Shown here: piece by piece, positions 1-64,000 of the stretch | How positions within the stretch are numbered: the stretch's first letter is position 1 | Layout: each line of letters begins with the position of its first letter | Assembly (NCBI GenBank): GCA_022683945.1 | Contig: JAJHSH010000067.1 | Span: 2,085 to 66,084 of the forward strand | Origin: Candidatus Acetothermia bacterium | GTDB lineage: Bacteria > Bipolaricaulota > Bipolaricaulia > RBG-16-55-9 > DRXL01 | Direction: 5' to 3' | DNA length: 64,000 nucleotides | The notes under the pieces: generated by a model | What the model was told of the DNA's origin: nothing | Seen by the model: only the letters and a program-made list of their open reading frames with translations | Databases searched by the model: none | Program-made: the position numbers and the translations under genes

Positions 1-441
1 GGCTGCGTCTCCATCGGCTCGCTTTACACGTTCGGGCTCTGCGGGATCTTTGAAGTGAAAGAGAACGGAGAGTGGGGCCCACGCACCACCCCACAGCAGA
101 AGGGCATCAAAATAAAAAGCCGTGACGAAGCGCTCAGGGTTTTGGCCGACTGGAATCTCTCAAGGCCGGAGTGGCAGCACTTCTATTCCCATCAGCTCAA
201 GAGCGAGATGCTCATGCGCATCGTCAGAGAATGGAAAGTGGACGGCGTGCTCTTGCACTTCAATCGGGGATGTGAGGGTCTGTCGTTGGGGATCGCTGAG
301 AATAGACTCGCGCTGCAAAAGGCGGGGATTCCCGTGACGCCCTTCGAGGGCAACATGGGCGACTGTCGGGAGTTCGACAAGGCGCGCACGCTGACACGGG
401 TGGACGCGTTTATGGAATCGTTGGGGGTGAAAAAATTATGA
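1..441 (+). CDS. 2-hydroxyacyl-CoA dehydratase / benzoyl-CoA reductase (HgdB/BcrB-like) subunit, C-terminal part; 5' end lies outside the window
   Basis: Frame 1 is open from nt 1 (no stop before the ORF-track Met at 55). The stop overlaps the ATG of the next gene (ATGA at 438-441). C-terminal region resembles HAD/BCR-family subunits (recalled similarity), and two activase ATPases follow. Confidence 0.5.
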
Positions 442-1217
442 TCACCGCGGGAATTGATTGCGGAGCTAGAACGGTCAAAGCTCTGGTTCTACAGGACGGC
501 ACAGTGTTGGGAAAGGGCGCAGCCCTCACGGGCTTCGATCAACAAGCGGCCATCACGCAGGCGTTCCAGAGCGCGTTGCAGCAAGCAAGCCTCGGACACT
601 CTCAGATTCAGCATATCACCGCCACAGGTATCGGGCACAACGCGGTCTCATTCGCTCAGAGCCAGATCACCGAAGTCAGCGCCGATGCCAAAGCAGCAGT
701 CTTTCTCTTCCCCACAGCGCGCACTGTCCTCGATGTCGGCGCGGAAGAGGGCCGGGCTATTCGTTGCGAAGCCGATGGCAGAGTCAAAGATTTTGCCGTG
801 AACGAGAAGTGCGCCGCCGGCGCGGGGACGTTCATCGAGACGATGGCGCGCACGCTGGAGATCAAGCTCGAAGAGGCCGGGGCGCTCTCGCTTAAAGCGA
901 CGAAAGTGATCCCGATGAACGCCCAGTGCGCCGTCTTCGCCGAAAGCGAAGTCGTCTCGCTCATTCACTCTGGGGTCGCCAAAGAAGAAATCATTCGCGC
1001 GGTGCACGAGTCCATGGCCGACAGAATCGGCGCGATGGCGCGTCGCGTGGGGATAGAGAGAGAAGTCGTGCTCGTCGGCGGCGTAGGGCGCGATCAGGGA
1101 TTTATCAGATCGCTCTCGGAGGAGCTGGGCTTTGCGCTCTTAGTCCCCGAAGACCCTGAATACGCCGGTGCGCTCGGTGCAGCGCTGATGGCTGCCGAGC
1201 GTGCTCAAGGAGGTTGA
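438..1217 (+). CDS. CoA-substrate-specific enzyme activase (BadF/BadG/BcrA/BcrD/HgdC ATPase family), copy 1
   Basis: 259 aa, acetate/sugar-kinase fold ATPase. N-terminal [10 protein letters not shown] motif. Two conserved Cys motifs typical of HgdC-type activators (NEKCAAGAG and [12 protein letters not shown]) for the bridging [4Fe-4S] cluster. Confidence 0.85.
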
Positions 1218-1221
1218 CTTT

Positions 1222-2121
1222 ATGGCAGAAGCAGTGGCAACTGCAACACCACAGAAGCGCGAGTACTGGCGCTGGACGGAGTATAACTGGCGTGACGAAT
1301 CCCTCGATTGGCGAGGAGCGCGCGTGATCTCCGTGGGCATTGACGTCGGTTCCGTCAGCTCTCAAGCTGTGATCCTCTGCGACGGAAAGCTCTTCGCTTA
1401 CAGCAGCTTACGCACGGGATCTAACTCTCCTACAAGTGCGCAGCGGGCGCTCGACGCGGCTCTAGAAAAGACCGAGGTGCCCCGCGAAAAGATTCACTAT
1501 ATCGTCGCGACGGGCTATGGGCGGGTCAATATCCCGATTGCGCACAAAGCGATTACCGAGATCGCCTGTCACGCGCGCGGCGCGAATTTTATATACGGGC
1601 CGACGGTGCGAACGGTCTTAGACATGGGCGGACAGGACTGCAAAGCCATTCGCTGCGACGAGAAGGGCAAAGTGACGAATTTTCTGATGAACGATAAGTG
1701 CGCCGCGGGCACGGGCCGCGGGATGGAGGTCATGGCCGATCTCTTGCAAGTGCCCATCGAAGAAGTTGGCCCGGCTTCGCTCGCCGTGGACGAAGAACCT
1801 CCGCCGGTCAGCAGCACGTGTGTGGTCTTCGCCAAATCAGAAGTTTTGAGTCTGTTGCGCTTGGGTTGGCCGCGAGAGAGGGTCTTAGCGGCCTTCTGTT
1901 CTGCGATGGCCCATCGGACGGTTGAATTATTGATGCGCATCGGCGTCGAGCGCGAGTTTGCTATTACGGGGGGTATTGCCAAGAATGTCGGGATCGTGCA
2001 GCGAGTCAAGCGCGAGTTAGGGATCGAAGCTCTGAAGCCTAAGATAGACCCGCAGATCGCCGGGGCGTTGGGCGCAGCGCTCTTCGCCAAGGCCCTCTAT
2101 GAGAAGGAGCAGAAACAATAA
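1222..2121 (+). CDS. CoA-substrate-specific enzyme activase (BcrA/BcrD/HgdC family), copy 2
   Basis: Same family but a different sequence (ISVGIDVGSVSSQAV; NDKCAAGTG; STCVVFAKSEV). ATG at 1222 is preceded by AAGGAGG at 1207-1213; the ORF-track start at 1201 overlaps the previous gene. Confidence 0.85.
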   Translation: MAEAVATATPQKREYWRWTEYNWRDESLDWRGARVISVGIDVGSVSSQAVILCDGKLFAYSSLRTGSNSPTSAQRALDAALEKTEVPREKIHYIVATGYGRVNIPIAHKAITEIACHARGANFIYGPTVRTVLDMGGQDCKAIRCDEKGKVTNFLMNDKCAAGTGRGMEVMADLLQVPIEEVGPASLAVDEEPPPVSSTCVVFAKSEVLSLLRLGWPRERVLAAFCSAMAHRTVELLMRIGVEREFAITGGIAKNVGIVQRVKRELGIEALKPKIDPQIAGALGAALFAKALYEKEQKQ

Positions 2122-2193
2122 CAAATCTTCTGGAGCTTTTTAGATGGGCCTGCGGCTCAAATAATACTGATTTGACTTTATCATGTCATCAAG

Positions 2194-2345
2194 AGCTGAC
2201 AGCAGATTTCGGTAGCAGATTAAGCGGATTATACCCTAAAATCAGCTTAATCCGCTACCCGAATCCGCTGTCAGCTCTACGCACTGCGCGACGCCTGCAC
2301 AGCAAATTAGTATAAGCTATCAGCTGATAACTGTCAGCTTTTTTC
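2194..2345. terminator. Cluster of nested palindromes between convergent genes; the last hairpin has a T-run (intrinsic terminator for the + operon)
   Basis: AGCTGACAGC (2194-2203) pairs with GCTGTCAGCT (2267-2276). Inner stem AGCGGATTA (2223-2231) pairs with TAATCCGCT (2247-2255). AGCTGA-TAACTG-TCAGCT (2322-2339) is followed by TTTTTTC. Confidence 0.5.
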
Positions 2346-2351
2346 AAAAGA

Positions 2352-3377
2352 TCATGCCAACTTGCCGATAGCTCTGGCAGGCCTGAAGATACCCCTCTCC
2401 GTAATGATGGCGGTAATAAGGAAACGGGGCGTGATATCGAAGGCAGGGTTTCGCGCTTTGGCCCCGCGAGGGGCCAGCTTTATCCCTTGAATATGGGTAA
2501 CTTCTTTGGGCTCGCGCTCCTCAATGGAGATTCCGCTGCCGTCTTTGAGGGAAGGATCAATGGTGGAGGTCGGCGCGGCTACGTAAAAGGGAATCTTATG
2601 ATGGTGAGCCAAGACGGCCAATGAATAAGTCCCGATCTTGTTGGCTACATCGCCGTTTGCCGCAATGCGGTCGGCACCCACAATCACTCTGCTCACCTCG
2701 CCCCGCTGCATAAGAGAGCCTGCGGCATTATCTACAATGATCTCAAATGGGATGCCCTCTTGAGCAAGCTCCCAAGCAGTGAGTCTTAACCCCTGCAGCA
2801 GCGGCCTTGTTTCAGCTACTAAGACTTTTATTCTTTTGCCCTGCTGCCAGGCGGCCTTAATGATGCCTAAAGCTGTGCCATACTCCGCGGTTGCCAGAGC
2901 TCCCGTGTTGCAATGCGTCAAGATCGCATCGCCTTCTTTGATCAACTTGGCGCCGTTTCGGCTCAATCTCTTGTCAGCTTCAAGGCCCTCTTGCTTTATG
3001 CGGTGGGCTTCGGCCAACAGGGCCTGCTGAAGCTTCCGCAGTCCCTCGTGGCGATGCTTCTCAAAGATCTCTTTCATTCGAGCGATGGCCCAGAAGAGAT
3101 TGACGGCGGTAGGTCTAGTCCGACTTAGCTCTTCGACAATGGAGGCAAATTTTTCGTCGAGATGCTTTTCATCTTTGAGGTTCTTTGCTCCCAGCACGAT
3201 CCCATAGGCAGAGGCCACGCCGATGGCCGGAGCTCCTCGCACGGCCATTTCCTTAATCGCGGCTGCCACCCCTTTGTGATCCTTGAGCTTTAGGATCTTA
3301 ACGCGATTAGGCAACTGGCGCTGGTCAACCAGTTCCACACGCCCATCAGCCCAATTCACCACTTGCACCCTTCTCAC
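2352..3377 (-). CDS. mtnA: S-methyl-5-thioribose-1-phosphate isomerase (eIF-2B alpha/beta/delta family)
   Basis: 341 aa. Strong family resemblance (GAPAIGVASAYG, HCNTGALAT, VLVAETRPLLQG, IVGADRIAANGDVANKIGTYSLAVLAHHHKIPFYVAAPTSTID). Confidence 0.85.
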   Translation of the reverse strand: MRRVQVVNWADGRVELVDQRQLPNRVKILKLKDHKGVAAAIKEMAVRGAPAIGVASAYGIVLGAKNLKDEKHLDEKFASIVEELSRTRPTAVNLFWAIARMKEIFEKHRHEGLRKLQQALLAEAHRIKQEGLEADKRLSRNGAKLIKEGDAILTHCNTGALATAEYGTALGIIKAAWQQGKRIKVLVAETRPLLQGLRLTAWELAQEGIPFEIIVDNAAGSLMQRGEVSRVIVGADRIAANGDVANKIGTYSLAVLAHHHKIPFYVAAPTSTIDPSLKDGSGISIEEREPKEVTHIQGIKLAPRGAKARNPAFDITPRFLITAIITERGIFRPARAIGKLA

Positions 3378-3457
3378 GCCATTATTTTAGCACAAAGTTG
3401 CCCGATCTAGTATCATGAACTACAGGGTCTGAGAATGGAAGTCTGCAGAAAGCGAGC

Positions 3458-3757
3458 GTGATTGAGCGAATGCTGACCAACTACGGCTACAAAGACGGCT
3501 CCGGCGAGTATTTTATCACGATTGACACAGAGAAGTGCACCGGTTGTCAGAAGTGCGTAGCAATCTGTCCCGCGCAGCTTTTTGAAGTCGTCGCCGATCC
3601 GTTTGATCCGTTAGCAGAAAGAGAAATCGCTGTGGTCAGAGAAGAGCACCGCAAGAAGCTCAAATACAGCTGTGTGCCCTGCAAGCCGTCGGGTGAACGC
3701 TTGCCGTTGCCGTGCGTGCAAGCTTGTCAGCCTCAAGCCATCTCACACTCTTGGTAG
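3458..3757 (+). CDS. Small 4Fe-4S ferredoxin-like protein
   Basis: 99 aa with CTGCQKCVAICP (CxxCxxCxxxCP) plus additional Cys (CVPC, CVQAC). Start could be the downstream Met at 3470. Confidence 0.55.
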   Translation: MIERMLTNYGYKDGSGEYFITIDTEKCTGCQKCVAICPAQLFEVVADPFDPLAEREIAVVREEHRKKLKYSCVPCKPSGERLPLPCVQACQPQAISHSW

Positions 3758-3766
3758 GTTCACACT

Positions 3767-4858
3767 ATGACGCTGACCATTGACGGACAGACTGTGACAG
3801 CACGAGAGGGCCAGACGTTGCTGGAAGCCGCCCGCGACGCGGACATATATATTCCCGCTCTTTGCGCCCACCCTGATCTGCTTCCCGGCCCTAGAATCAC
3901 GAGCGTAAGAGCCGTCTATCGCGGCTCGCAGCGGATCGTCTCAGAAACTGTTGAGAACTTCGTTGGCTGCGGCCTCTGCGTCGTCCGCGTGAACGAAGAG
4001 TCAAGATGGGCCTGCACGACGGCTGCAACAGCGGGAGCCACTGTGAAAACAGAGACTGCCGAGATACTTTCCCAACGTCAGAGCGCACTCAGAGAGATCT
4101 TGAAAGATCACCCGCACGTCTGTCTGATCTGCCCGCAGCGTGAGGGCTGTGACCGTCTTTCGTGCTCCATGAACGTGCCCGTCGAAGAGCGCTGCTGCTG
4201 GAAGTTCTCGGAGTGCGAATTGCGAAAAATCTCTGAATATATCGGCATTCCCACAGATACGCCGCGCTATATCTGTCAGCAGATCCCCGTGCTCGACGGC
4301 GAGCCGCTCTTCGTTCGAGATTATAATCTCTGCATTGGTTGCACCCGCTGCGTGCGCATCTGCGCCGATATTCGTCAGGCGCTCGGCTTCATAGCGCGCG
4401 ACGGGAAAGCGATAGTAGGCAGCGTAGGGGCGACGTTGCTCGACTCAAACTGTAAGTTCTGCACGGCTTGTGTAGTCGTCTGCCCAACGGGAGCATTGCG
4501 CGACAAAGACTCTTCAAAAGCGATTGAACGCCGTCGCAAGCTCCAGATCGTCTATCAGCCGGCTCCCTTGCCCCCGGAGCCTTGGCGCGCTTTCAGTGCG
4601 GCTGAAGTCGCCTGTGTTTCCGAGTGCGAAGGGGTCTATCAATTGCTCGATGAACAAAAAAATACTATTCGCATCGCAGGCGTGCCCAATCTGAGAAAGG
4701 CGCTCACAGAACAGCTTGAAACCGGTTCCAAAACTCGATACTTTGTTTACACAGAAAACCCAATGTACACGCAACGCGAGAGCGAGCTTCTTCAAGAATA
4801 TTTGCACAAGCACGGTCGTCTGCCCGAAGGAAATGACGAACTGAGCGATCTGTTCTGA
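3767..4858 (+). CDS. Fe-S protein: N-terminal 2Fe-2S ferredoxin fold (NuoG/FdhA/HymC N-terminus-like) plus two 4Fe-4S motifs and a C-terminal domain of unknown function
   Basis: MTLTIDGQTVTAREGQTLLEAA..IPALCAH N-terminus typical of 75-kDa-subunit-like 2Fe-2S domains. HVCLICPQREGCDRLSC, CIGCTRCVRICAD and CKFCTACVVVCPTGAL cluster-binding motifs. No molybdopterin domain. Confidence 0.6.
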   Translation: MTLTIDGQTVTAREGQTLLEAARDADIYIPALCAHPDLLPGPRITSVRAVYRGSQRIVSETVENFVGCGLCVVRVNEESRWACTTAATAGATVKTETAEILSQRQSALREILKDHPHVCLICPQREGCDRLSCSMNVPVEERCCWKFSECELRKISEYIGIPTDTPRYICQQIPVLDGEPLFVRDYNLCIGCTRCVRICADIRQALGFIARDGKAIVGSVGATLLDSNCKFCTACVVVCPTGALRDKDSSKAIERRRKLQIVYQPAPLPPEPWRAFSAAEVACVSECEGVYQLLDEQKNTIRIAGVPNLRKALTEQLETGSKTRYFVYTENPMYTQRESELLQEYLHKHGRLPEGNDELSDLF

Positions 4859-4923
4859 AAGAGAATCTGTAAATCAGTCAACGGACGAGTAACGGATGAA
4901 CGACAGCGAAGGAGTGATTCTTC

Positions 4924-5691
4924 ATGCAAGTCAATCTCAACGGCAGAGTCGCGCTGGTCACCGGAGCAGCGCTGGGAATCGGACGGGCGATCTCACTGAC
5001 TTTGGCCAAGAACGGCGCCGATCTCGTGCTCAACGACATTGACCGCCCTTCAGCAGAAGCCCTCACCCAAGAGATCCAAAAGCTCGGACGACGCGCAGTC
5101 ATGGCCATCGCTGACGTTTCAGATTACGCCCAAGTCAAACGATCTGTAAACGAAGCACTGGTTCACTTTGGGCAGATAGACATTCTGGTCAACAACGCGG
5201 GTTGGGACAAGGGGATCATCCCGTTTTTGAAGACCGATCCCAAAGATTGGGAGCGAGTCATCGCCATCAATCTGATCGGTCTGCTGAATTGCACTCATAT
5301 CGTTGGGGCACAGATGGCGCAGCGCAAGTCGGGGAAGATCATTAATATCAGTTCAGATGCCGGGCGCGGCGGCAGCTTCGGCGAGGCCGTTTATGCCGGC
5401 TGCAAAGCGGGCGTGATCGCACTGACTAAAACGTGGGCGCGGGAGTTCGCCCGCGATAATATCCGAGTGAACTGCATCTGTCCGGGGCTGGTGGACACGC
5501 CGCTTCTGGCAAAGCTCAAGCAAGATGACTTAGGCAAGAAAGTTTTAGAGCGCATCGAGCAACTGATGCTCTTGGGATTGGGCAAGCCCGAAGATATTGC
5601 GAACGCCGTGCTCTTTTTCGCTTCGGAAGAGTCTCATCACATCACGGGGCAGGTGCTGAGCGTGAGCGGGGGCTTGACGTTCCAAGGCTAA
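4924..5691 (+). CDS. SDR-family oxidoreductase (3-oxoacyl-ACP reductase FabG-like)
   Basis: 255 aa. TGAALGIGRA Rossmann motif, NNAG, catalytic Y..K (YAGCKAG), C-terminal ITGQVLSVSGG. Confidence 0.85.
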   Translation: MQVNLNGRVALVTGAALGIGRAISLTLAKNGADLVLNDIDRPSAEALTQEIQKLGRRAVMAIADVSDYAQVKRSVNEALVHFGQIDILVNNAGWDKGIIPFLKTDPKDWERVIAINLIGLLNCTHIVGAQMAQRKSGKIINISSDAGRGGSFGEAVYAGCKAGVIALTKTWAREFARDNIRVNCICPGLVDTPLLAKLKQDDLGKKVLERIEQLMLLGLGKPEDIANAVLFFASEESHHITGQVLSVSGGLTFQG

Positions 5692-5698
5692 TAGTACA

Positions 5699-6847
5699 AT
5701 GAGAATATCTATGAAAAAGATATCGGGAGTCACAATCGCGATAGTTCTGCTCTTCTCTCTTTGGGCTGCGCCCCCGATCTGGGCGCAGCGGGGCATCGGC
5801 CCTCTGTGCGGTTATACCCCTCCCATCAGCGAGTTCCAAGATCTGAAAATTTCGGGGAATTATCGCTATTATAATGACCCCTTTGCCGATAATCGCAGCA
5901 ACGATAGCTCTGGGAGCCTGAGAGCGAGCTTCTCCCGCATCTTCGATGCCCCGACATACGGCGTCTCTCAGCAAGCGATGGTACGGGTTGATCTCAATCG
6001 GGGGATCTTTAATTACCAAGCCGATGCCGCTCTGAATCTGCGCGGCTACCTGCCCGAGACGAATTTCTTCGGGTTCACGGGAGTAGAAGGACAGAGCACG
6101 TCGGCTCTCCCCATGCCCAGCTTGAAAATCTCTGCTGGAGGGGGCTTGGGGCGCTTCAAAGACGTCACTCCCTTGGCAAAGGCGCTCAAGATTCAAGAGC
6201 GACTATTGGACCTAAAGGCCATCGCCGACGCTCTGCCCCCAACGGTGATCTTTGAGGTCGCCGATACGATTGGACGTCGGCGCGAATTTCCCGATCTGGC
6301 GGCATTAGTGCAGCGCCTCGAAGAGATCATTGAAGCGAGCGGCTTCGTCCTTCAGGACCAGCATCTGGGCGCGGCGGCGCTCTTGCGCATGGAGGAGATC
6401 CTCAACGAGACGGCAGACGAAAAGCTTTGCGGCTGGGAGGTGCGCCTGGGCGTGGGCTATGAACTTCTCGATCCCAAAGACGACAGACGCGAGCTGCTCG
6501 CGCTCGCCTCTTTTGATTATGCGCTGGCTCCTGCGCCGCGTTCGCAGTTCAGCAGCAAACTCCAGCTTAGCTCTGCGTTTCCCCTCTTTGATGACTACGT
6601 GCTGTTGGCAAAAATTAATTATCTCTTTCGGTTTACCGAGAGAATTGACACCCAGATCACCTATAGTTTTATTCGCACCAAGCCTAGAGCACTAGAAGCT
6701 CTCGATCTGCAAGGGCTCGATCTGCGCGTGACGTTCCAAGTGCAAGCCAATCTCAACTTTGCGCTGCAACTCGAGATGTCTTGGGCGAACGATTTTGAAG
6801 AATGGTCCCAACGCTTGATCCTGACCTTTAATTATGATTTTTTCTAG
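5699..6847 (+). CDS. Secreted protein, probable outer-membrane beta-barrel (signal peptide; C-terminal ...NYDFF)
   Basis: N-terminal signal peptide (KKISGVTIAIVLLFSLWAAPPIWAQ). Alternating hydrophobic beta-strand pattern at the C-terminus, ending in Phe as in OMP sorting signals. No recognised family. Confidence 0.4.
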   Translation: MRISMKKISGVTIAIVLLFSLWAAPPIWAQRGIGPLCGYTPPISEFQDLKISGNYRYYNDPFADNRSNDSSGSLRASFSRIFDAPTYGVSQQAMVRVDLNRGIFNYQADAALNLRGYLPETNFFGFTGVEGQSTSALPMPSLKISAGGGLGRFKDVTPLAKALKIQERLLDLKAIADALPPTVIFEVADTIGRRREFPDLAALVQRLEEIIEASGFVLQDQHLGAAALLRMEEILNETADEKLCGWEVRLGVGYELLDPKDDRRELLALASFDYALAPAPRSQFSSKLQLSSAFPLFDDYVLLAKINYLFRFTERIDTQITYSFIRTKPRALEALDLQGLDLRVTFQVQANLNFALQLEMSWANDFEEWSQRLILTFNYDFF

Positions 6848-7421
6848 AATTGTTCTAGCCGCACTGCTGGCCTGCGGGGTCTTTCTCGCATCTTCAGCGT
6901 CTGCGCCGGCCTTGGCGCAGCCCTCGGCACAAGCGAGCGACTACGTCGTTTTGGAGTTTGTCTTTGGGCTACAAGGGGCGTTGCTGGGAGGGGGCGCGGG
7001 CTTCTATGCCACGTATTTTGCGCTCACGATCTTTCAGCCCTGTCCTACAGCTCAGCCGGAGCGCCGCGCCTGCGAGCTGGGCCGATCTCTGGTCGCTCTC
7101 TTAGTCGGACCGAACTTGGGGATTCCGCCGGGAGCGACTTTCTTGGGGGTGGCTCTCGCAGGTGCTTTAGTAGGAGTGGAAGGCAATCTTTGGTTGGCGC
7201 TGGTGGGCAGCATTGCCGGGACGCTCTTGGGGGGGGCGCTGGCGGGCAACTGGATCTTAGAACCTACGGATTTTTCGCTCGTCGTCAACCCGGTGACGAT
7301 GGCGGCTCTGGGCGCCACGGTGGGCTATAACATCGGAGCGAGGATGCGCAACTCTCCGCCCAGTCCTTCGCAGCTTCCCTCTATAAGCTACGAGATTGCT
7401 GCCCTGCGCTGGCGCTTCTGA
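6834..7421 (+). CDS. Gly/Ala-rich membrane protein (glycine-zipper-like), hypothetical
   Basis: 195 aa with signal peptide and repeated GxxxG-rich hydrophobic segments. Overlaps the upstream gene end and the convergent mutY end. Confidence 0.35.
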   Translation: MIFSRIVLAALLACGVFLASSASAPALAQPSAQASDYVVLEFVFGLQGALLGGGAGFYATYFALTIFQPCPTAQPERRACELGRSLVALLVGPNLGIPPGATFLGVALAGALVGVEGNLWLALVGSIAGTLLGGALAGNWILEPTDFSLVVNPVTMAALGATVGYNIGARMRNSPPSPSQLPSISYEIAALRWRF

Positions 7422-8497
7422 TATTTTCTCTGTAAAAGCGCTAAGATGCGCTTATTGGCCGCTGGAAAAGCGAAGCTCTCTAAGTTCTCCAACTCCACCC
7501 ATCTCCAGGGGCGTTGGCTCTTTGGTCTATGCCGGAGATGTTGACATTCAAAGACGTGCAGCGTCACGGTGAAGTGCGAGTAGCCGTGCTCGATGACCGT
7601 AAGCGGGCGCACTTGATTGACCCGCATCCCGGTCTCTTCAGCGATCTCACGCACAAGAGTTCTCCTGAGGGTCTCGTTCTCTTGACGCTTGCCTCCGGAG
7701 AATTCCCAAAGCCCTCCTAGGAGCCCGTCATCGGGCCGACGGGCGATGAAGATCTTATTCTCTTTCCAGATGACGCCGACGGCGACCTCGTAGTGGGGCT
7801 TGGTGCGCTTGGGGGCAGTTATGGGTAATTCTTGCTGCAGGTCGCGGCGTCGCGCCTCGCAGAAGGGACTGAGCGGACAGAGGAGACAGCTTGGTCTCTT
7901 GGGAAGACAGATCGTTGATCCCAAATCCATCAGGGCTTGGTTGAACTCTCCAGTTTGTCCTGGGGGGATCAGTTGACGGCAGAGACTCTCTAAAAGTTTC
8001 TCTGTGGCAGGCTTGCGCGGATCTTTGCGCAGGGCGAAGAGCCTACAGAGAACGCGACGGGCATTGGCATCGAGAGCGGGCTCGTCTCTCTCAAACGCGA
8101 TGCTGAGAATCGCTCCAGCCGTATAGCGTCCCACTCCGGGAAGCTTCAGAAGCGCTTCTCGTTCTGAAGGGATTTTTCTGTTGTAATCGCGCACGACGAT
8201 CTGAGCAGATCTGTGAAGATTCCGCGCGCGTGCATAATAGCCCAGCCCCTCCCAAAGTTTGAGCACATCGTCGAGCGGCGCGCGCGCCAGTGCTTCTATA
8301 GTGGGGAATTCTTCGAGAAACCGTTTATAGTACGGAAGAGTCGTCTTCACTTGGGTCTGCTGGAGCATAACTTCTGAGACCCAGATACGATAAGGGTCTT
8401 TGGTCTTTCTCCAGGGGAGGTCGCGCTGGTGGCGCGCGTAGAATTGGAGGAGCGCCTTGGCGATAGCTGAAGCCCGCTTAAGAAGAGGGTGCGACAT
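7388..8497 (-). CDS. mutY: A/G-specific adenine DNA glycosylase MutY (HhH-GPD plus C-terminal NUDIX-like domain)
   Basis: Motifs WRKTKDPYRIWVSEVMLQQTQV, LPGVGRYTAGAIL. 4Fe-4S Cys cluster CLPKRPSCLLCPLSPFC. Start is taken at the Met of MSHPLLKRA (codon 37 of the ORF-track call); the longer N-terminus overlaps another ORF. Confidence 0.85.
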   Translation of the reverse strand: MSHPLLKRASAIAKALLQFYARHQRDLPWRKTKDPYRIWVSEVMLQQTQVKTTLPYYKRFLEEFPTIEALARAPLDDVLKLWEGLGYYARARNLHRSAQIVVRDYNRKIPSEREALLKLPGVGRYTAGAILSIAFERDEPALDANARRVLCRLFALRKDPRKPATEKLLESLCRQLIPPGQTGEFNQALMDLGSTICLPKRPSCLLCPLSPFCEARRRDLQQELPITAPKRTKPHYEVAVGVIWKENKIFIARRPDDGLLGGLWEFSGGKRQENETLRRTLVREIAEETGMRVNQVRPLTVIEHGYSHFTVTLHVFECQHLRHRPKSQRPWRWVELENLESFAFPAANKRILALLQRKYQKRQRRAAIS

Positions 8498-8846
8498 GGG
8501 CGATGCGCTCCGGGTTGGGGAGGCCGGCCTCTTCGCGGCAGAGGAGTTCCCACCAGAGGCGCATCCGATACCGGGGCGAATCTTTAAGAATCTGACAGAT
8601 CGCACGGCGCAGCCACCATCTCAGATAATAGACGGACTGCAGTGCGCCTTCTGTAGAAGGCCAGTGAATATAGATATAGTGTCTGTCGGTCAAGTCTTGG
8701 AGGCATTCTAGAATCAAGTCCGAAGAACGGCCCAAACGGTCTGCTAGGCGCAGCGCGCTGGCCGCGCCCTCGTACCAGAGCGAATGCAAGATATCTGCTT
8801 GGAGCTGCAGTCGTTCTTCTCTGGACAGTCTGAGAGCCGTTTCCAT
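8478..8846 (-). CDS. Small hypothetical protein, possible winged-helix regulator
   Basis: 122 aa ORF upstream of mutY on the same strand. The segment AASALRLADRLGRSSDLILECLQDLTDRHYI resembles a wHTH recognition region. Weak call. Confidence 0.3.
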   Translation of the reverse strand: METALRLSREERLQLQADILHSLWYEGAASALRLADRLGRSSDLILECLQDLTDRHYIYIHWPSTEGALQSVYYLRWWLRRAICQILKDSPRYRMRLWWELLCREEAGLPNPERIAHVAPSS

Positions 8847-8954
8847 ACACTAAAATTTATAGCGCGAAAGGGGTCAAATGTCAAGAGGGGGCCTCGGTCC
8901 CCTTGGCTCGATTACTTGACAACCCCGCATAGTGCTTGCTACTATAAAACTCTC

Positions 8955-10439
8955 ATGATCGCGGCAACTCTACAAAAACGCTATAAGCTTTTTGTCGGCG
9001 GCGCGTGGATCGAACCCGAAGCGCGCCAGTTCTACACTTGTATCAATCCCGCTACCAACGAGATCATTACGGAGATCCCCGCAGGAAATAAAGCCGATAT
9101 AGATCAAGCCGTCGAGGCGGCCTGGGGAGCTTATAAAACAGAGTGGCATAGAACGGACGCCACCAAGCGCGGCAAAATTCTATGCGCCGTTGCGCAACGC
9201 ATCCGCGAACACCAAGAAGAGCTGGCCCAGATCGAGACCCTCGACAACGGCAAGCCCATCGTCGAGTCGCGAGCCGATCTCTTCATGGCTGCCGAGTGCT
9301 TTGAATACTACGGCGGCTTGGCCAACAAGATCGAGGGCAAAGTCGTCCCCGTCTTTGGAGATCGCTTGGACTATGTGCTGCGCGAGCCGTGGGGCGTCGT
9401 TGGTCAGATCGTCCCTTGGAACTTCCCCGTGCTGATGGCCGCATGGAAGCTGGCTCCGGCGCTGGCAGCGGGCAATTGCTCCGTCTTAAAGCCCGCAGAA
9501 CAGACGCCGCTCTCGGCGCTGAGATTGGCCGAACTGATGCAAGATCTTCTGCCCAAAGGCGTTATTAATATCGTCACGGGCTTTGGCCCCGAAGCGGGAG
9601 CTCCCTTGGTTCAACACCAGAAAGTAAAGAAGATCGCGTTTACGGGCTCTACCGAAGTAGGGCGTCTGATTATGCGTATGGCTGCCGAGCACGTTGCCGA
9701 CGTCACTTTGGAGCTTGGGGGTAAGAGCCCGCAGATCGTCTTTGCAGATGCGAATATAGAGATAGCTGTCGAGGGCGTCTTGATGGGGATCTTTTATAAC
9801 GCCGGGCAACAGTGCTCCGCAGGTTCTCGATTGTTCTTGCACAAAGATATCTATCGGTCTTTTATGGAAAAGCTTGTCGCGCGCGCCAAATCACTCAAGC
9901 TGGGCGACCCGACTAGGCCCGAAACCCAAATGGGCCCGTTGGTCTCGCGCGAGCAGCAAGAGCGAGTGCTCCACTATATTGAGATCGGCCGGCGCGAGGG
10001 CGCGAAGCTGCTCTGTGGGGGGCAGCCAGCGCCCAACAAAGATCTCGAAAGAGGCTGTTATGTCGAACCAACGATCTTCACCGACGTAGATATGACGAAG
10101 ATGCGCATCGCCCAAGAAGAGATCTTCGGCCCGGTGCTCGCCGTGACCGTGTGGGACGATTACGAGAAGATGCTCGCAGAAGCGAACAGTGTCGAGTATG
10201 GGCTGTGTGCGGGGATCTGGACGCAGAATCTAAACATCGCTCACAAGACGGCGCAGAGATTGGAAGCGGGCTATATCTGGATCAATCAGTATGACGTCTA
10301 CGCTTACGGAGCGCCCTTTGGGGGGTACAAATCGAGCGGCGTCGGGCGCGAGTTGGCCGCCGAGACGATCTTGCACTATACGCAACAGAAGAACGTCAAT
10401 ATAGACTTGAGCGGCAAGGGCGTGCGCTGGTTTAAGTAA
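8955..10439 (+). CDS. NAD(P)-dependent aldehyde dehydrogenase (ALDH family)
   Basis: Start at Met 58 of the ORF-track call (MIAATLQKRYKLFVGG), typical ALDH N-terminus. ELGGKSP Glu motif and catalytic Cys in GQQCSAGSR. Confidence 0.9.
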   Translation: MIAATLQKRYKLFVGGAWIEPEARQFYTCINPATNEIITEIPAGNKADIDQAVEAAWGAYKTEWHRTDATKRGKILCAVAQRIREHQEELAQIETLDNGKPIVESRADLFMAAECFEYYGGLANKIEGKVVPVFGDRLDYVLREPWGVVGQIVPWNFPVLMAAWKLAPALAAGNCSVLKPAEQTPLSALRLAELMQDLLPKGVINIVTGFGPEAGAPLVQHQKVKKIAFTGSTEVGRLIMRMAAEHVADVTLELGGKSPQIVFADANIEIAVEGVLMGIFYNAGQQCSAGSRLFLHKDIYRSFMEKLVARAKSLKLGDPTRPETQMGPLVSREQQERVLHYIEIGRREGAKLLCGGQPAPNKDLERGCYVEPTIFTDVDMTKMRIAQEEIFGPVLAVTVWDDYEKMLAEANSVEYGLCAGIWTQNLNIAHKTAQRLEAGYIWINQYDVYAYGAPFGGYKSSGVGRELAAETILHYTQQKNVNIDLSGKGVRWFK

Positions 10440-10450
10440 AGGAGAGCTTT

Positions 10451-10693
10451 ATGCTGGTTACTGCGGAGAGACAGCATACGATAAAAGCATTCGTGCGACG
10501 TGGAGAGAAATACTATGTTGCCGAGTGTATGGAGATCGCTGTTGTGACTCAGGGGAAGACGCTGGATGAAACTGTGACGAATCTTCGAGAGGCTGTAGCG
10601 CTGCATTTGCAAGATGAAGACCCGGCAGACTTTGGCTTGGCTCCTCACCCGACTCTGTTAGTGACTCTGGAGCTTGAACCTGTGGCTACATGA
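10451..10693 (+). CDS. HicB-like (UPF0150 family) antitoxin-fold protein, orphan
   Basis: 80 aa. YYVAECMEIAVVTQGKTLDETVTNLREAVALHL matches the HicB/UPF0150 signature (YxAxxPELPGcxxqGdTxEEAlxnxxEAixlhl). No HicA-like ORF is adjacent. Confidence 0.5.
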   Translation: MLVTAERQHTIKAFVRRGEKYYVAECMEIAVVTQGKTLDETVTNLREAVALHLQDEDPADFGLAPHPTLLVTLELEPVAT

Positions 10694-10721
10694 GTAAATA
10701 ACTCAAAGGAGGTGTCCGCCG

Positions 10722-11510
10722 ATGGCGGATGTCGTTGTCTTCGAGAAGCAGGGCTCGCTGGGGATCATCAAGCTCAATCGGCCCCCGGTCAACAGCTACA
10801 ATCACGAGATGTTCACGCAGTTCGGGCGCTGTGTCGACGAAGTGCGCTTTGACGATGCTATCAAAGTGGCTATCGTTACCAGCGCGTTGGACGGGATCTT
10901 CTCCGCGGGCGCGGATATTCGCATGCTCAAAGAGAGCACGCCCGACTACAAAGCGATGTTCTGTCTGAACTGTCAAGAGACGCTCACCAAGATGGAATCT
11001 ACTCCGAAGGTCTTTATTGCAGCCCTGAACGGAACGTGCGTCGGCGGCGGCCTGGAGATCGCGCTTGCTACAGATTTGCGCTTTGCCGCCAAAGACGCCG
11101 CGGGCAAATTCAGATTGGGCTTGCCCGAAGTGACGCTGGGGGTCTTGCCCGGCACGGGCGGCACGCAAAGATTGCCGAGATTGATCGGCAAATCACGCGC
11201 CTTAGATCTGATGATCACCGGGCGTCTGATCTCGCCCGACGAAGCTCTTCAGATGAGCTTAGTAGATCGCGTCTGGCCGCAGAATGAGTTTTGGGCCAAG
11301 ACGATGGAATACGCTCAGAGTTTGGTCAACGGCCCCACCCGCGCGATCAGCTTAATCAAGCGCTCGGTGCAAGAGGGCTTCGAGATGTCATTGACGGCGG
11401 CTCTGGCGTTGGAGCGCGAGCTACAGAACAGACTCTTTGTCACCAAAGACGCCCAAGAGGGCTTGGGAGCGTTTGCAGAGAAGCGCAAACCACAATTCAA
11501 AGGAGAATAG
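10722..11510 (+). CDS. Enoyl-CoA hydratase/isomerase (crotonase family)
   Basis: 262 aa. IKLNRPPVNSYN, AGADI and ALNGTCVGGGLEIALATDLRFAA oxyanion-hole motifs. Confidence 0.9.
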   Translation: MADVVVFEKQGSLGIIKLNRPPVNSYNHEMFTQFGRCVDEVRFDDAIKVAIVTSALDGIFSAGADIRMLKESTPDYKAMFCLNCQETLTKMESTPKVFIAALNGTCVGGGLEIALATDLRFAAKDAAGKFRLGLPEVTLGVLPGTGGTQRLPRLIGKSRALDLMITGRLISPDEALQMSLVDRVWPQNEFWAKTMEYAQSLVNGPTRAISLIKRSVQEGFEMSLTAALALERELQNRLFVTKDAQEGLGAFAEKRKPQFKGE

Positions 11511-11513
11511 CTT

Positions 11514-11984
11514 ATGATGGACACAAAACAGTACTTAGCGAACGTAGCGCGTTTTGCCGCTCAAGCCGTGGCCCGCACGGCGCCCTTTGTTCCAGAGAAC
11601 AAGCGCAATTGGTCGCCGATGGGTGCAGCGCGCACAACAACAGATATGGTGCAAGAGTGCGCGGAAGCTTTGGAGATCGCTACGAAGTTCATGCAGACGA
11701 GTCAGTTTGCGCGGCCCGATGCCCAAGCGCGCGCAGAACTGTTAAAGAAAAATCCCCCCAAGCTGGAGGAGCTCTTCCCGCGTTTGCAGAAAGCCGCGGA
11801 CGAATACGCCCAAGCGCTCGAAAAGTTCCCGGCGGAGCGCTTGATGGAGATGGTGCCCTCGCCCTTCGGGGGAGAGCCGCGACCTTTGCTGATGCAGCTC
11901 AGCATGCCTGTCTTTAATATGATGTACCACTACGGGCAGATCAACTATATCCAGACCATGCTGGGCGACACCGAGATGCATTAG
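11514..11984 (+). CDS. DinB-family (four-helix-bundle, YfiT/DinB_2-like) protein
   Basis: 156 aa with C-terminal YHYGQINYIQTMLG (H..YH.GQ signature of the DinB/YfiT family). Confidence 0.55.
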   Translation: MMDTKQYLANVARFAAQAVARTAPFVPENKRNWSPMGAARTTTDMVQECAEALEIATKFMQTSQFARPDAQARAELLKKNPPKLEELFPRLQKAADEYAQALEKFPAERLMEMVPSPFGGEPRPLLMQLSMPVFNMMYHYGQINYIQTMLGDTEMH

Positions 11985-11993
11985 GCAGCGGCG

Positions 11994-12983
11994 CTACAGA
12001 CGGAGACTCGGCTCCGGGGCTAATTCTAGAGGATTGTTCTGCCCCAGAGCTGTATTTCTAAAGTGCGCACACGCGGCGATCATCGCCGCGTTATCTGTAC
12101 AGAGCTCCATCTTGGGGAAAAAGACTTTATAGTCTCTGCAGGCGAGCAAGCGCTCGCGCAAGCGCGAGTTCGCGGCGACCCCGCCCACAACGACTAGTTT
12201 TTCTGTCTGGAGCTGCCGTGCAGCTTGAAGCGTTTTCTCGGTCAGGACATCTACGACGGCTTCTTGAAAGGACGCGGCGATGTCAGCGCGGTCGGCATCG
12301 GAATGATCGCGCAGATAATACACAATAGCTGTCTTGAGCCCGGCGAAGCTGAACTCCAGAGAGTCGGAGTCGAGCATCGGTCTGGGAAGCGCGATCGCTT
12401 TGGGATTACCCTGACGAGCCAATCTGTCGAGCGCCGCTCCCGCGGGATACCCCAATCCCAAGAGCTTTCCGACTTTGTCAAAAGCTTCGCCGGCGGCGTC
12501 GTCGCGCGTCTCTCCCAAGACTCTGTAATCCCCATAAGCGCGCACGTCCACCAGGAGCGTGTGCCCGCCGGAGACGAGTAGAGCCACAAAGGGCGGAGAC
12601 GCATCAAAGTTTTCCAAATAGTGCGCGAAGATGTGCCCCTCTAGATGATTCACGCCCACAAAGGGCTTTTCCAGTGCATAGGCGATTGCTTTGGCATAAG
12701 AGAGCCCTACTAAGAGAGGGCCGACCAACCCCGGCCCGTAGGTGGCCCCGACGAGCGAGATCTGGCGAAAATTTAATTTCGCTCTCTCTAGGGCATCTTG
12801 GACGACGAAGGGCAATTTTCTGATATGATTGCGCGAGGCGACCTCCGGGACGACGCCGCCATATTTGTCGTGGAGATGGGCTTGAGAATAGATAATATTC
12901 GCAAGGATCTCGCGGCCGTCGCGCAGCAGAGCGACGCTGGTCTCATCACAAGACGTCTCGATGCCGAGGGTGTAGTGGGCCAT
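11994..12983 (-). CDS. tsaD: tRNA N6-adenosine threonylcarbamoyltransferase TsaD (Kae1/Gcp)
   Basis: MAHYTLGIETSCDETSVALL N-terminus and HLEGH metal motif, 329 aa. Confidence 0.9.
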   Translation of the reverse strand: MAHYTLGIETSCDETSVALLRDGREILANIIYSQAHLHDKYGGVVPEVASRNHIRKLPFVVQDALERAKLNFRQISLVGATYGPGLVGPLLVGLSYAKAIAYALEKPFVGVNHLEGHIFAHYLENFDASPPFVALLVSGGHTLLVDVRAYGDYRVLGETRDDAAGEAFDKVGKLLGLGYPAGAALDRLARQGNPKAIALPRPMLDSDSLEFSFAGLKTAIVYYLRDHSDADRADIAASFQEAVVDVLTEKTLQAARQLQTEKLVVVGGVAANSRLRERLLACRDYKVFFPKMELCTDNAAMIAACAHFRNTALGQNNPLELAPEPSLRL

Positions 12984-13040
12984 ATAGCTGTTTAGTTTAC
13001 CACAATTTTATAGGGGCTCGCTCATCGTTGGAGCTTCGGC

Positions 13041-13070
13041 TTGAATTTGCCATAGGCTACCGATTATAAT
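13041..13070 (+). promoter_or_regulatory. Candidate sigma70 promoter for frr (TTGAAT-N18-TATAAT)
   Basis: TTGAAT at 13041-13046 and TATAAT at 13065-13070 in the divergent tsaD/frr intergenic region. Confidence 0.35.
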
Positions 13071-13088
13071 GACCCTTGGTGATTTCCT

Positions 13089-13646
13089 ATGCCGGACAGA
13101 CATATCGTTGACTTAAAGGCCCGCATGGACAAGACGCTCCAAGTCTTCGATCACGAATTGCAGAAGCTGCGCACCGGACGCGCCAACCCCGCTATGGTCG
13201 AAGACGTCAAGACAGACTACTACGGCACGCACACGCCGCTCAAGCACCTCGCACGGATCACCGCGCCTGAGCCCGACATGCTGCTCATCCAGCCCTTTGA
13301 CAAAACGCAGATCCAAGCGATAGAGAAAGCAATCCATGCGGCCAACTTGGGATTGAATCCAACGGTGGATGGCGATCTCCTGCGCATCAAGATCCCGCGA
13401 CTGACCGAAGAGCGTCGCAAAGAGCTCTCTAAAGTCATTCACGACAAGGCCGAAGAGGCGAAAGTCGCCCTGCGCAACATCCGCCGCGAGATCAAAGACC
13501 AACTGGACAGAGAACAAAAAGACGGAAAGATCTCCGAAGACGATCACGACCGGGTGATGAAAGAGCTGGACAAAGTCACGCACGACTACACAGCAAAAAT
13601 TACTCAAGCTGCACAAGCGAAAGAGAAACAACTGATGAGCGTTTGA
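13089..13646 (+). CDS. frr: Ribosome recycling factor
   Basis: 185 aa, full-length RRF similarity (LRTGRANPAMVEDVKTDYYGTHTPLKHLA...LLIQPFDK...LGLNP..DG..LRIKIP.LTEERRKEL). Confidence 0.95.
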   Translation: MPDRHIVDLKARMDKTLQVFDHELQKLRTGRANPAMVEDVKTDYYGTHTPLKHLARITAPEPDMLLIQPFDKTQIQAIEKAIHAANLGLNPTVDGDLLRIKIPRLTEERRKELSKVIHDKAEEAKVALRNIRREIKDQLDREQKDGKISEDDHDRVMKELDKVTHDYTAKITQAAQAKEKQLMSV

Positions 13647-13671
13647 CAAGAGACCGCGCTCTGGGTAGAAT
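13643..13671 (+). promoter_or_regulatory. Candidate promoter for the ATP synthase operon (TTGACA-N17-TAGAAT) overlapping the frr stop codon
   Basis: TTGACA 13643-13648 (contains the frr TGA), TAGAAT 13666-13671. About 185-nt leader before the first atp gene. Confidence 0.4.
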
Positions 13672-13857
13672 ATCGAAATAGTTGTTGTGCCTGCAGCGTC
13701 TATTGTGCAGCAAAATCTTCGTTGAGATTGAGGTCTTCTGTGGAGACGTCGAGCGCAACTGACATAGCCGATCCGCTCTTCAATCGGTCCGTATCGTCCA
13801 TTCTCTCCCCCTGCGGGGCTCTCTCTCGTATTTTCTGTTAAATAAAGGAGTTCACTT

Positions 13858-14175
13858 ATGGCTCAGGGAGTCTTGGAACGAATTCTCGATGCCGAAGAAC
13901 AGGCCGATCAGATCAAGATAGCCGCGCAAAAAGAAGCCGAGGCTCTTTGTGCGCAAGCGCGCCAAGGTGCAGCGTCACTGATAGAAGAGCACAAACAGAA
14001 AGCGCGCGCCGAGGCCGAGGCGCTCATCGCCACAGAAGAGAAGAAAGCCCAACAAGAAGCAGAAGAGATTCGTCATCACGGGGAAGCGAAAGCCAAGCTG
14101 CTTCAAAAAGAAGCTGCTGCTAAAATCGCTAAAGCCGTAGATCTGGTATTAGAGAGAGTGGTGCGTCGCGCATGA
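13858..14175 (+). CDS. A/V-type ATP synthase small peripheral-stalk subunit (G/H-like)
   Basis: 105 aa, charged coiled-coil (AEEQADQIKIAAQKEAEAL...). First gene of the operon as in Thermus atpG-I-K-E-C-F-A-B-D. AAGGAG 8 nt upstream. Confidence 0.6.
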   Translation: MAQGVLERILDAEEQADQIKIAAQKEAEALCAQARQGAASLIEEHKQKARAEAEALIATEEKKAQQEAEEIRHHGEAKAKLLQKEAAAKIAKAVDLVLERVVRRA

Positions 14176-16340
14176 GCTTGGCCAAGATGGAACAGATCCG
14201 TCTGGTGGGCCACGAGACGGAACGCGAGCGCACACTCGCCTTGCTCCAAGATCTGGGAGTCGTACAAATATCGGATCTCACACAAGAGCTTCCGCAAATG
14301 ACCAATGGTGGCTTCACGCCTAAACCGGTCCGGGACAATAATCTGGAAAGCACGCTGGCCGCGCTGCGCTATGCGCTCGATTTCATCGCGCGCTACGATC
14401 AAGAGAAGAAGGGCTTCATTCAGGGATTCTTCAATCTCAAAGACGCAATCACCACGGACGAGCTTGCGCAGCTGGCGCGCAGCTATGACTATCGCGCTCT
14501 CTGCGAGCGGGTGCGCGTACTCGACCGAGAGCTCTTGGAGCTGCGCTCCGAGAAGACGCAGCTAGAAGCGCGCCGCGCTGAACTTCTCCCCTGGACCGCG
14601 CTGACGACCCCGCTGGAGTCTTTGCAGAGATCAGCGCGGACAGCGCTGCTCTTAGGACGCATGCCCAAGACCTCTCTCTCTCTCTTAGAGAAAGCCCTTC
14701 AGAGTAAACTCGGCGATCTGTCAATTGTCGAGAGCGTCTCAACCGACGAACAGATGATCTATCTCTATGCGATTCTTCCTAAAGAGAGCGAAGAAGAGTT
14801 CACAAAGATCGCTTCAGAGCATGGCTGGGAGCGGCTGGCGTTTCAGAGTCTGCCGGCAAACGCCACCGGGACTGTGCAAGAATGGTTGGCCCAAACGGAG
14901 CAACGCTTGCAGGAGATCGTTACACGTCAAGCTCAATCAGAACAACAAGCTCAAGAGATCGTTGGAGAGAAACGCAAGCTCCAAGCCCTCTATGACCATT
15001 TCTATAACGAACAGTTAAAATTCAGTTCGCAAACGATGCTGGTGGGCAGCGCGAACACATTTGTCTTGGGCGGGTGGATTCGCGCAGTAGATTATGAGAA
15101 GCTGGCACAAACGCTCCAACAAGCTGGCGCAACGGTCTGGCTGGAGCGAGTGCCGCCCAAGACCGATGAGAGACCGCCGGTCGCTTTGGAGAATCGGATG
15201 CTCTTCCAGCCCGCAGAATTTTTGATAAGACTCTTCGGACTGCCCAAGAGAAACGAGCTCGACCCCACGCCCTTTGTCTTGCCCTTCTTTGCGATCTTCT
15301 TCGGCATCGCGCTGACGGACGCGGGTTACGGACTGGTTCTGATGATCGCGTTTTGGGTGCTCAAGCGAAAATATCGGCATAAACTTGGTTTTCAGTCTTT
15401 TGCCAATCTGATGATCCTGGGCGGGCTTTCAGCGGTGATCGCCGGAGCGCTCACCGGAGGCTGGTTCGGGCCGGAGCTGGCCCAGAGCTTCTCTGTGTTG
15501 AGAGCGCTTATGCTCTTCGATATAAACACGCCGTCGGGACTGATCGCTTTTTTGTTTTTCTCTTTTGCGCTCGGCTTCGTGCAGGTTCTGCTGGGAAATC
15601 TCTTGGAATTTTACGACAAAGTGCGGACTGGTCGCTTCTGGGAGGGCTTCTGGTGCGAGGGCACATGGATTGTTTTTATGATAGGGCTAGGAGTGGTCGC
15701 GGGTGCCGCCGTGCCCGCGATGATGCCCAAGGAGCTGAACGCTCCGGGGCTGCCTCTCCCTTGGATGGATTTCGGTACTCGTTTGGCGCTGCTAGGCACA
15801 TTTTTGGTGCTCTTCTTCAGTCGCGTGGAGTCCCCCCAAAAGCTGGGGAAGCAGGTCCCTTGGCTCTTTTTAGCTTTCGGCTTGACGCTCTGGATATTAA
15901 AATCGTCAGAATGGCCTCTCGGCGAGATCTTAGTGGCTTTGGGTGCGCTGGGCATCGTCGTGGGCGGTGGCCTGCGCAGGGCGCTAGGACGGGTCGGCGC
16001 CGGGGCTTTTAAGCTCTACGGCGCTACGGGACTCTTGGGGGATATCCTCTCGTACAGCCGTATTATGGCTCTGGGGGTCTCTACAGGGCTGATTGCCAAT
16101 TCGATGAACAAACTCTCTTTGATGACCTGGGAGCTTCCCTTGGTGGGGCCGGTAATCTGTATTGTTTTTATTGTTTTCTTACAGACGTTCAGCATTTTAA
16201 TCAACTCGCTCTCGGCGTTTGTACATTCTGCTCGTCTGCACTATGTCGAGTTCTTCACGAAGTTTTATGAAGCCGGAGGTGAGGCCTTCAAGCCTTTTGC
16301 GCGAGCATCTGTGTATTACGAAGTTCGAGAGAAACGCTGA
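14172..16340 (+). CDS. atpI: A/V-type ATP synthase subunit I (a subunit)
   Basis: 722 aa. Hydrophilic coiled-coil N-terminal half plus a multi-TM C-terminal half with conserved Arg region (SYSRIMALGVSTGLIA). Confidence 0.85.
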   Translation: MSLAKMEQIRLVGHETERERTLALLQDLGVVQISDLTQELPQMTNGGFTPKPVRDNNLESTLAALRYALDFIARYDQEKKGFIQGFFNLKDAITTDELAQLARSYDYRALCERVRVLDRELLELRSEKTQLEARRAELLPWTALTTPLESLQRSARTALLLGRMPKTSLSLLEKALQSKLGDLSIVESVSTDEQMIYLYAILPKESEEEFTKIASEHGWERLAFQSLPANATGTVQEWLAQTEQRLQEIVTRQAQSEQQAQEIVGEKRKLQALYDHFYNEQLKFSSQTMLVGSANTFVLGGWIRAVDYEKLAQTLQQAGATVWLERVPPKTDERPPVALENRMLFQPAEFLIRLFGLPKRNELDPTPFVLPFFAIFFGIALTDAGYGLVLMIAFWVLKRKYRHKLGFQSFANLMILGGLSAVIAGALTGGWFGPELAQSFSVLRALMLFDINTPSGLIAFLFFSFALGFVQVLLGNLLEFYDKVRTGRFWEGFWCEGTWIVFMIGLGVVAGAAVPAMMPKELNAPGLPLPWMDFGTRLALLGTFLVLFFSRVESPQKLGKQVPWLFLAFGLTLWILKSSEWPLGEILVALGALGIVVGGGLRRALGRVGAGAFKLYGATGLLGDILSYSRIMALGVSTGLIANSMNKLSLMTWELPLVGPVICIVFIVFLQTFSILINSLSAFVHSARLHYVEFFTKFYEAGGEAFKPFARASVYYEVREKR

Positions 16341-16865
<525 letters not shown>

Positions 16866-16868
16866 ACT

Positions 16869-17465
16869 ATGAGCGCGGAGAAGATCGTCGAGAAGATCTT
16901 AAGCGAAGCGCGGGCCGAAGCGCAGTCTATTTTAGAGAAGGCCCGTGCGCAAACGCAGGAGATCCGTCAGCAAGCACAAACCGAAGCGCAACGCCAAGCA
17001 GAGCAGATACTGACCCAAGCCCGCGAAGAGGCTCAGAGCCGACGGCGGGCGCAGCTCTCGCAGGCGCAGCTCGCCGCGCGCAACGCCGTTCTGAACGCGC
17101 GCCGCACTGCGCTGACTCAAGTTTTCACGGAGGCAGAGACGCGCCTGCAGCAGATGCCCGCAGACGACTACCGCGCTTGGCTCTTGCAGATGATCCCGCA
17201 GGCCGCCCAGAGAGGGGACGAAGAACTGATACTCTCTACGTCCGATAGGCAAGCGCTGGAGGAGGCGTTTCTGCGCGAACTCAACGAGAAGCTCTCTCAG
17301 ATGGGCAAGCGCGGACAGATGAAGTTCTCGAGCGAGACTCGCGAGCTTGGACGCGGCTTCGTGCTCAAGGGCACAAACAGCGAGACCAATATGACCCTGA
17401 CGATGCTGCTCAAACAAGCCCAAGAGGAGCTGGAGATGGACGTGGCGCGTCTGCTCTTCTCGTGA
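16869..17465 (+). CDS. atpE: A/V-type ATP synthase subunit E
   Basis: 198 aa, N-terminal coiled coil (IVEKILSEARAEAQSILEKARAQTQEI) and operon position. Confidence 0.8.
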   Translation: MSAEKIVEKILSEARAEAQSILEKARAQTQEIRQQAQTEAQRQAEQILTQAREEAQSRRRAQLSQAQLAARNAVLNARRTALTQVFTEAETRLQQMPADDYRAWLLQMIPQAAQRGDEELILSTSDRQALEEAFLRELNEKLSQMGKRGQMKFSSETRELGRGFVLKGTNSETNMTLTMLLKQAQEELEMDVARLLFS

Positions 17466-18496
17466 CATTTACTATGTCGGTAGAACTGCTGGAGACGAAG
17501 TTTCGCCAAGACGGGGCCTACGGTTTTACGACGGGGCAGATTCGCGCCCTCGAAGCGAAGTTGCTCGACGGAGCGAAGTATCAGCGTATGCTCGAGGCTT
17601 CCGATGCAACGGAAGCCTGGCGCGCTCTCGCAGAAGCGGGCTACGCCAACGCCGCGGCGGCAAAATTGGACAGCTATGACCAAGCGCTGCAGAGCGAACT
17701 GCGCGAGCTATATGAGCTGGTGCGCCGCCTGACCGTGCGCCCGTGCGAGACCGATTGGTTGGCGCAACGCTATGATTTTCACCATCTGAAAGTCTATTTG
17801 AAAGCAAAGCTCTTGAGCGAAGATCCGGGGGAGAGCCTCGTGTCGGGCGTGGGGTTGGTTCCCCCCAAATTGATAGAAACAGCAGTACAAACAGAGATCT
17901 GGAGTGCGCTCCCGGAAGAACTTGCACAGGCGGGCGCGCGCGCCTCTCGCGAGTATCAGACGACCAAGCAAGCTCAGACGCTCGATATAATTATAGATAC
18001 GGAGTCGTTCGCTCTTATAAAGAGAAATGTCGCCGGACATCCCTATCTAGAAACGCTCGTCGCCCTGTGGACGGATCTGCTCAACTTGAAGACCCTCTTG
18101 CGCGCCAAGCTGCTCCATAGAGAGCGCGCCTTTGTGGAACGTGCGCTCTTGCCGGCAGGGATGCTAGAGAAGAGCCGACTCTTGAAGCTCTTCGAGAGCG
18201 CGCTGGAGACCTGGGCAGAAGAGCTGCGTCACACCGAATATGGCAATCTCATAGCGCGCAGCCTGCGTGCGTGGGAAGAGCAGAAATCTCTAGCGCTCCT
18301 AGAGAAGCTCAGCGACGATCTGGTCACCAGCTATCTGAAGCGGGCGAAGCTGGCCCTCTATGGCGTCGAGCCGTTGGTCGCGTATGTGTTGGCAAAGGAG
18401 ATCGAACTGAAAAATATCCGAATGATCCTGATCGGCAAGCTGAACGGGTTGAGCAGAGAAGCGATCGCCGAGCGTTTGAGGGTCTCGTATGTCTAA
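17462..18496 (+). CDS. atpC: A/V-type ATP synthase subunit C (V-type d)
   Basis: 344 aa helical protein between E and F; translationally coupled (overlapping stop/start). Confidence 0.7.
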   Translation: MTFTMSVELLETKFRQDGAYGFTTGQIRALEAKLLDGAKYQRMLEASDATEAWRALAEAGYANAAAAKLDSYDQALQSELRELYELVRRLTVRPCETDWLAQRYDFHHLKVYLKAKLLSEDPGESLVSGVGLVPPKLIETAVQTEIWSALPEELAQAGARASREYQTTKQAQTLDIIIDTESFALIKRNVAGHPYLETLVALWTDLLNLKTLLRAKLLHRERAFVERALLPAGMLEKSRLLKLFESALETWAEELRHTEYGNLIARSLRAWEEQKSLALLEKLSDDLVTSYLKRAKLALYGVEPLVAYVLAKEIELKNIRMILIGKLNGLSREAIAERLRVSYV

Positions 18497-18812
18497 GATC
18501 GCCATCGTCGGCAGAAAAGACGTCTATTTGGGGTTCAAAGCGCTGGGGTTGAGAGTCGTAGACGCGCGCACGGCCTCCGAGGCCGAGCCGGCGATCCAAG
18601 AGCTCGTGGCCCAAGAGTATGTGATTATCTTTATCGCAGAGAGTTTGGCTGCTGAGTTGGGAAGCGTGATCGAGCGCTATCGCAAGCAAGCGACTCCGGC
18701 AATGGTGATGATCCCCGATAATCGGGGGAGCTTGGGGATCGCGCGCGAGCGCGTGCGCAAATTGGTAGAACGCGCTGTGGGGATTGATATTCTCTCGCGC
18801 AAAGAGACCTAA
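18489..18812 (+). CDS. atpF: A/V-type ATP synthase subunit F
   Basis: 107 aa; MSKIAIVGRKDVYLGFKALGL...VIIFIAESLAAEL is typical of V/A subunit F. Confidence 0.8.
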   Translation: MSKIAIVGRKDVYLGFKALGLRVVDARTASEAEPAIQELVAQEYVIIFIAESLAAELGSVIERYRKQATPAMVMIPDNRGSLGIARERVRKLVERAVGIDILSRKET

Positions 18813-18820
18813 CCCCCTGG

Positions 18821-18844
18821 CCCCCTTCCCTAAAGGGAAGGGGG
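18821..18844. repeat. GC-rich hairpin CCCCCTTCCC-TAAA-GGGAAGGGGG between atpF and atpA
   Basis: Perfect 10-bp stem, identical to the stem at 44005-44029. Confidence 0.7.
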
Positions 18845-18869
18845 AGAGGTGAAATTAGGAGGATTGTTT

Positions 18870-20654
18870 ATGGCAACGGGAAGAATCGTGAAAGTCGCAG
18901 GGCCGCTAGTCGTCGCTGAAGGCTTAGCGGACGCGAAGATGTACGAAGTGGTGCGCGTTGGAAAAGAACGCTTGGTCGGCGAAGTGATCGTGCTCGATGG
19001 CGACTTGGCTTCGATCCAAGTTTATGAAGAGACGGCGGGACTGGGGCCCGGCGATCCCGTAGAGGGGACAGGCGAGCCGCTCTCGGTTGAGCTTGGGCCG
19101 GGGGTTATCAGTTCTATTTACGACGGCATTCAGCGCCCACTCGAAGCTATACAAGCCCGCTGGGGGGCTTATATTCGTCGCGGAGTCGAAGCCGCGGCGC
19201 TCGACCGCACCAAGAGATGGGGATTTACGCCCAAAGTTAAAAAGGGCGAGGCCCTCTCGGCCGGCGATCTTCTGGGCCTTGTGCAAGAGACGACGCTGGT
19301 GGAGCACCGCGTCATGGTGCCGCCCGGTCTGTCTGGCACGATAGAAGAGATTCGCGCCGGAGAGTTCACTGTAGAGCAGACGATTGGGGTGCTCAAGGAC
19401 GCTCAGGGGAAGCGTCACGAACTAAAGATGATGCAGCGCTGGCCGGTGCGTCGAGCCCGGCCCTATACTGAAAAACTGCCCAGCACCGAGCTGTTGACCA
19501 CCGGACAACGCATTGTAGATACACTTTTTTCATTGGCCAAGGGCGGGACGGCCTGTGTGCCGGGGCCGTTTGGCTCAGGGAAGACGGTCATTCAACATCA
19601 GCTCGCTAAATGGGCCGACGCGCAAGTGATTGTCTTTGTGGGTTGCGGCGAGCGCGGCAACGAGATGACCGACGTGCTGATGGAGTTCCCCGAACTCGAA
19701 GACCCGAAAACGGGCGAACCTCTGATGAAGCGCACGGTGCTCATTGCCAATACGTCCAATATGCCCGTCGCCGCGCGCGAGGCTTCTGTCTATACGGGAA
19801 TCACTATCGCCGAGTATTTCAGAGACATGGGCTACAGCGTCGCGCTCATGGCCGATTCGACGTCGCGGTGGGCCGAGGCGATGCGCGAGATCTCTGGGCG
19901 CTTAGAGGAGATGCCCGGCGAGGAGGGCTACCCGGCCTATCTGGGCTCGCGCACGGCAGATTTTTACGCGCGCGCAGGCCGAGTCATCTGTTTGGGCACC
20001 CCTAGGCGCGAAGGCAGCCTCTCGGCCATCGGCGCGGTCTCGCCTCCCGGCGGCGATCTCTCTGAACCCGTCACCCAGAACACCTTGAGATTAGTGAAAG
20101 TCTTCTGGGGGCTCGATGCCAATCTCGCCTATAGACGACACTTCCCGGCGATCAACTGGCTGGCGAGTTACTCGCTCTACAACGACGATCTGATCCCGTA
20201 TTTCGAGAAGCACGTCGGCGCAGAATGGAATCTCCTGCGGGAAGAGTTCATGAAGCTGCTCCAGATCGAAGCCGAGCTCGAAGAGATTGTGAGATTAGTG
20301 GGTGTAGAAGCGCTCTCGCCAGCCGATCGCTTAAAATTGGAAGTGGCTCGCTCGATTCGTGAAGACTTTTTAATGCAAAGCGCTTTCGACGAAGTCGACA
20401 CGTTCTCTTCGCTATCCAAGCAATTGAAGATGATGCAGCTTATCCAGCGCTTCTATGATCTGGGGCAGCGGGCGATTGAGCATGGCGTGGCCATTCAGAA
20501 GATTATAGAGCTGGCGGTGCGCGAGCGCATCGCCAAGGCCAAATTCATCCCGGAGCATCAATTTGAGCAGAGCTTCCCAGAGATAGATCGAGAGATTCAG
20601 CGAGCGTTCGAGAGTTTGCTGGCAGGAGGAGCGCATGCAGCGAGAGTACACTAG
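18870..20654 (+). CDS. atpA: A/V-type ATP synthase catalytic subunit A
   Basis: Start at ATG 18870 (AGGAGG 6 nt upstream). Walker A GPFGSGKT; non-homologous insert region typical of the A subunit; about 594 aa, no intein. Confidence 0.95.
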
Positions 20655-22026
20655 CATTTCGGAGATCTCCGGTCCCATTATGATTGTTGAGGGGGTCGGC
20701 GGGGTCACGTTTGAAGAATTGGTCGAGATCGAACTGGCGGGCGGCGAGATCCGGCGCGGGCGCGTGCTGGAGATCAACAGAGACAAAGCGGTCATCCAGC
20801 TCTTTGAAGCCGCACAGGGCCTGAATCTGCACCAGAGCCGCGTGCGCTTCTTGGGCAAAGTAATGGAGCTGGGCGTCTCTGAAGATATGTTGGGAAGGGT
20901 CTTCGACGGCGCAGGACGGCCCATAGACGGCGGCCCCCAGATCATCCCGGAGAAGAGACTGCCCATCACCGGCGAGCCGCTCAATCCGTACTCGCGGGAC
21001 TACCCAAATGAATTCATCCAGACGGGTATCTCGGTCATTGACGGGCTGAACACATTAGTGCGTGGCCAGAAGCTCCCGATCTTTTCGGGATCGGGGCTGC
21101 CGCATAACAAATTGGCCGCTCAAGTCGCGCGCCAAGCGAAAGTCTTGGGCACGGGCGAAGAGTTTGCCGTTGTCTTCGGCGCTATGGGCATTACGTTCGA
21201 AGAAGCCAATTTCTTTATCACAGATTTGCGTAAGACGGGCGCGCTCGAACGCTCCGTGATGTTTGTCAATCTAGCCGATGACCCGGTGATCGAGCGCATC
21301 ACGACCCCCAGATTGGTACTCACGTGTGCGGAATATCTTGCGTTTGAGCGCGATCTGCACGTCTTGGTCATCTTGACGGATCTGACCAATTACGCCGAGG
21401 CGCTGCGCGAGGTGAGCGCCGCCCGTAAAGAGATCCCCGGACGGCGCGGCTACCCCGGCTATATGTACACCGACTTAAGTACTATTTATGAGCGCGCGGG
21501 ACGAATCAAGGGCAAGAAGGGTTCTATTACTCAGATGCCCATCTTGACGATGCCTCAAGACGACAAGACCCATCCCATCCCTGATCTGACGGGCTATATT
21601 ACCGAAGGTCAGCTCTTTCTCTCTCGAGAGCTGCACCGCAAGGGCATCTATCCCCCGTTTGACGTGCTGCCCTGTCTGTCGCGCTTGAAAGACAAGGGCA
21701 TCGGGAAGGGCAAGACCAGAGAAGACCACGCCGGCGTGCTCAACCAACTCTATGCTGCCTATGCGCGCGGCATAGACGTCCGCGAGATGGCCGCGATCTT
21801 AGGCGAGGCTGCTCTGAGCAAATCCGACAAACTCTACTGGAGATTCTCGGACGAGTTCGAGCGGCGCTTTATTCAGCAAGGCGAATACGAAGACCGGACG
21901 ATTATTCAGACGTTGACGATCGGTTGGGAGCTATTGAGTATGTTGCCGCGCGGCGAGCTCAAGCGTGTGCGGGACGAGTTTATTGAGAAATATCTGCCCA
22001 AGCAAGCCGAGACCGTCGCAGCGTAA
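20635..22026 (+). CDS. atpB: A/V-type ATP synthase subunit B
   Basis: 463 aa, regulatory B-subunit similarity throughout (SGSGLPHN..., [12 protein letters not shown]). Confidence 0.95.
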
Positions 22027-22049
22027 AGCGTAAGAGGAAGTGAGAGACG

Positions 22050-22682
22050 ATGGCCGTCGCTCAACGAGTGAACGCAACCCGGATGGAGTTGCTCAAACAG
22101 AAGAAGCGTTTGGCGATGGCCAAGCGTGGGCATAAACTCTTGAAACAGAAGCGCGACGAGCTGATGCACCGATTCTTGCAGTTGGTCGAAGAGACGCGCG
22201 GCTTGCGCGAGCGCGTTGAAGAAAAGCTAGCCCGTGGGTTTCGCAGCTTCTTGCTCGCTCGCGCGGAGATGTCCAAAGAATTCATGGAAGAAGCTCTGAT
22301 GACGGGCGCGAGCAGCAACGGTGCGCTGCGCTTGCGCACCGAATCGGTGATGAGCGTCTGGGTGCCGCGCTTCGATTATGCTGATCGTCGCGACATCTAT
22401 GCCTACGGGTTTGCGGCTACTTCGGCAGAATTAGATACGGCACTGACGCTCTTTCAAGAAGTGCTGCCGGAGATGATCAAGCTCGCAGAGATCGAGAAGT
22501 CTCTAGAGCTGTTAGCAGAAGAGATCGAGACGACGCGCCGCAGAGTGAACGCGCTGGAGCGCGTGCTGATCCCGCAGATTGATGAGAATATCAAGAGAAT
22601 TTCGATGGCCTTGGACGAGATGGAGCGCAGCAGCCGGGCGTCGCTGATGCGGATTAAAGAGATCATTCGCGGTGAGGCTTAG
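22050..22682 (+). CDS. atpD: A/V-type ATP synthase subunit D
   Basis: 210 aa; MAVAQRVNATRMELLKQKKRLAMAKRGHKLLKQKRDELM is the typical subunit-D N-terminus. Confidence 0.9.
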   Translation: MAVAQRVNATRMELLKQKKRLAMAKRGHKLLKQKRDELMHRFLQLVEETRGLRERVEEKLARGFRSFLLARAEMSKEFMEEALMTGASSNGALRLRTESVMSVWVPRFDYADRRDIYAYGFAATSAELDTALTLFQEVLPEMIKLAEIEKSLELLAEEIETTRRRVNALERVLIPQIDENIKRISMALDEMERSSRASLMRIKEIIRGEA

Positions 22683-22686
22683 GGGG

Positions 22687-22773
22687 TGCCGAGGGCGGGA
22701 CTCGAACCCGCACGGAGGGTTGGCCCCCAACGGATTTTAAGTCCGTAGCGTCTGCCGATTCCGCCACCCCGGC
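22687..22773 (-). tRNA. tRNA-Leu (anticodon TAA), long variable arm, CCA not encoded
   Basis: Reverse complement GCCGGGGTGGCGGAATCGGCAGACGCTACGGACTTAAAATCCGTTGGGGGCCAACCCTCCGTGCGGGTTCGAGTCCCGCCCTCGGCA folds as a cloverleaf (7-bp acceptor with one G-U, anticodon loop CTTAAAA, T-arm GCGGG/CCCGC) and closely resembles E. coli tRNA-Leu. Confidence 0.8.
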
Positions 22774-22848
22774 TGGAGCGGGTGACGGGATTTGAACCCG
22801 CGACCTTCTGCATGGCAAGCAGACGCTCTACCGCTGAGCTACACCCGC
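22774..22848 (-). tRNA. tRNA-Gly (anticodon GCC), CCA encoded
   Basis: Reverse complement GCGGGTGTAGCTCAGCGGTAGAGCGTCTGCTTGCCATGCAGAAGGTCGCGGGTTCAAATCCCGTCACCCGCTCCA; anticodon loop TTGCCAT. Its 3' CCA directly abuts the 5' G of tRNA-Leu. Confidence 0.8.
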
Positions 22849-22937
22849 ATCGGTGCTGCTTATTGTATGAAGCTAACACCCACTTGTCAAGCCTCCCTCT
22901 TTCTTGATAGAATTTTCTTAACATAAAGGAGGCTCCT

Positions 22938-23600
22938 ATGAGACTGATGCGGCTCTCTCTGGTGATGGCGTTGCTCCTGAGCGTTGCGATCGGACTGACA
23001 GCGCTGGCTGACCGAAAACCCATCGAGCGCTTGGTTCAAGATCTCTACGACGGGATTCCCGAGTTTCGCTTGGCCAACGCGCGCGCGCTCGTCGCGGCTT
23101 ATCTTTTCATCGGGCGGACTTTGGAAGATTTGAACCCCATTATTCAAAAAATCGAAAAAGAGCGCGGTTTCAGAGAGTTGCGCCAAGCGGTCGAAGAGGC
23201 CCGTCAGGGCAAGGGAATTCGCGCCTGCTGGGATCTGGTCGCGCCGGAGCCTGCCGTTGTAGGCGGCATAGATTTGCGCACGAAGACCGTCAAAGAGTTA
23301 GAAGGACTGGCGCTCTTTGGCGCAACGCCTCAACTGCGCGAAGCTGCCGCCAAGATGCTCATCCATAAATATCTGACCCCGAAGACGAAGCTCTACGCCG
23401 AATGGTACACCTATAGAATCAAAGCCGAACCGGATTTTGATGCTGTCAAAGTGCAGTTCTATCTCTGGACGGTCGGGGCGATGCCCACCGCGCGAGAGCT
23501 TATCCATCTGGCGCTCTTTCCCCTCTCGCAGATCTTCTTCGCCGAGTTCTTGATCACGCTGCCCGACAGCCAAGTCCGCGCCAAGCTCAAGTGCCCCTAA
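22938..23600 (+). CDS. Secreted hypothetical protein (signal peptide)
   Basis: 220 aa; MRLMRLSLVMALLLSVAIGLTALA signal peptide; AGGAGG upstream; no recognised domain. Confidence 0.4.
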   Translation: MRLMRLSLVMALLLSVAIGLTALADRKPIERLVQDLYDGIPEFRLANARALVAAYLFIGRTLEDLNPIIQKIEKERGFRELRQAVEEARQGKGIRACWDLVAPEPAVVGGIDLRTKTVKELEGLALFGATPQLREAAAKMLIHKYLTPKTKLYAEWYTYRIKAEPDFDAVKVQFYLWTVGAMPTARELIHLALFPLSQIFFAEFLITLPDSQVRAKLKCP

Positions 23601-24277
23601 AGCGTCAGCGCACGTTGCAGCTCCGACAGCGACACGGCGGCAGCTTGGTGCTCAGCTACGATGCGCCCTTTGTCCAAAATAAGTATTCTATCGCATAGTT
23701 TCAGCGCGCGCTGCGGGCTCTGCTCGGCGAGCAAGACCCCTGCGTTCTGAGACTTCAGCTCGGCCACCAGAGCAGCTACGGCGGGAAGAAGCGCAGTCAT
23801 CAGGCCCTCCATCGGCTCGTCTAAGAGAGCATATTGGGGATTTGCCAAGAAGACTCGCGCGAGGGCGAGCATCTGTTGTTCACCGCCGCTGAGCGTCCCT
23901 GCCTTCTGCGCAAGGCGCTCCTCCAGCTTCGAGAAGATCATCTGAAATTCGCTCGTATCACCCGTCGTTTTGCGTCCGACTAAGAGAAGATTCTCGCGCA
24001 CGCTGAGATCGGTGAAAACTTTCGCTTCTTGGGTAGCGTAAACAACTCCCAAGCGAGCAATCTGAAAGGGGGCGAGTCGAGAGATCTCTTGGCCATCGAG
24101 CGTGATGGTCCCAGCGTGAAGATCGTTTAAGCGCAAGATGCTCTTGAGCGTCGTCGTCTTGCCCATGCCGTTGCGCCCCAACAGTCCGACGATCTCACCG
24201 CGGCGAACCGCGAGCGAAAGCCCCTGTAATACCAGATCGTTGCCGTAGCCCGAGAAGATCTTTTTGAGTTCCAGCAT
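23597..24277 (-). CDS. livF: Branched-chain amino acid ABC transporter ATP-binding protein (LivF-like)
   Basis: Walker A GRNGMGKTT, signature LSGGEQQML, Walker B LLDEP. Confidence 0.85.
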   Translation of the reverse strand: MLELKKIFSGYGNDLVLQGLSLAVRRGEIVGLLGRNGMGKTTTLKSILRLNDLHAGTITLDGQEISRLAPFQIARLGVVYATQEAKVFTDLSVRENLLLVGRKTTGDTSEFQMIFSKLEERLAQKAGTLSGGEQQMLALARVFLANPQYALLDEPMEGLMTALLPAVAALVAELKSQNAGVLLAEQSPQRALKLCDRILILDKGRIVAEHQAAAVSLSELQRALTL

Positions 24278-24289
24278 TTTATTTATTAT

Positions 24290-25006
24290 TTAACTTATGA
24301 AATCGTAGACGCCCTGGACACGCGCATCCAGACGGATCTCTTGAGGCGTCCCTTCGGCCAACACCCGACCCTGATGCAAGACTGTGACGAGATCGGCCAG
24401 CGCGCGCACCACGGTCATATCGTGCTCGACGATCAGAAGCGTCTGTTGCTTTGCTTTGAGATCCAGCAAGAGTCGGACGATGCTCTCGGTCTCGGGCTGG
24501 CTGAGCCCGGCGGTCGGCTCATCGAGCAAACAGAGTCTAGGTTCTTGAGCGATGGCTAGCGCCAGTTCAACGAGTCGCCGCTCGCCGTGCGAGAGCTCTC
24601 GCGCTCGACGGTGCGCCTGCTCACACAAGCCAAGGCGCGCCAACAGCGCGCGCAGCGCCTCTGAGTTTGCCGAACAGAGCCGCCCGCGAGCGAGGGCCGC
24701 GCGCAGGGCTTCTTCTACGGTCAGGTCCTCAAAGAGATGGGAGATCTGAAATGTTCGTACTAACCCCAAACGTGCAATCTGATGGGGCATCAGCCTTACG
24801 AGAGAATCTCCTCCAAAGAGAATAGTTCCGTCATCGGGAGCGAGTGCGCCGGAGAGCAGGTTGAGCAGTGTGCTTTTGCCTGCGCCGTTGGGGCCGATGA
24901 CGGCGCGAGTCTCGCCGCGTCGCAGCGTCAGCGTCACGTTGTCTATGGCGCGCAGACCGCCGAAAGATCTGCGCAGATTTACGGTTTGCAGAATGACATC
25001 GCGCAT
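24290..25006 (-). CDS. livG: Branched-chain amino acid ABC transporter ATP-binding protein (LivG-like)
   Basis: Walker A GPNGAGKST, signature LSHGERRLVELA, Walker B LLDEP. Start at Met 10 of the ORF-track call (MRDVILQTVNL), matching LivG N-termini. Confidence 0.85.
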   Translation of the reverse strand: MRDVILQTVNLRRSFGGLRAIDNVTLTLRRGETRAVIGPNGAGKSTLLNLLSGALAPDDGTILFGGDSLVRLMPHQIARLGLVRTFQISHLFEDLTVEEALRAALARGRLCSANSEALRALLARLGLCEQAHRRARELSHGERRLVELALAIAQEPRLCLLDEPTAGLSQPETESIVRLLLDLKAKQQTLLIVEHDMTVVRALADLVTVLHQGRVLAEGTPQEIRLDARVQGVYDFIS

Positions 25007-25200
25007 AGAGAACAGCCACCTGTTGGCTATCATTCTAGCGTATCTCGGAAGATAGGTCGAGAGGCATGGGGCTCTGCGCCTATAGAGCTGGCGGCAGATA
25101 CCCCAAGGCCGAGACCGATTTCAGCAGGATGAAGACAGTGGCTTAGAAGAAGATCTAAGGGCCAAAGATGGAACAGCTATCTCTTAAGACGCTGGAGTAT

Positions 25201-26271
25201 CTAGCGCGCGCGGCTCTCCAAGGCCTGCCATAGCCCGGCATAATCGCCCCGCGGGTTCCAGAAGAGATAGCTCTCTATGCCAAGTTCGTGCGCCGCACGC
25301 AATTGCGCCTGAATATATTGTGTATAAGTCATGGTTGCAGGAATGCGCATCTCGAAAGCCTGCAAGAAGGGCCGCAACGAGAGCCCGCGCTCCTGCCCAG
25401 CCGAGATCGCTTTCTTGATAGTGCCATATGGATCCGCACGAAGCGCTTCGGTCTCATAGTGCGAGGGGTAGATCATCGGCGAGAGGACATTCACATAGCG
25501 CTGAAAGGTCTCCAAGTGTTGCCCGATGGGATCTATCTTTTTCAGATTCCAAGACCAGAGCGCCCGCCCGAAGACGTCGGCCGAGAGCGCGATCTTCTTA
25601 TGAAGCTCTCTGTGTGCACGCTGCAAGAAACGCTCAATAGCCGCGTAACGCTCAGCGTAGATGGGTTGATAAACTCCACCGTCGGGCCAGCGCACATAGT
25701 CAAACTGTATCTCGTCAAAGCCCAGCATGGCTACTTCCTCAGCAATGGCTAAATTATATTCTTGCACGCGCTCGTCGGCTGGGGAGACCCAACGCCCCGA
25801 CTCGCGCTCTGTCTTCAGCGCATCTAAATATTGCGCCAGTTTGGGATCGTAGAAGAGCACTTGACGGGCGATGAGATAGAAGCCCTGTGCTTTGAGCTGG
25901 GGGAGCAGTTCGCCTAATTTCAGTATGGGCCGCCGCGCGCCGATCTTCTGGACTAAAGAGACTTTTGTGTCATAATAGACCAGACCGTGATTATCTTTGA
26001 TGTCAATGACCAATGCGTTAAAACCGACGCGTCGCGCGTTCTCCGTGATCGTTTGGAGCTTTTTGGGATGGGCTGCGACGTGAGCGGGCAGATAGACTCC
26101 ACGGATAGGCTTATGCGCAACGGACGGCGCTGCAGGCACGGGAATCTGAGCCGGCTGCGCGACCAACAGCAAGAGCGCCAGCGTCGCCAGTACAAACCCT
26201 GCTCCCAAGAGACCGAAGATTCTCCAGATGCGGATGCGAAAGAAACGATAAGTGTTTTTCAAACAGGCCAA
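25201..26271 (-). CDS. Membrane-anchored putative glycoside-hydrolase-like TIM-barrel protein (DUF4015/GHL-type), hypothetical
   Basis: 356 aa; N-terminal TM anchor (IFGLLGAGFVLATLALLLLVA), then a domain resembling uncharacterised GH-like families (GVYLPAH..., NALVIDIKD, FDEIQFDYVRWPD). Weak assignment. Confidence 0.4.
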   Translation of the reverse strand: MACLKNTYRFFRIRIWRIFGLLGAGFVLATLALLLLVAQPAQIPVPAAPSVAHKPIRGVYLPAHVAAHPKKLQTITENARRVGFNALVIDIKDNHGLVYYDTKVSLVQKIGARRPILKLGELLPQLKAQGFYLIARQVLFYDPKLAQYLDALKTERESGRWVSPADERVQEYNLAIAEEVAMLGFDEIQFDYVRWPDGGVYQPIYAERYAAIERFLQRAHRELHKKIALSADVFGRALWSWNLKKIDPIGQHLETFQRYVNVLSPMIYPSHYETEALRADPYGTIKKAISAGQERGLSLRPFLQAFEMRIPATMTYTQYIQAQLRAAHELGIESYLFWNPRGDYAGLWQALESRAR

Positions 26272-26342
26272 CTCCTCAGCGTCAGAGCGGGCCTCCGAAT
26301 CGTTTATAATCTAGAGCCACAGAAGGAGACAACCAAGGTCAT

Positions 26343-27587
26343 ATGTCCATTCTCCTAGAGAAAGCCCGCCAGTTGCTGGCAGAGCGAGAGCTCTGTGATC
26401 ACTGTCTGGGACGGTTCTTCTCGTCGTTGGGGTCCGGGCTGCGCAATCGCGAGCGCGGACGCGCCCTGCGCGTTGTGCTGCAGATGGAAGACCGCTCGAT
26501 AGCGCTCTCCCAGAATCACTGCGCTCTCTGTCAGGGGATCTTTACCAACGTGAGCAACTGGGCCGAGCGCGCCGTGACGGCCGTGTCGAATCTAGAGTTT
26601 CAGACATATCTGATGGGGACGCGCGTACCCACAGAGATCGAAGTCGTCGAACAGGCCCTTCAGCAAAAATTTGAACTGCGAGGCGAGCCGTTCAAGCAGG
26701 AGTTCAATCGCGAGGTGGGGCGTCTGTTCGGTACGCTCTTGGCCGAGCGCGGCCACCCCGTCCAAGTAGACTTTCGCGAGCCACAGATCGTTCTGGTCAT
26801 GGACTTAGAGAAATCTGAGCTGGCGCTTCAGATCAATTCGCTCTTTATCTATGGGCGCTATCGAAAGCTGGTGCGGACGATCCCTCAAACCAAGTGGCCC
26901 TGTCGGTCGTGTCGGGGGCGGGGCTGTCGAGAGTGCGACTTCACGGGCAAGACTTATCCAGAGAGCGTAGAAGAACTCATCAGTCCGCCGCTGTTGCGCG
27001 AGACCCACGGGAGTGGGACGGCCTTTCACGGCGCGGGACGAGAAGATATAGACGCCCTGATGTTGGGAAATGGTCGTCCCTTTGTCATAGAGATCAAAGA
27101 ACCAAAAGTTCGAACGCTCGATCTAGAGCTTCTCCACGGAGAGATCAACGAGCGCGCTCTAGGCAAGATAGAAGTCTCTCAGTTGCAATTTGTTCCCAGT
27201 TCCGTTGTCGAGCGCCTGAAGAATTTAGAAGCCGAGAAGCTCTACGAAGCGCGAGTGCGGTTCTCTAAAAAAATTAGCCCAACTTGTCTGCACGAAGCCT
27301 TCGCGATGCTCCAAAAGACTCCGATTCAACAAAGAACACCCCAGCGGGTGAGCCATCGCCGCGCCGATCTGGTGCGCACACGGCGGGTTCTAGAGATCTC
27401 CGGTGAGCTCACCAGTCCGACCGAAGCGCTGGTTAGAGTTCACAGCGAGGGCGGGCTTTATATCAAAGAGCTCATATCGGGCGACGGTGGGCGAACGAAG
27501 CCCAGCCTCAGTGAGCTATTGCAGACGCCCGCCGAAGTGATAGAACTGAACGTCTTGGAGGTCATCGGGGATTTTTTGTCAAAATAG
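26343..27587 (+). CDS. tRNA pseudouridine synthase Pus10-like protein (archaeal/eukaryal type)
   Basis: 414 aa. N-terminal zinc-ribbon Cys pairs (CDHC...CALC; CRSCRGRGCREC), GAGREDIDALMLGNGRPF (Pus10 catalytic-Asp motif as recalled), and YIKELISGDGGRTKPS (Pus10 thumb-loop signature as recalled). Confidence 0.65.
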   Translation: MSILLEKARQLLAERELCDHCLGRFFSSLGSGLRNRERGRALRVVLQMEDRSIALSQNHCALCQGIFTNVSNWAERAVTAVSNLEFQTYLMGTRVPTEIEVVEQALQQKFELRGEPFKQEFNREVGRLFGTLLAERGHPVQVDFREPQIVLVMDLEKSELALQINSLFIYGRYRKLVRTIPQTKWPCRSCRGRGCRECDFTGKTYPESVEELISPPLLRETHGSGTAFHGAGREDIDALMLGNGRPFVIEIKEPKVRTLDLELLHGEINERALGKIEVSQLQFVPSSVVERLKNLEAEKLYEARVRFSKKISPTCLHEAFAMLQKTPIQQRTPQRVSHRRADLVRTRRVLEISGELTSPTEALVRVHSEGGLYIKELISGDGGRTKPSLSELLQTPAEVIELNVLEVIGDFLSK

Positions 27588-27628
27588 ACACATACGTCCC
27601 GCTTAAATAAACCACCAAGCGATCATTC
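27584..27628. repeat. Direct repeat copy 1 (about 45-50 bp), begins at the pus10 stop codon
   Basis: ATAGACA..CCCGCTTA..AATAAACCACCAAGCGATCATTC matches 29455-29505, with one mismatch in the 23-nt core. Confidence 0.7.
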
Positions 27629-27754
27629 TAGAGGGCGAGACCGGGGGCTTCGCGCGCGTTCACTAAGACCGGCAAGATCCTTGGCGGAACCATCGTGGCG
27701 TGCCACGCAAGAGGGAGATAGAGCGACAAAACACGTATGACGCCGAAGTTGGCT

Positions 27755-29350
27755 TTATGGTTCCCGCCCGACCACGAACGTGTGGAGCACGCCATTGGTT
27801 TCTGAGTCCACCGAGGTCGTGGTTTCAGTGGAAACCCAAAGTGTCGTTGCGCCGCTGATCGTAATCGGGCCGAGCATGATTTTATCTGCGGTCAGCTTGA
27901 TCACCACTTGCGGCAGCGGCGCGCCATTGACGAGAGCCGTGACGCTCGCGAGCGCGGAAAAATCTCCGCGCAACACGAGCGTCGGCTCAAGCGTTTCTCC
28001 GCTCGCGTCCAATGCGGAATCGAAGACCGGCTCGACCAACTTGTTGAGCGAAATGGTGAGCGGCTTGGCTTTGCTCACTGTCAACGCGGCGAGCACGAGA
28101 TCAAACGTCACCGTATCGGCACGACTCAGCTCGACTTCTAGTGAGTTAGTCTCGGACTTCCGGGTCGCGCGTATCGCGCCGGGTTTGTTCGTCCACGGCG
28201 CGGTAATATCAAGCTCCACCCAATACGCTTTGCGATGCGTGTTCGTGTAGGATTTGTAAACCACGGTCTTGGGAGCGCGAAGGCGCGTGCGCCGGCTGAG
28301 AAATTCCATCATGCCGATCAGCTTGCCGGGATTCTGCGGATCGTCAACGCCGCTGATGCCGGAGGCCGGCGTTGTGCCCATGACCCACTTGCTGTCGACC
28401 TGATGTCGAACCGGCGTGAACATGAACGCCCAATCATAGCCCTCCCGATGACGCGTATGCAGCTCCGATAAAGTCGGTGTGTGACCAAAGCAGAGCTTCG
28501 TCTTGCCGTGACATCCGTTCCACGAAGGATCCATCAGCATGTGCGCGCCGTGTTGATATTGTCCCGGCGTTGGAATGTTGTACGCGACGCCATCCTGCGT
28601 GCCGTGCCCATGATAGACCGGCAGATTGTAAGCATTCTCCACGAGAAAACGTCCGCTGGTAATCGTGTACATCGTATTGACGAACGGGCTGTCGCCGGGC
28701 TTGCCGCCGGTCATGCCTTCCTTGCAGGCCGCGGGTTCGGGCCGACGCACAAAAATTTCGTACATATCCGCAGCCGGCCCGAGCGGCGCGATGGCCGCAA
28801 AGAGATCGGGATTCTTCAGTCCGATGATGTACGCACCGCGGCCGCCCATCGAAAAGCCGGAGAGATAGATGCGATCTTCATCAATCGGAAAGTTCGCCTT
28901 GGCCCAGGTGATAGCGTCGAGAATGTCGCGCTCGCCGGGACCGACGTTGGGATTGGGATTATCTACATAAGCCGCGGAGGTTCGCCACGGGCAGCCTTGA
29001 TTGGCGAGGTTCCATCTGCGGCCATCGGGCGCGAGCGCGATCCATCCGCGGCTATCAAACTCCTGCGTCATTGCCGGATGGAACGTGCCGAGTCCGCCGC
29101 CGCCGTGCAAATAGACAAAGAGCGGAACTTTGCCGGCTTGCGGGTTGAAATTTTTAGGAATCCAAAGCAATGAGGTAAGCGCCTCGCCGTCAATCGAAGA
29201 ACGATACGTGATGCTTTGCGAACCGGGCAGTTGAGCGGGCACAGTTACGGTGATGCTGTCCGACGCGGCATCGCCAGCGCCGTTCTCCGCTTGGGCGAAG
29301 CAAAGTGAGTTGAGCAAAAGAAAACAGATGAATAATTTCAGTTTTCTCAT
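27755..29350 (-). CDS. Secreted alpha/beta-hydrolase (esterase/depolymerase-like)
   Basis: Start at Met 36 of the ORF-track call (MRKLKLFICFLLLNSLCFAQA signal peptide). GFSMGG nucleophile elbow, YLHGGGG oxyanion region, Thr/Ser-rich C-terminal beta-domain. Confidence 0.75.
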   Translation of the reverse strand: MRKLKLFICFLLLNSLCFAQAENGAGDAASDSITVTVPAQLPGSQSITYRSSIDGEALTSLLWIPKNFNPQAGKVPLFVYLHGGGGLGTFHPAMTQEFDSRGWIALAPDGRRWNLANQGCPWRTSAAYVDNPNPNVGPGERDILDAITWAKANFPIDEDRIYLSGFSMGGRGAYIIGLKNPDLFAAIAPLGPAADMYEIFVRRPEPAACKEGMTGGKPGDSPFVNTMYTITSGRFLVENAYNLPVYHGHGTQDGVAYNIPTPGQYQHGAHMLMDPSWNGCHGKTKLCFGHTPTLSELHTRHREGYDWAFMFTPVRHQVDSKWVMGTTPASGISGVDDPQNPGKLIGMMEFLSRRTRLRAPKTVVYKSYTNTHRKAYWVELDITAPWTNKPGAIRATRKSETNSLEVELSRADTVTFDLVLAALTVSKAKPLTISLNKLVEPVFDSALDASGETLEPTLVLRGDFSALASVTALVNGAPLPQVVIKLTADKIMLGPITISGATTLWVSTETTTSVDSETNGVLHTFVVGREP

Positions 29351-29454
29351 AGAATCCCTCCGTTTCGTCGACATCATTAATGCTGAGATTTTAAAGGGCT
29401 GGTAGTAAAAAGTCTGTAGAAAGAAGATTAAAAGACGGGGACGCTCACAGCACA

Positions 29455-29505
29455 ATAGACATTCACCCCGCTTATCTGCTAGAATAAACCATCAAGCGAT
29501 CATTC
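29455..29505. repeat. Direct repeat copy 2
   Basis: ATAGACATTCACCCCGCTTATCTGCTAGAATAAACCATCAAGCGATCATTC; pairs with 27584-27628. Confidence 0.7.
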
Positions 29506-29564
29506 ACTCCTCCCCAACCTCCCCGTATGCGGGGAGGGAAAGGGGTGGGGTAAGAGGGGGAAGT

Positions 29565-30320
29565 ATGCAAGCTCTGAGAATCGTTCTCTTCAGTCTGGTC
29601 GTGTTGTCCTTGGGGATCTCTTTCGCGCAAGCCCAGCCGGCTGCGGGATATGTCTCTCTGCGCCTGCTGGGGCCGAGCCATCTCTGCACGCTCGAATTCG
29701 ACGGAGCGCTCGCCTGTAAGATCCGATTAGGGCAGATCCTGCAAGTCTGGGCCAAGGCCCACGGCAGCCCCGCGTGGGCACCGATTAGCTTAATTGCGAA
29801 CTGGCTCCCGGATAATGCTTCTTTTGAGTCGGTCTGGCGCCAAGGCGAAGCCGTCCAAGTCTTCACGTTTACCCCGCAAGCAGCACACGTCACCAAACCC
29901 GGCGACCCGTTGAGAGTGCGCTTCATCACGCGAAACGATTACGCCGGCGATTGGCGCGAACTGAGAATCTACATACAGCCCAACCGGCCGCCCGTCGCCG
30001 ATCCCGGCCCTGATCAGGTCGTTCATCCGGGTCAGATCGTCTTGTTAAGCGCCTTCGAGAGCACCGACCCCGATGGCGAAGTCTTGCAGTATCGCTGGGT
30101 GCAGATCGCCGGCCCGCCCGTCTTGCTCTTCGGCGACGAGACGCTCTACGCGGTCTTCATCGCCCCGACAGCTCCGGCCAAGCTCGTCTTTCGCTTGATC
30201 GTGAGCGATGGGGCCTATAGCGCTTATAAAGACGTCACGATCTCTGTGGAGCCCAAGACAGGATGGCTCACGCTGCTGGGAGGCAACGGGGTAAGCTCGC
30301 TTTTCGATGATCGTCGTTGA
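29565..30320 (+). CDS. Secreted protein with PKD/Ig-like domain
   Basis: Signal peptide. NRPPVADPGPDQVVHPGQIVLLSAFESTDPDGEVLQYRWVQIAGPPV matches the PKD-like repeat pattern (PVA.AGPDQ.V....V.LDGS.S.DPDG....Y.W.Q..GP). Confidence 0.5.
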   Translation: MQALRIVLFSLVVLSLGISFAQAQPAAGYVSLRLLGPSHLCTLEFDGALACKIRLGQILQVWAKAHGSPAWAPISLIANWLPDNASFESVWRQGEAVQVFTFTPQAAHVTKPGDPLRVRFITRNDYAGDWRELRIYIQPNRPPVADPGPDQVVHPGQIVLLSAFESTDPDGEVLQYRWVQIAGPPVLLFGDETLYAVFIAPTAPAKLVFRLIVSDGAYSAYKDVTISVEPKTGWLTLLGGNGVSSLFDDRR

Positions 30321-31099
30321 ACTCTGTTAATCAGTATCAATGGTTCTGGCTGCTCGCCGCAGCCATGACTCTGGGGCTGCTTTGGGAGATAGGAGTCTGG
30401 CTCTCTCAAACGCCCGTCTATATCTTGCCCGCGCCGAGCCGGATCGCGATGCGTTTTGTCTCCGATTTTTTCTTAATCGTTGAGCACTTCTTCGCCACGC
30501 TGAGCGGCGTGCTCTTGGGCTTCATCCTAGCGCTGGTCGCCGCGCTCCTCATAGCGCTCGCTATTTTCTATAACAGAATTATAGAGCGCTTGCTCTACCC
30601 GACGATGATCTTTCTGCAGAACATGCCGTTGTTCGCGATAGCGCCGTTGTTAAAGCTCTGGCTCGGTTTTACGATCTGGCCCAAGATCATCATCGTAGCT
30701 CTTATCGCGTTTTTCCCTATGGCTGTCAATACGGTAGATGGGCTGCGCGCTACCGAGAGCGAACTGATAAGATTCTTCAAGATCTTGGGGGCTTCGCGAC
30801 GGCAAACGCTATGGAAGTTGCTCTTTCCCTCAGCGCTGCCGTTCATCTTCTCTGGGATGCGTGTGGGGGTGACGCTCAGCGTCGTCGGCGCGGTGATCGG
30901 GGAGTGGGTGGGAGCCCAAGCGGGCTTGGGCTATCTGATGCTGCGGGCCAATGCGACGCTCAAAACAGATTTAGTCTTCGCGGCGATCTTCGTGCTGGCT
31001 GGCTTGGGCGCAGCGCTCTTTGGGATTTTGACGCTGCTGGAGCGCGCTTGCACGCCGTGGCGCTTTATTGGCTCTCACACGGCAAATCTGCTAGACTGA
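30317..31099 (+). CDS. ABC transporter permease, NitT/TauT (SsuC/TauC-like) family
   Basis: 260 aa, 6 TM, EAA-region ILGASRRQTLWKLLFPSALPFIFSGMRVG. Confidence 0.75.
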   Translation: MNSVNQYQWFWLLAAAMTLGLLWEIGVWLSQTPVYILPAPSRIAMRFVSDFFLIVEHFFATLSGVLLGFILALVAALLIALAIFYNRIIERLLYPTMIFLQNMPLFAIAPLLKLWLGFTIWPKIIIVALIAFFPMAVNTVDGLRATESELIRFFKILGASRRQTLWKLLFPSALPFIFSGMRVGVTLSVVGAVIGEWVGAQAGLGYLMLRANATLKTDLVFAAIFVLAGLGAALFGILTLLERACTPWRFIGSHTANLLD

Positions 31100-31100
31100 C

Positions 31101-32219
31101 GTGCCTATGTCTTTTACAAGTTTAGTGCTCAAGAATCTTTGGCGACATAAGATTCGCAGTCTCTTAGCAATCACGGGGATCAGTTTGGGGATCGCGACGA
31201 TCATCGCGCTCGGCGCGGTGGCCGACGGCATGGAGCAGAACTTAATAGCAACGTTGCGCTCCGGCAAAGCCGACTTTTCTATAGGCCAAGCCAACGCCCC
31301 GATGATCATTTTAAGTTCCGTTCCCCAAGCGCGCGTCGCCGAGATCGCCCGCTGGGAAGAGGTCGAGCAAGCCGTAGGCGCGCTCGTCTCCTTCTCTAGT
31401 TTCCAAAATAACCCCTATTTTATGGCCATCGGCATCGAGCCGGAAGCGCTCGATCTCGGTGGGGTAACTATTCTCCAAGGGCGTCCGTTCGCACGCGAAG
31501 ACGAAATTCTCTTGGGGAAGATGACCGCCGGCACTCTGAATATCTCTTTGGGAGAGAGCGTCTCGCTCGACGCGCAGCGCTTGCGCGTCGTCGGCATCTA
31601 TGAGACGGGCAATCTCTTTCAAGACGCCGGCGCGCTGCTCTATCTGCCTACGTTACAGAAGCTCAAGAACCGTTCTGGTGAGATCACGGTGATCTTAGTC
31701 AAAGCTAAAGCGGGAGCCGATCTCAATCGCTTGACCGAGCGCGTCGAGCGCGCATATAAAAATGAGCTGGTCACGCTGCGCTCTGCAGAAGAATTTAATA
31801 GAAATTATCAGAGTTTGAGCTTGGTGCGCGCGGGAAGTTGGCTCGTCTCGCTTTTGGCTTTGGTGATCGGCGGGATCGGCGTGGTGAACACCATGATGAT
31901 GTCGGTCTTTGAGCGGACGCGCGAGATTGGGATCTTAAGGGCCGTAGGCTGGCGACGCTGGCGCGTCTTGCAGCTGGTCTTGGGGGAATCGCTCTCGTTG
32001 GGGATGCTCGCAGCGCTGGCGGGGACGCTGATGGGATGGGCCTTGGCACGGGCGGTCGTCTTGCTCCCGCAGGCGCGCGGCTTGATCGCCCCCGCTTATG
32101 GCTCCGAATTGTTTTTAAAAGCGCTCGCACTCTCACTGGTCGTCGGGCTGCTCGGAGGGCTCTATCCGGCCTACAGAGCTTCGAAGATTCTGCCTCAAGA
32201 AGCGTTGCGCTATGAGTGA
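31101..32219 (+). CDS. ABC transporter permease, FtsX/MacB/LolE-like
   Basis: 372 aa; N-terminal TM, large extracytoplasmic domain, C-terminal 3-TM FtsX module. GTG start at 31101 or ATG at 31107. Confidence 0.8.
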   Translation: MPMSFTSLVLKNLWRHKIRSLLAITGISLGIATIIALGAVADGMEQNLIATLRSGKADFSIGQANAPMIILSSVPQARVAEIARWEEVEQAVGALVSFSSFQNNPYFMAIGIEPEALDLGGVTILQGRPFAREDEILLGKMTAGTLNISLGESVSLDAQRLRVVGIYETGNLFQDAGALLYLPTLQKLKNRSGEITVILVKAKAGADLNRLTERVERAYKNELVTLRSAEEFNRNYQSLSLVRAGSWLVSLLALVIGGIGVVNTMMMSVFERTREIGILRAVGWRRWRVLQLVLGESLSLGMLAALAGTLMGWALARAVVLLPQARGLIAPAYGSELFLKALALSLVVGLLGGLYPAYRASKILPQEALRYE

Positions 32220-32892
32220 GAAAATTATTATCGCCAAAGATTTAGTGAAGACCTATGAGAACGGGCGCACGCGCGCGCTCGACGGGGTCAGTCTGGAGAT
32301 CTTTCGCGGAGAAGCCGTAGCGATCTGTGGGCCATCGGGCTCGGGTAAGAGCACTCTTTTGAATCTCATCGGCGCGCTGGATCGTCCAGATTCTGGAGAA
32401 CTCATCGTCGCCGGCGAAAATTTGGTACGTCAGCGGAGCGATCTCGCGGACTTCCGCGCGCGCAAACTGGGCCTGATCTTTCAGTTGCACAATCTCATCC
32501 CCGCGTTGACAGCGCTGGAAAACGTGCTCATCCCAACGTTGGGGATCAACGGAGGAAGACGAGAGATCCAAGCGCAGGCAAAGATGCTCCTAGAGCGGGT
32601 TGGCTTGCACGATAAGACTCATCGTAGGCCGCCGGAACTATCGGGCGGAGAGCGCCAGCGCGTGGCCGTCGCACGCGCGTTGGTCAACAACCCCGAACTC
32701 ATTCTTGCCGACGAGCCCACCGGCAGCTTAGATTCCAAGAGCGAGAAGCAAGTACTCGATCTGCTGAGAGAGCTGCAAACTGAGCGCGGAGTCACTTTGA
32801 TCTTAGTGACGCACGATCCGCGTGTAGCGCAAAGCGCCGACCGCGTCATCGAGCTCTTAGACGGGTGCGTCAGAGCCCCAGTTGCCGCTTGA
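32212..32892 (+). CDS. ABC transporter ATP-binding protein (LolD/MacB-type)
   Basis: Walker A GPSGSGKST, signature LSGGERQRVAVARAL, Walker B ILADEPTGSLD. Confidence 0.9.
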   Translation: MSEKIIIAKDLVKTYENGRTRALDGVSLEIFRGEAVAICGPSGSGKSTLLNLIGALDRPDSGELIVAGENLVRQRSDLADFRARKLGLIFQLHNLIPALTALENVLIPTLGINGGRREIQAQAKMLLERVGLHDKTHRRPPELSGGERQRVAVARALVNNPELILADEPTGSLDSKSEKQVLDLLRELQTERGVTLILVTHDPRVAQSADRVIELLDGCVRAPVAA

Positions 32893-33709
32893 GCAGATAT
32901 TCGAAGACCCTGCTGGGGAGAAAGCGTCGCAGGGGGATGAAAGATCTTGCATCGCGCCCCACGGGGTAGCGCAGCTTCGGATGAGGGTGCGCGAGCGCGC
33001 GATAGATCGTCTCTGCGACTCTCTCAGGAGGGGCAGCGCGATAGATATTTCTCTGAATGCGGCGACTGCTGACCTGCTTGAAGGGAGTATAAGGGGAGTC
33101 GTCGCTCTGCGCGTCTTGGGCCAATTGCACATTCTCTTGAAACTTGGTGGCGATGAAACCCGGCTCGATAAGAATAGCTTTGATGTTCCACGGGGCCAGT
33201 TCGTAGCGCAGGGTCTCCGTCAGCCCTTCCAGAGCGAATTTGCTCGCCGTGTACGGCCCGGAGAACGGAATGGCCATGCGCCCCAAAACCGAGCTGATAT
33301 TGACAATCACACCCGATCTTTGCTGGCGCATCTGGGGGAGGACGGCTTGGGTGACACGAATCGCACCGAAGAAGTTCGTCTCAAACTGTTTCTGCCACTC
33401 ATCAAGCGAGACTTCTTCTATAGCGCCGCGCAGCCCGTAGCCGGCGTTGTTCACTAAGACGTCGATGCGTCCGCTCTTTTGTAAGATTTGTGTTACGGCG
33501 TTCTTCACAGAACTGTTGTCGCAGACGTCGAGCTGAGCGATCTCAATAGACAGCTTCTCAGACTCGATGGCCTTGTGCAGTTCGCTTGTTTTTTCTAGGT
33601 TGCGCACGGTGGCCCAGACGGTGTAGCCGCGCCGCGCGAGATAGCTAGAAGTTTCTAAGCCGATGCCGCTGCTGCTGCCAGTGATGAGCGCGATTCTCTC
33701 GTTATTCAA
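32870..33709 (-). CDS. SDR-family oxidoreductase
   Basis: TGSSSGIG Rossmann motif, NNAG, Y..K. Proposed TTG start at 33709 with AAGGAG 7 nt upstream; the longer ORF-track N-terminus lacks an RBS and SDR homology. Confidence 0.8.
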   Translation of the reverse strand: MNNERIALITGSSSGIGLETSSYLARRGYTVWATVRNLEKTSELHKAIESEKLSIEIAQLDVCDNSSVKNAVTQILQKSGRIDVLVNNAGYGLRGAIEEVSLDEWQKQFETNFFGAIRVTQAVLPQMRQQRSGVIVNISSVLGRMAIPFSGPYTASKFALEGLTETLRYELAPWNIKAILIEPGFIATKFQENVQLAQDAQSDDSPYTPFKQVSSRRIQRNIYRAAPPERVAETIYRALAHPHPKLRYPVGRDARSFIPLRRFLPSRVFEYLLKRQLGL

Positions 33710-34022
33710 GAGCGAACTCCTTATACTCTCCAGTTTGCATAGTTTCGACTGCCTGACGAATCCCCTGAGCGTGCCTTTGTAAGCGTGGCCATGACGTGGA
33801 CAGCAAGACAAGTATAGCTAGCTTTCGCCCGCGCAAGTCTTGCTGATATTGGAGGTTCTGATCTGTAGTTATCAAGAGGTCGTATCCCTCCTCTTCAGCA
33901 ACTTGGAGCAGCTGATTATTTTCAAGATTAGCCCATCCCTGTTCATATACCGTGTTAACGCTATGTCCTTCAAGATAGTCACGCAAGGGAACTGGAGTGC
34001 CCTGATCGAAGAGTATCTTCAT
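33702..34022 (-). CDS. DUF5615-family PIN-like protein (putative toxin)
   Basis: 106 aa (MKILFDQGTP..., DQNL) resembling the DUF5615 family commonly paired with DUF433. Confidence 0.55.
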   Translation of the reverse strand: MKILFDQGTPVPLRDYLEGHSVNTVYEQGWANLENNQLLQVAEEEGYDLLITTDQNLQYQQDLRGRKLAILVLLSTSWPRLQRHAQGIRQAVETMQTGEYKEFALE

Positions 34023-34026
34023 GGAG

Positions 34027-34260
34027 TCATGAGACGCTTAAAGATTCAAGCTCATGATCAAGCACTGCTTCAACTTGCTCGCGTTGCACACCGGGAAACC
34101 ACTTCAAAAAATCTTCAATGGAAGCACCATCTCGAAGATTCTCAAAGAGCGCCCTGACAGGCACCCGCGTGCCACGGAAGACCCAGGCCCCACTCACCTT
34201 GCCTGACGTTTGTTCAACAACCCAACAGCTGCTCCAATCGTGCGCTGGTTGCTCATTCAT
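34027..34260 (-). CDS. DUF433-family protein (putative antitoxin)
   Basis: 77 aa; GTRVPVRALFENLRDGASIEDFLKWFPGVQREQVEAVLDH is characteristic of DUF433. 4-nt gap to the downstream DUF5615 gene. Confidence 0.6.
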   Translation of the reverse strand: MNEQPAHDWSSCWVVEQTSGKVSGAWVFRGTRVPVRALFENLRDGASIEDFLKWFPGVQREQVEAVLDHELESLSVS

Positions 34261-34276
34261 CGGCGTATCACCATTC

Positions 34277-35311
34277 TTAATTATACTGCACCGAATCCGT
34301 CACAGCATACTGCTGCTTTACTCCCGGCACAAGATACTCTTCAAAGGCGCGCTTGAAATCATACGCAGGCTTCCAGTCCCAGTCCGCTCGCGCGGCGCTG
34401 TCATCAATATCCGTTGGCCAACTATCTACAATCTTCTGGCGCTTCAGATCGGGCACGAACGTCACTTGCGCCTTGGGGAAAGCGCGGCGCACCAGCTCGT
34501 AGATCTCTCCTGCCGAGGGGTTGAACGCCGTGGCGTTGTAGACCAAGCGCGTGAGGCGCTCCCGCGGCGCGGCTTCTAGTCCTAAGAGCGCTTCTATAGC
34601 ATCAGGCATAACCATAAACGAGATGCGCGTATCTTCACGAACAAAGCACGGATAGGGTTTCGCCTGCGCAGCGGCATGGAGCATCTCCGGGGCGTAGTCG
34701 CTCGTGCCCCCCGTCGGGACGGTCACGGCGCTGATCAGACCGGGGAAGCGCAGGGCGCGAAAGTCAATATGCCCACGAACAGCTTCAGCATCGAGCTGGC
34801 GATAGTGCTGCGCATAGTAGATTCCCAACTGCTCGCAGTAGAGTTTATTGATGCCGTACATCGTTCGGGGAGTAAGCCATTCGTGCTCTTTGACTTTGCC
34901 GGCGCGCTCTTTTTTCTGTAAGTCGGGCAACCCGTAGACGGCAATCGAACTGGGGTAGAGAAATTTGATCTCGCGCCCCTGCACACGCGATTGCCCTACG
35001 GCCATCTCCAAAAGATTCAGAGTGCCGTCAACGTTGACTTTATGGGCTAAGACGGGCTGGCGCTCGGCCTTGGTCGAGAGCAGCGCGGCCAAGTGATAGA
35101 TGGTGTCAAAATTATAAGTTGCTGAAACGCTCTCTAGAAGAGCAGTGTCTAATATGTCGCCGGTGACCACGCGATAGCACTTGGCCTTGATATTCTCTTC
35201 CAATTCGTGAAGGTCAAGCGCGATGATGCGCAGATTAGGTTGTTCTGCCAATCGCGAGATCAGTCCGTGACCGATCTCGCCGTTGGCTCCCGTCACTAAG
35301 ATCGTTTTCAT
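34277..35311 (-). CDS. NAD-dependent epimerase/dehydratase (extended SDR; threonine-3-dehydrogenase/UDP-sugar epimerase-like)
   Basis: MKTILVTGANGEIG Rossmann start (Met 17 of the ORF-track call; AGGAGG upstream), Y..K catalytic pair. Confidence 0.8.
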   Translation of the reverse strand: MKTILVTGANGEIGHGLISRLAEQPNLRIIALDLHELEENIKAKCYRVVTGDILDTALLESVSATYNFDTIYHLAALLSTKAERQPVLAHKVNVDGTLNLLEMAVGQSRVQGREIKFLYPSSIAVYGLPDLQKKERAGKVKEHEWLTPRTMYGINKLYCEQLGIYYAQHYRQLDAEAVRGHIDFRALRFPGLISAVTVPTGGTSDYAPEMLHAAAQAKPYPCFVREDTRISFMVMPDAIEALLGLEAAPRERLTRLVYNATAFNPSAGEIYELVRRAFPKAQVTFVPDLKRQKIVDSWPTDIDDSAARADWDWKPAYDFKRAFEEYLVPGVKQQYAVTDSVQYN

Positions 35312-35361
35312 AATCCTCCTTTGCAGATATTGTAACGAGAAGACGGGAGGGTGAGGCAACT

Positions 35362-36288
35362 CTAGAAGATCTTGCGGCCCAACGCGGAGGCAATCAGCTC
35401 GACGGCGAGCCGTGCCGTGCGATTGTGCTCATCTAAGATGGGATTGACTTCGACCACTTCCAGCGAGCGCAGCAGCTTCGACTCCGCTACGGTCTCCATC
35501 ACGAGATGCGCCTCGCGGTAGCTCAGCCCACCACTGACCGGGGTACCCACTCCCGGAGCGACGTCGGGATCTATAGAATCCATGTCGAAGCTGATGTGCA
35601 GCGCGTCTGATTCCGTTAAGACTCTGCCCAGCGCTTCGTCCAAAATTTTCTGAAGCCCGCGACGGTCAATATCGGCCATCGTGAAGACGTTGACCCCGGA
35701 CTCTTTGAGAAGCATTCGCTCTCCTGGATCGAGCGAGCGCACGCCGATCAAGGCGACTCTAGCCGGGTCAATGAATTTTTCAGAACGAAAGATCTCCAGT
35801 AACTGAGGAGCGCCGCGCCCGGTGCCCACGGCCAGCGCCATGCCGTGAATATTTCCCGACGGCGTCGTCTGCGGCGTGTTGAAATCCCCGTGCGCATCTA
35901 TCCAAATAACGCCGGGGGTCTTCCAGACTTGCGCCAGTGCCGCCAACGTTCCGATAGAGAGACTGTGATCGCCGCCCAAGATCAACGGCGTCTGTTCGTC
36001 GGAGAAGACGGAGATGACGGCATTGCGGATGCGCTCGGCTGCTTCTATCACAAAGGGCAGATAGCGCAATTGGGGATCGGCCCGCGTTGGGGACTGTTCA
36101 GCGATGGGGACGCTGATGTTCCCCAAGTCTTCGCAGTGCAGTCCCAAGGCGCGAATCTCTTCAGCGAGCTGAGCGTAACGAATGGCGCTGGGGCCCATAT
36201 CCACGCCGCGCCGCCCAGCTCCTAAATCTATGGGCACACCGAGAACTTGAATGGTTCGCATCTTGCTAGAAGTTCCATCCTCTGTCAA
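35362..36288 (-). CDS. rocF: Arginase (ureohydrolase family)
   Basis: Mn-binding motifs GGDHSLS, DAHGD, SFDMDSIDP; GLSYRE. Confidence 0.85.
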   Translation of the reverse strand: MTEDGTSSKMRTIQVLGVPIDLGAGRRGVDMGPSAIRYAQLAEEIRALGLHCEDLGNISVPIAEQSPTRADPQLRYLPFVIEAAERIRNAVISVFSDEQTPLILGGDHSLSIGTLAALAQVWKTPGVIWIDAHGDFNTPQTTPSGNIHGMALAVGTGRGAPQLLEIFRSEKFIDPARVALIGVRSLDPGERMLLKESGVNVFTMADIDRRGLQKILDEALGRVLTESDALHISFDMDSIDPDVAPGVGTPVSGGLSYREAHLVMETVAESKLLRSLEVVEVNPILDEHNRTARLAVELIASALGRKIF

Positions 36289-36291
36289 ATG

Positions 36292-36765
36292 TCAAAAGTG
36301 ATCTTGCGTATCGCCCAGCAATCTCTGAATATACGCGATCTGGCCACTGTGATAGGCCGTATGCTCCCCAAATCCTCTGAACAAGACCTTTTGAGCCGTC
36401 CAGGTCTCTCCCCAAGCCATCGAGCACGGTTGCTCAAAGCTCTGCAGACGGTCAATAGCCTCCTGTGTCTCTCTGAGAGTTTTGTGAATAAGTTCTTGGA
36501 CAGCTTGAGCCGTTGCGTATCTCTCTTTGAACTGCTGGGTTGCACGTTTATCCATCGCTGGAGTCTTTTCGCCGCGCAAGAGCGGAGTCATAGAATAGAA
36601 CGCCAGTGCGACGTGCCAAGCGATCTCTTGAGCAGAGCTGGCCGTCGGCTCCGGCTTCCACGTCCACTTATCTGCCGGCACGGTCATCACGAGCTTGATA
36701 AACTCGTCAGCTACGTCATTAATAAACGACTTGGCGAGCGCTTTAAGTTCCTTACTCATAGGCAT
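36292..36765 (-). CDS. DinB-family protein (paralog 1)
   Basis: 157 aa, four-helix-bundle DinB/YfiT-like with C-terminal HTAYHSGQIAYIQRLLG. Confidence 0.65.
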   Translation of the reverse strand: MPMSKELKALAKSFINDVADEFIKLVMTVPADKWTWKPEPTASSAQEIAWHVALAFYSMTPLLRGEKTPAMDKRATQQFKERYATAQAVQELIHKTLRETQEAIDRLQSFEQPCSMAWGETWTAQKVLFRGFGEHTAYHSGQIAYIQRLLGDTQDHF

Positions 36766-36777
36766 CAGCTCCTTTAG

Positions 36778-37350
36778 CTACTCAATTCCTCCGTGCTTAC
36801 GGATCAACTCGGCTATTTCGTTATGACCCTTCTCGATTGCCACGCGCAGCGGCCTCTTGCCTTCAAAATCTTGTACATGGACGTCGGCGCCGCGAGACAG
36901 CAGCCACTGCACCATATCTTTATGCCCGAACCGCACAGCACCTTGAAGCGCTGAAGTGAAGCCTTCAGTAGCTTCGTGCGCAACCAAGAGTTCCGCGATC
37001 TTCGTCTGCCCGCTGAGCGCCGCGAAGAACATCACCGGGATACCATGAGCGCCCTTCGACTTAGCCAAGCTAGGATCAGTCTGCAAGAATGCCTTCACAC
37101 GATCAGCCATGCCGAGCATCGCCGCTGTGCAGATATCAAGTGGCACTCCCTTCGACAAAAGATACTTCGCAATCTCCGAGCTGCCTACGTGCGCCGCGGC
37201 TTCCAGAGCCGTCTCGTTGGTTTTGGGCCAGCGGACGTTGAGTAGCGCGGGGTTGGCCTCCAGCATCTCTTTCGCTTTGGCGAAATTGCCGTGAGCCGCA
37301 ATCACGAATTGCTCGACTTCTTCGTGCGTGGGTTCTGCCTTCTCAACCAT
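36778..37350 (-). CDS. Ankyrin-repeat protein
   Basis: Start at Met 121 of the ORF-track call (purine-rich RBS). 3-4 ANK repeats (ALEAAAHVGSSEIAKYLLSKGVPLD...). The upstream 120 codons are low-complexity and probably non-coding. Confidence 0.7.
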   Translation of the reverse strand: MVEKAEPTHEEVEQFVIAAHGNFAKAKEMLEANPALLNVRWPKTNETALEAAAHVGSSEIAKYLLSKGVPLDICTAAMLGMADRVKAFLQTDPSLAKSKGAHGIPVMFFAALSGQTKIAELLVAHEATEGFTSALQGAVRFGHKDMVQWLLSRGADVHVQDFEGKRPLRVAIEKGHNEIAELIRKHGGIE

Positions 37351-37369
37351 GATCGTTCTTCCTTCTTCC

Positions 37370-37903
37370 TTAACAGATATGCTTGCGACGCGCATACTGC
37401 AATGCCAAAAGCACTGCCTGCCCGCCATGATAGGCCTCGTGCGTGATGACGTGGTGTAGCAGCCAGCGTAGAGTGTACGAGCGCTCACCGCGTCGTCCGA
37501 GGTGCTCTGGATCGGCCAACCTTTGAATCGTGCGATGGGTCTCCTTGCGGATGCGGTCGTGCTGCTCATAGAACCAGGCCAGGGGATGCCTCGGTGGCGT
37601 GGGCCAGCGAATCGCATACTGGTCTGTCTCATCGTCAAGAAGGATCTTCCGTTCTTCTGGTGAGAGGGGGCGGCCATCAGCAACCCCTTGGAGCCAGAAG
37701 GCCTCCACACTCGCGATATGCAAGATCACCGCACCGATGCTATGGCCTTGAGGGAAAGGCTGCCAGATGACGGCCTCATCGGGAACTTCTATCTCTCCCA
37801 GTTCTTCTCGCCACTCCTTCGTGCCATCATCAAGCATGGTCAACAACAGACCGACTTGCGGATCCAAACCGGCGACAGGCTTTACATCAAGTGTTATGCT
37901 CAT
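37370..37903 (-). CDS. DinB_2/DUF664-like protein (paralog 2)
   Basis: 177 aa; HHVITHEAYHGGQAVLL (H...H.GQ) motif. Confidence 0.65.
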   Translation of the reverse strand: MSITLDVKPVAGLDPQVGLLLTMLDDGTKEWREELGEIEVPDEAVIWQPFPQGHSIGAVILHIASVEAFWLQGVADGRPLSPEERKILLDDETDQYAIRWPTPPRHPLAWFYEQHDRIRKETHRTIQRLADPEHLGRRGERSYTLRWLLHHVITHEAYHGGQAVLLALQYARRKHIC

Positions 37904-38010
37904 CGTTTCACCCCCTTCAGATTAGGCCCATAGAGTTCGAGAAGATTGCCCCCCGAAGTTTCAGTTTCCCTGACCTCAACATTGCTATGCCTCACCCCTT
38001 TTACAGTTAG

Positions 38011-38592
38011 TCATTCGTATTTATATGCCGGCTCCCAGCCGTTAGCACCGTCTTTCAGCAGATCGAACAGGTGCCAAACGCTGCAATAAGGATCGCCTGG
38101 TCCCAAGGAATCTTTCCCAATGCGCACGATCTTACCGTCAGGAGTTCTCCGAAATGTGGAAACTCCGGGCATCCAAGAGCTTCTGCCACCGTCTACATGC
38201 TTAAACCCCATGTCTTCAATGAACGTAGATCCTTCGCCGGAGCACATCTTAAACTTCCAGGCCCGCTGCTGAGCGAACGCTCGTTGTGTTGCTGGCGCGT
38301 CCGGCGAGACGACTGCGAATGCCGCACGGTCCTCCAAATGGTGTACGACGCCGTTAAACCCGTCGGCCCACATCGTGCAATACACGCAACTCACGCCCAT
38401 ATTGTGAATGACGATGAGATCGTCGTGCTTGCCAAACAGCTCGCTCAGTCGGACGCTCTTCCCATCCTGGGATTTCAGTGTGTAGTCACGGACCGGTTCT
38501 CCGGCCAGTTGCTTCTTGAGCGCGATCAGGCGCTCGCGTTTTTCTCTGAGCTCTTGCTCCAGACGAGCGATTTCCTCTGCTTCTGACATCAT
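38011..38592 (-). CDS. DUF899 thioredoxin-like protein
   Basis: 193 aa, N-terminal coiled coil; SCVYC and the central pattern typical of DUF899. Confidence 0.6.
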   Translation of the reverse strand: MMSEAEEIARLEQELREKRERLIALKKQLAGEPVRDYTLKSQDGKSVRLSELFGKHDDLIVIHNMGVSCVYCTMWADGFNGVVHHLEDRAAFAVVSPDAPATQRAFAQQRAWKFKMCSGEGSTFIEDMGFKHVDGGRSSWMPGVSTFRRTPDGKIVRIGKDSLGPGDPYCSVWHLFDLLKDGANGWEPAYKYE

Positions 38593-38660
38593 GCGCTCCT
38601 TTCATCTATGGAGGCGTTTGGGGAGGGCGCAAGCCCTCCCCTTCGCCTCTACTTCATTGC

Positions 38661-39149
38661 TTACTGGGTTGTGCCCTCCTTGTAGGGGTTATAGCCCAGC
38701 AACCAGCGATACGTGATCAGTTGCCCCAAGTGGTAGTATTCGTGGCGTGCCACCCAACGGACGAGCTCTTCTGGCTCGACCGTCGGTTCTTTGAAGTACT
38801 GACGCCAGCTCTCCGGCACTGGAATAGGTCTTACCAGTTGTTCATCCGTGGCCGACTTTAGAAAGCTGACGGTCTCCGCGCGAATCTTTTCAAGCTCCTT
38901 CAAGGTTGCGCCAGCGTCGTTGCCACTCCAAGTAACCGCCTTCTCCCAGTCAGGTTTGGGATGACCGGCAGCCACTGTCATGCAGACCCTCTCCATAGTC
39001 CCAATCTCTTGGAGCAGATCCTTGGGTGATTTCATGTCTGGACGTGGATGCCAATCGAACTCCTCGGGCTTGAGCTTGCGCACTATATCGACCAGCTCTT
39101 GCCTAATATCTTCCAGCTCCCAAAGCAGCCTTTGGGACAGCTTTGCCAT
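38661..39149 (-). CDS. DinB-family protein (paralog 3)
   Basis: 162 aa; VARHEYYHLGQLITYRWLLGYNPY. Confidence 0.65.
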   Translation of the reverse strand: MAKLSQRLLWELEDIRQELVDIVRKLKPEEFDWHPRPDMKSPKDLLQEIGTMERVCMTVAAGHPKPDWEKAVTWSGNDAGATLKELEKIRAETVSFLKSATDEQLVRPIPVPESWRQYFKEPTVEPEELVRWVARHEYYHLGQLITYRWLLGYNPYKEGTTQ

Positions 39150-39179
39150 GATGAACGCCTCCTTTCTAATGATTCGCCC

Positions 39180-39548
39180 CTACTTACGTGCGCTCTGGAA
39201 GAGCCCAACGATATTGCCGTCCGGGTCCGTGAGATGGGCGTACCAACCCACGCTAGGGTCGATCTGCGTCTTTGGGTCAGCGACCCCGCCTCCCAACTCC
39301 TTGGCCTTCTTCAGATAAGGCTCGATCTCGTCAACTTGAACGTACACCAGCGGCGACCGGCCTGCACGTACTTCTTTCTGCTTCGCGAAGCCGCCGCCGA
39401 AGCCATCGGGACACTTAAAGAGTACGTAACTGTCTCCCCATGCTTCAAACGTCCACCCGAAGAGGCCACCATAAAAAGCTTGTGTCCGCTTGAGGTCCGT
39501 CGAGGCCCATTCGATGTGACAGATTCCGTGCTTTGCCATATATCTCAC
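39180..39548 (-). CDS. VOC-family (glyoxalase/bleomycin-resistance fold) protein
   Basis: 122 aa; HIEWASTDLKRTQAFYGGLFGW...HLTDPDGNIVGL. Confidence 0.8.
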   Translation of the reverse strand: MRYMAKHGICHIEWASTDLKRTQAFYGGLFGWTFEAWGDSYVLFKCPDGFGGGFAKQKEVRAGRSPLVYVQVDEIEPYLKKAKELGGGVADPKTQIDPSVGWYAHLTDPDGNIVGLFQSARK

Positions 39549-39567
39549 CCTCTTTTTATAAATTGCG

Positions 39568-40050
39568 TCACGACTGCTTGTATGGGTTATATCCCAGCAG
39601 CCAACGGTTATAGATCAACTGCCCCAAGTGATAATACTCGTGTCGGGCAACCCAACGTATCATCTCTTCGGGCTCCCGGCGCGGTCCTGTGTAGCGGTGC
39701 CAGCTCTCCGGCATCTCCACCGGCTTGTGCAGATCGTCATGTGAAAGCGAGTCAAGATAGCGAAGCGTCTCTTTTCGAATGCTTGCTAAATCTTTCAAGA
39801 TTGATTTGAGATTATCACCGCTCCACTTCACGGCCGTCTCCCATTTGAGTGGCGGTCCCCCAGCAATCACGTTGATACATACCTTCTCCGTTGCGCCGAT
39901 CTCCTGCAACAGCGCCTTGGCCGACCTCATCCCCGGTCTTGGTGGCCAGTCGAACTCCTCCGGCTTCATAGAACGAGATGTCTTTAGCAACTCTTCGCGA
40001 ATCTCTTTCAGCTCTTTGAGCAAGCGCGCCTTATGGGTATCTTTCATCAC
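39568..40050 (-). CDS. DinB-family protein (paralog 4; close tandem paralog of 38661-39149)
   Basis: 160 aa; colinear with paralog 3 (EEFDW.PRP.M.S.K.LLQEIG..E.VC..V.AG.P...WE.AV.WSG......LK.L..IR.ET...L.S.....L..P...PESW..Y..P..EPEE..RWVARHEYYHLGQLI..RWLLGYNPYK). Confidence 0.65.
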   Translation of the reverse strand: MMKDTHKARLLKELKEIREELLKTSRSMKPEEFDWPPRPGMRSAKALLQEIGATEKVCINVIAGGPPLKWETAVKWSGDNLKSILKDLASIRKETLRYLDSLSHDDLHKPVEMPESWHRYTGPRREPEEMIRWVARHEYYHLGQLIYNRWLLGYNPYKQS

Positions 40051-40192
40051 GAGATCTCCTTGCTATAATCAAACAATAAAAATATATTGGGAATGGGGGG
40101 AGGGCATCGGCGATTGAGAAGAAGCGGCTTACTCCCTCCTTTCGACAGACGATGCCCTCTCCCTTCTCTTACTTTTGTAAGGGCACGGTATA

Positions 40193-41329
40193 CTACGCAC
40201 CGTTCGACGACTCCGGCGCCGCTGCCAGCAGCGTAGCCGCAGACTTGCGCGTCCCGCGTCGCGCGGGTCTTTCTGGTTCGGTCGAAAGACTGCTCTCTTC
40301 TTCTGCAGAAGCAGCTTGCTCTGGCTGTCCATTGGTGGACGGGAGAGCCAGACCGGCCTTCTCGCGAATCGCGCGCTCCAACTGCTGGGCCACTTCTTTG
40401 TTCGCCTCCAAGAACGCAGCAGCATTCGCGATCCCTTGGCCCAAGCGCGTCTCACCCAAATTGAACCACGAGCCGCTCTTCTTCACCAAGCCCAACTGCT
40501 CCCCGGTCTTGATGAGTTCGCGCTCGTAAACGATGCCCTTGCCGTAGATAATATCGAACTTCGCTTCTTTAAACGGTGGCGCGAGCTTGTTCTTGACAAC
40601 TTTTACAACCGTCTCGCTGCCCACGCGGTTGTCGCCCTCTTCGATGCTCCCCAAGCGCTTGATCTCCATGCGCACGGACGAGTAGAACTTCAGCGCCAAG
40701 CCCCCCGTCGTCGTCGTCGTCGGCCCCCAACCCGTCCCGGAGATCGTCTGGCGAATCTGATTGATAAAGACGACCGTTGTTTTAGATTGTGAGATCGCCG
40801 CGGCCAGCTTGCGCATCGCTTGGCTCATTAAGCGGGCTTGCAGCCCCACTTGGGCATCGCCCATCGCCCCGGCAATTTCAGCTTCGGGGACGAGCGCCGC
40901 GACCGAATCTACGACGATAATATCTACAGCCCCGCTGCGCACGAGCGTCTCCATGATCTCCAGCGCTTGCTCTCCAGAATTGGGCTGCGAGAGCAAGATC
41001 TTATCGAGATCTACGCCGATGACACGGGCATAGCTGGGATCGAGCGCGTGTTCAGCATCAATGAAAGAAACGACGCCGCCGCGCTTCTGCGCTTGCGCCA
41101 ATATATGAAGCGCCAAGGTCGTCTTGCCCGAAGACTCCGGCCCGAAGATTTCGACAATCCTGCCGCGCGGCACGCCCCCAATTCCTAACGCCACATCGAG
41201 CGCCAGCGAGCCTGTAGGAATCGTCTCCACCGGGAGCTTGCTCTGCTCCCCCAGCCACATAATCGCGCCCTCGCCGTACTTGCGGCGCAGCCCGTCCAAT
41301 ACACTATTGAGCACTTCTTGCTTGCCCAT
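40193..41329 (-). CDS. recA: Recombinase RecA
   Basis: Start at Met 42 of the ORF-track call ([36 protein letters not shown]). Walker [10 protein letters not shown] and full-length RecA similarity; long acidic/Ser-rich C-terminal tail. Confidence 0.95.
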
Positions 41330-41975
41330 CGGTCTCCCTCCTATGGAGAATCTCTTGTAGATTATGTAACGAGTGTTTGACTCGTCGCACGACGCCGACC
41401 ACCCGACCGACGATCTGGCCCTCGCCCAGCGGCATAGACCTGTAGCGCGCATTCGCCGGGACGAGCCAAGGCTGGTTCTCTTTCATCATAAAGAACTTCA
41501 CCGTCGCTTCGTTCTCTTTAATCGCGACGACGATCTCGCCCGGCTGCACCATAGATTGTGGCTGTACGATCACCAGATCACCGTTGAGAATGCCAGCTTC
41601 GATCATGCTATCGCCCTGAACTCGCAGAGCAAAAGGACGTTCATCCCGCCCAAACCAGACATCCAAGTTAAGCACCTCTTGGACGTCTTCTACCGCGGGG
41701 ATCGGACGCCCCGCGGCGATCTGCCCGACGACGGGAATCCCGCGCTCACGCCGACGAGCTTGCCCAATCACTTCGATCCCGCGCGATTTTCCTATCAAGC
41801 GCCGGATAGCCCCCTTGCGCTCTAGCGCTTCCAGATGCGTCTGGACGCTCCGCACCGAGCGCATCCCAAAATGCTGGGCGATCTCCCTCAATGTGGGCGG
41901 CATCCCCTGATCCGAGATGCACTCAACGATAAAATCCAGAATCCGTCTCTGCTTCTCCGTCAATTCGCTCCTCAT
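41304..41975 (-). CDS. lexA: LexA repressor
   Basis: N-terminal wHTH ([53 protein letters not shown]) and S24 peptidase domain with GDSM. 3' end overlaps the recA start by 26 nt. ATG at 41975 (alternative 41984). Confidence 0.9.
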
Positions 41976-41985
41976 AACACTCATA

Positions 41986-42014
41986 AGTATAGCATACAAA
42001 TATACGGTTGTCAA
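41986..42014 (-). promoter_or_regulatory. lexA promoter TTGACA-N17-TATACT (minus strand) with overlapping imperfect palindrome GTATATTTGTATGCTATAC
   Basis: -35 TTGACA = reverse complement of 42009-42014; -10 TATACT = reverse complement of 41986-41991. The ATG at 41975 lies about 3-4 nt after the predicted TSS (near-leaderless). Confidence 0.45.
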
Positions 42015-42054
42015 GAGGGGGGTACGCGCCAGCTTGAATCTCAGGCGCTCTTCC

Positions 42055-42180
42055 CCAAAAACCGCGCGATCTGTCTGTCAGGGAGACGCTCGCCTATCAC
42101 TTCAAGCGTGTCGAGCACCCGATGGGGTGACTCATAGAACACAACGGTACAAGACTCTCTAGCTATCTGTTGAAAGAACT
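42055..42180 (-). pseudogene. rsmI internal fragment (diverged duplicate of 43376-43500)
   Basis: About 85 nt nearly identical to the intact rsmI (GCGCGATCTGTCTGTCAGGGAGACGCTCGC[C/T]TATCACTTCAAGCGTGTCGAGCACCCGATGGGG...), with weaker similarity continuing for about 60 nt. Confidence 0.55.
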
Positions 42181-42185
42181 CGCGC

Positions 42186-42413
42186 TTGGCTTTGGGCTGC
42201 ATTCAGCGTTTAGTCCAAGACTTAAACTTTCCCGTCAAAATTATCGCCGCACCGACGGTGCGCGATCCCGACGGCTTAGCTATGAGCAGCCGCAATGTTT
42301 ATCTAACCCCAGAACACGGTACTCTATCGGTCTTTGCAGGGTGTAAAAGCTTTGATAGGATTGGGCAGATACTGAGAACCGAGTACAGGAGATTCCAGCG
42401 ATTGATTGAGTGA
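42186..42413 (+). pseudogene. panC 3' fragment (pantoate--beta-alanine ligase C-terminal region)
   Basis: Translation ...[29 protein letters not shown]... matches the PanC C-terminal motif (VREADGLALSSRNVYL). Only 75 codons, no N-terminal domain. Confidence 0.55.
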
Positions 42414-42430
42414 ATTCTTGCTGCGGCGGT

Positions 42431-42688
42431 TCAGTAAGCCTTGGAACGAGGCTTGATCCGGTAGACTCGCACTTCATGCGCTTGGTCATTCACAGCATAC
42501 AGAATCCGCCAACCGCCTACTCGCAAGCGATACCTGGGTGGGTGGATGTCTCGCAGCTTGCGTACCCCAGGTGGGCGAGGATTTTGCTCTAAACTCAACA
42601 AGCGTTCCTGCATCCGCTGTGCCACCGTTGGATCGAGTCTGCGGAAGTCCTTCTGGGCAGATATTTCTAAGAGAACGCGATAGCTCAT
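42431..42688 (-). CDS. RelE/ParE-family toxin
   Basis: 85 aa; ...RKLRDIHPPRYRLRVGGWRILYAVNDQAHEVRVYRIKPR typical RelE/ParE C-terminus. Confidence 0.75.
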   Translation of the reverse strand: MSYRVLLEISAQKDFRRLDPTVAQRMQERLLSLEQNPRPPGVRKLRDIHPPRYRLRVGGWRILYAVNDQAHEVRVYRIKPRSKAY

Positions 42689-42879
42689 TCTGTTGTCGAA
42701 GGGCTCCTGTCTTTCAACCGACGCAGGAACTCGCGCAGCTCAATAGCTTGTTTCGGATCGGATTCTGCGATGGCCTCTTCCAGATCCAGCGCATCTTCGA
42801 GGTCTTCGAGCAGCGTGCGTACCGCATCTTCCGGCAGCTGATCAATGAGGTGCTTGGCTTCTTCTTTGAGGGCACTCAT
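42685..42879 (-). CDS. Putative antitoxin / addiction-module component
   Basis: 64 aa acidic helical protein immediately upstream of, and overlapping, the RelE/ParE gene (4-nt overlap). Confidence 0.5.
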   Translation of the reverse strand: MSALKEEAKHLIDQLPEDAVRTLLEDLEDALDLEEAIAESDPKQAIELREFLRRLKDRSPSTTE

Positions 42880-43062
42880 GGGTCAACTCCTTTCCGTTGA
42901 AGAAGCTTAACGAATGAAGGAAGTGATGTCAAAGTGCGCCGCGCAAGGGCTGATCGTGCTGGTGGTCTGCTCGCATTACACAATTAACCCCGGCTAGAAG
43001 CACCTCTCGGCGATAGGAGCTTTGAAACGCAAAAAACGCAGCCAGATTTCGTGGCCCAGTAA

Positions 43063-43962
43063 TTATTGCAGAAATCTTACGCGCGCGTTCTTTCCAACAA
43101 CTTTCTCATAGACTTCCCGCTTAGGAACCCTTCTCAGTTGGGCGACCCGCTTGATCGCTTCTTTCTTCTCTAGTCCTCCAGCGACGAGCTTCTGCACATG
43201 CTCCACAACTGAAAGCTCTAAGTCTTTGCTGGCTTCTTCACTCTCTTCTTGAACTGACGCGCTGGAGAGCACCAAGGTGATCTCCCCTTTGATCGCCGGG
43301 CGCGATTTCAGCTGCTCCAAAATCTCGCTGGGCTTGCCCCGCAGAATCTCCTCGTGCATCTTCGTCAATTCGCGACAGAGCGCGATCTGTCTGTCAGGGA
43401 GACGCTCGCTTATCACTTCAAGCGTGTCGAGCACCCGATGGGGCGACTCATACAGAACGATAGTGCGTCTCTCGTTTTGCAATCGCTCGAAGAGTGCACG
43501 CTTGGCTTTGAGTTTCTTCGGTGGGACACCCTCGAAGAGAAAGCTGTCGGTGGAGAACCCCGATGCGACCAATGCTGTGATGAGGGCCGTCGGCCCCGGA
43601 ATGGGAACAACCGAGATATTTTCAGCGATTGCTCGTCGAACTAACTCGTACCCTGGATCGGAGATGAGCGGCGTCCCTGCGTCGGAGATGAGCGCGATCT
43701 TCGCCCCGGATTTGAGCTTCTGCACAAAATACTCGACGCGCTCGCGCTCCACCCCGCGATACAAGCTACGCTCGAAGGACTTCTCGATTCCGTAGTGCTG
43801 CAAGAGCTTCCGTGAATGTCGGGTGTCTTCAGCGATGATCAGATCGCACTCTTTGAGAACTCGCAGCGCCCGCAGCGTGATGTCTTCTAAGTTCCCGATG
43901 GGCGTGGCGACGATGAATAATGCGCCGGAAGACCTCTCTCCCAGCCCCTCCCCAACCCTCAC
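43063..43962 (-). CDS. rsmI: 16S rRNA (cytidine1402-2'-O)-methyltransferase RsmI
   Basis: GALFIVATPIGNLEDITLRALRVLKECDLIIAEDTRHSRKLL and the rest of the tetrapyrrole-methylase fold. Proposed GTG start at 43962 (codon 77 of the ORF-track call; GGGAGAGGG upstream); the longer call runs through GC-rich hairpin repeats and overlaps prfB. Confidence 0.7.
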   Translation of the reverse strand: MRVGEGLGERSSGALFIVATPIGNLEDITLRALRVLKECDLIIAEDTRHSRKLLQHYGIEKSFERSLYRGVERERVEYFVQKLKSGAKIALISDAGTPLISDPGYELVRRAIAENISVVPIPGPTALITALVASGFSTDSFLFEGVPPKKLKAKRALFERLQNERRTIVLYESPHRVLDTLEVISERLPDRQIALCRELTKMHEEILRGKPSEILEQLKSRPAIKGEITLVLSSASVQEESEEASKDLELSVVEHVQKLVAGGLEKKEAIKRVAQLRRVPKREVYEKVVGKNARVRFLQ

Positions 43963-44029
43963 CCCGTCCCTCTCCCTTGAAGGGAGAGGGTGCAGGGTGA
44001 GGGTCCCCCTTCCCGCGTTGGGAAGGGGG
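43955..44029. repeat. GC-rich nested hairpin repeat element (ACCCTCACCCC-G-TCCCTCTCCC / GGGAGAGGG-TGCA-GGGTGAGGGT, then CCCCCTTCCC-GCGTT-GGGAAGGGGG)
   Basis: Perfect or near-perfect inverted repeats read directly. Related copies at 18821-18844, 29518-29537, 38620-38641, 40096-40163 and 52087-52108. Confidence 0.7.
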
Positions 44030-44112
44030 CTTCGGGGGTTAGGTCTTGCATTTCTCACACAACAATCATAGAATACTGTCAGTAGATTGTGCAAACAAGG
44101 AGGAAGATAGCC

Positions 44113-45184
44113 GTGCTCCAAGAACTTCGCGACCGCCTTACGCAGATCGCTGATCGCCTTTGACTTGTCGGCTCTAGAAGCCGAACTCAAAACGCTGGAA
44201 GATCAGATGGCCGTTCCCGGTTTTTGGCAGGAGAGAGAGCGAGCGAAGCTCCTCTCCCAGCAAGTCGAGCAGAAGCGCCGAATTCTTCAGAAATATCAAG
44301 CGCTTGAGACCCAGCTCGACGACTTAGAAGTCTTAGAGGAGTTGGGCAAGGCCGAGGGCGACCCCTCCGTCGAGCGCGAGGTTCAGCTTGGCGCTCAGGA
44401 GTTCGGAAAGCGTTTAGAGATACTCGAACTTGAAGCCTTTCTCAATGAGCCCTACGACGAGAACGATTGTTATCTCAGCATCAACGCCGGCGCTGGGGGC
44501 ACCGACGCACAAGACTGGGCCGAGATGCTCCTGAGAATGTATTTGCGCTACCTCGAAAGACGGCGTTGGCGAGCAAGTTTGATCGAAGTCAGCCCCGGCG
44601 AAGTCGCTGGAATTAAGAGCGCCACGGTCGAAATCTCTGGGCCGTATGCGTATGGCTATCTGAAGGCCGAGCGCGGCGTCCATCGGTTGGTGCGAATCTC
44701 GCCGTTTGACGCGAACGCCCGGCGGCACACGTCGTTTGCCGCCGTTACGGCAGTTCCCAAGGTCGAAGAGGCCGACGTCGAGATCCGCCCGGAAGATTTG
44801 CGCATTGACACCTATCGCGCCGGAGGAGCGGGCGGCCAACACGTCAATAAGACAGATTCTGCTGTGAGAATCACGCACCTGCCCACGGGGATCGTCGTGG
44901 CGTGTCAAAAAGAGAGAAGTCAGCACCAGAACAAAGCCATCGCGATGGAGATTCTCACGGCGCGTTTATATGAACTGAATCTTCGAGAGAAAGAAAAAGA
45001 GTTAGCAAAAGTGCGCGGGGAGCTGCGCGCGATTGAGTGGGGCAGCCAGATTCGGTCGTATGTCTTGCAGCCCTATCAGTTGGTGAAAGACCATCGCACG
45101 GAGATCGAAGTCGGGAACGTACAGGCTGTCTTGGACGGCGAGCTGGATACTTTTATTGAGGGGTATCTGAGACGGAAGCGATAA
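44113..45184 (+). CDS. prfB: Peptide chain release factor 2, with programmed +1 ribosomal frameshift
   Basis: Frame-0 leader GTG(44113)...CGC CTT TGA C with in-frame TGA at 44161-44163. Shifting +1 at CTT (44158-44160) joins to DLSALEAELK... (ORF-track 44165). SPF (RISPFD) and GGQ (GAGGQHVN) motifs present. AAGGAGG upstream of the GTG. Confidence 0.85.
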
Positions 45185-45186
45185 AT

Positions 45187-45984
45187 TTGATTTTCGCCCT
45201 GCTCTTTTTCGCGGCCATCGTTATCGGCTGGGTGGCGAGCATGGTCGGGGTCGGCGGTGGGATCTTCATGGTCCCGCTCTTGGTTTTTCTGAACTCGGTC
45301 GGCACGACCCAAGAAGCTGTGGGCACGAGCTTGGCGGCGATTGTCTTTAACTCGATCTCCAGCACGATCGCATATTCTCGGCAGAAGAAGATAGACTATA
45401 AATTTGCTCTGGCTCTACTGCCGATGGCGCTCGTAGGAGCATGGCTGGGGGCGTTTCTCACGGAATTTGTCTCCAGCGATGCGCTGGCCATCGCATTTGG
45501 AGTTCTCTTGCTCTACGTCTCCGGGTTGATGCTCGCGGGGAAAGAACCGAAAGAACTGGGCCTGCTCTTGCGGCGCGGCTTGGATGCGCAGGGTAATCCT
45601 AGCCCGCTCTTAGGAGCCGTCGTTGGACTGATCGCCGGAGTAGCAGCGGGGTTCTTCGGGATCGGCGGTGGAATCGTCATGGTCCCAGCGATGAATATCT
45701 TCTTGGGAGTAGACATTGTGAGCGCCGTGGCGACGAGTCTCTTCGTCATGGGGCCGTCGTCGCTCATCGCTGCGATCACGCACTTCTTTCAGGGCAATCT
45801 GCACATAGATTTAGCCATCCCCCTAGCGCTGGGGATCATCATCGGGGCACAGCTTGGGGCGTGGAGCACCACGAAAGTCTCCAAAGTCTTTCTGAGAAGA
45901 CTTTTCGGTGTCGTGCTGCTCTACTCAGCGATCCATATGATCTGGAAGGGCGTCCAGGGTCTACACTTGCCCGGCTTGGGCTAG
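45187..45984 (+). CDS. TauE/SafE-family (DUF81) sulfite/anion exporter
   Basis: 265 aa, two repeated 4-TM halves with VGVGGGIFMVPLL and FFGIGGGIVMVPAM. TTG start as called. Confidence 0.8.
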   Translation: MIFALLFFAAIVIGWVASMVGVGGGIFMVPLLVFLNSVGTTQEAVGTSLAAIVFNSISSTIAYSRQKKIDYKFALALLPMALVGAWLGAFLTEFVSSDALAIAFGVLLLYVSGLMLAGKEPKELGLLLRRGLDAQGNPSPLLGAVVGLIAGVAAGFFGIGGGIVMVPAMNIFLGVDIVSAVATSLFVMGPSSLIAAITHFFQGNLHIDLAIPLALGIIIGAQLGAWSTTKVSKVFLRRLFGVVLLYSAIHMIWKGVQGLHLPGLG

Positions 45985-46055
45985 AGAGCTAAACTAGGAT
46001 GTGCGAGCCGAGATGGAGCGGATTGAAGACCTCATGGCAGATTAGAGAGGCGAAG

Positions 46056-46121
46056 ATGAGAGCTATCAAATTTATAGCGTTGTTGCTCATCGTGGCTTTA
46101 GGGACAAGCTCACAAGCCTAG
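46056..46121 (+). CDS. Candidate 21-aa hydrophobic mini-protein (MRAIKFIALLLIVALGTSSQA)
   Basis: ATG preceded by GAGAGG 6 nt upstream; signal-peptide/TM-like peptide in the 160-nt intergenic gap. Speculative. Confidence 0.2.
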   Translation: MRAIKFIALLLIVALGTSSQA

Positions 46122-46145
46122 CCCGGTCAACAGAGAGGACTCGCT

Positions 46146-46388
46146 ATGATCTTTCGATACGATGCTGAAACAGATATGCTCTACGTCGAGCTCAAAAATG
46201 TTCCCAGCGTGGAGTCCGACGAGATCGCACCGGGGATTGTTTTCGATTTTGATGCAACCGGGCAAGTGATCGGCATAGAAATTGAAGACGCAAGCAAAAA
46301 TGTTGATCTCTCTAAACTCGAGATCACAGCTCTGCCCTTCGCTGATCTCATTGTGAGCTCAGGGCACGTCCATGCAGATCGCCATTGA
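46146..46388 (+). CDS. DUF2283-family small protein
   Basis: 80 aa; MIFRYDAETDMLYVEL... is a typical DUF2283 N-terminus. Confidence 0.5.
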   Translation: MIFRYDAETDMLYVELKNVPSVESDEIAPGIVFDFDATGQVIGIEIEDASKNVDLSKLEITALPFADLIVSSGHVHADRH

Positions 46389-47004
46389 CGGCCCCGCCGG
46401 GGCGGGCAAAACGAGCGTCGCACGCGCGCTCGCTCAACACTTTCAGTGTCTGTTGGTCAACACCGGCGCGATGTACCGCGCCGTCGCCTTGGGCCTCTCA
46501 CAAAATCTTCAGCTCTCCGATGTCCATATAGACGTCCTCCCCCGCGAACGCCTCCTGCTCAATGGCGAAGATGTCACCGAGCAGCTCTACACCCCAGAGA
46601 TGGACGAACTCGCTTCTCAGATCGCTGCGCGTCCCGATGTCCGAGAGGTTCTTATTGCAAAGCAGCGCCAGATCGCTCAGCGCCAGAGCGTCGTCATGGA
46701 AGGACGCGACATCACGACGGTTGTGCTGCCCGACGCCGATGTCAAGCTCTTCTTAGAAGCTTCTGTCGAAGCACGTGCCCAACGCCGCGCCCGCGAACGC
46801 GGCGAAGAGTATCACAGCATCTTGGAGCAGATCCGCGAGCGCGACCAGCGCGACGGACAGAGCTTTGCACGCTTGCAGATCACGCCGAAGACCATCGTCC
46901 TCAACACCGATCATAAGAGCTTGGACGAAGTCGTGGCTCTGGCTATAAAAGCCGTCCAGCGTGCGTTGCAAGGGCGCAATATTTCTGGTAAACTGAGCCA
47001 ATGA
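46372..47004 (+). CDS. cmk: Cytidylate kinase
   Basis: IAIDGPAGAGKTSVARALA P-loop and full-length Cmk similarity. Confidence 0.9.
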   Translation: MQIAIDGPAGAGKTSVARALAQHFQCLLVNTGAMYRAVALGLSQNLQLSDVHIDVLPRERLLLNGEDVTEQLYTPEMDELASQIAARPDVREVLIAKQRQIAQRQSVVMEGRDITTVVLPDADVKLFLEASVEARAQRRARERGEEYHSILEQIRERDQRDGQSFARLQITPKTIVLNTDHKSLDEVVALAIKAVQRALQGRNISGKLSQ

Positions 47005-47648
47005 AAGAGGCTCTCAAAGATGGGTTCTATCGTCTCTTGGTGATCCTCGCCTATGGGGTTGTGCGTGTGCTCTTTCGCCTGAGGGTTCACGGGAGAGAGA
47101 ATCTGCCCGCCGAGGGCGGTTTTCTGCTCGTCGCGCGCCACAGCAGCTATTGGGATATTCTGTTGGTCGCTGCGGCGGTGGGGAGCCGGCACCGTGTCTA
47201 TTTTGTGGCTCGACATACGCTGTTGCAGGAGAACCAGTTTCTGGCGTTCTTCGTGCGGCTCTTTGCTATTACTATAGATCGTGAGAACTTTCGACTGGAG
47301 GACTTTCGCAAGGTGATTCAGGCGCTTCGTGAGCGAAAGATCGTGGGGATCTTCCCGGAGGGGACGACGCGCAATCCCCAGCGCGCACATCCGGGAGTGA
47401 TTCGCTTCGCTGAACGCACCGCCAGCGAGATCGTGCCGGTGCGTCTGGAGGCCCGCGGACACTATCCGCCTCGGTATCCCTTTCGTTGGCCGCAGATCAC
47501 GGCACATATCGGCGCGCCCCTCAGCTTGCGAGACTTAGAGTTCGATCTGGGAGAGATTTCAGACCGTCACGAACGCTATCAGAAGCTCGCAGACTTACTG
47601 ATGGAGCGCGTAGATCACACGCGCGTCAAACAGGAGGCGCGCACATGA
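47001..47648 (+). CDS. plsC: 1-acyl-sn-glycerol-3-phosphate acyltransferase
   Basis: H(x4)D-like acyltransferase motif region (ARHSSYWD) and FPEGTT. Confidence 0.75.
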   Translation: MKEALKDGFYRLLVILAYGVVRVLFRLRVHGRENLPAEGGFLLVARHSSYWDILLVAAAVGSRHRVYFVARHTLLQENQFLAFFVRLFAITIDRENFRLEDFRKVIQALRERKIVGIFPEGTTRNPQRAHPGVIRFAERTASEIVPVRLEARGHYPPRYPFRWPQITAHIGAPLSLRDLEFDLGEISDRHERYQKLADLLMERVDHTRVKQEART

Positions 47649-48568
47649 CTGAAATCGAAGTTCAGGTTAATAAGCCGATCATCGAGATCGCCAGCAGCGC
47701 CGGCTGGTGCTTCGGCGTCGAGCGCATCGTTGAGATGGCCGAGAAGCTCTTGGCGCAGCGCGCTCCCGATGAACTCGTCTATTGCTTGGGCGAGCTCATC
47801 CATAACCCTCAAGAGGTCGAGCGACTGCACGCGCGGGGCATGGTCTTTGTGAAATCTCACGACGATCTGCCGCCGTTAGCGCCGGGGACGCGCCGCAAAG
47901 TCTTAATTCGCGCTCACGGCGTCGCCCCAGCGGTCAAGAAGATCCTCCGCGAGAAGGGCTATGAGATCTTCGATGGGACGTGCCCGTTGGTGACGATCCC
48001 CCATCGCTTCGCGCGCGAGATTGTCGAGCAGGGCTATCGCTTAGTAATTATGGGCGATCGTGAACACCCGGAGATCCAGGGGATCTTGGGAGAATTAGAG
48101 GGCTTAAGCGTCCGTGTGGATGTGATCCCCGGCCCGGAAACCGAAGCTATAAAAGCGTTGCAGCTCAAAGCTTCAGACAGGGTCGGTTTGATCTCGCAGA
48201 CGACGCATCCGTTCGAGAAATTTGCCCAACTCATCGGCGAAGTTTTGAAGCACTCTCTCGAAGTCAAAGCGTACAATACGATCTGTCAAGCGACCTTTGA
48301 TCGTCAAGATGCGATCCGCGAGCTGGCGCAGCGCTGCGACTTGGTGATCGTCATCGGGGGTCGCAACAGCTCCAATACCTGTCGTCTGGCCGAGATCGCA
48401 TCGCAGTACACAGTCTGCTATCATATTGAAGACGCCTCAGAACTGAAAGGAGCGTGGTTGCAGGGAAAGAGACGCATCGGGATTTCGGCGGGGGCTTCCA
48501 CCCCCACGCGCTGTATCGAAGAGGTCAGGGCAACTATTGAACACTTAAGCGAATCGGGACGTCTATGA
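47645..48568 (+). CDS. ispH: 4-hydroxy-3-methylbut-2-enyl diphosphate reductase
   Basis: Start at Met 54 of the ORF-track call (ATGA overlap with the plsC stop). LytB fold with three conserved Cys (GWCFGVER; DGTCPLV; NTICQATFDRQ). Confidence 0.9.
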   Translation: MTEIEVQVNKPIIEIASSAGWCFGVERIVEMAEKLLAQRAPDELVYCLGELIHNPQEVERLHARGMVFVKSHDDLPPLAPGTRRKVLIRAHGVAPAVKKILREKGYEIFDGTCPLVTIPHRFAREIVEQGYRLVIMGDREHPEIQGILGELEGLSVRVDVIPGPETEAIKALQLKASDRVGLISQTTHPFEKFAQLIGEVLKHSLEVKAYNTICQATFDRQDAIRELAQRCDLVIVIGGRNSSNTCRLAEIASQYTVCYHIEDASELKGAWLQGKRRIGISAGASTPTRCIEEVRATIEHLSESGRL

Positions 48569-48582
48569 GGGGTGATCCGAGC

Positions 48583-50277
48583 ATGTCCGAGTTGGAGCAG
48601 AACGCCGTGAGCGAGCCGTCGCAGATGGAAGTCTTGTTGGACAACCAAGATGTCTTGACGTACTCCCGTGGGGACATCTTGCAGGGACGTGTCGTGCAGG
48701 TGAACGAGACGAACGTGTTGGTGGACATCGGCTACAAGTCCGAAGCGATCATGAGGCCGACGGAGTTGGCCCCCTTTCGCAAAGAAGTCCAGCCCGAAGA
48801 CGAGATCGAAGTCCTCATCACCTATATTGACGAAGAAGAGGGCACGATCTATGTCTCTGAAAAAGCCGCGCTCTACGAGAAGCGCATCAGCGAATTAGAG
48901 CGCGCCTATCGTCACAAGCTCCCGATCACAGGAATGGTCGAAGATGAGGTCAAGGGCGCAGGGTATCACGTGAATCTCCTGAGGGGGATTCGCGCCTTCC
49001 TGCCCGGCTCCCATTTGGGAGACGATCTGTCGCCGAAGCTGGAGGAATTAAAGAACAAAGAGCTGCCGTTCTTAATCTTGGAACTCGATCGTCGCGAGCG
49101 CAATCTGGTCGTCTCGCACCGCGAATATCTCAAGCAGCTCGAGCGACAGAAGAAAGAAGAGCTTTTTAGCAAATTGCAGCCGGGCCAAGTGATCGAAGGG
49201 GCCATCAAGAGCATTGTGGACTTCGGGCTCTTTGTGGATGTCGGCGGTTTTGAGGGGCTGGTGCATCGTTCGGAGATCAGCTGGAAAGATCTGCCCGTCC
49301 CTCCGAGCACTTACAAAGTCGGCGACAGAGTCACCGTCAAGATTTTGGGAGTTGATCGGAGCAAAGATAGAATATCGCTTTCGATCAAGCAGCTGCGCCC
49401 CGATCCGTGGATTGGGCTCAAGCAGCGCTACCCCGCCGGGACGAAGACCGCGGGCACGATCGTCAGCTTGACGGACTTTGGCGCGTTCGCGCGCATTGCT
49501 GAAGACATCGAGGGTCTGGTGCATATCTCCGAGCTCTCTTGGGGGTATCCGCAACACCCGAAAGAGGTCGTCAAGGTCGGCCAGCCCGTTGAAGTGGTTG
49601 TGCTGGATGTCAACGAGACGGATCGCCGCGTGAGCCTCTCGATGAAGCGCGCACAGCCCGACCCGTGGGCCAGCATCGAAGAGAAATATCCCGAGGGCAA
49701 GACTGTGCAGGGCAAGGTGACCAAACTCGTCGAGTTTGGCGCGTTCGTTGAATTAGAACAAGGTGTCGAAGCGCTCTTGCATATTTCGGAGATGAGCTGG
49801 GACAAAGTCAATAAGCCCAGCGAGGTCGTGAAAGAGAGCCAAGAGATCACGGCCAAAGTCATCAAATCCGATTCGAGCAAGCGCAAGATCCGTCTGAGCT
49901 TGCGTGAGATGCAAGAAGATCCCTGGCACAAGTTCTTGGAGCAGTACGCCGTAGGAAGCGCCGTCGAAGGCCCGATCACCGAGATCAAAGATTTCGGGGC
50001 GTTTATGAAGATCACCGACGATGTCGAAGGACTGATTCACGTCTCGGAGATCACCGACGAGCGCATTGCCACCCCAAGAGACGCGCTGCAATCGGGGCAG
50101 GTCGTCAAGGCGCGCATCATTGGGATCAACGAAGAGAAGCGTCAAGTGCGACTCTCGATGCGCACCGCGCAGGCGCAAGAGCGTCTGGTGCGCTCGGAAG
50201 ATTCGGGCCATGAAGTGGTCACGATGGGCGAGCGCATTAAGGGCTTGAAAGAGCTGAAAGAGAAGTTTGGCGCGTGA
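48583..50277 (+). CDS. rpsA: 30S ribosomal protein S1
   Basis: Six S1 domains (repeated G.V..I.DFGAFV..., GL.H.SE.SW). Start at MSELEQ (GAGGGG RBS) or at ATG 48565 overlapping the ispH stop. Confidence 0.9.
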   Translation: MSELEQNAVSEPSQMEVLLDNQDVLTYSRGDILQGRVVQVNETNVLVDIGYKSEAIMRPTELAPFRKEVQPEDEIEVLITYIDEEEGTIYVSEKAALYEKRISELERAYRHKLPITGMVEDEVKGAGYHVNLLRGIRAFLPGSHLGDDLSPKLEELKNKELPFLILELDRRERNLVVSHREYLKQLERQKKEELFSKLQPGQVIEGAIKSIVDFGLFVDVGGFEGLVHRSEISWKDLPVPPSTYKVGDRVTVKILGVDRSKDRISLSIKQLRPDPWIGLKQRYPAGTKTAGTIVSLTDFGAFARIAEDIEGLVHISELSWGYPQHPKEVVKVGQPVEVVVLDVNETDRRVSLSMKRAQPDPWASIEEKYPEGKTVQGKVTKLVEFGAFVELEQGVEALLHISEMSWDKVNKPSEVVKESQEITAKVIKSDSSKRKIRLSLREMQEDPWHKFLEQYAVGSAVEGPITEIKDFGAFMKITDDVEGLIHVSEITDERIATPRDALQSGQVVKARIIGINEEKRQVRLSMRTAQAQERLVRSEDSGHEVVTMGERIKGLKELKEKFGA

Positions 50278-50863
50278 AATCGCAGCGGCGGCTCTCTGCT
50301 ATCTTCTTGGGGCGATCCCGTTTAGCTATATAGCGGGACGTCTCAAGGGGTTAGATGTTCGTCAGGTGGGCAGCGGCAATGTGGGGGCCACGAACGTCAC
50401 GCGCGTGGTGGGAGTGGGCTACGGTCTATTGGCTCTGCTGGGAGACGTGGGCAAGGGAGTCGTAGCCGCATGGCTGACGAGCGCTTGGCAAGTCCCCCTC
50501 TGGATCGCAGGTTTTTCGGTGATTGGCCACAATTGGAGTGTTTTTCTGAGATTCACCGGGGGCAAGGGTGTGGCGACGACCGTAGGGTTGATGTTGGGAT
50601 TCGCGCTCTGGCCTACGCTGCTCGTCGCTATAGTTATCTGGATCGCGACGGCGCTTCTGACACAATATGTCGCGGTCGGCTCGATGGCAGCGTTGCTGCT
50701 TGCTCCGGGAGCGCTCTATCTTTTTCAAACGCCGGCGAGCGCTGCCAATTTAGAACTGATCGGGCTTTTCTTAGTGCTGGGTCTGCTCACGATCTGGCAA
50801 CACCGAAGCAACATCACCCGAATCGCGCAGGGAAGAGAGGGACGGATTCTTAAGAAACCATAA
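50267..50863 (+). CDS. plsY: Glycerol-3-phosphate acyltransferase PlsY
   Basis: GAIPFSYIAGRLKGLDVRQVGSGNVGATNVTRVVG signature; TTG start overlapping the rpsA end. Confidence 0.85.
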   Translation: MAREIAAAALCYLLGAIPFSYIAGRLKGLDVRQVGSGNVGATNVTRVVGVGYGLLALLGDVGKGVVAAWLTSAWQVPLWIAGFSVIGHNWSVFLRFTGGKGVATTVGLMLGFALWPTLLVAIVIWIATALLTQYVAVGSMAALLLAPGALYLFQTPASAANLELIGLFLVLGLLTIWQHRSNITRIAQGREGRILKKP

Positions 50864-50952
50864 AGCCGTGCTCCTACGCTTGCTCAGTGGAGTATCTTGG
50901 TAGTGGAAGGTAGCTTTGTAAAACTAGAAAGCGGGTGCAACGAGCATAAATT

Positions 50953-52104
50953 ATGCCCAAAACAAGCTATGCTATTGTGGTCTTGCCCGGCGACGGCGTC
51001 GGGCCGGAGGTCATCGCCCAAGCGTTGAAGATCTTGCGTACCGTAGGCGATCAGGCTCAGATTCGCTTTGATATTGAAGAGATCCCCTGCGGCGGCTGGT
51101 ACTATGCCCAATACGAGAGAGAGTGGCCCGATGGGTCTTTTGAGAAGTGCCAAAAAGCCGACGCGATTCTGCTCGGCGCGGTCGGCCACGAGATAGATGG
51201 CCAGACCGTCTTCACCAAGCCGGGAAAACCCTACCCCACGCCGCAGCTCGCCGGCTACGCCCAAGTCATCGGGAACCGACAGAAACTGAATCTCTACGCT
51301 AATGTGCGTCCAGTCAAGCTCTACCCCGGCGTGAAGATCAAAATTTCGGGAGAGTTCCAAGAGATCTGGAAACCCCAGAACGTTGACTACGTTGTCGTGC
51401 GCGAAAACACCGAAGACGCCTATACCGGAGAGACTCAGACTCTCCCAGATGGCCGCATGACGCCGATGCGCATCACCAAGAACGCAACCGAACGAGTCGT
51501 GCGCTTCGCGTTTCGCTTGGCGCAACGGCGCAAGGGCAAAGTCACGTGTGTAGATAAATCCAATATTATCGGGGCGCACAAATTCTTTCGCGATCTCTTT
51601 ACGGAAATCGGGCGAAACGAATTTCCCGAGATTCAGTTGGACTACGCGTATTTCGATGCGTTCTGTCAGTGGCAGATTCGCAACCCCGAATGGTACGATG
51701 TCGTCGTCGCGCCCAACTTAGTGGGCGATGTCATCAGCGACAATGCTGCCACGACCCAAGGGGGATTGGGGATGGCTGCCGGGGGCAATATCGGCGATGA
51801 GCACGCGATGTTTGAGCCGATTCACGGCAGCGCTCCCAAGCACGCAGGCAAAGACAAAGTGAATCCCATCGCGGCGATCCTGACGACCAAGATGATGCTA
51901 GATTGGCTGGGAAACAAACATCAAGACGAGCGTTTGGAGCAAGCGGCCCAAGCGATAGAACGTGCGGTCGTCGCCGTGCTCGCCGCGGGTCAGCCGTTGA
52001 CGTACGATCTGGTCGGTGAAGAGCGCGCCGCCCGCTGCAGCGAAGTCGGCGATGCTATTGATCATCATCTCTCACTCTTCCTAAGAGGGAGAGGGTCGGG
52101 GTGA
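50953..52104 (+). CDS. Isocitrate/isopropylmalate dehydrogenase family protein (LeuB/tartrate-DH-like)
   Basis: N-terminus IVVLPGDGVGPEV and NLVGDVISDNAATTQGGLGMAAGGNIGDEHAMFEPIHGSAPKHAGKDKVNPIAAILTTKMML. The last 10-15 codons (HHLSLFLRGRGSG) are translated from a GC-rich repeat and may be a spurious extension. Confidence 0.8.
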   Translation: MPKTSYAIVVLPGDGVGPEVIAQALKILRTVGDQAQIRFDIEEIPCGGWYYAQYEREWPDGSFEKCQKADAILLGAVGHEIDGQTVFTKPGKPYPTPQLAGYAQVIGNRQKLNLYANVRPVKLYPGVKIKISGEFQEIWKPQNVDYVVVRENTEDAYTGETQTLPDGRMTPMRITKNATERVVRFAFRLAQRRKGKVTCVDKSNIIGAHKFFRDLFTEIGRNEFPEIQLDYAYFDAFCQWQIRNPEWYDVVVAPNLVGDVISDNAATTQGGLGMAAGGNIGDEHAMFEPIHGSAPKHAGKDKVNPIAAILTTKMMLDWLGNKHQDERLEQAAQAIERAVVAVLAAGQPLTYDLVGEERAARCSEVGDAIDHHLSLFLRGRGSG

Positions 52105-52108
52105 GGGT

Positions 52109-52303
52109 GTGAACTGGCGCTTCTGGCTAGTGCTCTTGGTCTTCGGCGGACTCTTAGCTCTAGGCGTGCGCTATTTTATCTTACGACGCCAACAGAGCAG
52201 CGACTTTCAGAAGTGTCCTCACTGCCGAAGCACCTATCGCGGCGAGCTCACTTACTGCCCCCATTGTGGGGGCTTGGTCACTCGCTGGTCTAATCGTCGT
52301 TAG
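52109..52303 (+). CDS. Small membrane-anchored zinc-ribbon protein (CPHC...CPHC)
   Basis: 64 aa: N-terminal TM helix, then CxxC-x14-CxxC. Confidence 0.35.
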   Translation: MNWRFWLVLLVFGGLLALGVRYFILRRQQSSDFQKCPHCRSTYRGELTYCPHCGGLVTRWSNRR

Positions 52304-53019
52304 GGGACTTCTACGATAGTGCTGAGCGCAAGCTCGGCAGCTTCGCTGCGCCACGCAGCGCGGCCATCTCCGTCGAGCTTGCTCCTGCCGGAATCTTCTA
52401 TCGTTACGCTGTAGCTCCATTCTTTGGTCATATCTTTCAGGAGCCAGAGAATCATGAACTCAAGTCGCTCAGGCGAAGTAAGCGGATAGGCGGGCAGCTC
52501 GCGCCAGAAGAAATACTCGATGTCGCGCTTCGCCGTGACGCGCAAGCGAACCTCGACCGTCTCGCCCACTTTGAGAGTTCGGTTGGGCAGTACGCGTTCG
52601 ACGATCATTAAGTCGTTCTCGGCACGCTCGATTCTATAAGGCGGCGGAGGCGGCTCCAGCACGGTGATCTCCACCTTCGCTATAGATTTTTGGCCCTTTT
52701 GGTCATAGACCGTCAGTTTGATCTCATAGCGTCCGGGTCTCTCATATGTTGTCTCGACACGCGTCCCAGTTGCTTCGCGCCCATTGCCCAAACTCCAGTG
52801 GATTAAGATAATCTCGCGGTCGTCGGTCGAAGCCGAGGCGTCGAGGGCGATCTTCAAAGGAGCCAGTCCCGATCGTTCACTCTGGCATGTAGCGCACTGA
52901 AATGTAATGGCGGCTATCGGCGGTTGATCAGGTTTCTCTCCAATTCGTACAGGCTGTGTACAGCCCGTCAATCCCAACGCCGTCAGTATCGCTAGGCTTA
53001 GATGCTTGCTCAGTTTCAT
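52300..53019 (-). CDS. Lipoprotein with PKD domain
   Basis: Lipobox LTGC after the signal peptide; LDASASTDDREIILIHWSLGNG...TYERPGRYEIKLTVYDQKG PKD pattern. Confidence 0.55.
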   Translation of the reverse strand: MKLSKHLSLAILTALGLTGCTQPVRIGEKPDQPPIAAITFQCATCQSERSGLAPLKIALDASASTDDREIILIHWSLGNGREATGTRVETTYERPGRYEIKLTVYDQKGQKSIAKVEITVLEPPPPPYRIERAENDLMIVERVLPNRTLKVGETVEVRLRVTAKRDIEYFFWRELPAYPLTSPERLEFMILWLLKDMTKEWSYSVTIEDSGRSKLDGDGRAAWRSEAAELALSTIVEVP

Positions 53020-53232
53020 CGAGATCTCTCCTTGTGTTCTCGCTTTCTCCTCACACTACAAAGAAGACCAACAGAGGGACACCCCCAGTGTGCAAGAGCC
53101 AACGTGACGTTGATCACTTCAGGAGATGCCCTGGGGGTCTTGCTTTCCCCTCTGGGGACTGTAACGCGGATCACAGAGATTGATTTCACTACGGGATTTC
53201 CTCTAAAATTAAGAAAAATTTGGGGGGATGCT

Positions 53233-53592
53233 GTGAAGCAGAAAGAATTGATAGCGAAATTAGTTAAGCGGAGCGGTCTTCGCCGGGAGTCTGTTCGGAT
53301 CTTGCTAAAGGCTTTCTTCGAGGTCGTGGGTGAAGAGCTCGCCAAGGGGGAGCCCGTGAGATTGCGCGACTTTGGAGCTTTTCTGCCGATGGTCTGGCGT
53401 CATAAGCGCCGGTGGCACACGGCACGGAAAGACATTCTCCCCTCGACTCCTCTGGTCGTTCCGCGCTTCCGACCGGGCCAGCCGTTGCGCGATCTCGTCG
53501 CTCAAAAATTAACGGCTGTTCAGCTGCCCAACGGGCGGTTTATCATCATGCCGCGAGAACCAGAAAAATCGGAAGAGACGAAAAAGAGATAA
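53233..53592 (+). CDS. HU/IHF-family DNA-binding protein with basic C-terminal extension
   Basis: GTG 53233 (GGGGGGA upstream). KELIAKLVKRSGLRRESVRILLKAFFEVVGEELAKGEPVRLRDFGAF..., then arm region RFRPGQPLRDLV. Confidence 0.65.
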   Translation: MKQKELIAKLVKRSGLRRESVRILLKAFFEVVGEELAKGEPVRLRDFGAFLPMVWRHKRRWHTARKDILPSTPLVVPRFRPGQPLRDLVAQKLTAVQLPNGRFIIMPREPEKSEETKKR

Positions 53593-53625
53593 GTAGGGGC
53601 AGGGTTACCCTGCCCCTACAGGAAC

Positions 53626-54894
53626 TTAGCACGAGAACCCAGATGCGCAGGTGGTCAGCGCGCCGAGTTCGTCTGATCTTTGGACGTTGGCCATAGGACT
53701 ATAGACGAAGCTGGTGCCCGCAGAGTTGCCTCCCCACAGGATGCCATAAAGCTGCACATCGTTGGCGCTGGGAGAGTTGGTAATCCTAAAGACGGGCGAC
53801 CCGCTGTCGCCGGAGCCGACGCTCGCGCCTACGAAGTCCTGACAGAGCTGGACGATATTGGTGCCTGACACCGCTACATTGACACAGCTGTTGGTCACGT
53901 TCCCTTGAGACCAGCCCGTCGTTCGCCCCACTTTGTTGAGGGTCTCCCCAACAAGCGCGTTGGAGGTCGCTTCGCTAACGACGCGATAGCTGCCCGCAAT
54001 CGTGATCGAGCCCAAGGCCGTCGTCCGTTCGATATAGCCCAGATCGGCAGTGACCCCGGAAGCCAATTGGGAGAAGGCGCTGTCGCTGTAACGACAGACC
54101 TTTCCTCTGGGGCAGACTCCCCCTTTGAAGTACCTCGGATCGGCGATCTCGGTGCCAATAAAATTATCTGTCGCTACAGATGGTTGATAGTGCTTGGTGC
54201 TTTCCACGCCACCCTGTTTGTCCGTGCAGTGTGAATTGGTCACGATGCCCGGAACTCCGGCACGAATCCCGTTGAAGCCCAGCGTGCAGAGATAAAGCGA
54301 GAAAGCGATCTGCAAGCCCCCTTGGAGCGGGCGGATTCGGTCGCGCAAGGTGGCCATCAGCACCACGGGTTCGGCCTCTTCGATGGCGACGGCGTCGCGC
54401 GGCACGCCGAGCTTATCGAGCTTCTTTTCAATGTTGTCCTTCAAGCCAGCAATTTCGATGCCGACTTTCAGCATATTGCGCGTCTCGTCAATGTCGGTGA
54501 AGACCACACCGCCATCTTCAAAGAGCGCCATCAGCTTGTCATGCCAGTTCTTCAGCTGGCCGAAGCTATAGCGCCCCTGCAGAGGCTTCATCTGAGAAGC
54601 CGTGCGCTCCGCGCCCAGCACTTCTGCAATAGCAGCTTCTACGGCGTTTCGCTGAGCGAGATCTACCAAATAGACATTGAGCGTTCCCGTCTCATCTAGG
54701 AACATGCCCCCGAAGGCCGGCGCTCGCTGAGCTATCGCTGTGAAGAGCCGATCTAAGGGAGCCGGGCCCTTTATATCTAACGGATCGGGGAAGAGCCCCT
54801 TCTCCGTAGGCCCGAACTGCCAGAACGCGCATCCCCCGACTAACGTGACCACCAAGACGGCTACGAGACCGAGTGCGACAAACCTCCTCGTCAT
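53626..54894 (-). CDS. Secreted/lipid-anchored S1-family serine protease (alpha-lytic protease/streptogrisin-like) with pro-domain
   Basis: Signal peptide with LVGGC lipobox-like end; catalytic-triad motifs TNSHC (His) and GDSGSPV (Ser); about 170-aa pro-region. Confidence 0.8.
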   Translation of the reverse strand: MTRRFVALGLVAVLVVTLVGGCAFWQFGPTEKGLFPDPLDIKGPAPLDRLFTAIAQRAPAFGGMFLDETGTLNVYLVDLAQRNAVEAAIAEVLGAERTASQMKPLQGRYSFGQLKNWHDKLMALFEDGGVVFTDIDETRNMLKVGIEIAGLKDNIEKKLDKLGVPRDAVAIEEAEPVVLMATLRDRIRPLQGGLQIAFSLYLCTLGFNGIRAGVPGIVTNSHCTDKQGGVESTKHYQPSVATDNFIGTEIADPRYFKGGVCPRGKVCRYSDSAFSQLASGVTADLGYIERTTALGSITIAGSYRVVSEATSNALVGETLNKVGRTTGWSQGNVTNSCVNVAVSGTNIVQLCQDFVGASVGSGDSGSPVFRITNSPSANDVQLYGILWGGNSAGTSFVYSPMANVQRSDELGALTTCASGFSC

Positions 54895-54975
54895 AGAGCC
54901 TCCTTTTGTCCTATGCAAGGGTTAAAAACTGTTAATGGGTAGATACTATCACAAAGCAGGTGTTTGTGTCAAGTC

Positions 54976-55695
54976 CTACAGAACCCCAGAGTAGATCAGC
55001 TGATACCAGATCAGATAGAGCCCGATCCCCAGCAAGACCCACGCGCTGATCGCCCGCACGTATGGGATTACTCTTTGAAAGTATTGCTGAATCAGTTCAC
55101 GGGCATAAACCACTAAGAGGGAGAAAGAGAGCATCATCAGCGTCATGCCTCCAGCATAGGCGAAGAAGTTCGCCAGCCCTCCTATCCCATAAGCAGTAAA
55201 CGCCGTCAATGTCACGGAGAGAAAGAGCGGCAACGTGCAGCCCAGCGAGCCAATGGCATAGCTGATGCCATAAAAATAATAATAGAGCAAGCTGTGCTCA
55301 GAGGGTCTGCGCCCACCGCGCAGCTTATTTGCCAAGCCCGCTACAGGTAAGCCCGGCGAAAAATCTCTCTTCAGAAGCATCGTCGCGCCTAAGAGCATCA
55401 ACAGCGCGCCAACAAGAGCGCCAATCCACGGAGCGTAGGCGATCAAAGAGCGCGAAAGCACCTGACCCGCCAATATAAGCGCCAAGCCCAGCCCAGCGAA
55501 GACCGTGAAAAAACCTGCGCTCATGATCGTCCCCAGCTTCAGACCCTGCAGGCCGCGCTCCAGCCAAGAAGATCTCTCACTCTGAGCTTGTCCCAGATAG
55601 TACGCGACATACGCCGGGAGGAGCGCAAAACCACACGGGTTGAAAAACGCCAAGATACCCACACCCAAGGCGTAGCCCAGCAGCGTTCCGTCCAC
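54976..55695 (-). CDS. ccdA: Cytochrome c-type biogenesis protein CcdA (DsbD transmembrane domain family)
   Basis: FFNPCGFALLPAYVAYYLG with conserved Cys, second Cys in GSLGCTLPLF, about 6 TM. Confidence 0.85.
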   Translation of the reverse strand: MDGTLLGYALGVGILAFFNPCGFALLPAYVAYYLGQAQSERSSWLERGLQGLKLGTIMSAGFFTVFAGLGLALILAGQVLSRSLIAYAPWIGALVGALLMLLGATMLLKRDFSPGLPVAGLANKLRGGRRPSEHSLLYYYFYGISYAIGSLGCTLPLFLSVTLTAFTAYGIGGLANFFAYAGGMTLMMLSFSLLVVYARELIQQYFQRVIPYVRAISAWVLLGIGLYLIWYQLIYSGVL

Positions 55696-55697
55696 GT

Positions 55698-56264
55698 TTA
55701 GCTCCTGACCAGTGCTTGGCGCAGCTGTTGGATGAACTTGGGATCGCCGACGGAGCGAACCCCGCGAAAGAGGATCTCTCCCTGAGGGCTTAAGAGCAGT
55801 ATCATGCCGCGCTCTCGCACCCGATAACGATGGGCCACGGGATTCATTCGCGAGTCAAGAACATAGCGAAAGTCGGGGTGGCCGTAGAGACGACGGTGCT
55901 CTCTTAAGTCTTCTACAGAATCATTGAATGGATCGAAGCTGATCCAGATGATCTGTAATTGGTCGCGGTATTTCTCGTAGAATTGTGCTAGGCTCCGAGT
56001 CTCAGGGCGACAGGTGATGCACCATGCAGCGGAGAAGTAGAGCAAGACGGGTTTGCCGCGTAGCGCACTCAGCTTTAACGTGCGACCTTCGGCATCGTTG
56101 AGCGAAAAATCCGGCGCGCTCTGGCCTATGGCCTCGGAAGACTCAGAAGACGAGAACGGGTTCCAAAGCAGCAGCAGCAGGGCGCCGCCCAGCGCCAGCG
56201 CAACGATGCCGGCGACCAGCAGCCCTTTGGAAGGCTTTGCTTGCGGTGGCTTGGCTTTGTTCAT
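55698..56264 (-). CDS. Thiol-disulfide oxidoreductase (TlpA/ResA-like thioredoxin)
   Basis: Start at Met 25 of the ORF-track call (MNKAKPP...TM anchor); WCITC active site. Confidence 0.8.
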   Translation of the reverse strand: MNKAKPPQAKPSKGLLVAGIVALALGGALLLLLWNPFSSSESSEAIGQSAPDFSLNDAEGRTLKLSALRGKPVLLYFSAAWCITCRPETRSLAQFYEKYRDQLQIIWISFDPFNDSVEDLREHRRLYGHPDFRYVLDSRMNPVAHRYRVRERGMILLLSPQGEILFRGVRSVGDPKFIQQLRQALVRS

Positions 56265-56379
56265 AGTTGGATGATTATAATAGACTCCTTGAGAGAGGAC
56301 AACTGCACAGCGCTCCGGCGGGTGACGGCTGAGCACCCGTTACCAAAGCCGGCGGGTTTACCGACTGTGCTACGCTGGA

Positions 56380-56561
56380 AGTCTGTTACGCTGAAAGGGA
56401 TCACGCCGGAGCTAGAGAAGAAAGAGATCGAAAATATCCCGTTGGGGCGCGTTGGACAACCCAAAGACGTTGCCGACGTGATTGTCTTTCTAGCTTCAGA
56501 GCAGGCACGCTGGGTGACGGGGCAGCTCATTTACGTCGGTGGTGGACACGTGATGCCGTAG
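56380..56561 (+). pseudogene. SDR (FabG-like) 3' gene fragment
   Basis: Translation ...TPELEKKEIENIPLGRVGQPKDVADVIVFLASEQARWVTGQLIYVGGGHVMP matches only the last about 55 aa of an SDR; no Rossmann/catalytic region upstream. Confidence 0.5.
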
Positions 56562-56610
56562 GCCGGTCGGCCCGCCCAGCGTCGGCTGGAAGCGGTGGTT
56601 AGCCAGCGAC

Positions 56611-57000
56611 TTACCAAGTGATGGTCTGGAGACCTGCAATGTCCTGGAAGTGGTCATCGCGCGTGGCAAGCGTGAGCTGATGTTGCTGTGCGAGCGCCGC
56701 AATCCAGATGTCGTTTTCCGGCAGTGGCCGTCCCTTCAAGCGCAGGAGGTTCTTGACCTCCCCGTAGTGGCGGGCGGTTTCGGTGTCGCAGACCAGCACT
56801 ACTCCGCTGGCGGCCAAGTCGTCAATGCGCGCCAGATTCTGGCTCGGTCGGCCCGACTTCCGCGCGCCATAGTACAACTCGCCCAGCACGATGCTGGGCA
56901 GAAACACCTCCGCCGCCTGGGCGAGTTGCTGCTTGACTTCGGCTTCGTCGGCAAACAGGGCGATGAGGATATTGGTGTCAAGCAAGTATCTACCATTCAT
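56611..57000 (-). CDS. vapC: PIN-domain toxin VapC
   Basis: Start at Met 11 of the ORF-track call (MNGRYLLDTNILIA); PIN acidic residues (D..N, E, D); 11-nt overlap with the upstream antitoxin gene. Confidence 0.8.
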   Translation of the reverse strand: MNGRYLLDTNILIALFADEAEVKQQLAQAAEVFLPSIVLGELYYGARKSGRPSQNLARIDDLAASGVVLVCDTETARHYGEVKNLLRLKGRPLPENDIWIAALAQQHQLTLATRDDHFQDIAGLQTITW

Positions 57001-57217
57001 GGGGATCGACCTGCTCACATCCTTGGTCAATAGCGTCGCGAATGAGAGTCACATCGTCCAGAGGGATGACACCGGCAAAGCGGAGGAGTTGCTGGCCGGG
57101 GACACCGTGGGGAGTCGATAGCGCTAAGGCACGAGTAAACTCGAGTACCCGCCATTGCAACTCGTGGGGCAGGGCTTTCAGTTGTTCAATGACCTTCTCG
57201 ATAATGGGCGTTTCCAT
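56990..57217 (-). CDS. VapB-type antitoxin (small helical protein)
   Basis: 75 aa ORF overlapping the vapC start; family not recognised. Confidence 0.5.
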   Translation of the reverse strand: METPIIEKVIEQLKALPHELQWRVLEFTRALALSTPHGVPGQQLLRFAGVIPLDDVTLIRDAIDQGCEQVDPHEW

Positions 57218-57341
57218 CGTGACCTCCTCTCCCTCCGAATCTTATCTCAGTTCCAGATCGCGTGTTTTGAGGCTGCCGAACCGCGCTGGCTAACGCTCAG
57301 CATCAGCGGCGGCGCGCAGCGCTATCCACTGCAACCGGTTG

Positions 57342-57827
57342 TTATGCGTCACTCTCAGGCGCCACCACCTTGCGATCCCACGAGCGATACTTCCACGGGA
57401 CAACCTCCTCGAGATAGGTAACACGAGGACTCGGCATGTTCCCAGGGCCGTCACCGATGTTCGCAAGGGACGGCAGCTTCTTCTTGAGTACAGCGTGGCG
57501 ATCCTCCGGAATGAATACCCAGGGTTGGACTTGCCAGGTTTCCGGCACACAGCAATCGCGAATAAGAGCTACCCGAAGGCCGGGCCAATTGTCGCTCCAA
57601 GCCTGAAGCCGCCCGATCAACGCGTGCAACGTACCAGAGTATGTAACCTCACATAGGTAAACCGCGCAGTCGCGAAAATTGGCTGCCACGACGTCGCAAT
57701 ACCAACTAGTGCCCTTGGCTGGTACATCACCGGGGGCAAGCTGCAGCAAGCACTCGGTATTCACGAACATTGCACGATCAGCGCGAAGATACTCGGAAAC
57801 CACTCCCTGAAAATAGTCCACCGTCAT
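57342..57827 (-). CDS. Cys-rich hypothetical protein
   Basis: 161 aa, 7 Cys and several Trp; no recognised domain. Driven by the consensus promoter at 57904-57932. Confidence 0.4.
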   Translation of the reverse strand: MTVDYFQGVVSEYLRADRAMFVNTECLLQLAPGDVPAKGTSWYCDVVAANFRDCAVYLCEVTYSGTLHALIGRLQAWSDNWPGLRVALIRDCCVPETWQVQPWVFIPEDRHAVLKKKLPSLANIGDGPGNMPSPRVTYLEEVVPWKYRSWDRKVVAPESDA

Positions 57828-57867
57828 CACCTCGGAGTTCGGCTTGCTGACGCATAACTATTGATTA

Positions 57868-57944
57868 GACGGCATTCTGCGGTCTCATCTCTTTTCGCCG
57901 GCAATTATAAACCCGACTCGGCTCGCTGTCAACATCTGTTGAAC
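57868..57944 (-). promoter_or_regulatory. Repeat copy A: consensus promoter TTGACA-N17-TATAAT (minus strand) with palindrome GTCAACA-TC-TGTTGAA over the -35
   Basis: Minus-strand -35 = reverse complement of 57927-57932, -10 = reverse complement of 57904-57909. About 85% identical over about 80 nt to 59204-59279. Confidence 0.6.
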
Positions 57945-57965
57945 TGTGTGCTTTAGAGCGCACTT

Positions 57966-58241
57966 TCACTTTACGTCTTCCAGTTTTGTGCCACGGCCCG
58001 CGCGAAGGCTCTGGCGCGCCCGCTCGATCCTTTGCAGGAATCGCGGATCGTTTTCCAGTCGGTAGTCGAACCAGTCGTCCTCCGACTCAAAGCCGATGAG
58101 CACTCCCGCGGGTCTGCCGTGGCGGGTGATCACGATCTCACCCTTTGCCGCCTCGCGGAGATACCGCGACAGCTCGTCCTTGACTTCCGCCAATGGGACT
58201 TCCTTCACTTTTCTTCTGACTTTCCGTGCTTCGCCAGCCAT
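57966..58241 (-). CDS. Phd/YefM-family antitoxin
   Basis: 91 aa; EVPLAEVKDELSRYLREAAKGEIVITRHGRPAGVLIGFESEDDW. Confidence 0.7.
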   Translation of the reverse strand: MAGEARKVRRKVKEVPLAEVKDELSRYLREAAKGEIVITRHGRPAGVLIGFESEDDWFDYRLENDPRFLQRIERARQSLRAGRGTKLEDVK

Positions 58242-58504
58242 GGTGCAGCCTCCGATTTCGGCACTATCGCCAACACCTCGACATTCTGCTCCCTTACGTC
58301 GTAGAACACTCGTACGTCGCCGATCCGAAGACGGTACTGCGGTTGCGAGAGCTTTCGGAGTCGCTTGATGCGGCTACGACTGAGCCTCTCGGGTTCGTGC
58401 CGAAGATGCGTTTCGATCCCTTCACGTACCTCGGTGCGGACATTGGCCTTCAGTTCGTCGAGATCCTCTATCGCCTCCGGGGCCAAAATGATCTCGTACG
58501 GCAT
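58205..58504 (-). CDS. RelE/ParE-family toxin
   Basis: 99 aa; ...YRLRIGDVRVFYDVREQNVEVLAIVPKSE; located upstream of the Phd gene with a 37-nt overlap. Confidence 0.7.
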   Translation of the reverse strand: MPYEIILAPEAIEDLDELKANVRTEVREGIETHLRHEPERLSRSRIKRLRKLSQPQYRLRIGDVRVFYDVREQNVEVLAIVPKSEAAPWLAKHGKSEEK

Positions 58505-58656
58505 TCTAGCCAGATTATAGCCAGAAAACCTAGCGCGCGCTAGTGCGCTCTAACGGTTTGCATCAGCCGCCCGCGAGCGGAGCGAGCGAAGCGGGTCGGC
58601 TGGACGCGGGGTTGGGCCGCCTTTCACTTGCAACGCTGACGCCTGCCACAATGGGT

Positions 58657-59181
58657 TTATGTCCCTACAATGGTTCGCGTATCTTGCCACCCATAGGCAA
58701 CTTCGACAAGTCGTTGGTTGCCGATTTCGATTCCCTTCTCTCGCAGGTACTTGCCGCCAAGTGCTTCGTAGAACTTGCGGAATGGATTTGCTGTCAAGAC
58801 CCAGATGAGCAATGAAGTAATGCCACGCTGCTGTAGTTCTTTTGTCGAAGCCCTGAAAAGCATGCTTCCGATGCCTTGGCGCTGATAGTTTTGAAGCAAA
58901 TAAAGCGCATAGATTTCGCCCTTGTAGGTGTCATCTCCCTCGCGTTCAGGGCCAGCGCATGCAAAGCCGACCACTTCGCGGTCAGGAGTTCCAGCAACAT
59001 AGAGGAAACTTTGACGGGTAGGCGATGAAAGCGTATTGTTCCACATCTCTGCGCGTTGTTCATATGACAGCGAAGCCAAGAACTCGCTTGAGACGATGTC
59101 CGCGTAAGTTGTTCGCCAGCTGTCAACGTGTACTTTGGCAATAGCGAGAGCGTCTTTGGCTTCAGCCTTGCGAATAAGCAT
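58657..59181 (-). CDS. GNAT-family N-acetyltransferase
   Basis: Start at Met 11 of the ORF-track call (MLIRKAEAKDA); acetyl-CoA motif QRQGIGSMLF. Confidence 0.8.
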   Translation of the reverse strand: MLIRKAEAKDALAIAKVHVDSWRTTYADIVSSEFLASLSYEQRAEMWNNTLSSPTRQSFLYVAGTPDREVVGFACAGPEREGDDTYKGEIYALYLLQNYQRQGIGSMLFRASTKELQQRGITSLLIWVLTANPFRKFYEALGGKYLREKGIEIGNQRLVEVAYGWQDTRTIVGT

Positions 59182-59203
59182 ATTTATTCGTGTTGTACAA
59201 TCA

Positions 59204-59279
59204 GACGGCATCTTGTAGTCTCATCTCTTTTCGCTGGCAATCATAAACCCGACTCGTCTCGGTGTCAACATCTGTTGAC
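59204..59279 (-). promoter_or_regulatory. Repeat copy B: TTGACA-N17-TATGAT promoter with perfect palindrome GTCAACA-TC-TGTTGAC
   Basis: Minus-strand -35 = reverse complement of 59263-59268, -10 = reverse complement of 59240-59245; palindrome at 59264-59279. Confidence 0.6.
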
Positions 59280-59347
59280 CGGTGCGCTATGGAACTCCGT
59301 TGGGTTCTTCCACTCTTGTTCTACCACAATGCACAACCTTTTTTATG

Positions 59348-60526
59348 TTACCTCGCTCTTAATCCCCGCCCTGCCGGAGACGACCGCTGCGCAGGATGCA
59401 ACGGGGTCGCACGATAGTCAAAATCCGGCACGATGACGCGGGGCAGTTTCTTGCCGATCAGGTTCTCGATGGCCCGCACGGTCCCCTCTTCTTCTGGAGA
59501 GACGAGAGTGAAAGCATCGCCGATGGCTTGCGCTCTGGCAGTACGCCCAATGCGATGAATGTAATCTTCAGGTGTGGCCGGCATATCGTAATTGATGACG
59601 TGTGAGATGCCCTCGACGTCCAGCCCACGAGCAGCAATATCCGTCGCCACTAAGATCTTGTAGCGCCCGGCACGAAACCCTTCCAGCGAATGAGAGCGCT
59701 GCCCTTGGCTGCGATCTCCGTGAATACGCGCGACCGAATGGCCATGCTGATGAAGCACGCGCGCGACCTTGTCGGCTCCATGTTTCGTTCTTGTGAAGAT
59801 CAGCACCGATGTCGTCAGCGTCGTCTGGAGAATTTTGAGGAGCAACTTAGTTTTGAGATGGCGCGGAACTTCGTAGAGAAACTGCGCTACGCCCTCTACA
59901 GGAGTAGCCCGCTTGTCGACCTCTACCAGTACAGGGGCGACGAGCGTCTGCCGCGCTAGGTGCTCGATCTCCACTGGAAGGGTAGCGGAAAAAAGCAGCG
60001 TCTGGCGCTTCCGCGGAAGCCTCGCCAAGATTCTCTTGATATCGGGCAGGAAGCCCATGTCCAGCATACGGTCGGCCTCATCGAGCACCAATATCTGCAA
60101 CTGATGGAATTTAACCGCGCCACGGTTGATATGATCGAGCAGACGCCCGGGAGTGGCTACGACGATATCCACGCCCTTGCGTAGGGCCTCGAGTTGCGGC
60201 CGCATCGCAACGCCGCCATAGAGCGCTGTGCAGCGCAGTGTCAAGAAGCGTGCGTAGTCGCGCACGTTGGTCTCTACTTGCGCGGCCAGTTCGCGTGTGG
60301 GCAGGAGGATGAGAGCGCGCAGGCCCGAACCCGTCTTGAGCTTCTCTAAGATGGGCAGAACGAAGGCTGCTGTCTTGCCGGTGCCGGTGCGCGCTGTACC
60401 CAGCAGATCTTTTCCAGCCAAGATAAGCGGGATCGCCTGAGATTGGATCGGAGTCGGTTCATGGTAGCCGACTGCGCGCACACCGCGGACGACATTATGA
60501 GAGAGACCTAATTGTGAAAAGGGCAT
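59348..60526 (-). CDS. DEAD-box ATP-dependent RNA helicase
   Basis: Q-motif/Walker A TGTGKT, DEAD (VLDEAD), SAT, HRIGRTAR; basic C-terminal tail. Confidence 0.9.
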   Translation of the reverse strand: MPFSQLGLSHNVVRGVRAVGYHEPTPIQSQAIPLILAGKDLLGTARTGTGKTAAFVLPILEKLKTGSGLRALILLPTRELAAQVETNVRDYARFLTLRCTALYGGVAMRPQLEALRKGVDIVVATPGRLLDHINRGAVKFHQLQILVLDEADRMLDMGFLPDIKRILARLPRKRQTLLFSATLPVEIEHLARQTLVAPVLVEVDKRATPVEGVAQFLYEVPRHLKTKLLLKILQTTLTTSVLIFTRTKHGADKVARVLHQHGHSVARIHGDRSQGQRSHSLEGFRAGRYKILVATDIAARGLDVEGISHVINYDMPATPEDYIHRIGRTARAQAIGDAFTLVSPEEEGTVRAIENLIGKKLPRVIVPDFDYRATPLHPAQRSSPAGRGLRAR

Positions 60527-60633
60527 GAACTATTCTAGCACAACGGAGCTATAAGCGCAATGCGAATCTTGTCTGATATAATAGCGCGCCCATCGTTATG
60601 TGAAAAGAGCGGTACGAAAGGAGATCAAAAATA

Positions 60634-61032
60634 ATGAAGATCGCCTATCGCCTCAACGTCCCTCTTGCTGCTCAGCAAGTCGCCGAGCTTTTTCGTGCTT
60701 CGGGCATTCGTCGCCCTGTGGACGATTTAGAGCGCATCCAGAAGATGACCAAGAACGCCAATCTAACATTGACGGCCTGGGAGGGCGAAAAATTGGTCGG
60801 TATCGCCCGTGCGCTGACAGATTTCAGTTATTGCTGCTATCTCTCCGATCTTGCTGTTCATCGAGATTATCAGCGTCGAGGGATCGGCAAAGAGTTAGTC
60901 CAGCGGATGCACGAGATATTAGGCGACGAAGTGATGATCTTATTGTTGGCTGCACCGGAAGCAATGGAGTACTATCCGAAGATCGGATTTGAAAAAGCCG
61001 AGAACGCCTGGAAGGTCCCGCGTAAGCGTTAG
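60634..61032 (+). CDS. GNAT-family N-acetyltransferase
   Basis: 132 aa; QRRGIGKELV motif A. Confidence 0.8.
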   Translation: MKIAYRLNVPLAAQQVAELFRASGIRRPVDDLERIQKMTKNANLTLTAWEGEKLVGIARALTDFSYCCYLSDLAVHRDYQRRGIGKELVQRMHEILGDEVMILLLAAPEAMEYYPKIGFEKAENAWKVPRKR

Positions 61033-61041
61033 GAAATCGCA

Positions 61042-61611
61042 TTGCGAAAACTCATTCTCGTCAAGCATTCATTGCCGAAGATTCTGCCCCGGGTGCCTGC
61101 CAGCCAATGGCATCTTTCAGCAGCAGGCCGTCTCCGATGTCGAGCTTTAGCGGACAGGCTTGCCGCTCATCATCCAGATGTCATCATCTCCAGCACGGAG
61201 CCAAAAGCCGTAGAGACCGCTCAGATCGTAGCTCGAACACTCAGCAAACCTTTTGAGATTGTCGAGGACTTACATGAGCACGACCGAAGCACAATCGGTC
61301 TATTGAGTAAAGAAGAATTTGAAAGAGCCGTCGCTCGTTTCTTTGATGTACCAGACAAACTCGTCTTCGGGACCGAGACGGCCAACCAAGCCTATCAGAG
61401 ATTTTCCAGAGCGCTTCTTAGTGCGCTAGAGAAATATCCGAAAGAGAATATTGCAGTGATCACACACGGAACCGTTATCACGCTCTTTGTGTCACGGGTT
61501 GCTGGGCTAGAGCCATCCTCTTTCTGGCAACGGCTTGGGCTGCCGTCATTTGCTGTTTTGTCTCTGCCCGAGTTACAAGTATTGGCTATCGTTGAAAACG
61601 TCGAGACATAA
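61042..61611 (+). CDS. Possible histidine-phosphatase-fold (SixA/PGAM-like) protein
   Basis: LILVKHS at the N-terminus where the family has RHG; overall length and pattern are SixA-like. Weak. Confidence 0.4.
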   Translation: MRKLILVKHSLPKILPRVPASQWHLSAAGRLRCRALADRLAAHHPDVIISSTEPKAVETAQIVARTLSKPFEIVEDLHEHDRSTIGLLSKEEFERAVARFFDVPDKLVFGTETANQAYQRFSRALLSALEKYPKENIAVITHGTVITLFVSRVAGLEPSSFWQRLGLPSFAVLSLPELQVLAIVENVET

Positions 61612-61761
61612 AATTCTGACACGGATCGCCGCGCTCGAATACAGAGATCATCACGGTGACGACAGCCGAAGAAGAGCTTCAACAGGTCTTTTCTGACGCG
61701 CACGCCGAGGTCCCAACAGTGCGCCAAGGGATGGGGCAAAGATCGGTGAGAGCTTTTCCAA

Positions 61762-62142
61762 CTATGGTAAACCAAGAGCTGCTTTCTCCACCTCAGCGAG
61801 GATTACAGCAAAATGAGGCTCTGTGCTCTCTATGACACCGGTAGAAATGTGCTTGTGATGAGGAAATGTGCTAACCTCTAGATGATGTGGAGCATTATCG
61901 TAACGAAAAATCAGCTGATTATTTGCGTCCATATAATGATAGCGATACTTCTCTCGTTCTAAACTCTGTTCTCTCTGACGAAGAAACTCAAAGAAAACCA
62001 GACGTGACCCATCTATCAAGAGAACCTCGCCCTCAATGTATCCTGTCGTTGGGCTGAGTTCAACAGTTTGAAAGCTATGAATGGCTACAGCGACGCAGTT
62101 TCGGAGAGCCGCGTCTATAGATGCAGCATAAGCCTTAAGCAT
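61762..62142 (-). CDS. Hypothetical protein (His-rich PHH/HHKH motifs)
   Basis: 126 aa; overlaps the upstream ORF by 8 nt, suggesting a two-gene module. Confidence 0.35.
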   Translation of the reverse strand: MLKAYAASIDAALRNCVAVAIHSFQTVELSPTTGYIEGEVLLIDGSRLVFFEFLRQREQSLEREKYRYHYMDANNQLIFRYDNAPHHLEVSTFPHHKHISTGVIESTEPHFAVILAEVEKAALGLP

Positions 62143-62428
62143 CGCCCGATTGCGCCAGCACTTCTCCCAAGCCTTGCCGAGTCGCCTGCCAATCTATTTG
62201 AGCTTGGGCTAGGGCATACCAGCGAAAGAAGTCTTGATCGTCTCCGATCTCTCCGGCCTCGAACTTGCGCAAGAATTCTTCTGTTGACCAGCCGTACTGG
62301 GCTTCAAAAACTTTGCATTGCTCGGTCAATCGTGCTAACGCTGCCTCGGACAACTTCCGCTCGCGCTCTAGAGAACGGACGACTTCAGATTTGAACTGCA
62401 TCGTTCCTCCTGAGGATATTATACTCAA
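62135..62428 (-). CDS. Hypothetical small helical protein
   Basis: 97 aa, charged helical; upstream partner of 61762-62142. Confidence 0.35.
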   Translation of the reverse strand: MSIISSGGTMQFKSEVVRSLERERKLSEAALARLTEQCKVFEAQYGWSTEEFLRKFEAGEIGDDQDFFRWYALAQAQIDWQATRQGLGEVLAQSGDA

Positions 62429-62638
62429 GTCTTTCTATCGCGCAAAAAAGTGGCCCAAAGAGTAGGCCAAGGGCTGGAGCAAAGAACAGTAAGAGAAGAT
62501 GCTAGCGTGCAATTTGCCATCCGGGAACCGCTGTGGTATAATACCGCTCCCGTCATATCGCGGGTAAGCGGGGGCTGGCCGTAAAGTTCTCATTCTGATA
62601 AATATCTTTTGCAGAGGTAGCATCTCCTTTGACATGCA

Positions 62639-62667
62639 TACTTTTATATGCTATACTGCCGACTGTC
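62639..62667 (+). promoter_or_regulatory. Candidate promoter TTGACA-N17-TATACT with palindrome GCATACTTTTATATGC
   Basis: TTGACA 62639-62644, TATACT 62662-62667. Shares the 11-mer TATGCTATACT with the lexA promoter. Confidence 0.4.
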
Positions 62668-62743
62668 GTCTATGCTACGTTCTTCTATATAGACAATAGA
62701 AGAAGAGACAGGTAGCTAAGCCATCTTCCAAAGGAGTCTAGCG

Positions 62744-63760
62744 ATGAGTCAAAGATTCGCGATCCAGACAGAAGGCTTGGGGCGCGTCTATCAGCTCAAG
62801 CGCAAGCGCGGCGAGACCGCCCCCAAAACGCTCGTTGCTTTAGAGGGCGTTGACTCAGAAGTGAAACAGGGTGAGCTTTTCGGATTGCTCGGCCCCAACG
62901 GCGCGGGCAAGACCACACTGATCAAGATACTCACAACGCTCTTGTTGCCGACCAGTGGGCGCGCGCTCGTTGACGGTATTGATATTGTCCAAGACCCGCA
63001 AGAGGTGCGCCGACGGATCAATATGGTCTCCGGCGGCGAAACCTGCGGATATGGGCTGCTTACGGTCGAAGAGAATCTGTGGATGTTCACGCAGTTTTAT
63101 GGGCTGACCGACAGAGTCGCCCGCGAGCGCATCAACGAGATGCTGGAGGTCGTGGGGTTGTCAGATCGCCGCAAGACGAAGAGCCATTTTCTCTCTACGG
63201 GGATGAAGCAGAAGATGAACTTCGCGCGCGGCTTCTTGAACGATCCCCAGATTTTGTTCTTAGACGAACCGACGTTGGGACTTGACGTGCAGACCTCAAG
63301 AGTCTTGCGCGACTTCGTCAAGCGCTGGGTGCGCGAGCGCCCCGGCAAGACGCTCCTGCTGACGACGCACTATATGGCCGAAGCCGACGAACTCTGCGAC
63401 CGAGTCGCTATTATAGATAAAGGCAAGATTCTCGCGTGCGATACGCCCGCCAACTTAAAGCGTCGTCTGCAGAGAGCTTCGATCTTTAAGCTCCAGACAA
63501 CGCCGCTGGAGATGTCCAATCGTTTTAGCGACTTGCCGGGGGTCAGCAAATTCATCGAGCATCAGCGCAACGGACATACCGAACTGAACTTCATTCTGGA
63601 GAACGAGAACGTTTTGGTGAAGATCCTGGATGCTGTCCAAGCTGGGGGTGGGCATCTGCTCTCGTTGGAGAAGCGCGAGCCAACTTTAGAAGATGTCTTC
63701 ATTGATCTGGTGGGGCGCGGCTTCGGTGACGAAGAGACCCCCCTTGAGGTCGAGAAGTGA
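62744..63760 (+). CDS. ABC transporter ATP-binding protein (ABC-2/DrrA-type)
   Basis: Walker A GPNGAGKTT, signature STGMKQKMNFARG, Walker B LFLDEPTLGLD. Confidence 0.9.
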   Translation: MSQRFAIQTEGLGRVYQLKRKRGETAPKTLVALEGVDSEVKQGELFGLLGPNGAGKTTLIKILTTLLLPTSGRALVDGIDIVQDPQEVRRRINMVSGGETCGYGLLTVEENLWMFTQFYGLTDRVARERINEMLEVVGLSDRRKTKSHFLSTGMKQKMNFARGFLNDPQILFLDEPTLGLDVQTSRVLRDFVKRWVRERPGKTLLLTTHYMAEADELCDRVAIIDKGKILACDTPANLKRRLQRASIFKLQTTPLEMSNRFSDLPGVSKFIEHQRNGHTELNFILENENVLVKILDAVQAGGGHLLSLEKREPTLEDVFIDLVGRGFGDEETPLEVEK

Positions 63761-64000
63761 TGAAGAATTTTCGGCGCGATCTCAATATCTTTCTGCGCAC
63801 CGTGCGCGGGCGCTCCTATCCCCGGTTGATCGGGATGCAGCGCGAGAAGAGCTGGATCTTCTTCGATACGTTCTTGCCGTTATTGGCGACGACGGCTTAT
63901 GTCTTTATCTATCGCGCGCTGAACGCGCCGCCGGAGTTCACCGGCTTTGTGGTGCTCGGCGGCGCGATGACCGCCTATTGGTTGAACGTGCTCTGGAGCA
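63760..64000 (+). CDS. ABC-2 type transporter permease (5' part; continues beyond the window)
   Basis: ATG at 63760 overlaps the ATPase stop (GTGATGA). Open frame to the window end; MKNFRRDLNIFLRTVRG... is typical of ABC-2 permeases. Confidence 0.55.
   Translation, partial: MKNFRRDLNIFLRTVRGRSYPRLIGMQREKSWIFFDTFLPLLATTAYVFIYRALNAPPEFTGFVVLGGAMTAYWLNVLWS

Follow-up and report, generated by a model that had tools for sequence, protein, structure and literature searches.

A predicted bzd-type benzoyl-CoA reductase gene cluster with a shortened BzdV in an uncultured Acetothermia/Bipolaricaulota bacterium

Gene content and order of the cluster

The window, a 64-kb stretch of DNA from an uncultured Acetothermia/Bipolaricaulota bacterium, was analyzed together with the upstream DNA missing from it, which was taken from public contig L001 (identical to window positions 1-11217). 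Sequence comparisons indicate that positions 1-5691 very probably represent the distal two-thirds of the gene cluster for a bzd-type class I (ATP-dependent) benzoyl-CoA reductase. The genes listed in the original prediction were all present where it had placed them, with strong profile support (Table 1), and NCBI and JGI annotations already call these genes a bzd-type reductase. The same sequence is present in several independent assemblies, and all of the open reading frames of the cluster are intact.

Table 1. Features at positions 1-5691 of the window
Feature	Coordinates	Strand	Basis
3' end of bzdO (residues 291-436 of 436), catalytic beta subunit	1..441	+	TIGR03191; cut by window edge
bzdP, delta-type ATPase subunit of the electron-activating heterodimer	438..1217	+	PF01869 6e-51; BzdP clade
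bzdQ, alpha-type ATPase subunit	1222..2121	+	TIGR03192; BcrAD_BadFG 4e-57
Long hairpin with 42-nt arms, bzdQ-mtnA spacer	2192..2278		Inverted repeat, 86% complementary
Terminator-like hairpin then T run, between convergent bzdQ and mtnA	2322..2339	+	Consensus scan only
mtnA (methylthioribose-1-phosphate isomerase)	2352..3377	-	TIGR00512 437.8 bits vs cut-off 279
BzdM-type 2x[4Fe-4S] ferredoxin	3470..3757	+	Fer4 families; 95 aa in public call
Short BzdV: [2Fe-2S] + His/Cys [4Fe-4S] + 2x[4Fe-4S] wire + C-terminal DUF7508	3767..4858	+	Fer2_4 / NADH-G / 2x[4Fe-4S]
Classical SDR	4924..5691	+	adh_short 1e-59

The complete cluster comprises, in order, an HTH-GNAT regulator, an Amidohydro_2 protein, a BzdW-like enoyl-CoA hydratase, bzdN, bzdO, bzdP, bzdQ, mtnA on the opposite strand, the bzdM-like ferredoxin gene, a short bzdV, and the SDR gene. 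The L001 gene table and the window open reading frames give the order N-O-P-Q, in which a pair of HGD-D subunits precedes two different BcrAD_BadFG ATPases. The stop codon of bzdO and the start codon of bzdP overlap in the ATGA at 438-441, and a GGAGG 8 nt 5' of the ATG at 1222 supports that start for bzdQ. Comparison with 80 other loci and with sister genome L092, a step proposed in the original prediction, demonstrated that the order N-O-P-Q-ferredoxin-BzdV is kept across phyla. L092 has the same cluster, SDR included, without interruption and with 82-96% protein identity across the cluster. The enzyme class is already well known and the operon is otherwise standard, its only unusual parts being the shortened electron-transfer partner protein (BzdV) and the unrelated inserted gene, mtnA.

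The convergent mtnA that had been predicted to intervene was readily recognized (TIGR00512, 438 bits). It splits the operon, lies outside the reductase system, and is a lineage-specific insertion, because the operon is contiguous in L092, where mtnA is absent and the ferredoxin gene directly follows bzdQ. Nor was mtnA found in any of the 80 other loci compared. The long hairpin between bzdQ and mtnA (RNA fold z = -7.9) is unique in the window, has no Rfam match, and likely marks where a transcript ends or where the insertion left a scar. A consensus scan identified a promoter-like site at 3387-3416, 5' of the ferredoxin gene.

Catalytic subunits, ATPases, and substrate

The first 441 nt of the window encode the C-terminal 146 amino acids of an HGD-D protein (Pfam PF06050, 1e-14), which matched model positions 283-427 of 430 in NCBIfam TIGR03191 (7e-68). 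The scores for full-length BzdO (TIGR03191, 689.5 bits versus a cut-off of 448.6) and for BzdN (TIGR03190, 499.2 versus 453.8), which come from the identical contig L001, outside the window itself, both passed the equivalog thresholds. Membership in the Thauera-type Bcr or MBR-type Mbd groups was rejected (BcrB, 69.3 versus 486.55; BcrC, 135.9 versus 421.15; MbdO, 46 bits; MbdN, 100 bits).

BzdQ also passed its equivalog threshold (TIGR03192, 447.6 versus 380.2 bits), and an identical protein, MCI2432314.1, is named by NCBI "benzoyl-CoA reductase, bzd-type, subunit Q." BzdP is 51-53% identical to Aromatoleum BzdP and shares with it the BzdP-specific signature DVGAEEG; no dedicated P model passes, and its score with the benz_CoA_red_D model was 144.8 against a cut-off of 312.85. 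The two ATPases share only 36% identity. A neighbor-joining tree that included Aromatoleum sequences separated the BzdP clade cleanly from the BzdQ clade, with one of the two ATPases in each. Both keep the two cysteines of the bridging cluster, in the motifs N(D/E)KCAAG and C(A/V)VFA(E/K)SE. On this sequence evidence the two ATPases are the old paralogues BzdP and BzdQ, and neither is a recent or degenerate duplicate.

The full-length catalytic subunits were compared with crystallized BzdNO of Aromatoleum sp. CIB (PDB 8s02), to which BzdO is 64% identical (8s02_A) and BzdN 55%, at the residues named for that enzyme in PMC11971306. Window nucleotides 25, 37, and 271-282 encode Y298, L302, and C380-E381-G382-L383 (CIB numbering). 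The ligands of the BzdO aqua-[4Fe-4S] cluster (C95, C128, and C380) and the acid-base pair E65/H131 are identical and invariant in 79 homologues. E381-G382-L383 is conserved, the ring-pocket residues W46, Y97, L302, and L383 are identical to those of the crystallized enzyme, and the thioester hydrogen bond donors Y97, Y298, and Q274 are identical to those in the benzoyl-CoA complex. The compared BzdO residues are invariant or nearly so among the 79 homologues. The exception in the pocket is Ser44, near ring C3, which is Gly. In BzdN, C36, C73, C100, C263, C293, and C327 are conserved, and these six positions are predicted to ligate the [8Fe-9S] double-cubane; the surrounding Arg/His environment (R53, R267, R290, and H330) is also kept.

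These results bear on whether the cluster could instead encode a 2-hydroxyacyl-CoA dehydratase of the HgdAB/HadBC type with a duplicated activator. Such dehydratases belong to the same BCR/HAD superfamily, and HadI and HgdC were the best or near-best PDB matches for the ATPases. However, the HadB and HadC models scored far below their cut-offs (138.9 versus 750 and 180.1 versus 700, respectively), whereas the bzdO and bzdN models passed; BzdN keeps the six [8Fe-9S] cysteines, and BzdO keeps His131, a position occupied by Ala in HadB (PMC11971306). Furthermore, the ATPases are ancient paralogues in which the cluster ligands are kept in both. A dehydratase is thus hardly credible. The upstream sequence and the activase phylogeny, both suggested for examination in the original prediction, revealed BzdN and BzdO rather than a standard HgdAB dehydratase with a degenerate duplicate activase, because the BzdN and BzdO equivalogs were passed, the Had models were far below, and the ATPases fell in separate clades with their cysteines kept. 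The expectation of an architecture like that of class I benzoyl-CoA reductases, with two distinct ATPases, is therefore supported; of the ATP-driven "reduction or dehydration" that was proposed, dehydration can be dropped.

The family name alone does not fix the substrate of the reductase. The CoA thioester was originally considered to be of unknown identity, a description that does not really hold because the benzoyl-CoA pocket of crystallized BzdO is conserved. It is nevertheless conceivable, but rather unlikely, that the cluster encodes a bzd-family aryl-CoA reductase with the same ATP-driven mechanism and a physiological substrate other than benzoyl-CoA, such as methyl-, halo-, or hydroxy-benzoyl-CoA, or a bicyclic compound already reduced in part (for example, tetrahydronaphthoyl-CoA). 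For example, bzd-annotated operons of N47 and NaphS2, with ferredoxin and BzdV, have been assigned to a THN-CoA reductase. The S44G replacement slightly opens the BzdO region near ring C3, but it is found in 29 of the 79 homologues, comprising all nonbetaproteobacterial clades, and the four hydrophobic ring-pocket residues and three thioester hydrogen bond donors are those of the benzoyl-CoA complex. Loci with altered pockets (W46A/N, L383T/S, and Q124S) do exist and differ from the present locus. The neighboring genes also bear on the substrate. No homologue of benzoate-CoA ligase, Had (BzdX), or Oah (BzdY) was detected in the 64-kb window or the 9.5 kb upstream; the locus instead has genes for an SDR, an Amidohydro_2 protein, and an aldehyde dehydrogenase. 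However, the upstream enoyl-CoA hydratase, whose top match was TIGR03189 (177.5 versus a cut-off of 292.5), shares 47-51% identity with the gene that occupies the bzdW position in Aromatoleum loci.

The best NCBIfam match of the SDR was BadH (TIGR03206), but designation as BadH (2-hydroxycyclohexanecarboxyl-CoA dehydrogenase) was rejected because the score was below the cut-off (255.5 versus 431.2 bits) and FabG-type models scored nearly as high. The best PDB matches were (3R)-hydroxyacyl-CoA dehydrogenase, FabG, and BbsD. The SDR is putatively assigned to the downstream ring pathway as a beta-hydroxyacyl-CoA dehydrogenase. The ferredoxin and Fe-S protein that had been predicted to be part of the module do belong to it, as the counterparts of BzdM and a short BzdV; what speaks for including the SDR, predicted along with them, is only its conservation in L092, where a copy with 86% identity is found at the same place.

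Ferredoxin and the short BzdV

The longest open reading frame for the ferredoxin starts at GTG 3458, and the protein has two [4Fe-4S] motifs. Across phyla, in most of the 80 loci, the gene that follows bzdQ encodes a protein 46-62% identical to it, and the identity to the product of the gene at the bzdM position in Aromatoleum is 48-51%. The ferredoxin gene, parted from bzdQ by mtnA here, adjoins bzdQ in L092. Its product is the BzdM counterpart and the presumed direct electron donor to BzdPQ. By analogy with the characterized Thauera and Aromatoleum enzymes, the ferredoxin would reduce the [4Fe-4S] cluster bridging the BzdP-BzdQ heterodimer, and hydrolysis of one ATP per electron would drive the electron to very low potential. 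The electron would then pass to the [8Fe-9S] double-cubane of BzdN and on to the aqua-[4Fe-4S] cluster of BzdO for the reaction expected of this class, the ATP-dependent reduction of benzoyl-CoA to 1,5-dienoyl-CoA. The dienoyl-CoA would then be processed by the hydratase encoded upstream and, probably, by the SDR.

The protein originally described as similar to the N terminus of NuoG proved to be a shortened BzdV; in its predicted structure (model pLDDT, 89.9), the N-terminal ~257 residues superpose on HoxU, NuoG-N, and the [FeFe]-hydrogenase F-domain (HydA). Full-length BzdV (~850 amino acids), a putative NADPH:ferredoxin oxidoreductase, consists of a HoxU-like Fe-S N terminus, Fer4_20, Pyr_redox_2, and DUF7508. 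The 363-amino-acid protein aligns only to BzdV residues 4-266 (53%) and 770-865 (62%), lacking the ~500 central residues of the Fer4_20/Pyr_redox_2 (NAD(P)H-flavin) module. The part matching residues ~267-769 is also absent from the rest of the window and from the 9.5 kb upstream, the short BzdV has no module recognizable as binding a reductant, and neither an OFOR nor another ferredoxin reductase was found near the cluster. As judged from its domains, the short BzdV alone cannot be an NAD(P)H:ferredoxin oxidoreductase. It is a flavin-less BzdV that most likely serves as an electron wire between a reductant system and the ferredoxin.

It might be considered that the mtnA insertion and the shortened BzdV mark the lost function of a decaying remnant, in an operon interrupted by mtnA and a long hairpin and with a BzdV devoid of its central residues. 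This is very improbable. Every open reading frame is intact, with a promoter-like site 5' of the ferredoxin gene, and the sequence is identical in several independent assemblies and maintained at 82-96% protein identity in the sister genome. Moreover, the short form of BzdV constitutes its own family of more than 80 clusters, with invariant cluster ligands, and in each of the six contexts examined it comes directly after bzd(NO)PQ-ferredoxin.

We tentatively suggest that the short BzdV, a HoxU-like Fe-S wire joined to a GIY-YIG-fold DUF7508 (~365 amino acids), could be a distinct and widespread partner for electron input to the bzd-type reductases of strict anaerobes, in place of the NAD(P)H-linked BzdV of denitrifiers. 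If so, the ferredoxin would be recharged otherwise, for example by docking to a module that is encoded elsewhere and linked to hydrogenase, formate, or 2-oxoacid. Within the reach of the literature searches, no description of a short-BzdV partner was found.

Relation to known systems and significance

The nearest known system is BzdNOPQ with BzdM and BzdV of Aromatoleum (Azoarcus) sp. CIB and A. evansii (PDB 8s02; PMC11971306; PMC5658619). The four subunits and their order are alike, with identities of 64% (BzdO), 55% (BzdN), ~67% (BzdQ), and ~52% (BzdP), and the cluster ligands, acid-base pair, and benzoyl pocket are identical save for S44G. In both clusters a ferredoxin gene comes after bzdQ, but here mtnA lies between them; both have a GNAT gene, BzdT in Aromatoleum and an HTH-GNAT fusion here. 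The locus here lacks bzdS/U, bzdX (Had), bzdY (Oah), bzdA, and the Fer4_20 + Pyr_redox_2 (NAD(P)H/FAD) part of BzdV, which has 363 amino acids here against ~849 in Aromatoleum, and its hydratase gene is upstream rather than downstream. The host belongs to a strictly anaerobic candidate phylum, whereas Aromatoleum is a denitrifier.

The bzd clusters of other uncultured anaerobes, for example deep-sea Chloroflexi (PMC5736913), and the other loci compared, from Binatia, Gemmatimonadota, Ignavibacteriales, and Bacillota, have the same core order, also have Gly at Ser44, and likewise place an ATP-consuming reductase in an obligate anaerobe. Nearly all of the species-representative loci fetched carry the long BzdV, unlike the short form here, and the nearest locus has a ferredoxin and a 2-oxoacid:ferredoxin oxidoreductase instead. 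The superfamily, heterotetramer logic, and ATP-driven electron activation are common to Thauera-type BcrCBAD/BadDEFG and MBR-type MbdONQP, but sequence similarity to these is only distant. The HgdAB/HgdC and HadBC/HadI dehydratases share the subunit fold families and an ATPase with a bridging [4Fe-4S] cluster; they have a homodimeric activator, in contrast to the heterodimeric ATPase, [8Fe-9S] site in BzdN, and His131 in BzdO found here.

Acetothermia/Bipolaricaulota are generally seen as fermenters or acetogens. The locus adds them to the lineages carrying an ATP-dependent aromatic-ring reductase. This finding changes little, as the pattern has already been reported in other uncultured anaerobes and public pipelines annotate the genes. 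As a side lead of modest weight, the flavin-less BzdV may interest specialists in the regeneration of low-potential ferredoxin, with many clusters pairing the reductase with a BzdV that lacks the NAD(P)H/flavin module.

Subunit identity of the reductase

The original prediction, which was made from the sequence alone, was that window positions 1-5691 encode a benzoyl-CoA-reductase-type module of class I. The gene list of that prediction was matched exactly by an ORF map of window positions 1-9000 combined with translation of the run-off frame, with domains assigned by Pfam (see the table). The bzdO stop codon overlaps the start of the next gene (ATGA), and the ATG at 1222 is preceded by GGAGG 8 nt upstream.

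Upstream DNA was found by looking for exact matches to the first ATPase, which led to a 145.7-kb public contig (JGI Ga0484004_000045) that NCBI MAGs contain as well. In the stretch fetched from it, positions 9564-20780 are 100% identical to window positions 1-11217, and the additional 9.5 kb upstream encodes, in order, an XdhC-like product, an HTH-GNAT protein, an Amidohydro_2 protein, an enoyl-CoA hydratase, and two HGD-D proteins. The catalytic subunits are BzdN and BzdO by the NCBIfam cut-offs: the first HGD-D protein scored 499.2 bits as BzdN (cut-off, 453.8) and the second 689.5 bits as BzdO (cut-off, 448.6). The second ATPase likewise qualifies as BzdQ, at 447.6 bits (cut-off, 380.2). 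Identities as HadB, HadC, BcrB, or BcrC were rejected, with model scores far under their cut-offs. The Q subunit is already named "benzoyl-CoA reductase, bzd-type, subunit Q" at NCBI, JGI names the other subunits accordingly, and identical proteins are deposited under Candidatus Acetothermia bacterium.

Identity between the two ATPases is 36%, and each retains both cysteines for the bridging cluster. They were placed in a neighbor-joining tree of BzdP and BzdQ from 21 loci plus PDB chains of HadI, HgdC, MbdP, MbdQ, and the DCCP activase; the "Q" of one comparison locus (L013) was an ORF-extraction artifact and was disregarded. The first ATPase grouped within the BzdP clade (51-53% identity with Aromatoleum), the second within the BzdQ clade (about 67% identity with Aromatoleum). 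The P-position ATPase fails the benz_CoA_red_D model and, in PDB, is nearer to MbdQ than to MbdP. The possibility that it is not a true BzdP was ruled out by the tree and by a motif match to the Aromatoleum BzdP: BzdP proteins, including that of Aromatoleum, have in common DVGAEEG, which replaces the usual DxGGQD phosphate motif. Its failure with the BcrD-based model is therefore explained by its placement in the BzdP clade and by this replacement. The original interpretation was thus correct, and the cluster is that of a conventional bzd-type benzoyl-CoA reductase.

Positions of genes and other features in the window and in related loci
Sequence	Feature	Position	Strand	Assignment
Window	HGD-D (bzdO 3' end)	1-441		Pfam
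Window	BcrAD_BadFG ATPase, first	438-1217		Pfam
Window	BcrAD_BadFG ATPase, second	1222-2121		Pfam
Window	87-nt hairpin	2192-2278		
Window	Terminator-like hairpin	2322-2339		
Window	IF-2B/MtnA	2352-3377	minus	Pfam
Window	4Fe-4S dicluster ferredoxin	3458-3757		Pfam
Window	Fer2_4 + NADH-G + Fer4 + DUF7508 protein	3767-4858		Pfam
Window	adh_short (SDR)	4924-5691		Pfam
Window	DUF481-like gene and 195-aa protein	5699-7421		Weak Pfam match (PF04338) for DUF481-like gene
Window	Aldehyde dehydrogenase, 80-aa ORF, second enoyl-CoA hydratase	8955-11510		
Window	V/A-type ATPase operon (I, E, C, A, B, D)	14172-22682		
L001 (public contig)	Amidohydro_2 gene	5929-6774		
L092 (sister genome)	Extra gene 1	4062-4742		
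L092	Extra gene 2	5977-6750		
L092	bzdQ-ferredoxin junction	9709-9710		
L005 (nearest species representative)	Extra gene 1	7104-7796		
L005	Extra gene 2	9242-10000		
L005	89-aa ferredoxin and two-subunit oxidoreductase after bzdQ	13249-15487		

Conservation of the active site

Operons annotated as bzd that include BzdV have also been assigned to a tetrahydronaphthoyl-CoA reductase (PMC6849830). Therefore, the substrate call rests on the conserved pocket and not on the family name. Functional residues (PMC11971306) were mapped from the BzdNO structure of Aromatoleum sp. CIB (PDB 8s02, 2025), to whose chains BzdO and BzdN are 64% and 55% identical, respectively. BzdO is identical to that of CIB at the three ligands of its cluster (C95, C128, and C380), at the E65/H131 pair that activates water, in the pocket for the ring (W46, Y97, L302, and L383), at the thioester donors (Y97, Y298, and Q274), and at E381-G382; the sole change among the mapped residues is Gly in place of S44. 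Y298, L302, and the C380-E-G-L motif are encoded in the part of bzdO that lies within the window. BzdN keeps six cysteines as well as R53, R267, R290, and H330. Among 79 BzdO homologues from 80 genome loci the mapped positions were invariant or nearly so, and Gly44, present in 29 of the 79, is the normal state outside Betaproteobacteria. A few of these loci have altered pocket residues, unlike the cluster described here.

A second bzdNOPQ paralogue occurs in several Aromatoleum genomes (L071 to L076, Aromatoleum/Azoarcus second loci). Its BzdO is about 76% identical to that of CIB and has the active-site changes S44A and A45G, and the genes have an SDR downstream and no adjoining ferredoxin or BzdV. 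This paralogue may have a different substrate specificity.

Electron transfer genes and the mtnA insertion

Retrieval with a BzdO profile gave 80 loci; among these, the order N-O-P-Q-ferredoxin-large Fe-S protein is repeated across phyla, in Aromatoleum as well as in Binatia, Gemmatimonadota, Ignavibacteriales, and Bacillota. The window ferredoxin is 46-62% identical to the ferredoxins of those loci and matches the position of bzdM in Aromatoleum. The large Fe-S protein is BzdV, with 815-950 aa in nearly all of the loci and the domains Fer2_4, two Fer4, Fer4_20, Pyr_redox_2, and DUF7508. The alignment of the window's 363-aa Fe-S protein to BzdV covers only residues 4-266 and 770-865; the protein is therefore a BzdV without the GltD-like NAD(P)H/flavin module. 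No match to the missing central module was found in the window or the 9.5 kb upstream. The short form does not reflect a single deletion peculiar to this genome: more than 80 clusters of it (340-392 aa, 41-89% identity, about full coverage), with invariant cluster ligands, were recovered from a database, and in all six genomic contexts examined it lay directly after bzd(NO)PQ and the ferredoxin gene.

The nearest species-representative locus (L005, labeled Ca. Fraserbacteria) differs in what comes after bzdQ: another kind of ferredoxin, of 89 aa, and a 2-oxoacid:ferredoxin oxidoreductase with two subunits replace the BzdM-like ferredoxin and BzdV. This arrangement is a Thauera-like solution for ferredoxin recharging. 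No such oxidoreductase genes were found in the window or the 9.5 kb upstream.

The sister genome (L092, GCA_900174565.1) has the same cluster, with enzymes at 82-96% protein identity (HTH-GNAT, 56%; hydratase, 76%). There the cluster is uninterrupted, with bzdQ, the ferredoxin, short BzdV, and an SDR (86% identical) in direct succession. Thus, the SDR travels with the module. Its best matches were BadH (under the cut-off), FabG, (3R)-hydroxyacyl-CoA dehydrogenase, and BbsD, and it is probably a hydroxyacyl-CoA dehydrogenase of the ring pathway. The mtnA gene is a lineage-specific insertion, as L092 joins bzdQ straight to the ferredoxin gene. The window has a near-perfect 87-nt hairpin between the convergent bzdQ and mtnA (42-nt arms, 86% complementary; RNA fold z = -7.9). 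It is unique within the window, with a terminator-like hairpin after it. Rfam gave no match in window positions 1-12000, which include the 87-nt hairpin. This hairpin may terminate transcription in both directions or may be a scar left when mtnA was inserted. A promoter-like site ahead of the ferredoxin gene, which is a consensus match only, suggests that the cluster could be split into two transcription units.

L092 and L005 share two extra genes that are absent from the window's genome, encoding proteins of 226-230 aa (between the hydratase gene and bzdN) and 252-257 aa (between bzdN and bzdO). Conservation within the cluster is highest for the Amidohydro_2 gene, located before the hydratase gene and bzdN, with identities of 96% (L092) and 92% (L005) that exceed those of bzdO. 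Its product belongs to no NCBIfam family; the best PDB match was 3irs, which is uncharacterized, and ACMSD/LigW-type decarboxylases came next. The gene may encode an unrecognized pathway enzyme.

Pathway context

Translations of every ORF in an Aromatoleum evansii bzd locus served as queries; BzdX (Had), BzdY (Oah), BzdS, and BzdU had no match in the window or the 9.5 kb upstream. Had, Oah, benzoate-CoA ligase, and ferredoxin-reducing enzymes were all absent from the 73.5 kb examined, and the Pfam context of window positions ~20-60 kb included no CoA ligase or glutaryl-CoA dehydrogenase. That region holds only housekeeping genes, such as those for V-ATPase, ABC transporters, RecA/LexA, and ribosomal protein S1, and all of the window beyond about 11.5 kb is housekeeping. 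The SDR gene is followed by a DUF481-like gene, whereas in L092 it is followed by a thiolase gene. A 195-aa Gly/Ala-rich hydrophobic protein is also encoded there, and the aldehyde dehydrogenase and second enoyl-CoA hydratase genes lie beyond a divergent mutY. The V/A-type ATPase operon, ~8.5 kb past the end of the cluster, is complete and consistent with an Acetothermia/Bipolaricaulota origin.

Class I bzd-type reductases have already been reported in uncultured strict anaerobes (PMC5736913). A limited literature search found no paper crediting a bzd-type reductase to Acetothermia; papers that name both Acetothermia and benzoyl-CoA reductase do not credit the enzyme to that phylum. The finding at window positions 1-5691 is real and comes down to a cluster for a conventional bzd-type benzoyl-CoA reductase, in which the flavin-less BzdV family is the only element that may merit attention of its own.

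What the first reader, a model, noticed from the sequence alone, without database searches (positions are those of the whole stretch)
26343..27587. Archaeal/eukaryal-type tRNA pseudouridine synthase Pus10 homolog in a bacterial chromosome
The 414-aa protein carries what I recall as Pus10 hallmarks: N-terminal zinc-ribbon Cys pairs (CDHC...CALC and CRSCRGRGCREC), the catalytic-Asp block GAGREDIDALMLGNGRPFVIEIKEP, and the thumb-loop signature YIKELISGDGGRTKPS. The rest of the window is unambiguously bacterial (frr, tsaD, lexA/recA, prfB frameshift, bacterial tRNA-Gly). Pus10 makes Psi54/Psi55 in archaea and eukaryotes, whereas bacteria normally use TruB. A bacterial Pus10 would therefore be a lateral acquisition, possibly with a different substrate.
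Basis: partly seen in the sequence, partly recalled or inferred. Interest (0 to 1): 0.65.

Follow-up and report, generated by a model that had tools for sequence, protein, structure and literature searches.

The report
Archaeal-type Pus10 tRNA pseudouridine synthase in Bipolaricaulota
This bacterial chromosome (phylum Bipolaricaulota) carries an intact, selectively maintained copy of Pus10, the enzyme archaea use to make the pseudouridines in the tRNA T-loop; reviews say Pus10 is absent from bacteria, yet it seems to be inherited across this whole phylum.

Summary
ORF 26343-27587 (+) encodes a 414-aa protein that is a full-length Pus10. It scores 509 bits on NCBIfam TIGR01213 (cut-off 200) and matches Pfam Pus10_THUMP_arc and Pus10_C. 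An AlphaFold model (pLDDT 93.7) has human PUS10 (2v9k) as its best structural match. Every residue shown by mutagenesis to matter in M. jannaschii Pus10 is present, including the forefinger-loop and thumb-loop determinants of Psi54 activity.

The surrounding genes are bacterial: frr, tsaD, prfB with its +1 frameshift, rpsA, plsY and recA. The gene's GC and GC3 match the host, and dN/dS is about 0.09.

Homologues occur in dozens of Bipolaricaulota/Acetothermia/Fraserbacteria MAGs, down to about 42% identity, in bacterial contexts and often beside the same DUF4015 gene. In a neighbour-joining tree they group together next to Halobacteria and Thermoplasmatota Pus10, but deep nodes are weakly supported.

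Best reading: one ancient archaeon-to-bacterium transfer, then vertical inheritance. The enzyme most likely makes Psi55, and probably Psi54, in tRNA.

I could not check whether TruB is missing from these genomes. PGAP and IMG already name these proteins Pus10, but I found no paper describing bacterial Pus10, and reviews say there is none. This is a new member of a known kind, of moderate interest.

The parts
26343..27587 (+). pus10 gene, 414 aa plus stop
   Evidence: ORF. TIGR01213 at 509 bits. Pfam Pus10_THUMP_arc plus Pus10_C. AlphaFold model pLDDT 93.7. Best PDB fold match is human PUS10, TM 0.74. dN/dS 0.094 against a relative with 96.6% nucleotide identity.
26343..26552 (+). N-terminal zinc-binding region (residues 1-70) with CxxC pairs C18/C21 and C60/C63
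   Evidence: The four Cys are invariant in alignments A1 and A2. They correspond to the Zn-binding Cys31/34/106/109 of MjPus10 and to the Zn site of human PUS10 described in PMC3753934.
26559..26804 (+). THUMP RNA-binding domain (residues 73-154)
   Evidence: Pfam PF22023 Pus10_THUMP_arc, E=3.5e-20, residues 73-154 covering profile 1-78 of 78.
26844..27563 (+). Pseudouridine synthase catalytic domain (residues 168-407)
   Evidence: Pfam PF21238 Pus10_C, E=3.1e-67, profile 1-231 of 232. Aligns to human PUS10 residues 286-520.
26901..26969 (+). Forefinger-loop region (residues 187-209): four-Cys knuckle C187/C190/C195/C198, then CDFTGKTYPESV
   Evidence: Same spacing to the catalytic Asp as Mj ffl1 (C227-R231) and ffl2 (C238-V249), whose deletion abolishes Psi54 activity. 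Residues. The knuckle is present in 33 of 33 bacteria-labelled sequences.
27039..27053 (+). Catalytic motif R233-E-D235-I-D237 (D235 is the catalytic Asp)
   Evidence: R233, D235 and D237 are invariant or nearly invariant. They correspond to Mj R273/D275/D277.
27354..27362 (+). Thumb-loop 'hook' H338-R339-R340
   Evidence: Corresponds to Mj H376/R377, which contribute to Psi54 activity. The xHRRAD motif is found in most bacterial sequences. Local pLDDT dips to 67, consistent with a flexible loop.
27243..27245 (+). Conserved active-site Tyr301
   Evidence: Invariant in A1 and A2. Corresponds to Mj Y339, which is required for Psi54 activity.
27462..27467 (+). Active-site I374-K375 within YIKELISGD
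   Evidence: K375 is invariant. Corresponds to Mj I412/K413.
27546..27548 (+). Conserved Leu402
   Evidence: Invariant. Corresponds to Mj L440, required for Psi54 and, in combination with other residues, for Psi55.
26272..26342 (.). 71-bp divergent intergenic region, with a TATAAT hexamer at 26305-26310 and GAAGGAGA at 26322-26329 upstream of the ATG
   Evidence: Read directly from the sequence. The consensus promoter scan found no full -35/-10 pair, so a promoter is only suggested.
25201..26271 (-). DUF4015 gene, divergently transcribed; conserved neighbour of pus10 in Bipolaricaulota (context, not part of the enzyme)
   Evidence: Pfam PF13200. tblastn finds it directly upstream of pus10 in 12 other bacterial loci, at 78% down to 44% identity, and in no archaeal locus.
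22685..22848 (-). tRNA-Gly(GCC) and tRNA-Leu(TAA), examples of presumed substrates, with T-loops G53-TTCAAAT-C61 and G53-TTCGAGT-C61
   Evidence: ARAGORN and Rfam. Sequence. Both carry U54 and U55.

Best explanation
The gene encodes a functional stand-alone tRNA pseudouridine synthase of the Pus10 family. It has an N-terminal Zn site, a THUMP domain and a Pus10 catalytic domain.

Its origin is archaeal, specifically euryarchaeal, nearest to Halobacteria and Thermoplasmatota. An ancestor of the bacterial phylum Bipolaricaulota (Acetothermia/OP1, including 'Fraserbacteria') acquired it once, long ago, and it has been inherited vertically since.

The following mechanism is inferred, not shown. 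The THUMP/Zn module docks on the acceptor/T arm of bacterial tRNAs. The forefinger and thumb loops clamp the T-loop. Asp235 then isomerises U55, and most likely also U54, to pseudouridine. That would give these bacteria an archaeal-style Psi54-Psi55 T-loop in place of the usual bacterial m5U54-Psi55. Whether it has displaced TruB (and TrmA/TrmFO) or works alongside them is not known.
For: Family membership: TIGR01213 equivalog at 509 bits against a cut-off of 200, full length. Both Pus10 Pfam domains match. The AlphaFold model has pLDDT 93.7 and pTM 0.87. Its best PDB match is human PUS10 at TM 0.74, with TruA, Cbf5 and TruB far behind.

Functional residues: R233/D235/D237, Y301, H338/R339, I374/K375, L402, both Zn Cys pairs and the full-length forefinger segment are all present. 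They map one to one onto the residues tested by mutagenesis in MjPus10.

Selection: dN/dS is 0.094, from 32 synonymous and 10 non-synonymous differences.

Bacterial host: Frr, TsaD, RF2 with the CTT TGA C frameshift, S1, PlsY and RecA lie in the window. RecX, RuvA and HU lie just beyond it. The same arrangement appears in independent JGI, NCBI and Logan assemblies. GC and GC3 z-scores are about 0.

Phylum-wide distribution: about 110 of the top 120 homologues, and 23 species-representative genome loci, are labelled Bipolaricaulota, Acetothermia or Fraserbacteria. Their contexts include RuvX, MutL, RsmH, PBP and sigma-70 genes. The DUF4015 neighbour is conserved.

Tree: bacterial sequences cluster beside Halobacteria, next to a Thermoplasmatota clade, with Methanocellales, DPANN and Heimdall further out.

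Plausibility in a bacterial cell: MjPus10 expressed in E. coli makes Psi54 and Psi55 in bacterial tRNAs and outcompetes TrmA.
Against: There is no biochemical or modification-mapping data for any Bipolaricaulota. The tree is neighbour-joining with a simple distance correction, and the deep nodes have only 10-48% bootstrap support. The donor lineage is therefore unresolved. Strict monophyly of the bacterial sequences is also unresolved: P0123, P0134 and L012 fall just outside the main clade. Psi54 activity is predicted only from conserved determinants. TruB, TrmA/TrmFO and TrmY status is unknown, because only about 84 kb of this genome and about 20 kb per related genome could be read. A TruB probe found nothing there, but that says little.
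Confidence: 0.75

Rival explanations
1. Pus10 coexists with a normal bacterial TruB and is specialised, as in humans. It would make only Psi54, perhaps in a subset of tRNAs, while TruB makes Psi55.
For: TruB is close to universal in bacteria (general knowledge). In mammals TRUB1 and PUS10 coexist, with PUS10 mainly responsible for Psi54 in select tRNAs. The tRNA-Gly T-loop here, GUUCAAAUC, equals the preferred human PUS10 Psi54 motif quoted.
Against: No TruB gene was seen in any sequence held, although coverage is tiny. The protein resembles dual-specificity archaeal enzymes, not the human one.
Confidence: 0.3
2. The enzyme has been recruited to a non-tRNA substrate such as tmRNA, rRNA or mRNA.
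For: A new host could favour a new target. T-loop-like motifs exist in other RNAs (review, section heading on other T-loop RNAs).
Against: Every determinant tied to T-arm recognition is conserved across the bacterial clade under strong purifying selection: THUMP, Zn site, forefinger and thumb. No domain has been gained or lost.
Confidence: 0.08
3. The gene is not bacterial. It would be an assembly or binning artefact that brought archaeal DNA into a bacterial MAG.
For: The source is a metagenome-assembled genome.
Against: The gene lies in the middle of a 64-kb window, on a 145-kb contig, flanked on both sides by bacterial genes. The identical arrangement occurs in at least eight independent assemblies. 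Composition equals the host's. Dozens of related bacterial contigs carry it next to bacterial hallmark genes.
Confidence: 0.01
4. There was no transfer. Pus10 was present in the last common ancestor of Bacteria and Archaea, and among bacteria only Bipolaricaulota, a deep-branching phylum, kept it.
For: Bipolaricaulota is described as deep-branching. Deep nodes of the tree are weakly supported.
Against: The bacterial sequences are 45-50% identical to Halobacteria and Methanocellales Pus10, but only 34-44% identical to many other archaeal representatives. In the tree they sit inside the archaeal radiation, not outside it. This scenario would also require loss in every other bacterial phylum.
Confidence: 0.06

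Closest known systems
Archaeal Pus10 (PsuX; COG1258; TIGR01213), e.g. Methanocaldococcus jannaschii and Haloferax volcanii Pus10, the tRNA Psi54/Psi55 synthases
   Same: Same three-part architecture and a full-length profile match. Same catalytic R-x-D-x-D motif, Tyr, Ile-Lys and Leu. Same forefinger ffl1/ffl2 segments with the four-Cys knuckle and the same His-Arg thumb hook. 45-50% identity to Halobacteria and Methanocellales proteins.
   Different: The host is a bacterium, with bacterial tRNAs (encoded CCA), a bacterial-type ribosome-binding site, and possibly co-resident TruB/TrmA-type enzymes. The linker between the two N-terminal CxxC pairs is short, 34-40 residues against a median of 58 in representatives. 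Activity is untested.
Pyrococcus furiosus Pus10 (Psi55-only variant)
   Same: Same family and same catalytic core.
   Different: PfuPus10 lacks ffl1/ffl2 and has Asn-Ser in place of the His-Arg hook. The window protein has both features, so it resembles the dual-site type.
Human PUS10 (PDB 2v9k)
   Same: Best structural match (TM 0.74). The catalytic domain aligns over residues 164-407.
   Different: Only 24% identity in the structural alignment. The human protein is longer (530 aa) and lacks the ffl2 segment. In cells it mainly makes Psi54 in selected tRNAs alongside TRUB1.
Bacterial TruB (TIGR00431, COG0130), the usual bacterial tRNA Psi55 synthase
   Same: Same expected product (Psi55) and the same general pseudouridine-synthase fold (TruB chains at TM about 0.3).
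   Different: A different family. There is no TruB profile hit; the only related hit is Cbf5 at 18 bits against a cut-off of 242. TruB has a PUA domain where Pus10 has THUMP, and it does not modify U54.

Membership tests
Pus10 (TIGR01213 / COG1258) | Full-length match to the curated equivalog model above its cut-off | tested here: met
   509.4 bits against a cut-off of 200; residues 6-407 cover profile 1-401 of 402.
Pus10 (TIGR01213 / COG1258) | Pus10-type catalytic domain (PF21238) | tested here: met
   227 bits against a cut-off of 27; profile 1-231 of 232.
Pus10 (TIGR01213 / COG1258) | THUMP RNA-binding domain N-terminal to the catalytic domain | tested here: met
   PF22023 at 72.4 bits against a cut-off of 28; profile 1-78 of 78.
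Pus10 (TIGR01213 / COG1258) | N-terminal four-Cys zinc site | tested here: met
   C18, C21, C60 and C63 are invariant in 42 sequences. The feature is described. Metal binding itself was not tested.
Pus10 (TIGR01213 / COG1258) | Catalytic Asp within R-x-D-x-D, plus conserved Tyr, Ile-Lys and Leu | tested here: met
   R233, D235, D237, Y301, I374, K375 and L402, matched to the residue list.
Pus10 (TIGR01213 / COG1258) | Three-dimensional fold like the solved PUS10 structure | tested here: met
   Model pLDDT 93.7. 2v9k ranks first at E=2.6e-30 and TM 0.74; the next family (TruA) is at TM 0.40.
Pus10 (TIGR01213 / COG1258) | Forms Psi55 (and Psi54) in tRNA | not testable with these tools
   Needs enzyme assays or modification mapping. 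Only heterologous data for MjPus10 in E. coli are available.
Dual-site (Psi54+Psi55) Pus10 subtype | Full-length forefinger loop (ffl1+ffl2) and His-Arg thumb hook | tested here: met
   C187-R191 and C198-V209 have the same spacing to the catalytic Asp as Mj C227-R231 and C238-V249. H338-R339 are present.
Archaeal-style T-loop modification system (Pus10 without TruB/TrmA; optional TrmY) | Absence of truB and trmA/trmFO, or presence of trmY, in the same genome | not testable with these tools
   Whole genomes could not be read. A TruB tblastn probe found nothing in the window or in 93 loci, but these cover only a few percent of any genome.
TruB/Cbf5 family | Match to TruB or Cbf5 models | tested here: not met
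   The only hit is a Cbf5 model at 18.1 bits against a cut-off of 242. TruB structures score TM about 0.3.

The most novel reading that the evidence does not exclude
Bipolaricaulota as a phylum have replaced the near-universal bacterial T-loop enzymes (TruB, and perhaps TrmA/TrmFO) with an archaeal Pus10. Their tRNAs would then carry Psi54-Psi55 like archaeal tRNAs. This would be the first bacterial lineage with an archaeal-type T-loop, and a case of non-orthologous displacement of a gene used as a universal bacterial marker.
Probability: 0.35. Interest if true: 0.7.

Novelty: new member of a known kind. Interest (0 to 1): 0.5.

Why it matters
Reviews of tRNA modification state that Pus10 occurs in Archaea and Eukarya but not in Bacteria, and that Psi54 is absent from bacterial tRNA. 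An intact Pus10 under purifying selection, spread across a whole bacterial phylum, contradicts the first statement and makes the second doubtful.

It also provides a natural experiment on whether the T-loop enzymes TruB/TrmA and Pus10 are interchangeable between domains. So far this has only been shown by expressing MjPus10 in E. coli.

truB (TIGR00431) is, as I recall, one of the marker genes used for bacterial phylogenomics and completeness estimates. Its loss from this phylum would therefore also have practical consequences.

A cultured Bipolaricaulota strain has recently been reported, so the prediction can now be tested directly.

Tried and rejected
(1) TruB search. This is uninformative because so little of each genome is held. 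I extended the window by about 10 kb at each end and saw no truB, trmA, trmFO or trmY.

(2) I decided against spending a large-database search on TruB. Only the 120 best hits are shown, and they would all be close relatives of the query, so a Bipolaricaulota TruB would not be visible even if it exists.

(3) Supplementary tables of three Bipolaricaulota genome papers and one preprint were searched for 'pseudouridine', 'truB' and 'Pus10'. Nothing was found, or no files were held.

(4) Literature searches for bacterial Pus10 or COG1258 found no description. Fitzek et al. 2018 is not held.

(5) Co-transfer with the adjacent V/A-ATPase operon is rejected. No other bacterial or archaeal pus10 locus has ATPase genes nearby.

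(6) Recent horizontal transfer or a genomic island is rejected. Composition equals the host's and no mobile-element genes flank the gene.

(7) The N-terminal linker length was tried as a shared-indel marker for the donor lineage. It is too widely distributed (47 representatives) to be diagnostic.

(8) The MjPus10 sequence was not among the fetched proteins. Residue mapping relies on motif spacing and on the paper's residue numbers.

(9) The sigma-70 promoter scan found no full consensus pair upstream.

Full report
**Observation.** Its translation contains every motif quoted.

Profile searches leave no doubt about the family. NCBIfam TIGR01213, 'tRNA pseudouridine(54/55) synthase Pus10', matches end to end. 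Residues 6-407 cover profile positions 1-401 of 402, at 509 bits against a curated cut-off of 200. Pfam finds Pus10_THUMP_arc at residues 73-154 (72 bits) and Pus10_C at residues 168-407 (227 bits). The only related solved structure by sequence is human PUS10, 2v9k, at E=4.8e-30.

An AlphaFold2 model built on a 42-sequence alignment is confident, with mean pLDDT 93.7 and pTM 0.87. Foldseek against the PDB ranks 2v9k first, at E=2.6e-30 and TM 0.74 over the whole chain. TruA, Cbf5, PUS3 and TruB follow far behind at TM 0.27-0.40.

**Anatomy.** I aligned the protein with bacterial and archaeal homologues. I then compared the alignment with the mutagenesis study of M. jannaschii Pus10, PMC3753934. 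The window protein has the following features.
- An N-terminal Zn site formed by C18/C21 and C60/C63, corresponding to Mj C31/C34/C106/C109.
- The catalytic motif R233-E-D235-I-D237, corresponding to Mj R273/D275/D277.
- Y301 (Mj Y339), I374-K375 (Mj I412/K413) and L402 (Mj L440).
- Both determinants that separate dual-site Psi54+Psi55 enzymes from the Psi55-only Pyrococcus enzyme.

The first determinant is a full-length forefinger region. C187-R191 and C198-V209 have the same length, end residues and distance to the catalytic Asp as Mj ffl1 (C227-R231) and ffl2 (C238-V249). The second determinant is the His-Arg thumb hook, H338-R339 here and H376/R377 in Mj. Residue identities were checked.

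CRSCRGRGCREC is the forefinger-region Cys knuckle, not part of the N-terminal zinc ribbon. YIKELISGD is the Ile-Lys active-site motif, not the thumb loop.

**The host is a bacterium and the gene belongs to it.** The window encodes ribosome recycling factor, bacterial TsaD, RF2, Cmk, IspH, ribosomal protein S1, PlsY and RecA, all above the NCBIfam cut-offs. RF2 shows the classical programmed +1 frameshift, CTT TGA C at 44156-44162. The two tRNA genes are ordinary bacterial ones; tRNA-Gly, the only one I checked, has an encoded CCA. RecX, MutY-like, HU, bacterial ProRS and RuvA genes appear just inside or just beyond the window.

The exact Pus10 protein, in the same gene order, is found in at least eight independently assembled contigs. 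These include a 145,665-bp JGI contig and the NCBI MAGs GCA_022683915.1 and GCA_022684025.1. A variant with 98% amino-acid identity is found in 16 more contigs.

The gene's GC (0.565) and GC3 (0.658) sit at the mean of the 56 longer ORFs of the window, with z-scores of 0.01 and -0.05. No mobile-element genes flank it. Against the relative with 96.6% nucleotide identity there are 32 synonymous and 10 non-synonymous differences, giving dN/dS of 0.094. Contamination, pseudogene status and recent island acquisition can therefore all be set aside.

**Distribution.** In the 5.8-billion-protein search, the best 110 or so hits run from 98% down to about 50% identity. Every one of these that carries an organism name is labelled Candidatus Bipolaricaulota, Acetothermia, Bipolaricaulia or Fraserbacteria. 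Archaeal names (Methanocellales, Halorutilales) first appear at about 50% identity.

Among one-genome-per-species contigs, 23 of the best 80 loci are bacterial. They carry the same labels, plus four MAGs labelled 'uncultured Thermotogae' or 'Gemmatimonadaceae'. In the tree, three of these four (L032, L047, L078) cluster with Bipolaricaulota; the fourth, L012, falls just outside the main clade but shares the DUF4015 neighbour. The rest of the 80 are mostly Halobacteria. Two more divergent representatives at 40-44% identity are also Acetothermia/Bipolaricaulota.

Contexts in divergent members are clearly bacterial: RuvX, MutL, RsmH, FtsL/DivIC, a PBP transpeptidase and sigma-70. A DUF4015 gene transcribed divergently from pus10, as at 25201-26271 here, is found in 12 other bacterial loci at 78% down to 44% identity. 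It is found in no archaeal locus. This argues for long vertical inheritance within the phylum. All 33 bacteria-labelled sequences keep the four-Cys forefinger knuckle, and nearly all keep the xHRRAD thumb motif.

**Origin.** I aligned 168 sequences: the bacterial loci, named archaeal loci, and full-length representatives from the search of the library clustered at 50% identity. I built a neighbour-joining tree with 100 bootstraps on 399 trimmed columns.

The bacterial sequences fall together. A main clade of 42 contains 32 of the 33 bacteria-labelled sequences; the other 10 members are unnamed, and none carries an archaeal label. P0123 and P0134 (both named bacterial), the unnamed P0129 that groups with them, and L012 lie just outside it. 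This group lies next to the Halobacteria clade. The next large clade contains Thermoplasmatota. Methanocellales, DPANN and Heimdallarchaeota are further away.

Support for the deep nodes is only 10-48%. The donor lineage and the strict monophyly of the bacterial sequences are therefore not resolved. Even so, the position inside the archaeal radiation favours an archaeon-to-bacterium transfer over retention from a common ancestor. So does the higher identity to Halobacteria and Methanocellales (45-50%) than to many other archaeal representatives (34-44%).

Crown Halobacteria have mostly lost the forefinger Cys knuckle that the bacterial proteins keep. The transfer therefore did not come from within crown Halobacteria.

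**Mechanism (inferred).** Pus10 is a stand-alone enzyme. Its THUMP/Zn module and its forefinger and thumb loops hold the tRNA T-arm, and the catalytic Asp isomerises U55 and, in most archaea, U54.

All these elements are conserved here, and the local tRNA genes have the universal U54-U55. An archaeal Pus10 works in a bacterial cell: MjPus10 expressed in E. coli forms both Psi54 and Psi55 in bacterial tRNAs and blocks m5U54 formation by TrmA.

I therefore consider the most likely function to be Psi55 formation, and probably Psi54 formation, in Bipolaricaulota tRNAs. What is shown is family membership, intact catalytic and specificity determinants, purifying selection, bacterial residence, and spread across many Bipolaricaulota lineages. 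What is inferred is the substrate, the sites modified, and the transfer scenario.

**What could not be settled.** The key question is whether Pus10 has displaced TruB (and TrmA/TrmFO) or coexists with it. That needs whole genomes, which the tools did not provide. Only about 84 kb of this genome and about 20 kb around pus10 in relatives were readable. A TruB probe found nothing there, which means little. Supplementary tables of Bipolaricaulota genome papers gave nothing.

**Novelty.** The protein family is well known. PGAP and IMG already label these MAG proteins 'tRNA pseudouridine(54/55) synthase Pus10', so the fact is present in databases.

In the literature library, however, no paper mentions Pus10 together with Acetothermia or Bipolaricaulota. 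Specialist papers state that Pus10 is 'not in Bacteria' and link this to the absence of Psi54 from bacterial tRNA.

I classify this as a new member of a known kind, in an unexpected domain of life. Interest is moderate (0.5). It would rise if truB proves to be absent from the phylum or if Psi54 is found in its tRNAs. A cultured representative now exists, so this is directly testable.

Noticed in passing
window 13858-22682 (+): A complete V/A-type (archaeal-type) ATPase operon with subunits I, K/c, E, C, F, A, B and D lies 3.6 kb upstream of pus10. It is not linked to pus10 in any other bacterial or archaeal locus examined, so co-transfer is unlikely.
   Followed up: partly
window 44114-45184 (+): prfB (RF2) with the canonical programmed +1 frameshift. 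A GTG start at 44114 is followed by CTT TGA C at 44156-44162, and the main ORF from 44165 matches TIGR00020 positions 19-353.
   Followed up: yes
window 22685-22848 (-): tRNA-Gly(GCC) and tRNA-Leu(TAA) abut with no spacer: the encoded CCA of tRNA-Gly is followed immediately by the first base of tRNA-Leu. The tRNA-Gly T-loop GTTCAAATC equals the sequence reported as optimal for human PUS10 Psi54 activity.
   Followed up: partly
window 25201-26271 (-): A DUF4015 (PF13200) gene with a predicted N-terminal membrane segment is a conserved, divergently transcribed neighbour of pus10 across Bipolaricaulota, at 78% down to 44% identity in 12 loci. Its function, and the reason for the linkage, are unknown.
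   Followed up: partly
window 56611-58241 (-) and about 33.8 kb; L085 17360-17918: Several toxin-antitoxin-like pairs are present: a PIN-domain gene, ParE/PhdYeFM, and DUF433/DUF5615. The DUF433/DUF5615 pair is present in this strain but absent from the strain whose Pus10 is 98% identical (L081), so it is a small strain-specific insertion.
   Followed up: no
Halobacterial loci L016-L080 compared with bacterial loci: By a motif regex, 12 of the 13 sampled Halobacteria-group Pus10 proteins (all but the Halorutilales one) lack the four-Cys forefinger knuckle (W-x-C-x2-C...C-x2-C). All bacterial copies, Methanocellales, Heimdallarchaeota and 87 of 108 representatives keep it.
   Followed up: partly
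window 438-2121 (+) and L092 7520-11684: A 2-hydroxyacyl-CoA dehydratase-type cluster (two HGD-D subunits plus two BcrAD/BadFG activator ATPases) with enoyl-CoA hydratase genes spans the start of the window.
   Followed up: no
L012, L032, L047, L078: Four public MAGs labelled 'uncultured Thermotogae bacterium' or 'uncultured Gemmatimonadaceae bacterium' carry Pus10. L032, L047 and L078 cluster with Bipolaricaulota Pus10 in the tree; L012 falls just outside the main clade but shares the DUF4015 neighbour. Their taxonomic labels are probably wrong.
   Followed up: partly

What the first reader, a model, noticed from the sequence alone, without database searches (positions are those of the whole stretch)
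27584..29505. Secreted esterase gene bracketed by about 50-bp direct repeats: apparent single-gene insertion between pus10 and the PKD-protein gene
Copy 1 starts exactly at the pus10 stop codon. Copy 2 lies 1.87 kb downstream, just before the next gene. The repeats share ATAGACA, CCCGCTTA and a 23-nt core AATAAACCA[C/T]CAAGCGATCATTC. Only the minus-strand alpha/beta-hydrolase gene, which has an AT-rich signal-peptide region, lies between them. No integrase or transposase is present. This is consistent with insertion by duplication-generating recombination or an old mobile-element footprint.
Basis: seen in the sequence. Interest (0 to 1): 0.5.

Follow-up and report, generated by a model that had tools for sequence, protein, structure and literature searches.

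The report
Foreign esterase gene inserted, promoter duplicated
A single secreted-esterase gene, whose closest relatives are in Bacteroidota-type bacteria, was spliced into the 60-bp gap between two native genes of an uncultured Bipolaricaulota bacterium, copying that gap (a promoter) on both sides; this is a clean but fairly ordinary case of horizontal gene transfer.

Summary
The repeat occurs only twice in the window: copy 1 at 27583-27635 and copy 2 at 29454-29505. Sister-species genomes (Pus10 87-88% identical) have pus10, a 60-bp spacer with one copy of the repeat, then the PKD gene, and no esterase. That is the predicted empty site. The repeat is the native promoter and 5'-UTR of the PKD/ABC-transporter operon (TAGACA-18-TGnTAGAAT, conserved in relatives). 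Copy 2 keeps this promoter. Copy 1 lost 8 bp of the spacer and -10 region. The esterase is foreign: it is 86-87% identical over 1.5 kb to a gene of a T9SS-bearing (Bacteroidota-type) MAG and nests inside that clade. It lacks that gene's Ig-like and T9SS sorting domains, and it is closer to that homologue (dS 0.43) than the flanking host genes are to the sister species (dS 0.5-0.75). Composition is not anomalous. The insert has no recombinase, no terminal inverted repeats and no tRNA. The most likely mechanism, which is inferred, is a one-off illegitimate insertion at a staggered break or by template switching that duplicated about 58 bp of target. A decayed integrase-borne element is the main rival. 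This is a new member of a known kind and of moderate interest.

The parts
26343..27587 (+). pus10 (tRNA pseudouridine 54/55 synthase, archaeal type). This native gene borders the insertion on the left, and its stop codon TAG (27585-27587) lies inside repeat copy 1.
   Evidence: Pfam Pus10_C 3e-67 and Pus10_THUMP_arc 3.5e-20. Orthologues occur in Bipolaricaulota MAGs with conserved DUF4015-pus10 synteny.
27583..27635 (+). Repeat copy 1 (AATAGACA...ATCATTCTAGAGGG). It is a duplicate of the native pus10-PKD spacer. Its promoter is disabled: the -35/-10 spacing is cut to about 13 nt by an 8-nt deletion, and the TGnTAGAAT element is lost.
   Evidence: Aligned with copy 2 and the empty sites. No promoter was called here, unlike at copy 2.
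27636..27754 (.). Left non-coding flank of the insert, of unknown origin. It has no repeat, no notable structure and no domain remnant.
   Evidence: No match to the other insert end, to the rest of the window or to other loci. No Pfam hit in the three minus-strand reading frames tested. Fold z-score +0.27. No nucleotide similarity to the T9SS-tail coding region of the homologues.
27755..29350 (-). Horizontally acquired secreted alpha/beta-hydrolase (531 aa) of the esterase / PHB-depolymerase-like type. It has a GFSMGG nucleophile elbow and the signal peptide MRKLKLFICFLLLNSLCFA.
   Evidence: Pfam Esterase and Peptidase_S9 score above their cut-offs. PDB relatives are LC-Est1C and the Thermotoga esterase 3DOH. 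The NCBIfam PHA-depolymerase-like match is below its cut-off. The protein is 86% aa identical to P0002 and under purifying selection (dN/dS 0.17).
27780..29331 (-). Stretch with nucleotide homology to the Bacteroidota-type gene: 86.9% over 1519 ungapped nt (29298-27780), plus 28 nt of signal-peptide coding at 93% (29331-29304). The Ig-like Big_7 domain between these two pieces and the T9SS C-terminal domain after 27780 are absent.
   Evidence: blastn against L084, L085 and L086 and BLASTP against P0002.
29351..29453 (.). Right non-coding flank of the insert. It is the AT-rich upstream region of the esterase and has a GGAGGG Shine-Dalgarno sequence 6 nt before the ATG. Its origin is unknown.
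   Evidence: Sequence. GC dip to 0.49. No match to the upstream regions of the homologues or elsewhere.
29454..29505 (+). Repeat copy 2. It is the retained native promoter and 5'-UTR start of the PKD/ABC operon: -35 TAGACA (29456-29461), an 18-nt spacer, and TGC-TAGAAT (-10 at 29480-29485).
   Evidence: Promoter scan gave 10/12 matches with an extended -10. The same elements are conserved in the empty sites of L091-L097.
29506..29552 (+). A 46-47-nt imperfect palindrome (hairpin) inserted in the operon's 5'-UTR between copy 2 and the ribosome-binding site. It is specific to the esterase-bearing lineage and its origin is unknown.
   Evidence: Absent from the empty sites. Present only in esterase-bearing strains among 108 loci. 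MFE -38.3 kcal/mol for the 96-nt leader, z -2.7. Only spurious Rfam hits.
29553..30320 (+). The native ribosome-binding site (AGAGGGGGAAGT) and the PKD-domain protein gene (29565-30320), first gene of the operon whose promoter was duplicated.
   Evidence: Pfam K319L-like_PKD. It is 81-84% aa identical to the gene that follows pus10 directly in L091 and L093.
30317..32892 (+). The rest of the native operon: BPD-type permease, MacB/FtsX permease and ABC ATPase.
   Evidence: Pfam. The permease and the MacB gene start are orthologous to those of L093.

Best explanation
Shown: in the recent ancestor of this Bipolaricaulota (Acetothermia) species, a foreign DNA segment of about 1.82 kb (27636-29453) entered the 60-bp spacer between pus10 and the PKD/ABC-transporter operon. 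The segment carries one complete gene for a secreted esterase-type alpha/beta-hydrolase, whose lineage resides in T9SS-bearing, Bacteroidota-type bacteria. Almost the whole spacer (about 52-58 bp, from the last pus10 codon to the Shine-Dalgarno sequence) now flanks the insert as a direct repeat. That spacer is the operon's own sigma-70-type promoter and 5'-UTR.

Inferred: the event did not use a recombinase. It was an illegitimate insertion of a linear fragment at a staggered double-strand break, or a replication template switch out to the foreign DNA and back. Filling in or re-copying the roughly 58-nt stagger produced the duplication. Only an insertion that duplicated the spacer could survive, because it left pus10 with its stop codon and the operon with its promoter. 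After the insertion, copy 2 stayed under selection as the working promoter. Copy 1 would have fired antisense into the esterase gene, and it was disabled by an 8-bp deletion and substitutions confined to the -35/-10 interval. The esterase kept its Sec signal peptide. It lacks the Ig-like domain and the T9SS sorting tail of its nearest relatives, so it is presumably exported by Sec alone.
For: Empty site: seven contigs from two sister lineages have pus10, a 60-bp spacer and the PKD gene, with one repeat copy. blastn of L093 on the window shows homology up to 27638 and again from 29553.

Foreign origin: the best homologues are T9SS-tailed proteins at 86% and 83% aa, and no other hit carrying a source name is labelled Bipolaricaulota/Acetothermia, although most hits are unnamed. 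Nucleotide identity is 86.9% over 1519 ungapped nt. The gene is nested as (P0003,(P0002,window)) inside a T9SS clade. dS to P0002 is 0.43, against 0.72-0.75 (pus10) and 0.50-0.54 (PKD) between the host and the empty-site species.

Not an artefact: identical junctions occur in independent assemblies from at least 7 samples and 2 strains.

The repeat is host sequence: both copies share derived bases relative to the outgroup spacers, and the promoter elements are conserved in relatives.

No mobile-element hallmarks: no integrase or transposase nearby, no terminal inverted or direct repeats at the insert ends, no protein-domain remnants in the left flank, and the only tRNA genes lie about 5 kb upstream, not at the junction.

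The differences between copy 1 and copy 2 cluster in the promoter interval: 3 substitutions and 2 indels in about 21 nt, against 1 substitution in the next 30 nt.
Against: The mechanism itself cannot be observed. The true donor is unsampled, so junction microhomologies cannot be read. A 52-58-bp target duplication is much longer than break-repair or transposition usually leaves in bacteria. Direct repeats of this length that begin at the 3' end of a gene are the classic signature of integrase att sites. Whether this organism has end-joining enzymes is unknown, because only 64 kb was examined. Composition gives no independent support for foreignness. The homologue is GC-richer than its surroundings in both T9SS MAGs, so the ultimate source and direction beyond 'into Bipolaricaulota' are not fully settled. 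The antisense-silencing explanation for the decay of copy 1 rests on very few mutations.
Confidence: 0.55

Rival explanations
1. The repeats are attL and attR of an integrative element. The element inserted by site-specific recombination at the 3' end of pus10, using an integrase it encoded or one acting in trans. It later lost everything except the esterase cargo.
For: Direct repeats of about 50 bp that start at the stop codon of a gene are typical of att sites. The region downstream of pus10 is a flexible hotspot. Relatives have tsaD there, or glyoxalase/arginase, or the PKD operon, and toxin-antitoxin genes are nearby.
Against: There is no integrase gene or recognisable fragment in the insert or within +/-10 kb. 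Only 119 and 103 nt of non-coding DNA remain at the two insert ends. The repeat is the host's own conserved promoter and carries host-lineage-specific derived bases in both copies. No other copy of the sequence was found in any fetched locus or in the metagenome scan.
Confidence: 0.2
2. This was Campbell-type 'insertion-duplication'. A circular, or circularised, DNA molecule that already carried a copy of the 58-bp host spacer next to the esterase recombined with the chromosome by a single homologous crossover. The homology segment was therefore duplicated on both sides.
For: A single crossover with a circle yields exactly this structure: an insert flanked by direct copies of a host-derived segment. 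Homologous recombination is active at this locus. A 3%-divergent tract of about 3 kb ends within 40-90 nt of copy 1.
Against: A chimeric molecule must first have formed that joined host promoter DNA to the foreign gene, and that still needs an illegitimate event. A homology of 58 bp is short for RecA-mediated crossover. No such molecule or second locus was found.
Confidence: 0.12
3. The esterase and both repeats are ancestral to the clade. The 'empty' sites of the sister species arose when recombination between the repeats deleted the gene.
For: Deletion between direct repeats is common and would regenerate a single-copy spacer. Both empty-site lineages could form one clade, so a single loss might be enough.
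Against: The esterase is closer to a T9SS-clade gene (dS 0.43) than the flanking host genes are to the sister species (dS 0.5-0.75). It nests within the T9SS clade, and no other named Bipolaricaulota homologue was found. The two copies differ by only about 8%, which implies a duplication much younger than the species split.
Confidence: 0.04
4. The repeat is a chance match or a genome-wide dispersed repeat, or the locus is a chimeric assembly.
For: Metagenome-assembled contigs can be chimeric.
Against: No match was found in any of 100 shuffles. The core occurs twice in filled genomes, once in empty-site genomes and never in the other 94 loci. The junctions are identical in independent assemblies from many samples.
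Confidence: 0.01

Closest known systems
Small variable segments or genomic 'islets' generated by illegitimate recombination (Touzain et al. 2010, Genome Biol 11:R45, PMC2884548)
   Same: It is a segment of less than 4 kb that is present or absent between close relatives. It carries no mobile-element genes and is bounded by direct repeats. About 10% of such segments in E. coli, S. aureus and S. pyogenes are repeat-flanked, and illegitimate recombination is proposed as the main source.
   Different: The repeats in that study are mostly under 30 bp and are read as deletion substrates. Here the repeat is 52-58 bp. The polarity (insertion) is fixed by outgroups and by the foreign phylogeny. The duplicated block is a whole promoter-bearing intergenic spacer.
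Integrase-mediated genomic islands with attL/attR at the 3' end of a target gene
   Same: Foreign cargo is flanked by direct repeats of tens of bp, and the first repeat overlaps the end of a conserved gene, so the gene stays intact.
   Different: There is no integrase. The insert is only 1.8 kb with one gene. The target is not a tRNA or tmRNA gene. The repeat is the host's own promoter rather than an element-borne attP identity block.
Target-site duplications of DDE transposons, casposons and CRISPR repeat duplication
   Same: A target segment is duplicated on both sides of the inserted DNA, as expected from staggered strand breaks followed by fill-in.
   Different: From general knowledge of these families, known bacterial transposon duplications are 2-15 bp, casposon duplications are about 14-15 bp, and CRISPR repeat duplications are about 28-37 bp. 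Here the duplication is 52-58 bp. There are no terminal inverted repeats and no transposase, Cas1 or casposase.
Insertion-duplication (Campbell-type) integration, and homology-facilitated illegitimate recombination, in naturally transformable bacteria
   Same: Foreign DNA is trapped in the chromosome without a mobile element. A single crossover with a circle duplicates the homology segment.
   Different: The incoming molecule would have to carry host sequence, and no such molecule is known here. Classic homology-facilitated events usually delete recipient DNA rather than duplicate it.
T9SS-secreted esterase / PHB-depolymerase-like alpha/beta-hydrolases of Bacteroidota-type MAGs (P0002 from GCA_975197305.1; P0003 from GCA_040756515.1)
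   Same: The catalytic and beta-sandwich core is 83-86% identical in amino acids and 87% in nucleotides. The signal peptide is homologous.
   Different: The window protein lacks the N-terminal Big_7 Ig-like domain (P0002 residues ~21-86) and the C-terminal Por_Secre_tail sorting domain (residues 594-679). Homology ends exactly at these domain borders.

Membership tests
Horizontally transferred gene (recent insertion) | An empty target site in close relatives | tested here: met
   L091-L097 have pus10, a 60-bp spacer and the PKD gene, with one repeat copy.
Horizontally transferred gene (recent insertion) | A phylogeny that conflicts with the host phylogeny, with the gene nested in another lineage | tested here: met
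   The gene is nested in the T9SS-bearing clade in an NJ tree. It is 86% aa identical to P0002, whereas the host Pus10 is only 87-88% identical to the sister species and 73-75% to other genera. dS values are 0.43 against 0.5-0.75.
Horizontally transferred gene (recent insertion) | Atypical base composition or codon usage | tested here: not met
   GC is 0.58 and GC3 is 0.69, against host means of 0.569 and 0.674. Codon-usage distance ranks 25th of 34 genes. The nearest homologue has the same GC3, so no contrast is expected.
DDE-transposon / IS / MITE insertion | Terminal inverted repeats and a short (2-15 bp) target duplication, with a transposase for autonomous elements | tested here: not met
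   The insert ends show no inverted or direct similarity (315 of 500 and 496 of 500 shuffles scored as well). The duplication is 52-58 bp. No transposase domain is nearby.
Integrase-mediated integrative element / genomic island | Flanking direct repeats (attL/attR) overlapping the 3' end of the target gene | tested here: met
   The repeat starts at the last codon and stop codon of pus10.
Integrase-mediated integrative element / genomic island | A tyrosine or serine recombinase gene inside the element next to an att site | tested here: not met
   The only ORF in the insert is the esterase. The left flank gives no Pfam hit, and no integrase lies within +/-10 kb.
Integrase-mediated integrative element / genomic island | The same att sequence present on an episomal or other copy of the element (attP) | tested here: inconclusive
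   The core was found nowhere else in 108 loci, and the metagenome-contig scan gave 0 hits. That collection did not contain even the source population, so absence there carries little weight.
Integron gene cassette | An attC site (imperfect palindrome with GTTRRRY core sites) bounding a promoterless ORF, with an intI/attI platform | tested here: not met
   Read directly from the sequence: neither strand of the repeat contains GTTRRRY. The repeat finder reported no inverted pair within either copy. No integrase is present.
Alpha/beta-hydrolase esterase (Pfam Esterase PF00756 / Peptidase_S9 PF00326) | A domain match above the curated threshold, with a G-x-S-x-G nucleophile motif | tested here: met
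   PF00756 scores 27.1 bits (cut-off 22) and PF00326 scores 26.9 bits (cut-off 22.6). GFSMGG lies in the matched stretch. PDB esterases match at 4e-15 and 4e-12.
Extracellular PHA/PHB depolymerase (NCBIfam NF050058, TIGR01840) | A score above the family cut-off | tested here: not met
   Scores are 60 bits against a cut-off of 150, and 33 bits against 108. The protein is related to this family, but the substrate is not assigned.
T9SS cargo protein | A C-terminal Por_Secre_tail (TIGR04183 / PF18962) sorting domain | tested here: not met
   The domain is present in P0002 and P0003 and absent from the window protein. Homology stops at the domain border, and there is no nucleotide remnant downstream. 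There is only a weak frame-shifted peptide match at E 0.019.
Sigma-70-type promoter (repeat copy 2) | -35 and -10 hexamers at 16-18 nt spacing, conserved in orthologous positions, with a transcript start downstream | tested here: inconclusive
   The consensus match is 10 of 12 with an extended -10, and the elements are conserved in the sister species. The scan finds about 1.3 such sites by chance in this region, and no transcript data were available.

The most novel reading that the evidence does not exclude
This lineage may have an uncharacterised DNA-integration route, either a break-repair pathway or a recombinase acting in trans, that inserts small gene islets while duplicating 50-100 bp of target, typically a promoter-bearing spacer. 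A second candidate lies in the same 64-kb window. A GNAT + ParE/Phd islet is bracketed by a 94-nt, 85%-identical duplicate of a consensus-promoter spacer (57864-57957 / 59200-59293). A third pair of repeats (73 nt, 97% identical; 42064-42136 / 43380-43452) brackets a toxin-antitoxin pair and gene fragments.
Probability: 0.12. Interest if true: 0.65.

Novelty: new member of a known kind. Interest (0 to 1): 0.35.

Why it matters
This is a fully documented inter-phylum gene acquisition in an uncultured phylum. The filled site, the empty site, a close foreign homologue and the relative timing are all in hand. It shows three things. First, a gene can enter a tiny promoter-bearing spacer without harming either neighbour, because the spacer is duplicated. 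Second, the surplus promoter copy, which would fire antisense into the new gene, carries mutations clustered in its promoter elements. Third, the acquired protein lacks the Bacteroidota-specific T9SS sorting tail and Ig-like domain of its nearest relatives but keeps the universal Sec signal peptide. The unusually long duplication without any recombinase gives a concrete case for studying how foreign DNA is fixed in bacteria that lack recognisable mobile elements at the site. It does not reveal a new kind of system.

Tried and rejected
1. Composition (GC, GC3, codon usage) as evidence of foreignness: no signal.

2. GTDB representative genomes as a source of an empty site: the closest have only 73-75% Pus10 identity and have tsaD, not the PKD operon, after pus10, so they are uninformative for the site. 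The empty site came from protein-cluster look-ups instead.

3. A degenerate 23-nt core scanned against metagenome contigs: 0 hits, not even the source population.

4. Terminal inverted or direct repeats at the insert ends, and extension of the duplication into the pus10 3' end: none beyond chance.

5. A decayed T9SS-tail remnant in 27636-27779: no nucleotide similarity and no Pfam hit. There is only a weak frame-shifted peptide match. This is treated as inconclusive.

6. Known RNA families in the repeats, flanks and hairpin: only sub-threshold Pab91 noise at the hairpin. The left flank has no notable fold.

7. A genome-wide repeat or REP-like element as the explanation for the repeat or the hairpin: both are confined to this locus in all the sequence held.

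8. An empty-site test for the second repeat-bracketed islet (D1): the sister species has a different gene after the helicase, so no test was possible.

9. Literature search on Pus10 in Bipolaricaulota: no paper found.


Full report
**1. The observation**

The window holds a convergent and then divergent gene trio: pus10 (26343-27587, +), an alpha/beta-hydrolase (27755-29350, -) and a PKD-domain protein gene (29565-30320, +). The PKD gene heads a transporter operon of a BPD-type permease, a MacB/FtsX permease and an ABC ATPase.

The 23-nt core AATAAACCA[C/T]CAAGCGATCATTC occurs exactly twice in 64 kb, at 27606-27628 and 29483-29505. With up to 3 mismatches allowed, none of 100 dinucleotide-preserving shuffles gave a match. 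ATAGACA and CCCGCTTA precede both copies. Copy 1 includes the pus10 stop codon (TAG, 27585-27587).

**2. What the repeat is**

The organism belongs to Candidatus Bipolaricaulota / Acetothermia. The closest Pus10 proteins in GTDB species representatives are 73-75% identical. The source contig and a sister strain come from JGI metagenomes 3300045482 and 3300045452.

A protein-cluster search found two sister lineages with Pus10 at 87-88% identity. In all seven of their contigs, pus10 is followed after exactly 60 bp by the PKD gene, with no esterase (L091, L092 and L093-L097).

The L091 spacer reads ATAGACAGTCCCCCGGCTTATGTGCTAGAATAAACTACCAAGCGATCATTCTAGAGGGGGGATTATG. This is a single copy of the repeat followed by the ribosome-binding site and the start codon. 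The 13-nt core occurs:
- twice in every esterase-bearing locus,
- once in every empty-site locus,
- never in the other 94 loci held.

The alignment refines the anatomy:
- Copy 1 runs from 27583 to 27635 (AATAGACA...ATCATTCTAGAGGG).
- Copy 2 runs from 29454 to 29505.
- In copy 2 a 46-47-nt hairpin (29506-29552), absent from the empty sites, follows before the native AGAGGGGGAAGT-ATG resumes.

blastn of L093 on the window agrees. Homology runs up to 27638 and resumes at 29553.

The spacer reads as a sigma-70-type promoter with an extended -10 element: TAGACA, 18 nt, TGC-TAGAAT. These elements are conserved in both sister lineages and in copy 2. In copy 1 an 8-nt deletion removes the TGnTAG part and shortens the spacing to about 13 nt, and no promoter is called there. 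Differences between the two copies cluster in this interval. There are 3 substitutions and 2 indels in about 21 nt, against 1 substitution in the following 30 nt. Both copies share bases that are derived relative to the sister-species spacers. They are therefore duplicates of this lineage's own sequence, not a host copy paired with a foreign look-alike.

**3. What lies between the repeats**

The 531-aa protein has a Sec-type signal peptide and a GFSMGG nucleophile motif.
- It passes the Pfam thresholds for Esterase and Peptidase_S9.
- Its nearest solved relatives are carboxylesterases: LC-Est1C and Thermotoga 3DOH.
- PHA-depolymerase models match only below their cut-offs.

The next best hits are P0002 (86% aa) and P0003 (83% aa, labelled Bacteroidota). 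Both have a C-terminal T9SS Por_Secre_tail domain and sit among other T9SS-tailed proteins.

Nucleotide identity to the P0002 gene is 86.9% over 1519 ungapped nt (window 29298-27780). A further 28 nt of signal-peptide coding match at 93%.

Relative to P0002, the window protein lacks the Big_7 Ig-like domain (residues ~21-86) and the sorting tail (residues 594-679). Homology ends exactly at these domain borders. Downstream there is no nucleotide remnant of the tail. A weak frame-shifted peptide match (E 0.019) is inconclusive.

An NJ tree places the window protein as (P0003,(P0002,window)), inside a clade whose other members also carry T9SS tails. The gene is under purifying selection (dN/dS 0.17). 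Its dS to P0002 is 0.43, which is smaller than the dS between the host and the empty-site species for the flanking genes (pus10 0.72-0.75; PKD 0.50-0.54). The two repeat copies differ by only about 8%. Together these results place the acquisition after the split from the sister species and make loss in the sister species very unlikely.

Composition is uninformative. GC is 0.58 and GC3 is 0.69, against host means of 0.569 and 0.674, and codon usage is unremarkable. The P0002 gene has the same GC3.

**4. Not an artefact**

The same junctions, base for base apart from one SNP, occur in independent assemblies from at least seven samples and two strains.

**5. Mechanism**

The insert (27636-29453) consists of the esterase gene, 119 nt of downstream flank and 103 nt of AT-rich upstream flank with its own GGAGGG Shine-Dalgarno sequence.
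- The insert ends show no inverted or direct similarity to each other, and the duplication does not extend into pus10.
- The left flank has no domain remnant in the three reading frames tested and no notable structure. Neither flank matches anything else held, and no known RNA family is present.
- No integrase or transposase lies within 10 kb.
- The only tRNA genes are about 5 kb upstream.

These results exclude a transposon-type event and an integron cassette. They also leave the integrative-element model without its defining recombinase.

I therefore favour a one-off illegitimate insertion at a staggered break, or a replication template switch. Either would re-copy about 58 bp of target. Selection would then explain why the duplicated block coincides with the whole spacer, because only such an event preserves both the pus10 stop codon and the operon's promoter and ribosome-binding site. 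This step is an inference. The donor is unsampled, so junction microhomology cannot be read, and a duplication this long is unusual.

The rivals, in order of likelihood, are:
- a decayed integrase-borne element (attL/attR);
- Campbell-type insertion-duplication of a circle that already carried the spacer;
- ancestral presence followed by deletion in the sister species;
- an artefact.

Small, repeat-flanked, mobile-element-free variable segments are a known class attributed to illegitimate recombination. The repeats reported for that class are mostly shorter than 30 bp (PMC2884548).

**6. Context**

The region downstream of pus10 is flexible across the phylum:
- tsaD converges on pus10 in relatives at 73-77% identity;
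- glyoxalase, arginase, recA and lexA follow in a relative at 78% identity;
- the PKD operon follows in the 87-100% clade.

In the window, the same arginase, glyoxalase, recA and lexA genes lie 8-14 kb further on, separated by DinB paralogues, ankyrin, toxin-antitoxin and other genes. The esterase is the latest addition to a plastic region.

Between the window and the sister strain, about 85 of the 102 differences in 17 kb fall in 24.5-27.55 kb (DUF4015 and pus10) and stop 40-90 nt before the end of copy 1. The esterase and the PKD operon are essentially identical between the two strains. This looks like a homologous-recombination tract that ends where homology with an insertion-free donor would end. 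That reading is also an inference.

**7. Verdict**

The feature is a recent, single-gene, inter-phylum acquisition with an unusually long target duplication that doubled a promoter. It is a new member of a known kind. It is well documented and instructive, but it is not a new system.

Noticed in passing
window 29506-29552: A 46-47-nt imperfect palindrome (ACTCCTCCCCAACCTCCCCGTATGCGGGGAGGGAAAGGGGTGGGGTA) sits in the 5'-UTR of the PKD operon, between the promoter and the ribosome-binding site. It is present only in the esterase-bearing strains and absent from the empty sites of relatives. The leader folds at -38 kcal/mol (z -2.7). No other copy was found in any sequence held, and Rfam gives only noise. 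Its origin and effect (mRNA stabiliser, or by-product of the insertion) are unknown.
   Followed up: partly
window 24500-27545: Against the sister strain (L087), about 85 of the 102 differences in 17 kb are packed into DUF4015 and pus10 (about 3% divergence). They stop 40-90 nt before the end of repeat copy 1. The esterase and the PKD operon are 99.9-100% identical between the strains. This looks like a homologous-recombination tract that abuts the insertion.
   Followed up: partly
window 30317-30332 (PKD/permease junction), compared with L093 3247-4011 and L091 5949-6704: The sister species carry an ABC ATPase gene of about 760 nt between the PKD gene and the BPD-type permease. The window lacks it entirely. 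The only ATPase in the window's operon is the MacB partner at 32212-32892, which is about 34% identical.
   Followed up: partly
window 57864-57957 and 59200-59293: A 94-nt direct repeat (85% identity) contains a consensus promoter (TTGACA-17-TATAAT / TATGAT). It brackets a GNAT acetyltransferase plus a ParE/Phd toxin-antitoxin pair, downstream of a DEAD-box helicase gene. The structure resembles the esterase case, with a promoter-bearing spacer duplicated around a small islet. The sister species has a different gene after the helicase, so no empty site could be checked.
   Followed up: partly
window 42041-43452: A 73-nt direct repeat (97% identity; 42064-42136 and 43380-43452) has one copy inside the rsmI-like methyltransferase gene (43063-44190). 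The other copy lies in a short rsmI fragment next to lexA. Between the copies are a ParE toxin with its antitoxin and a panC (pantoate ligase) fragment (42186-42413). This is a patch of gene debris and mobile cargo.
   Followed up: partly
window 26343-27587: An archaeal/eukaryotic-type Pus10 (tRNA pseudouridine 54/55 synthase, with an archaeal THUMP domain) is encoded in this bacterial phylum and conserved across many Bipolaricaulota / Fraserbacteria MAGs. The next-closest sequences are haloarchaeal at about 45-49% identity. A full-text search found no paper mentioning both Pus10 and Bipolaricaulota.
   Followed up: partly
L084 8001-10040 and L085 8001-10061: In both T9SS-bearing MAGs the esterase homologue is GC-richer than its surroundings (57.7% against 52.8% in L084; 49% against 40% in L085). 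The gene family may therefore have moved into those genomes too, and the ultimate source could be a GC-richer lineage.
   Followed up: no
L098 7243-7988: In the relative with 78%-identical Pus10, a 747-nt stretch without any called gene follows pus10 before the glyoxalase/arginase/recA/lexA block. This is another sign that the pus10 3' flank is a rearrangement hotspot.
   Followed up: no
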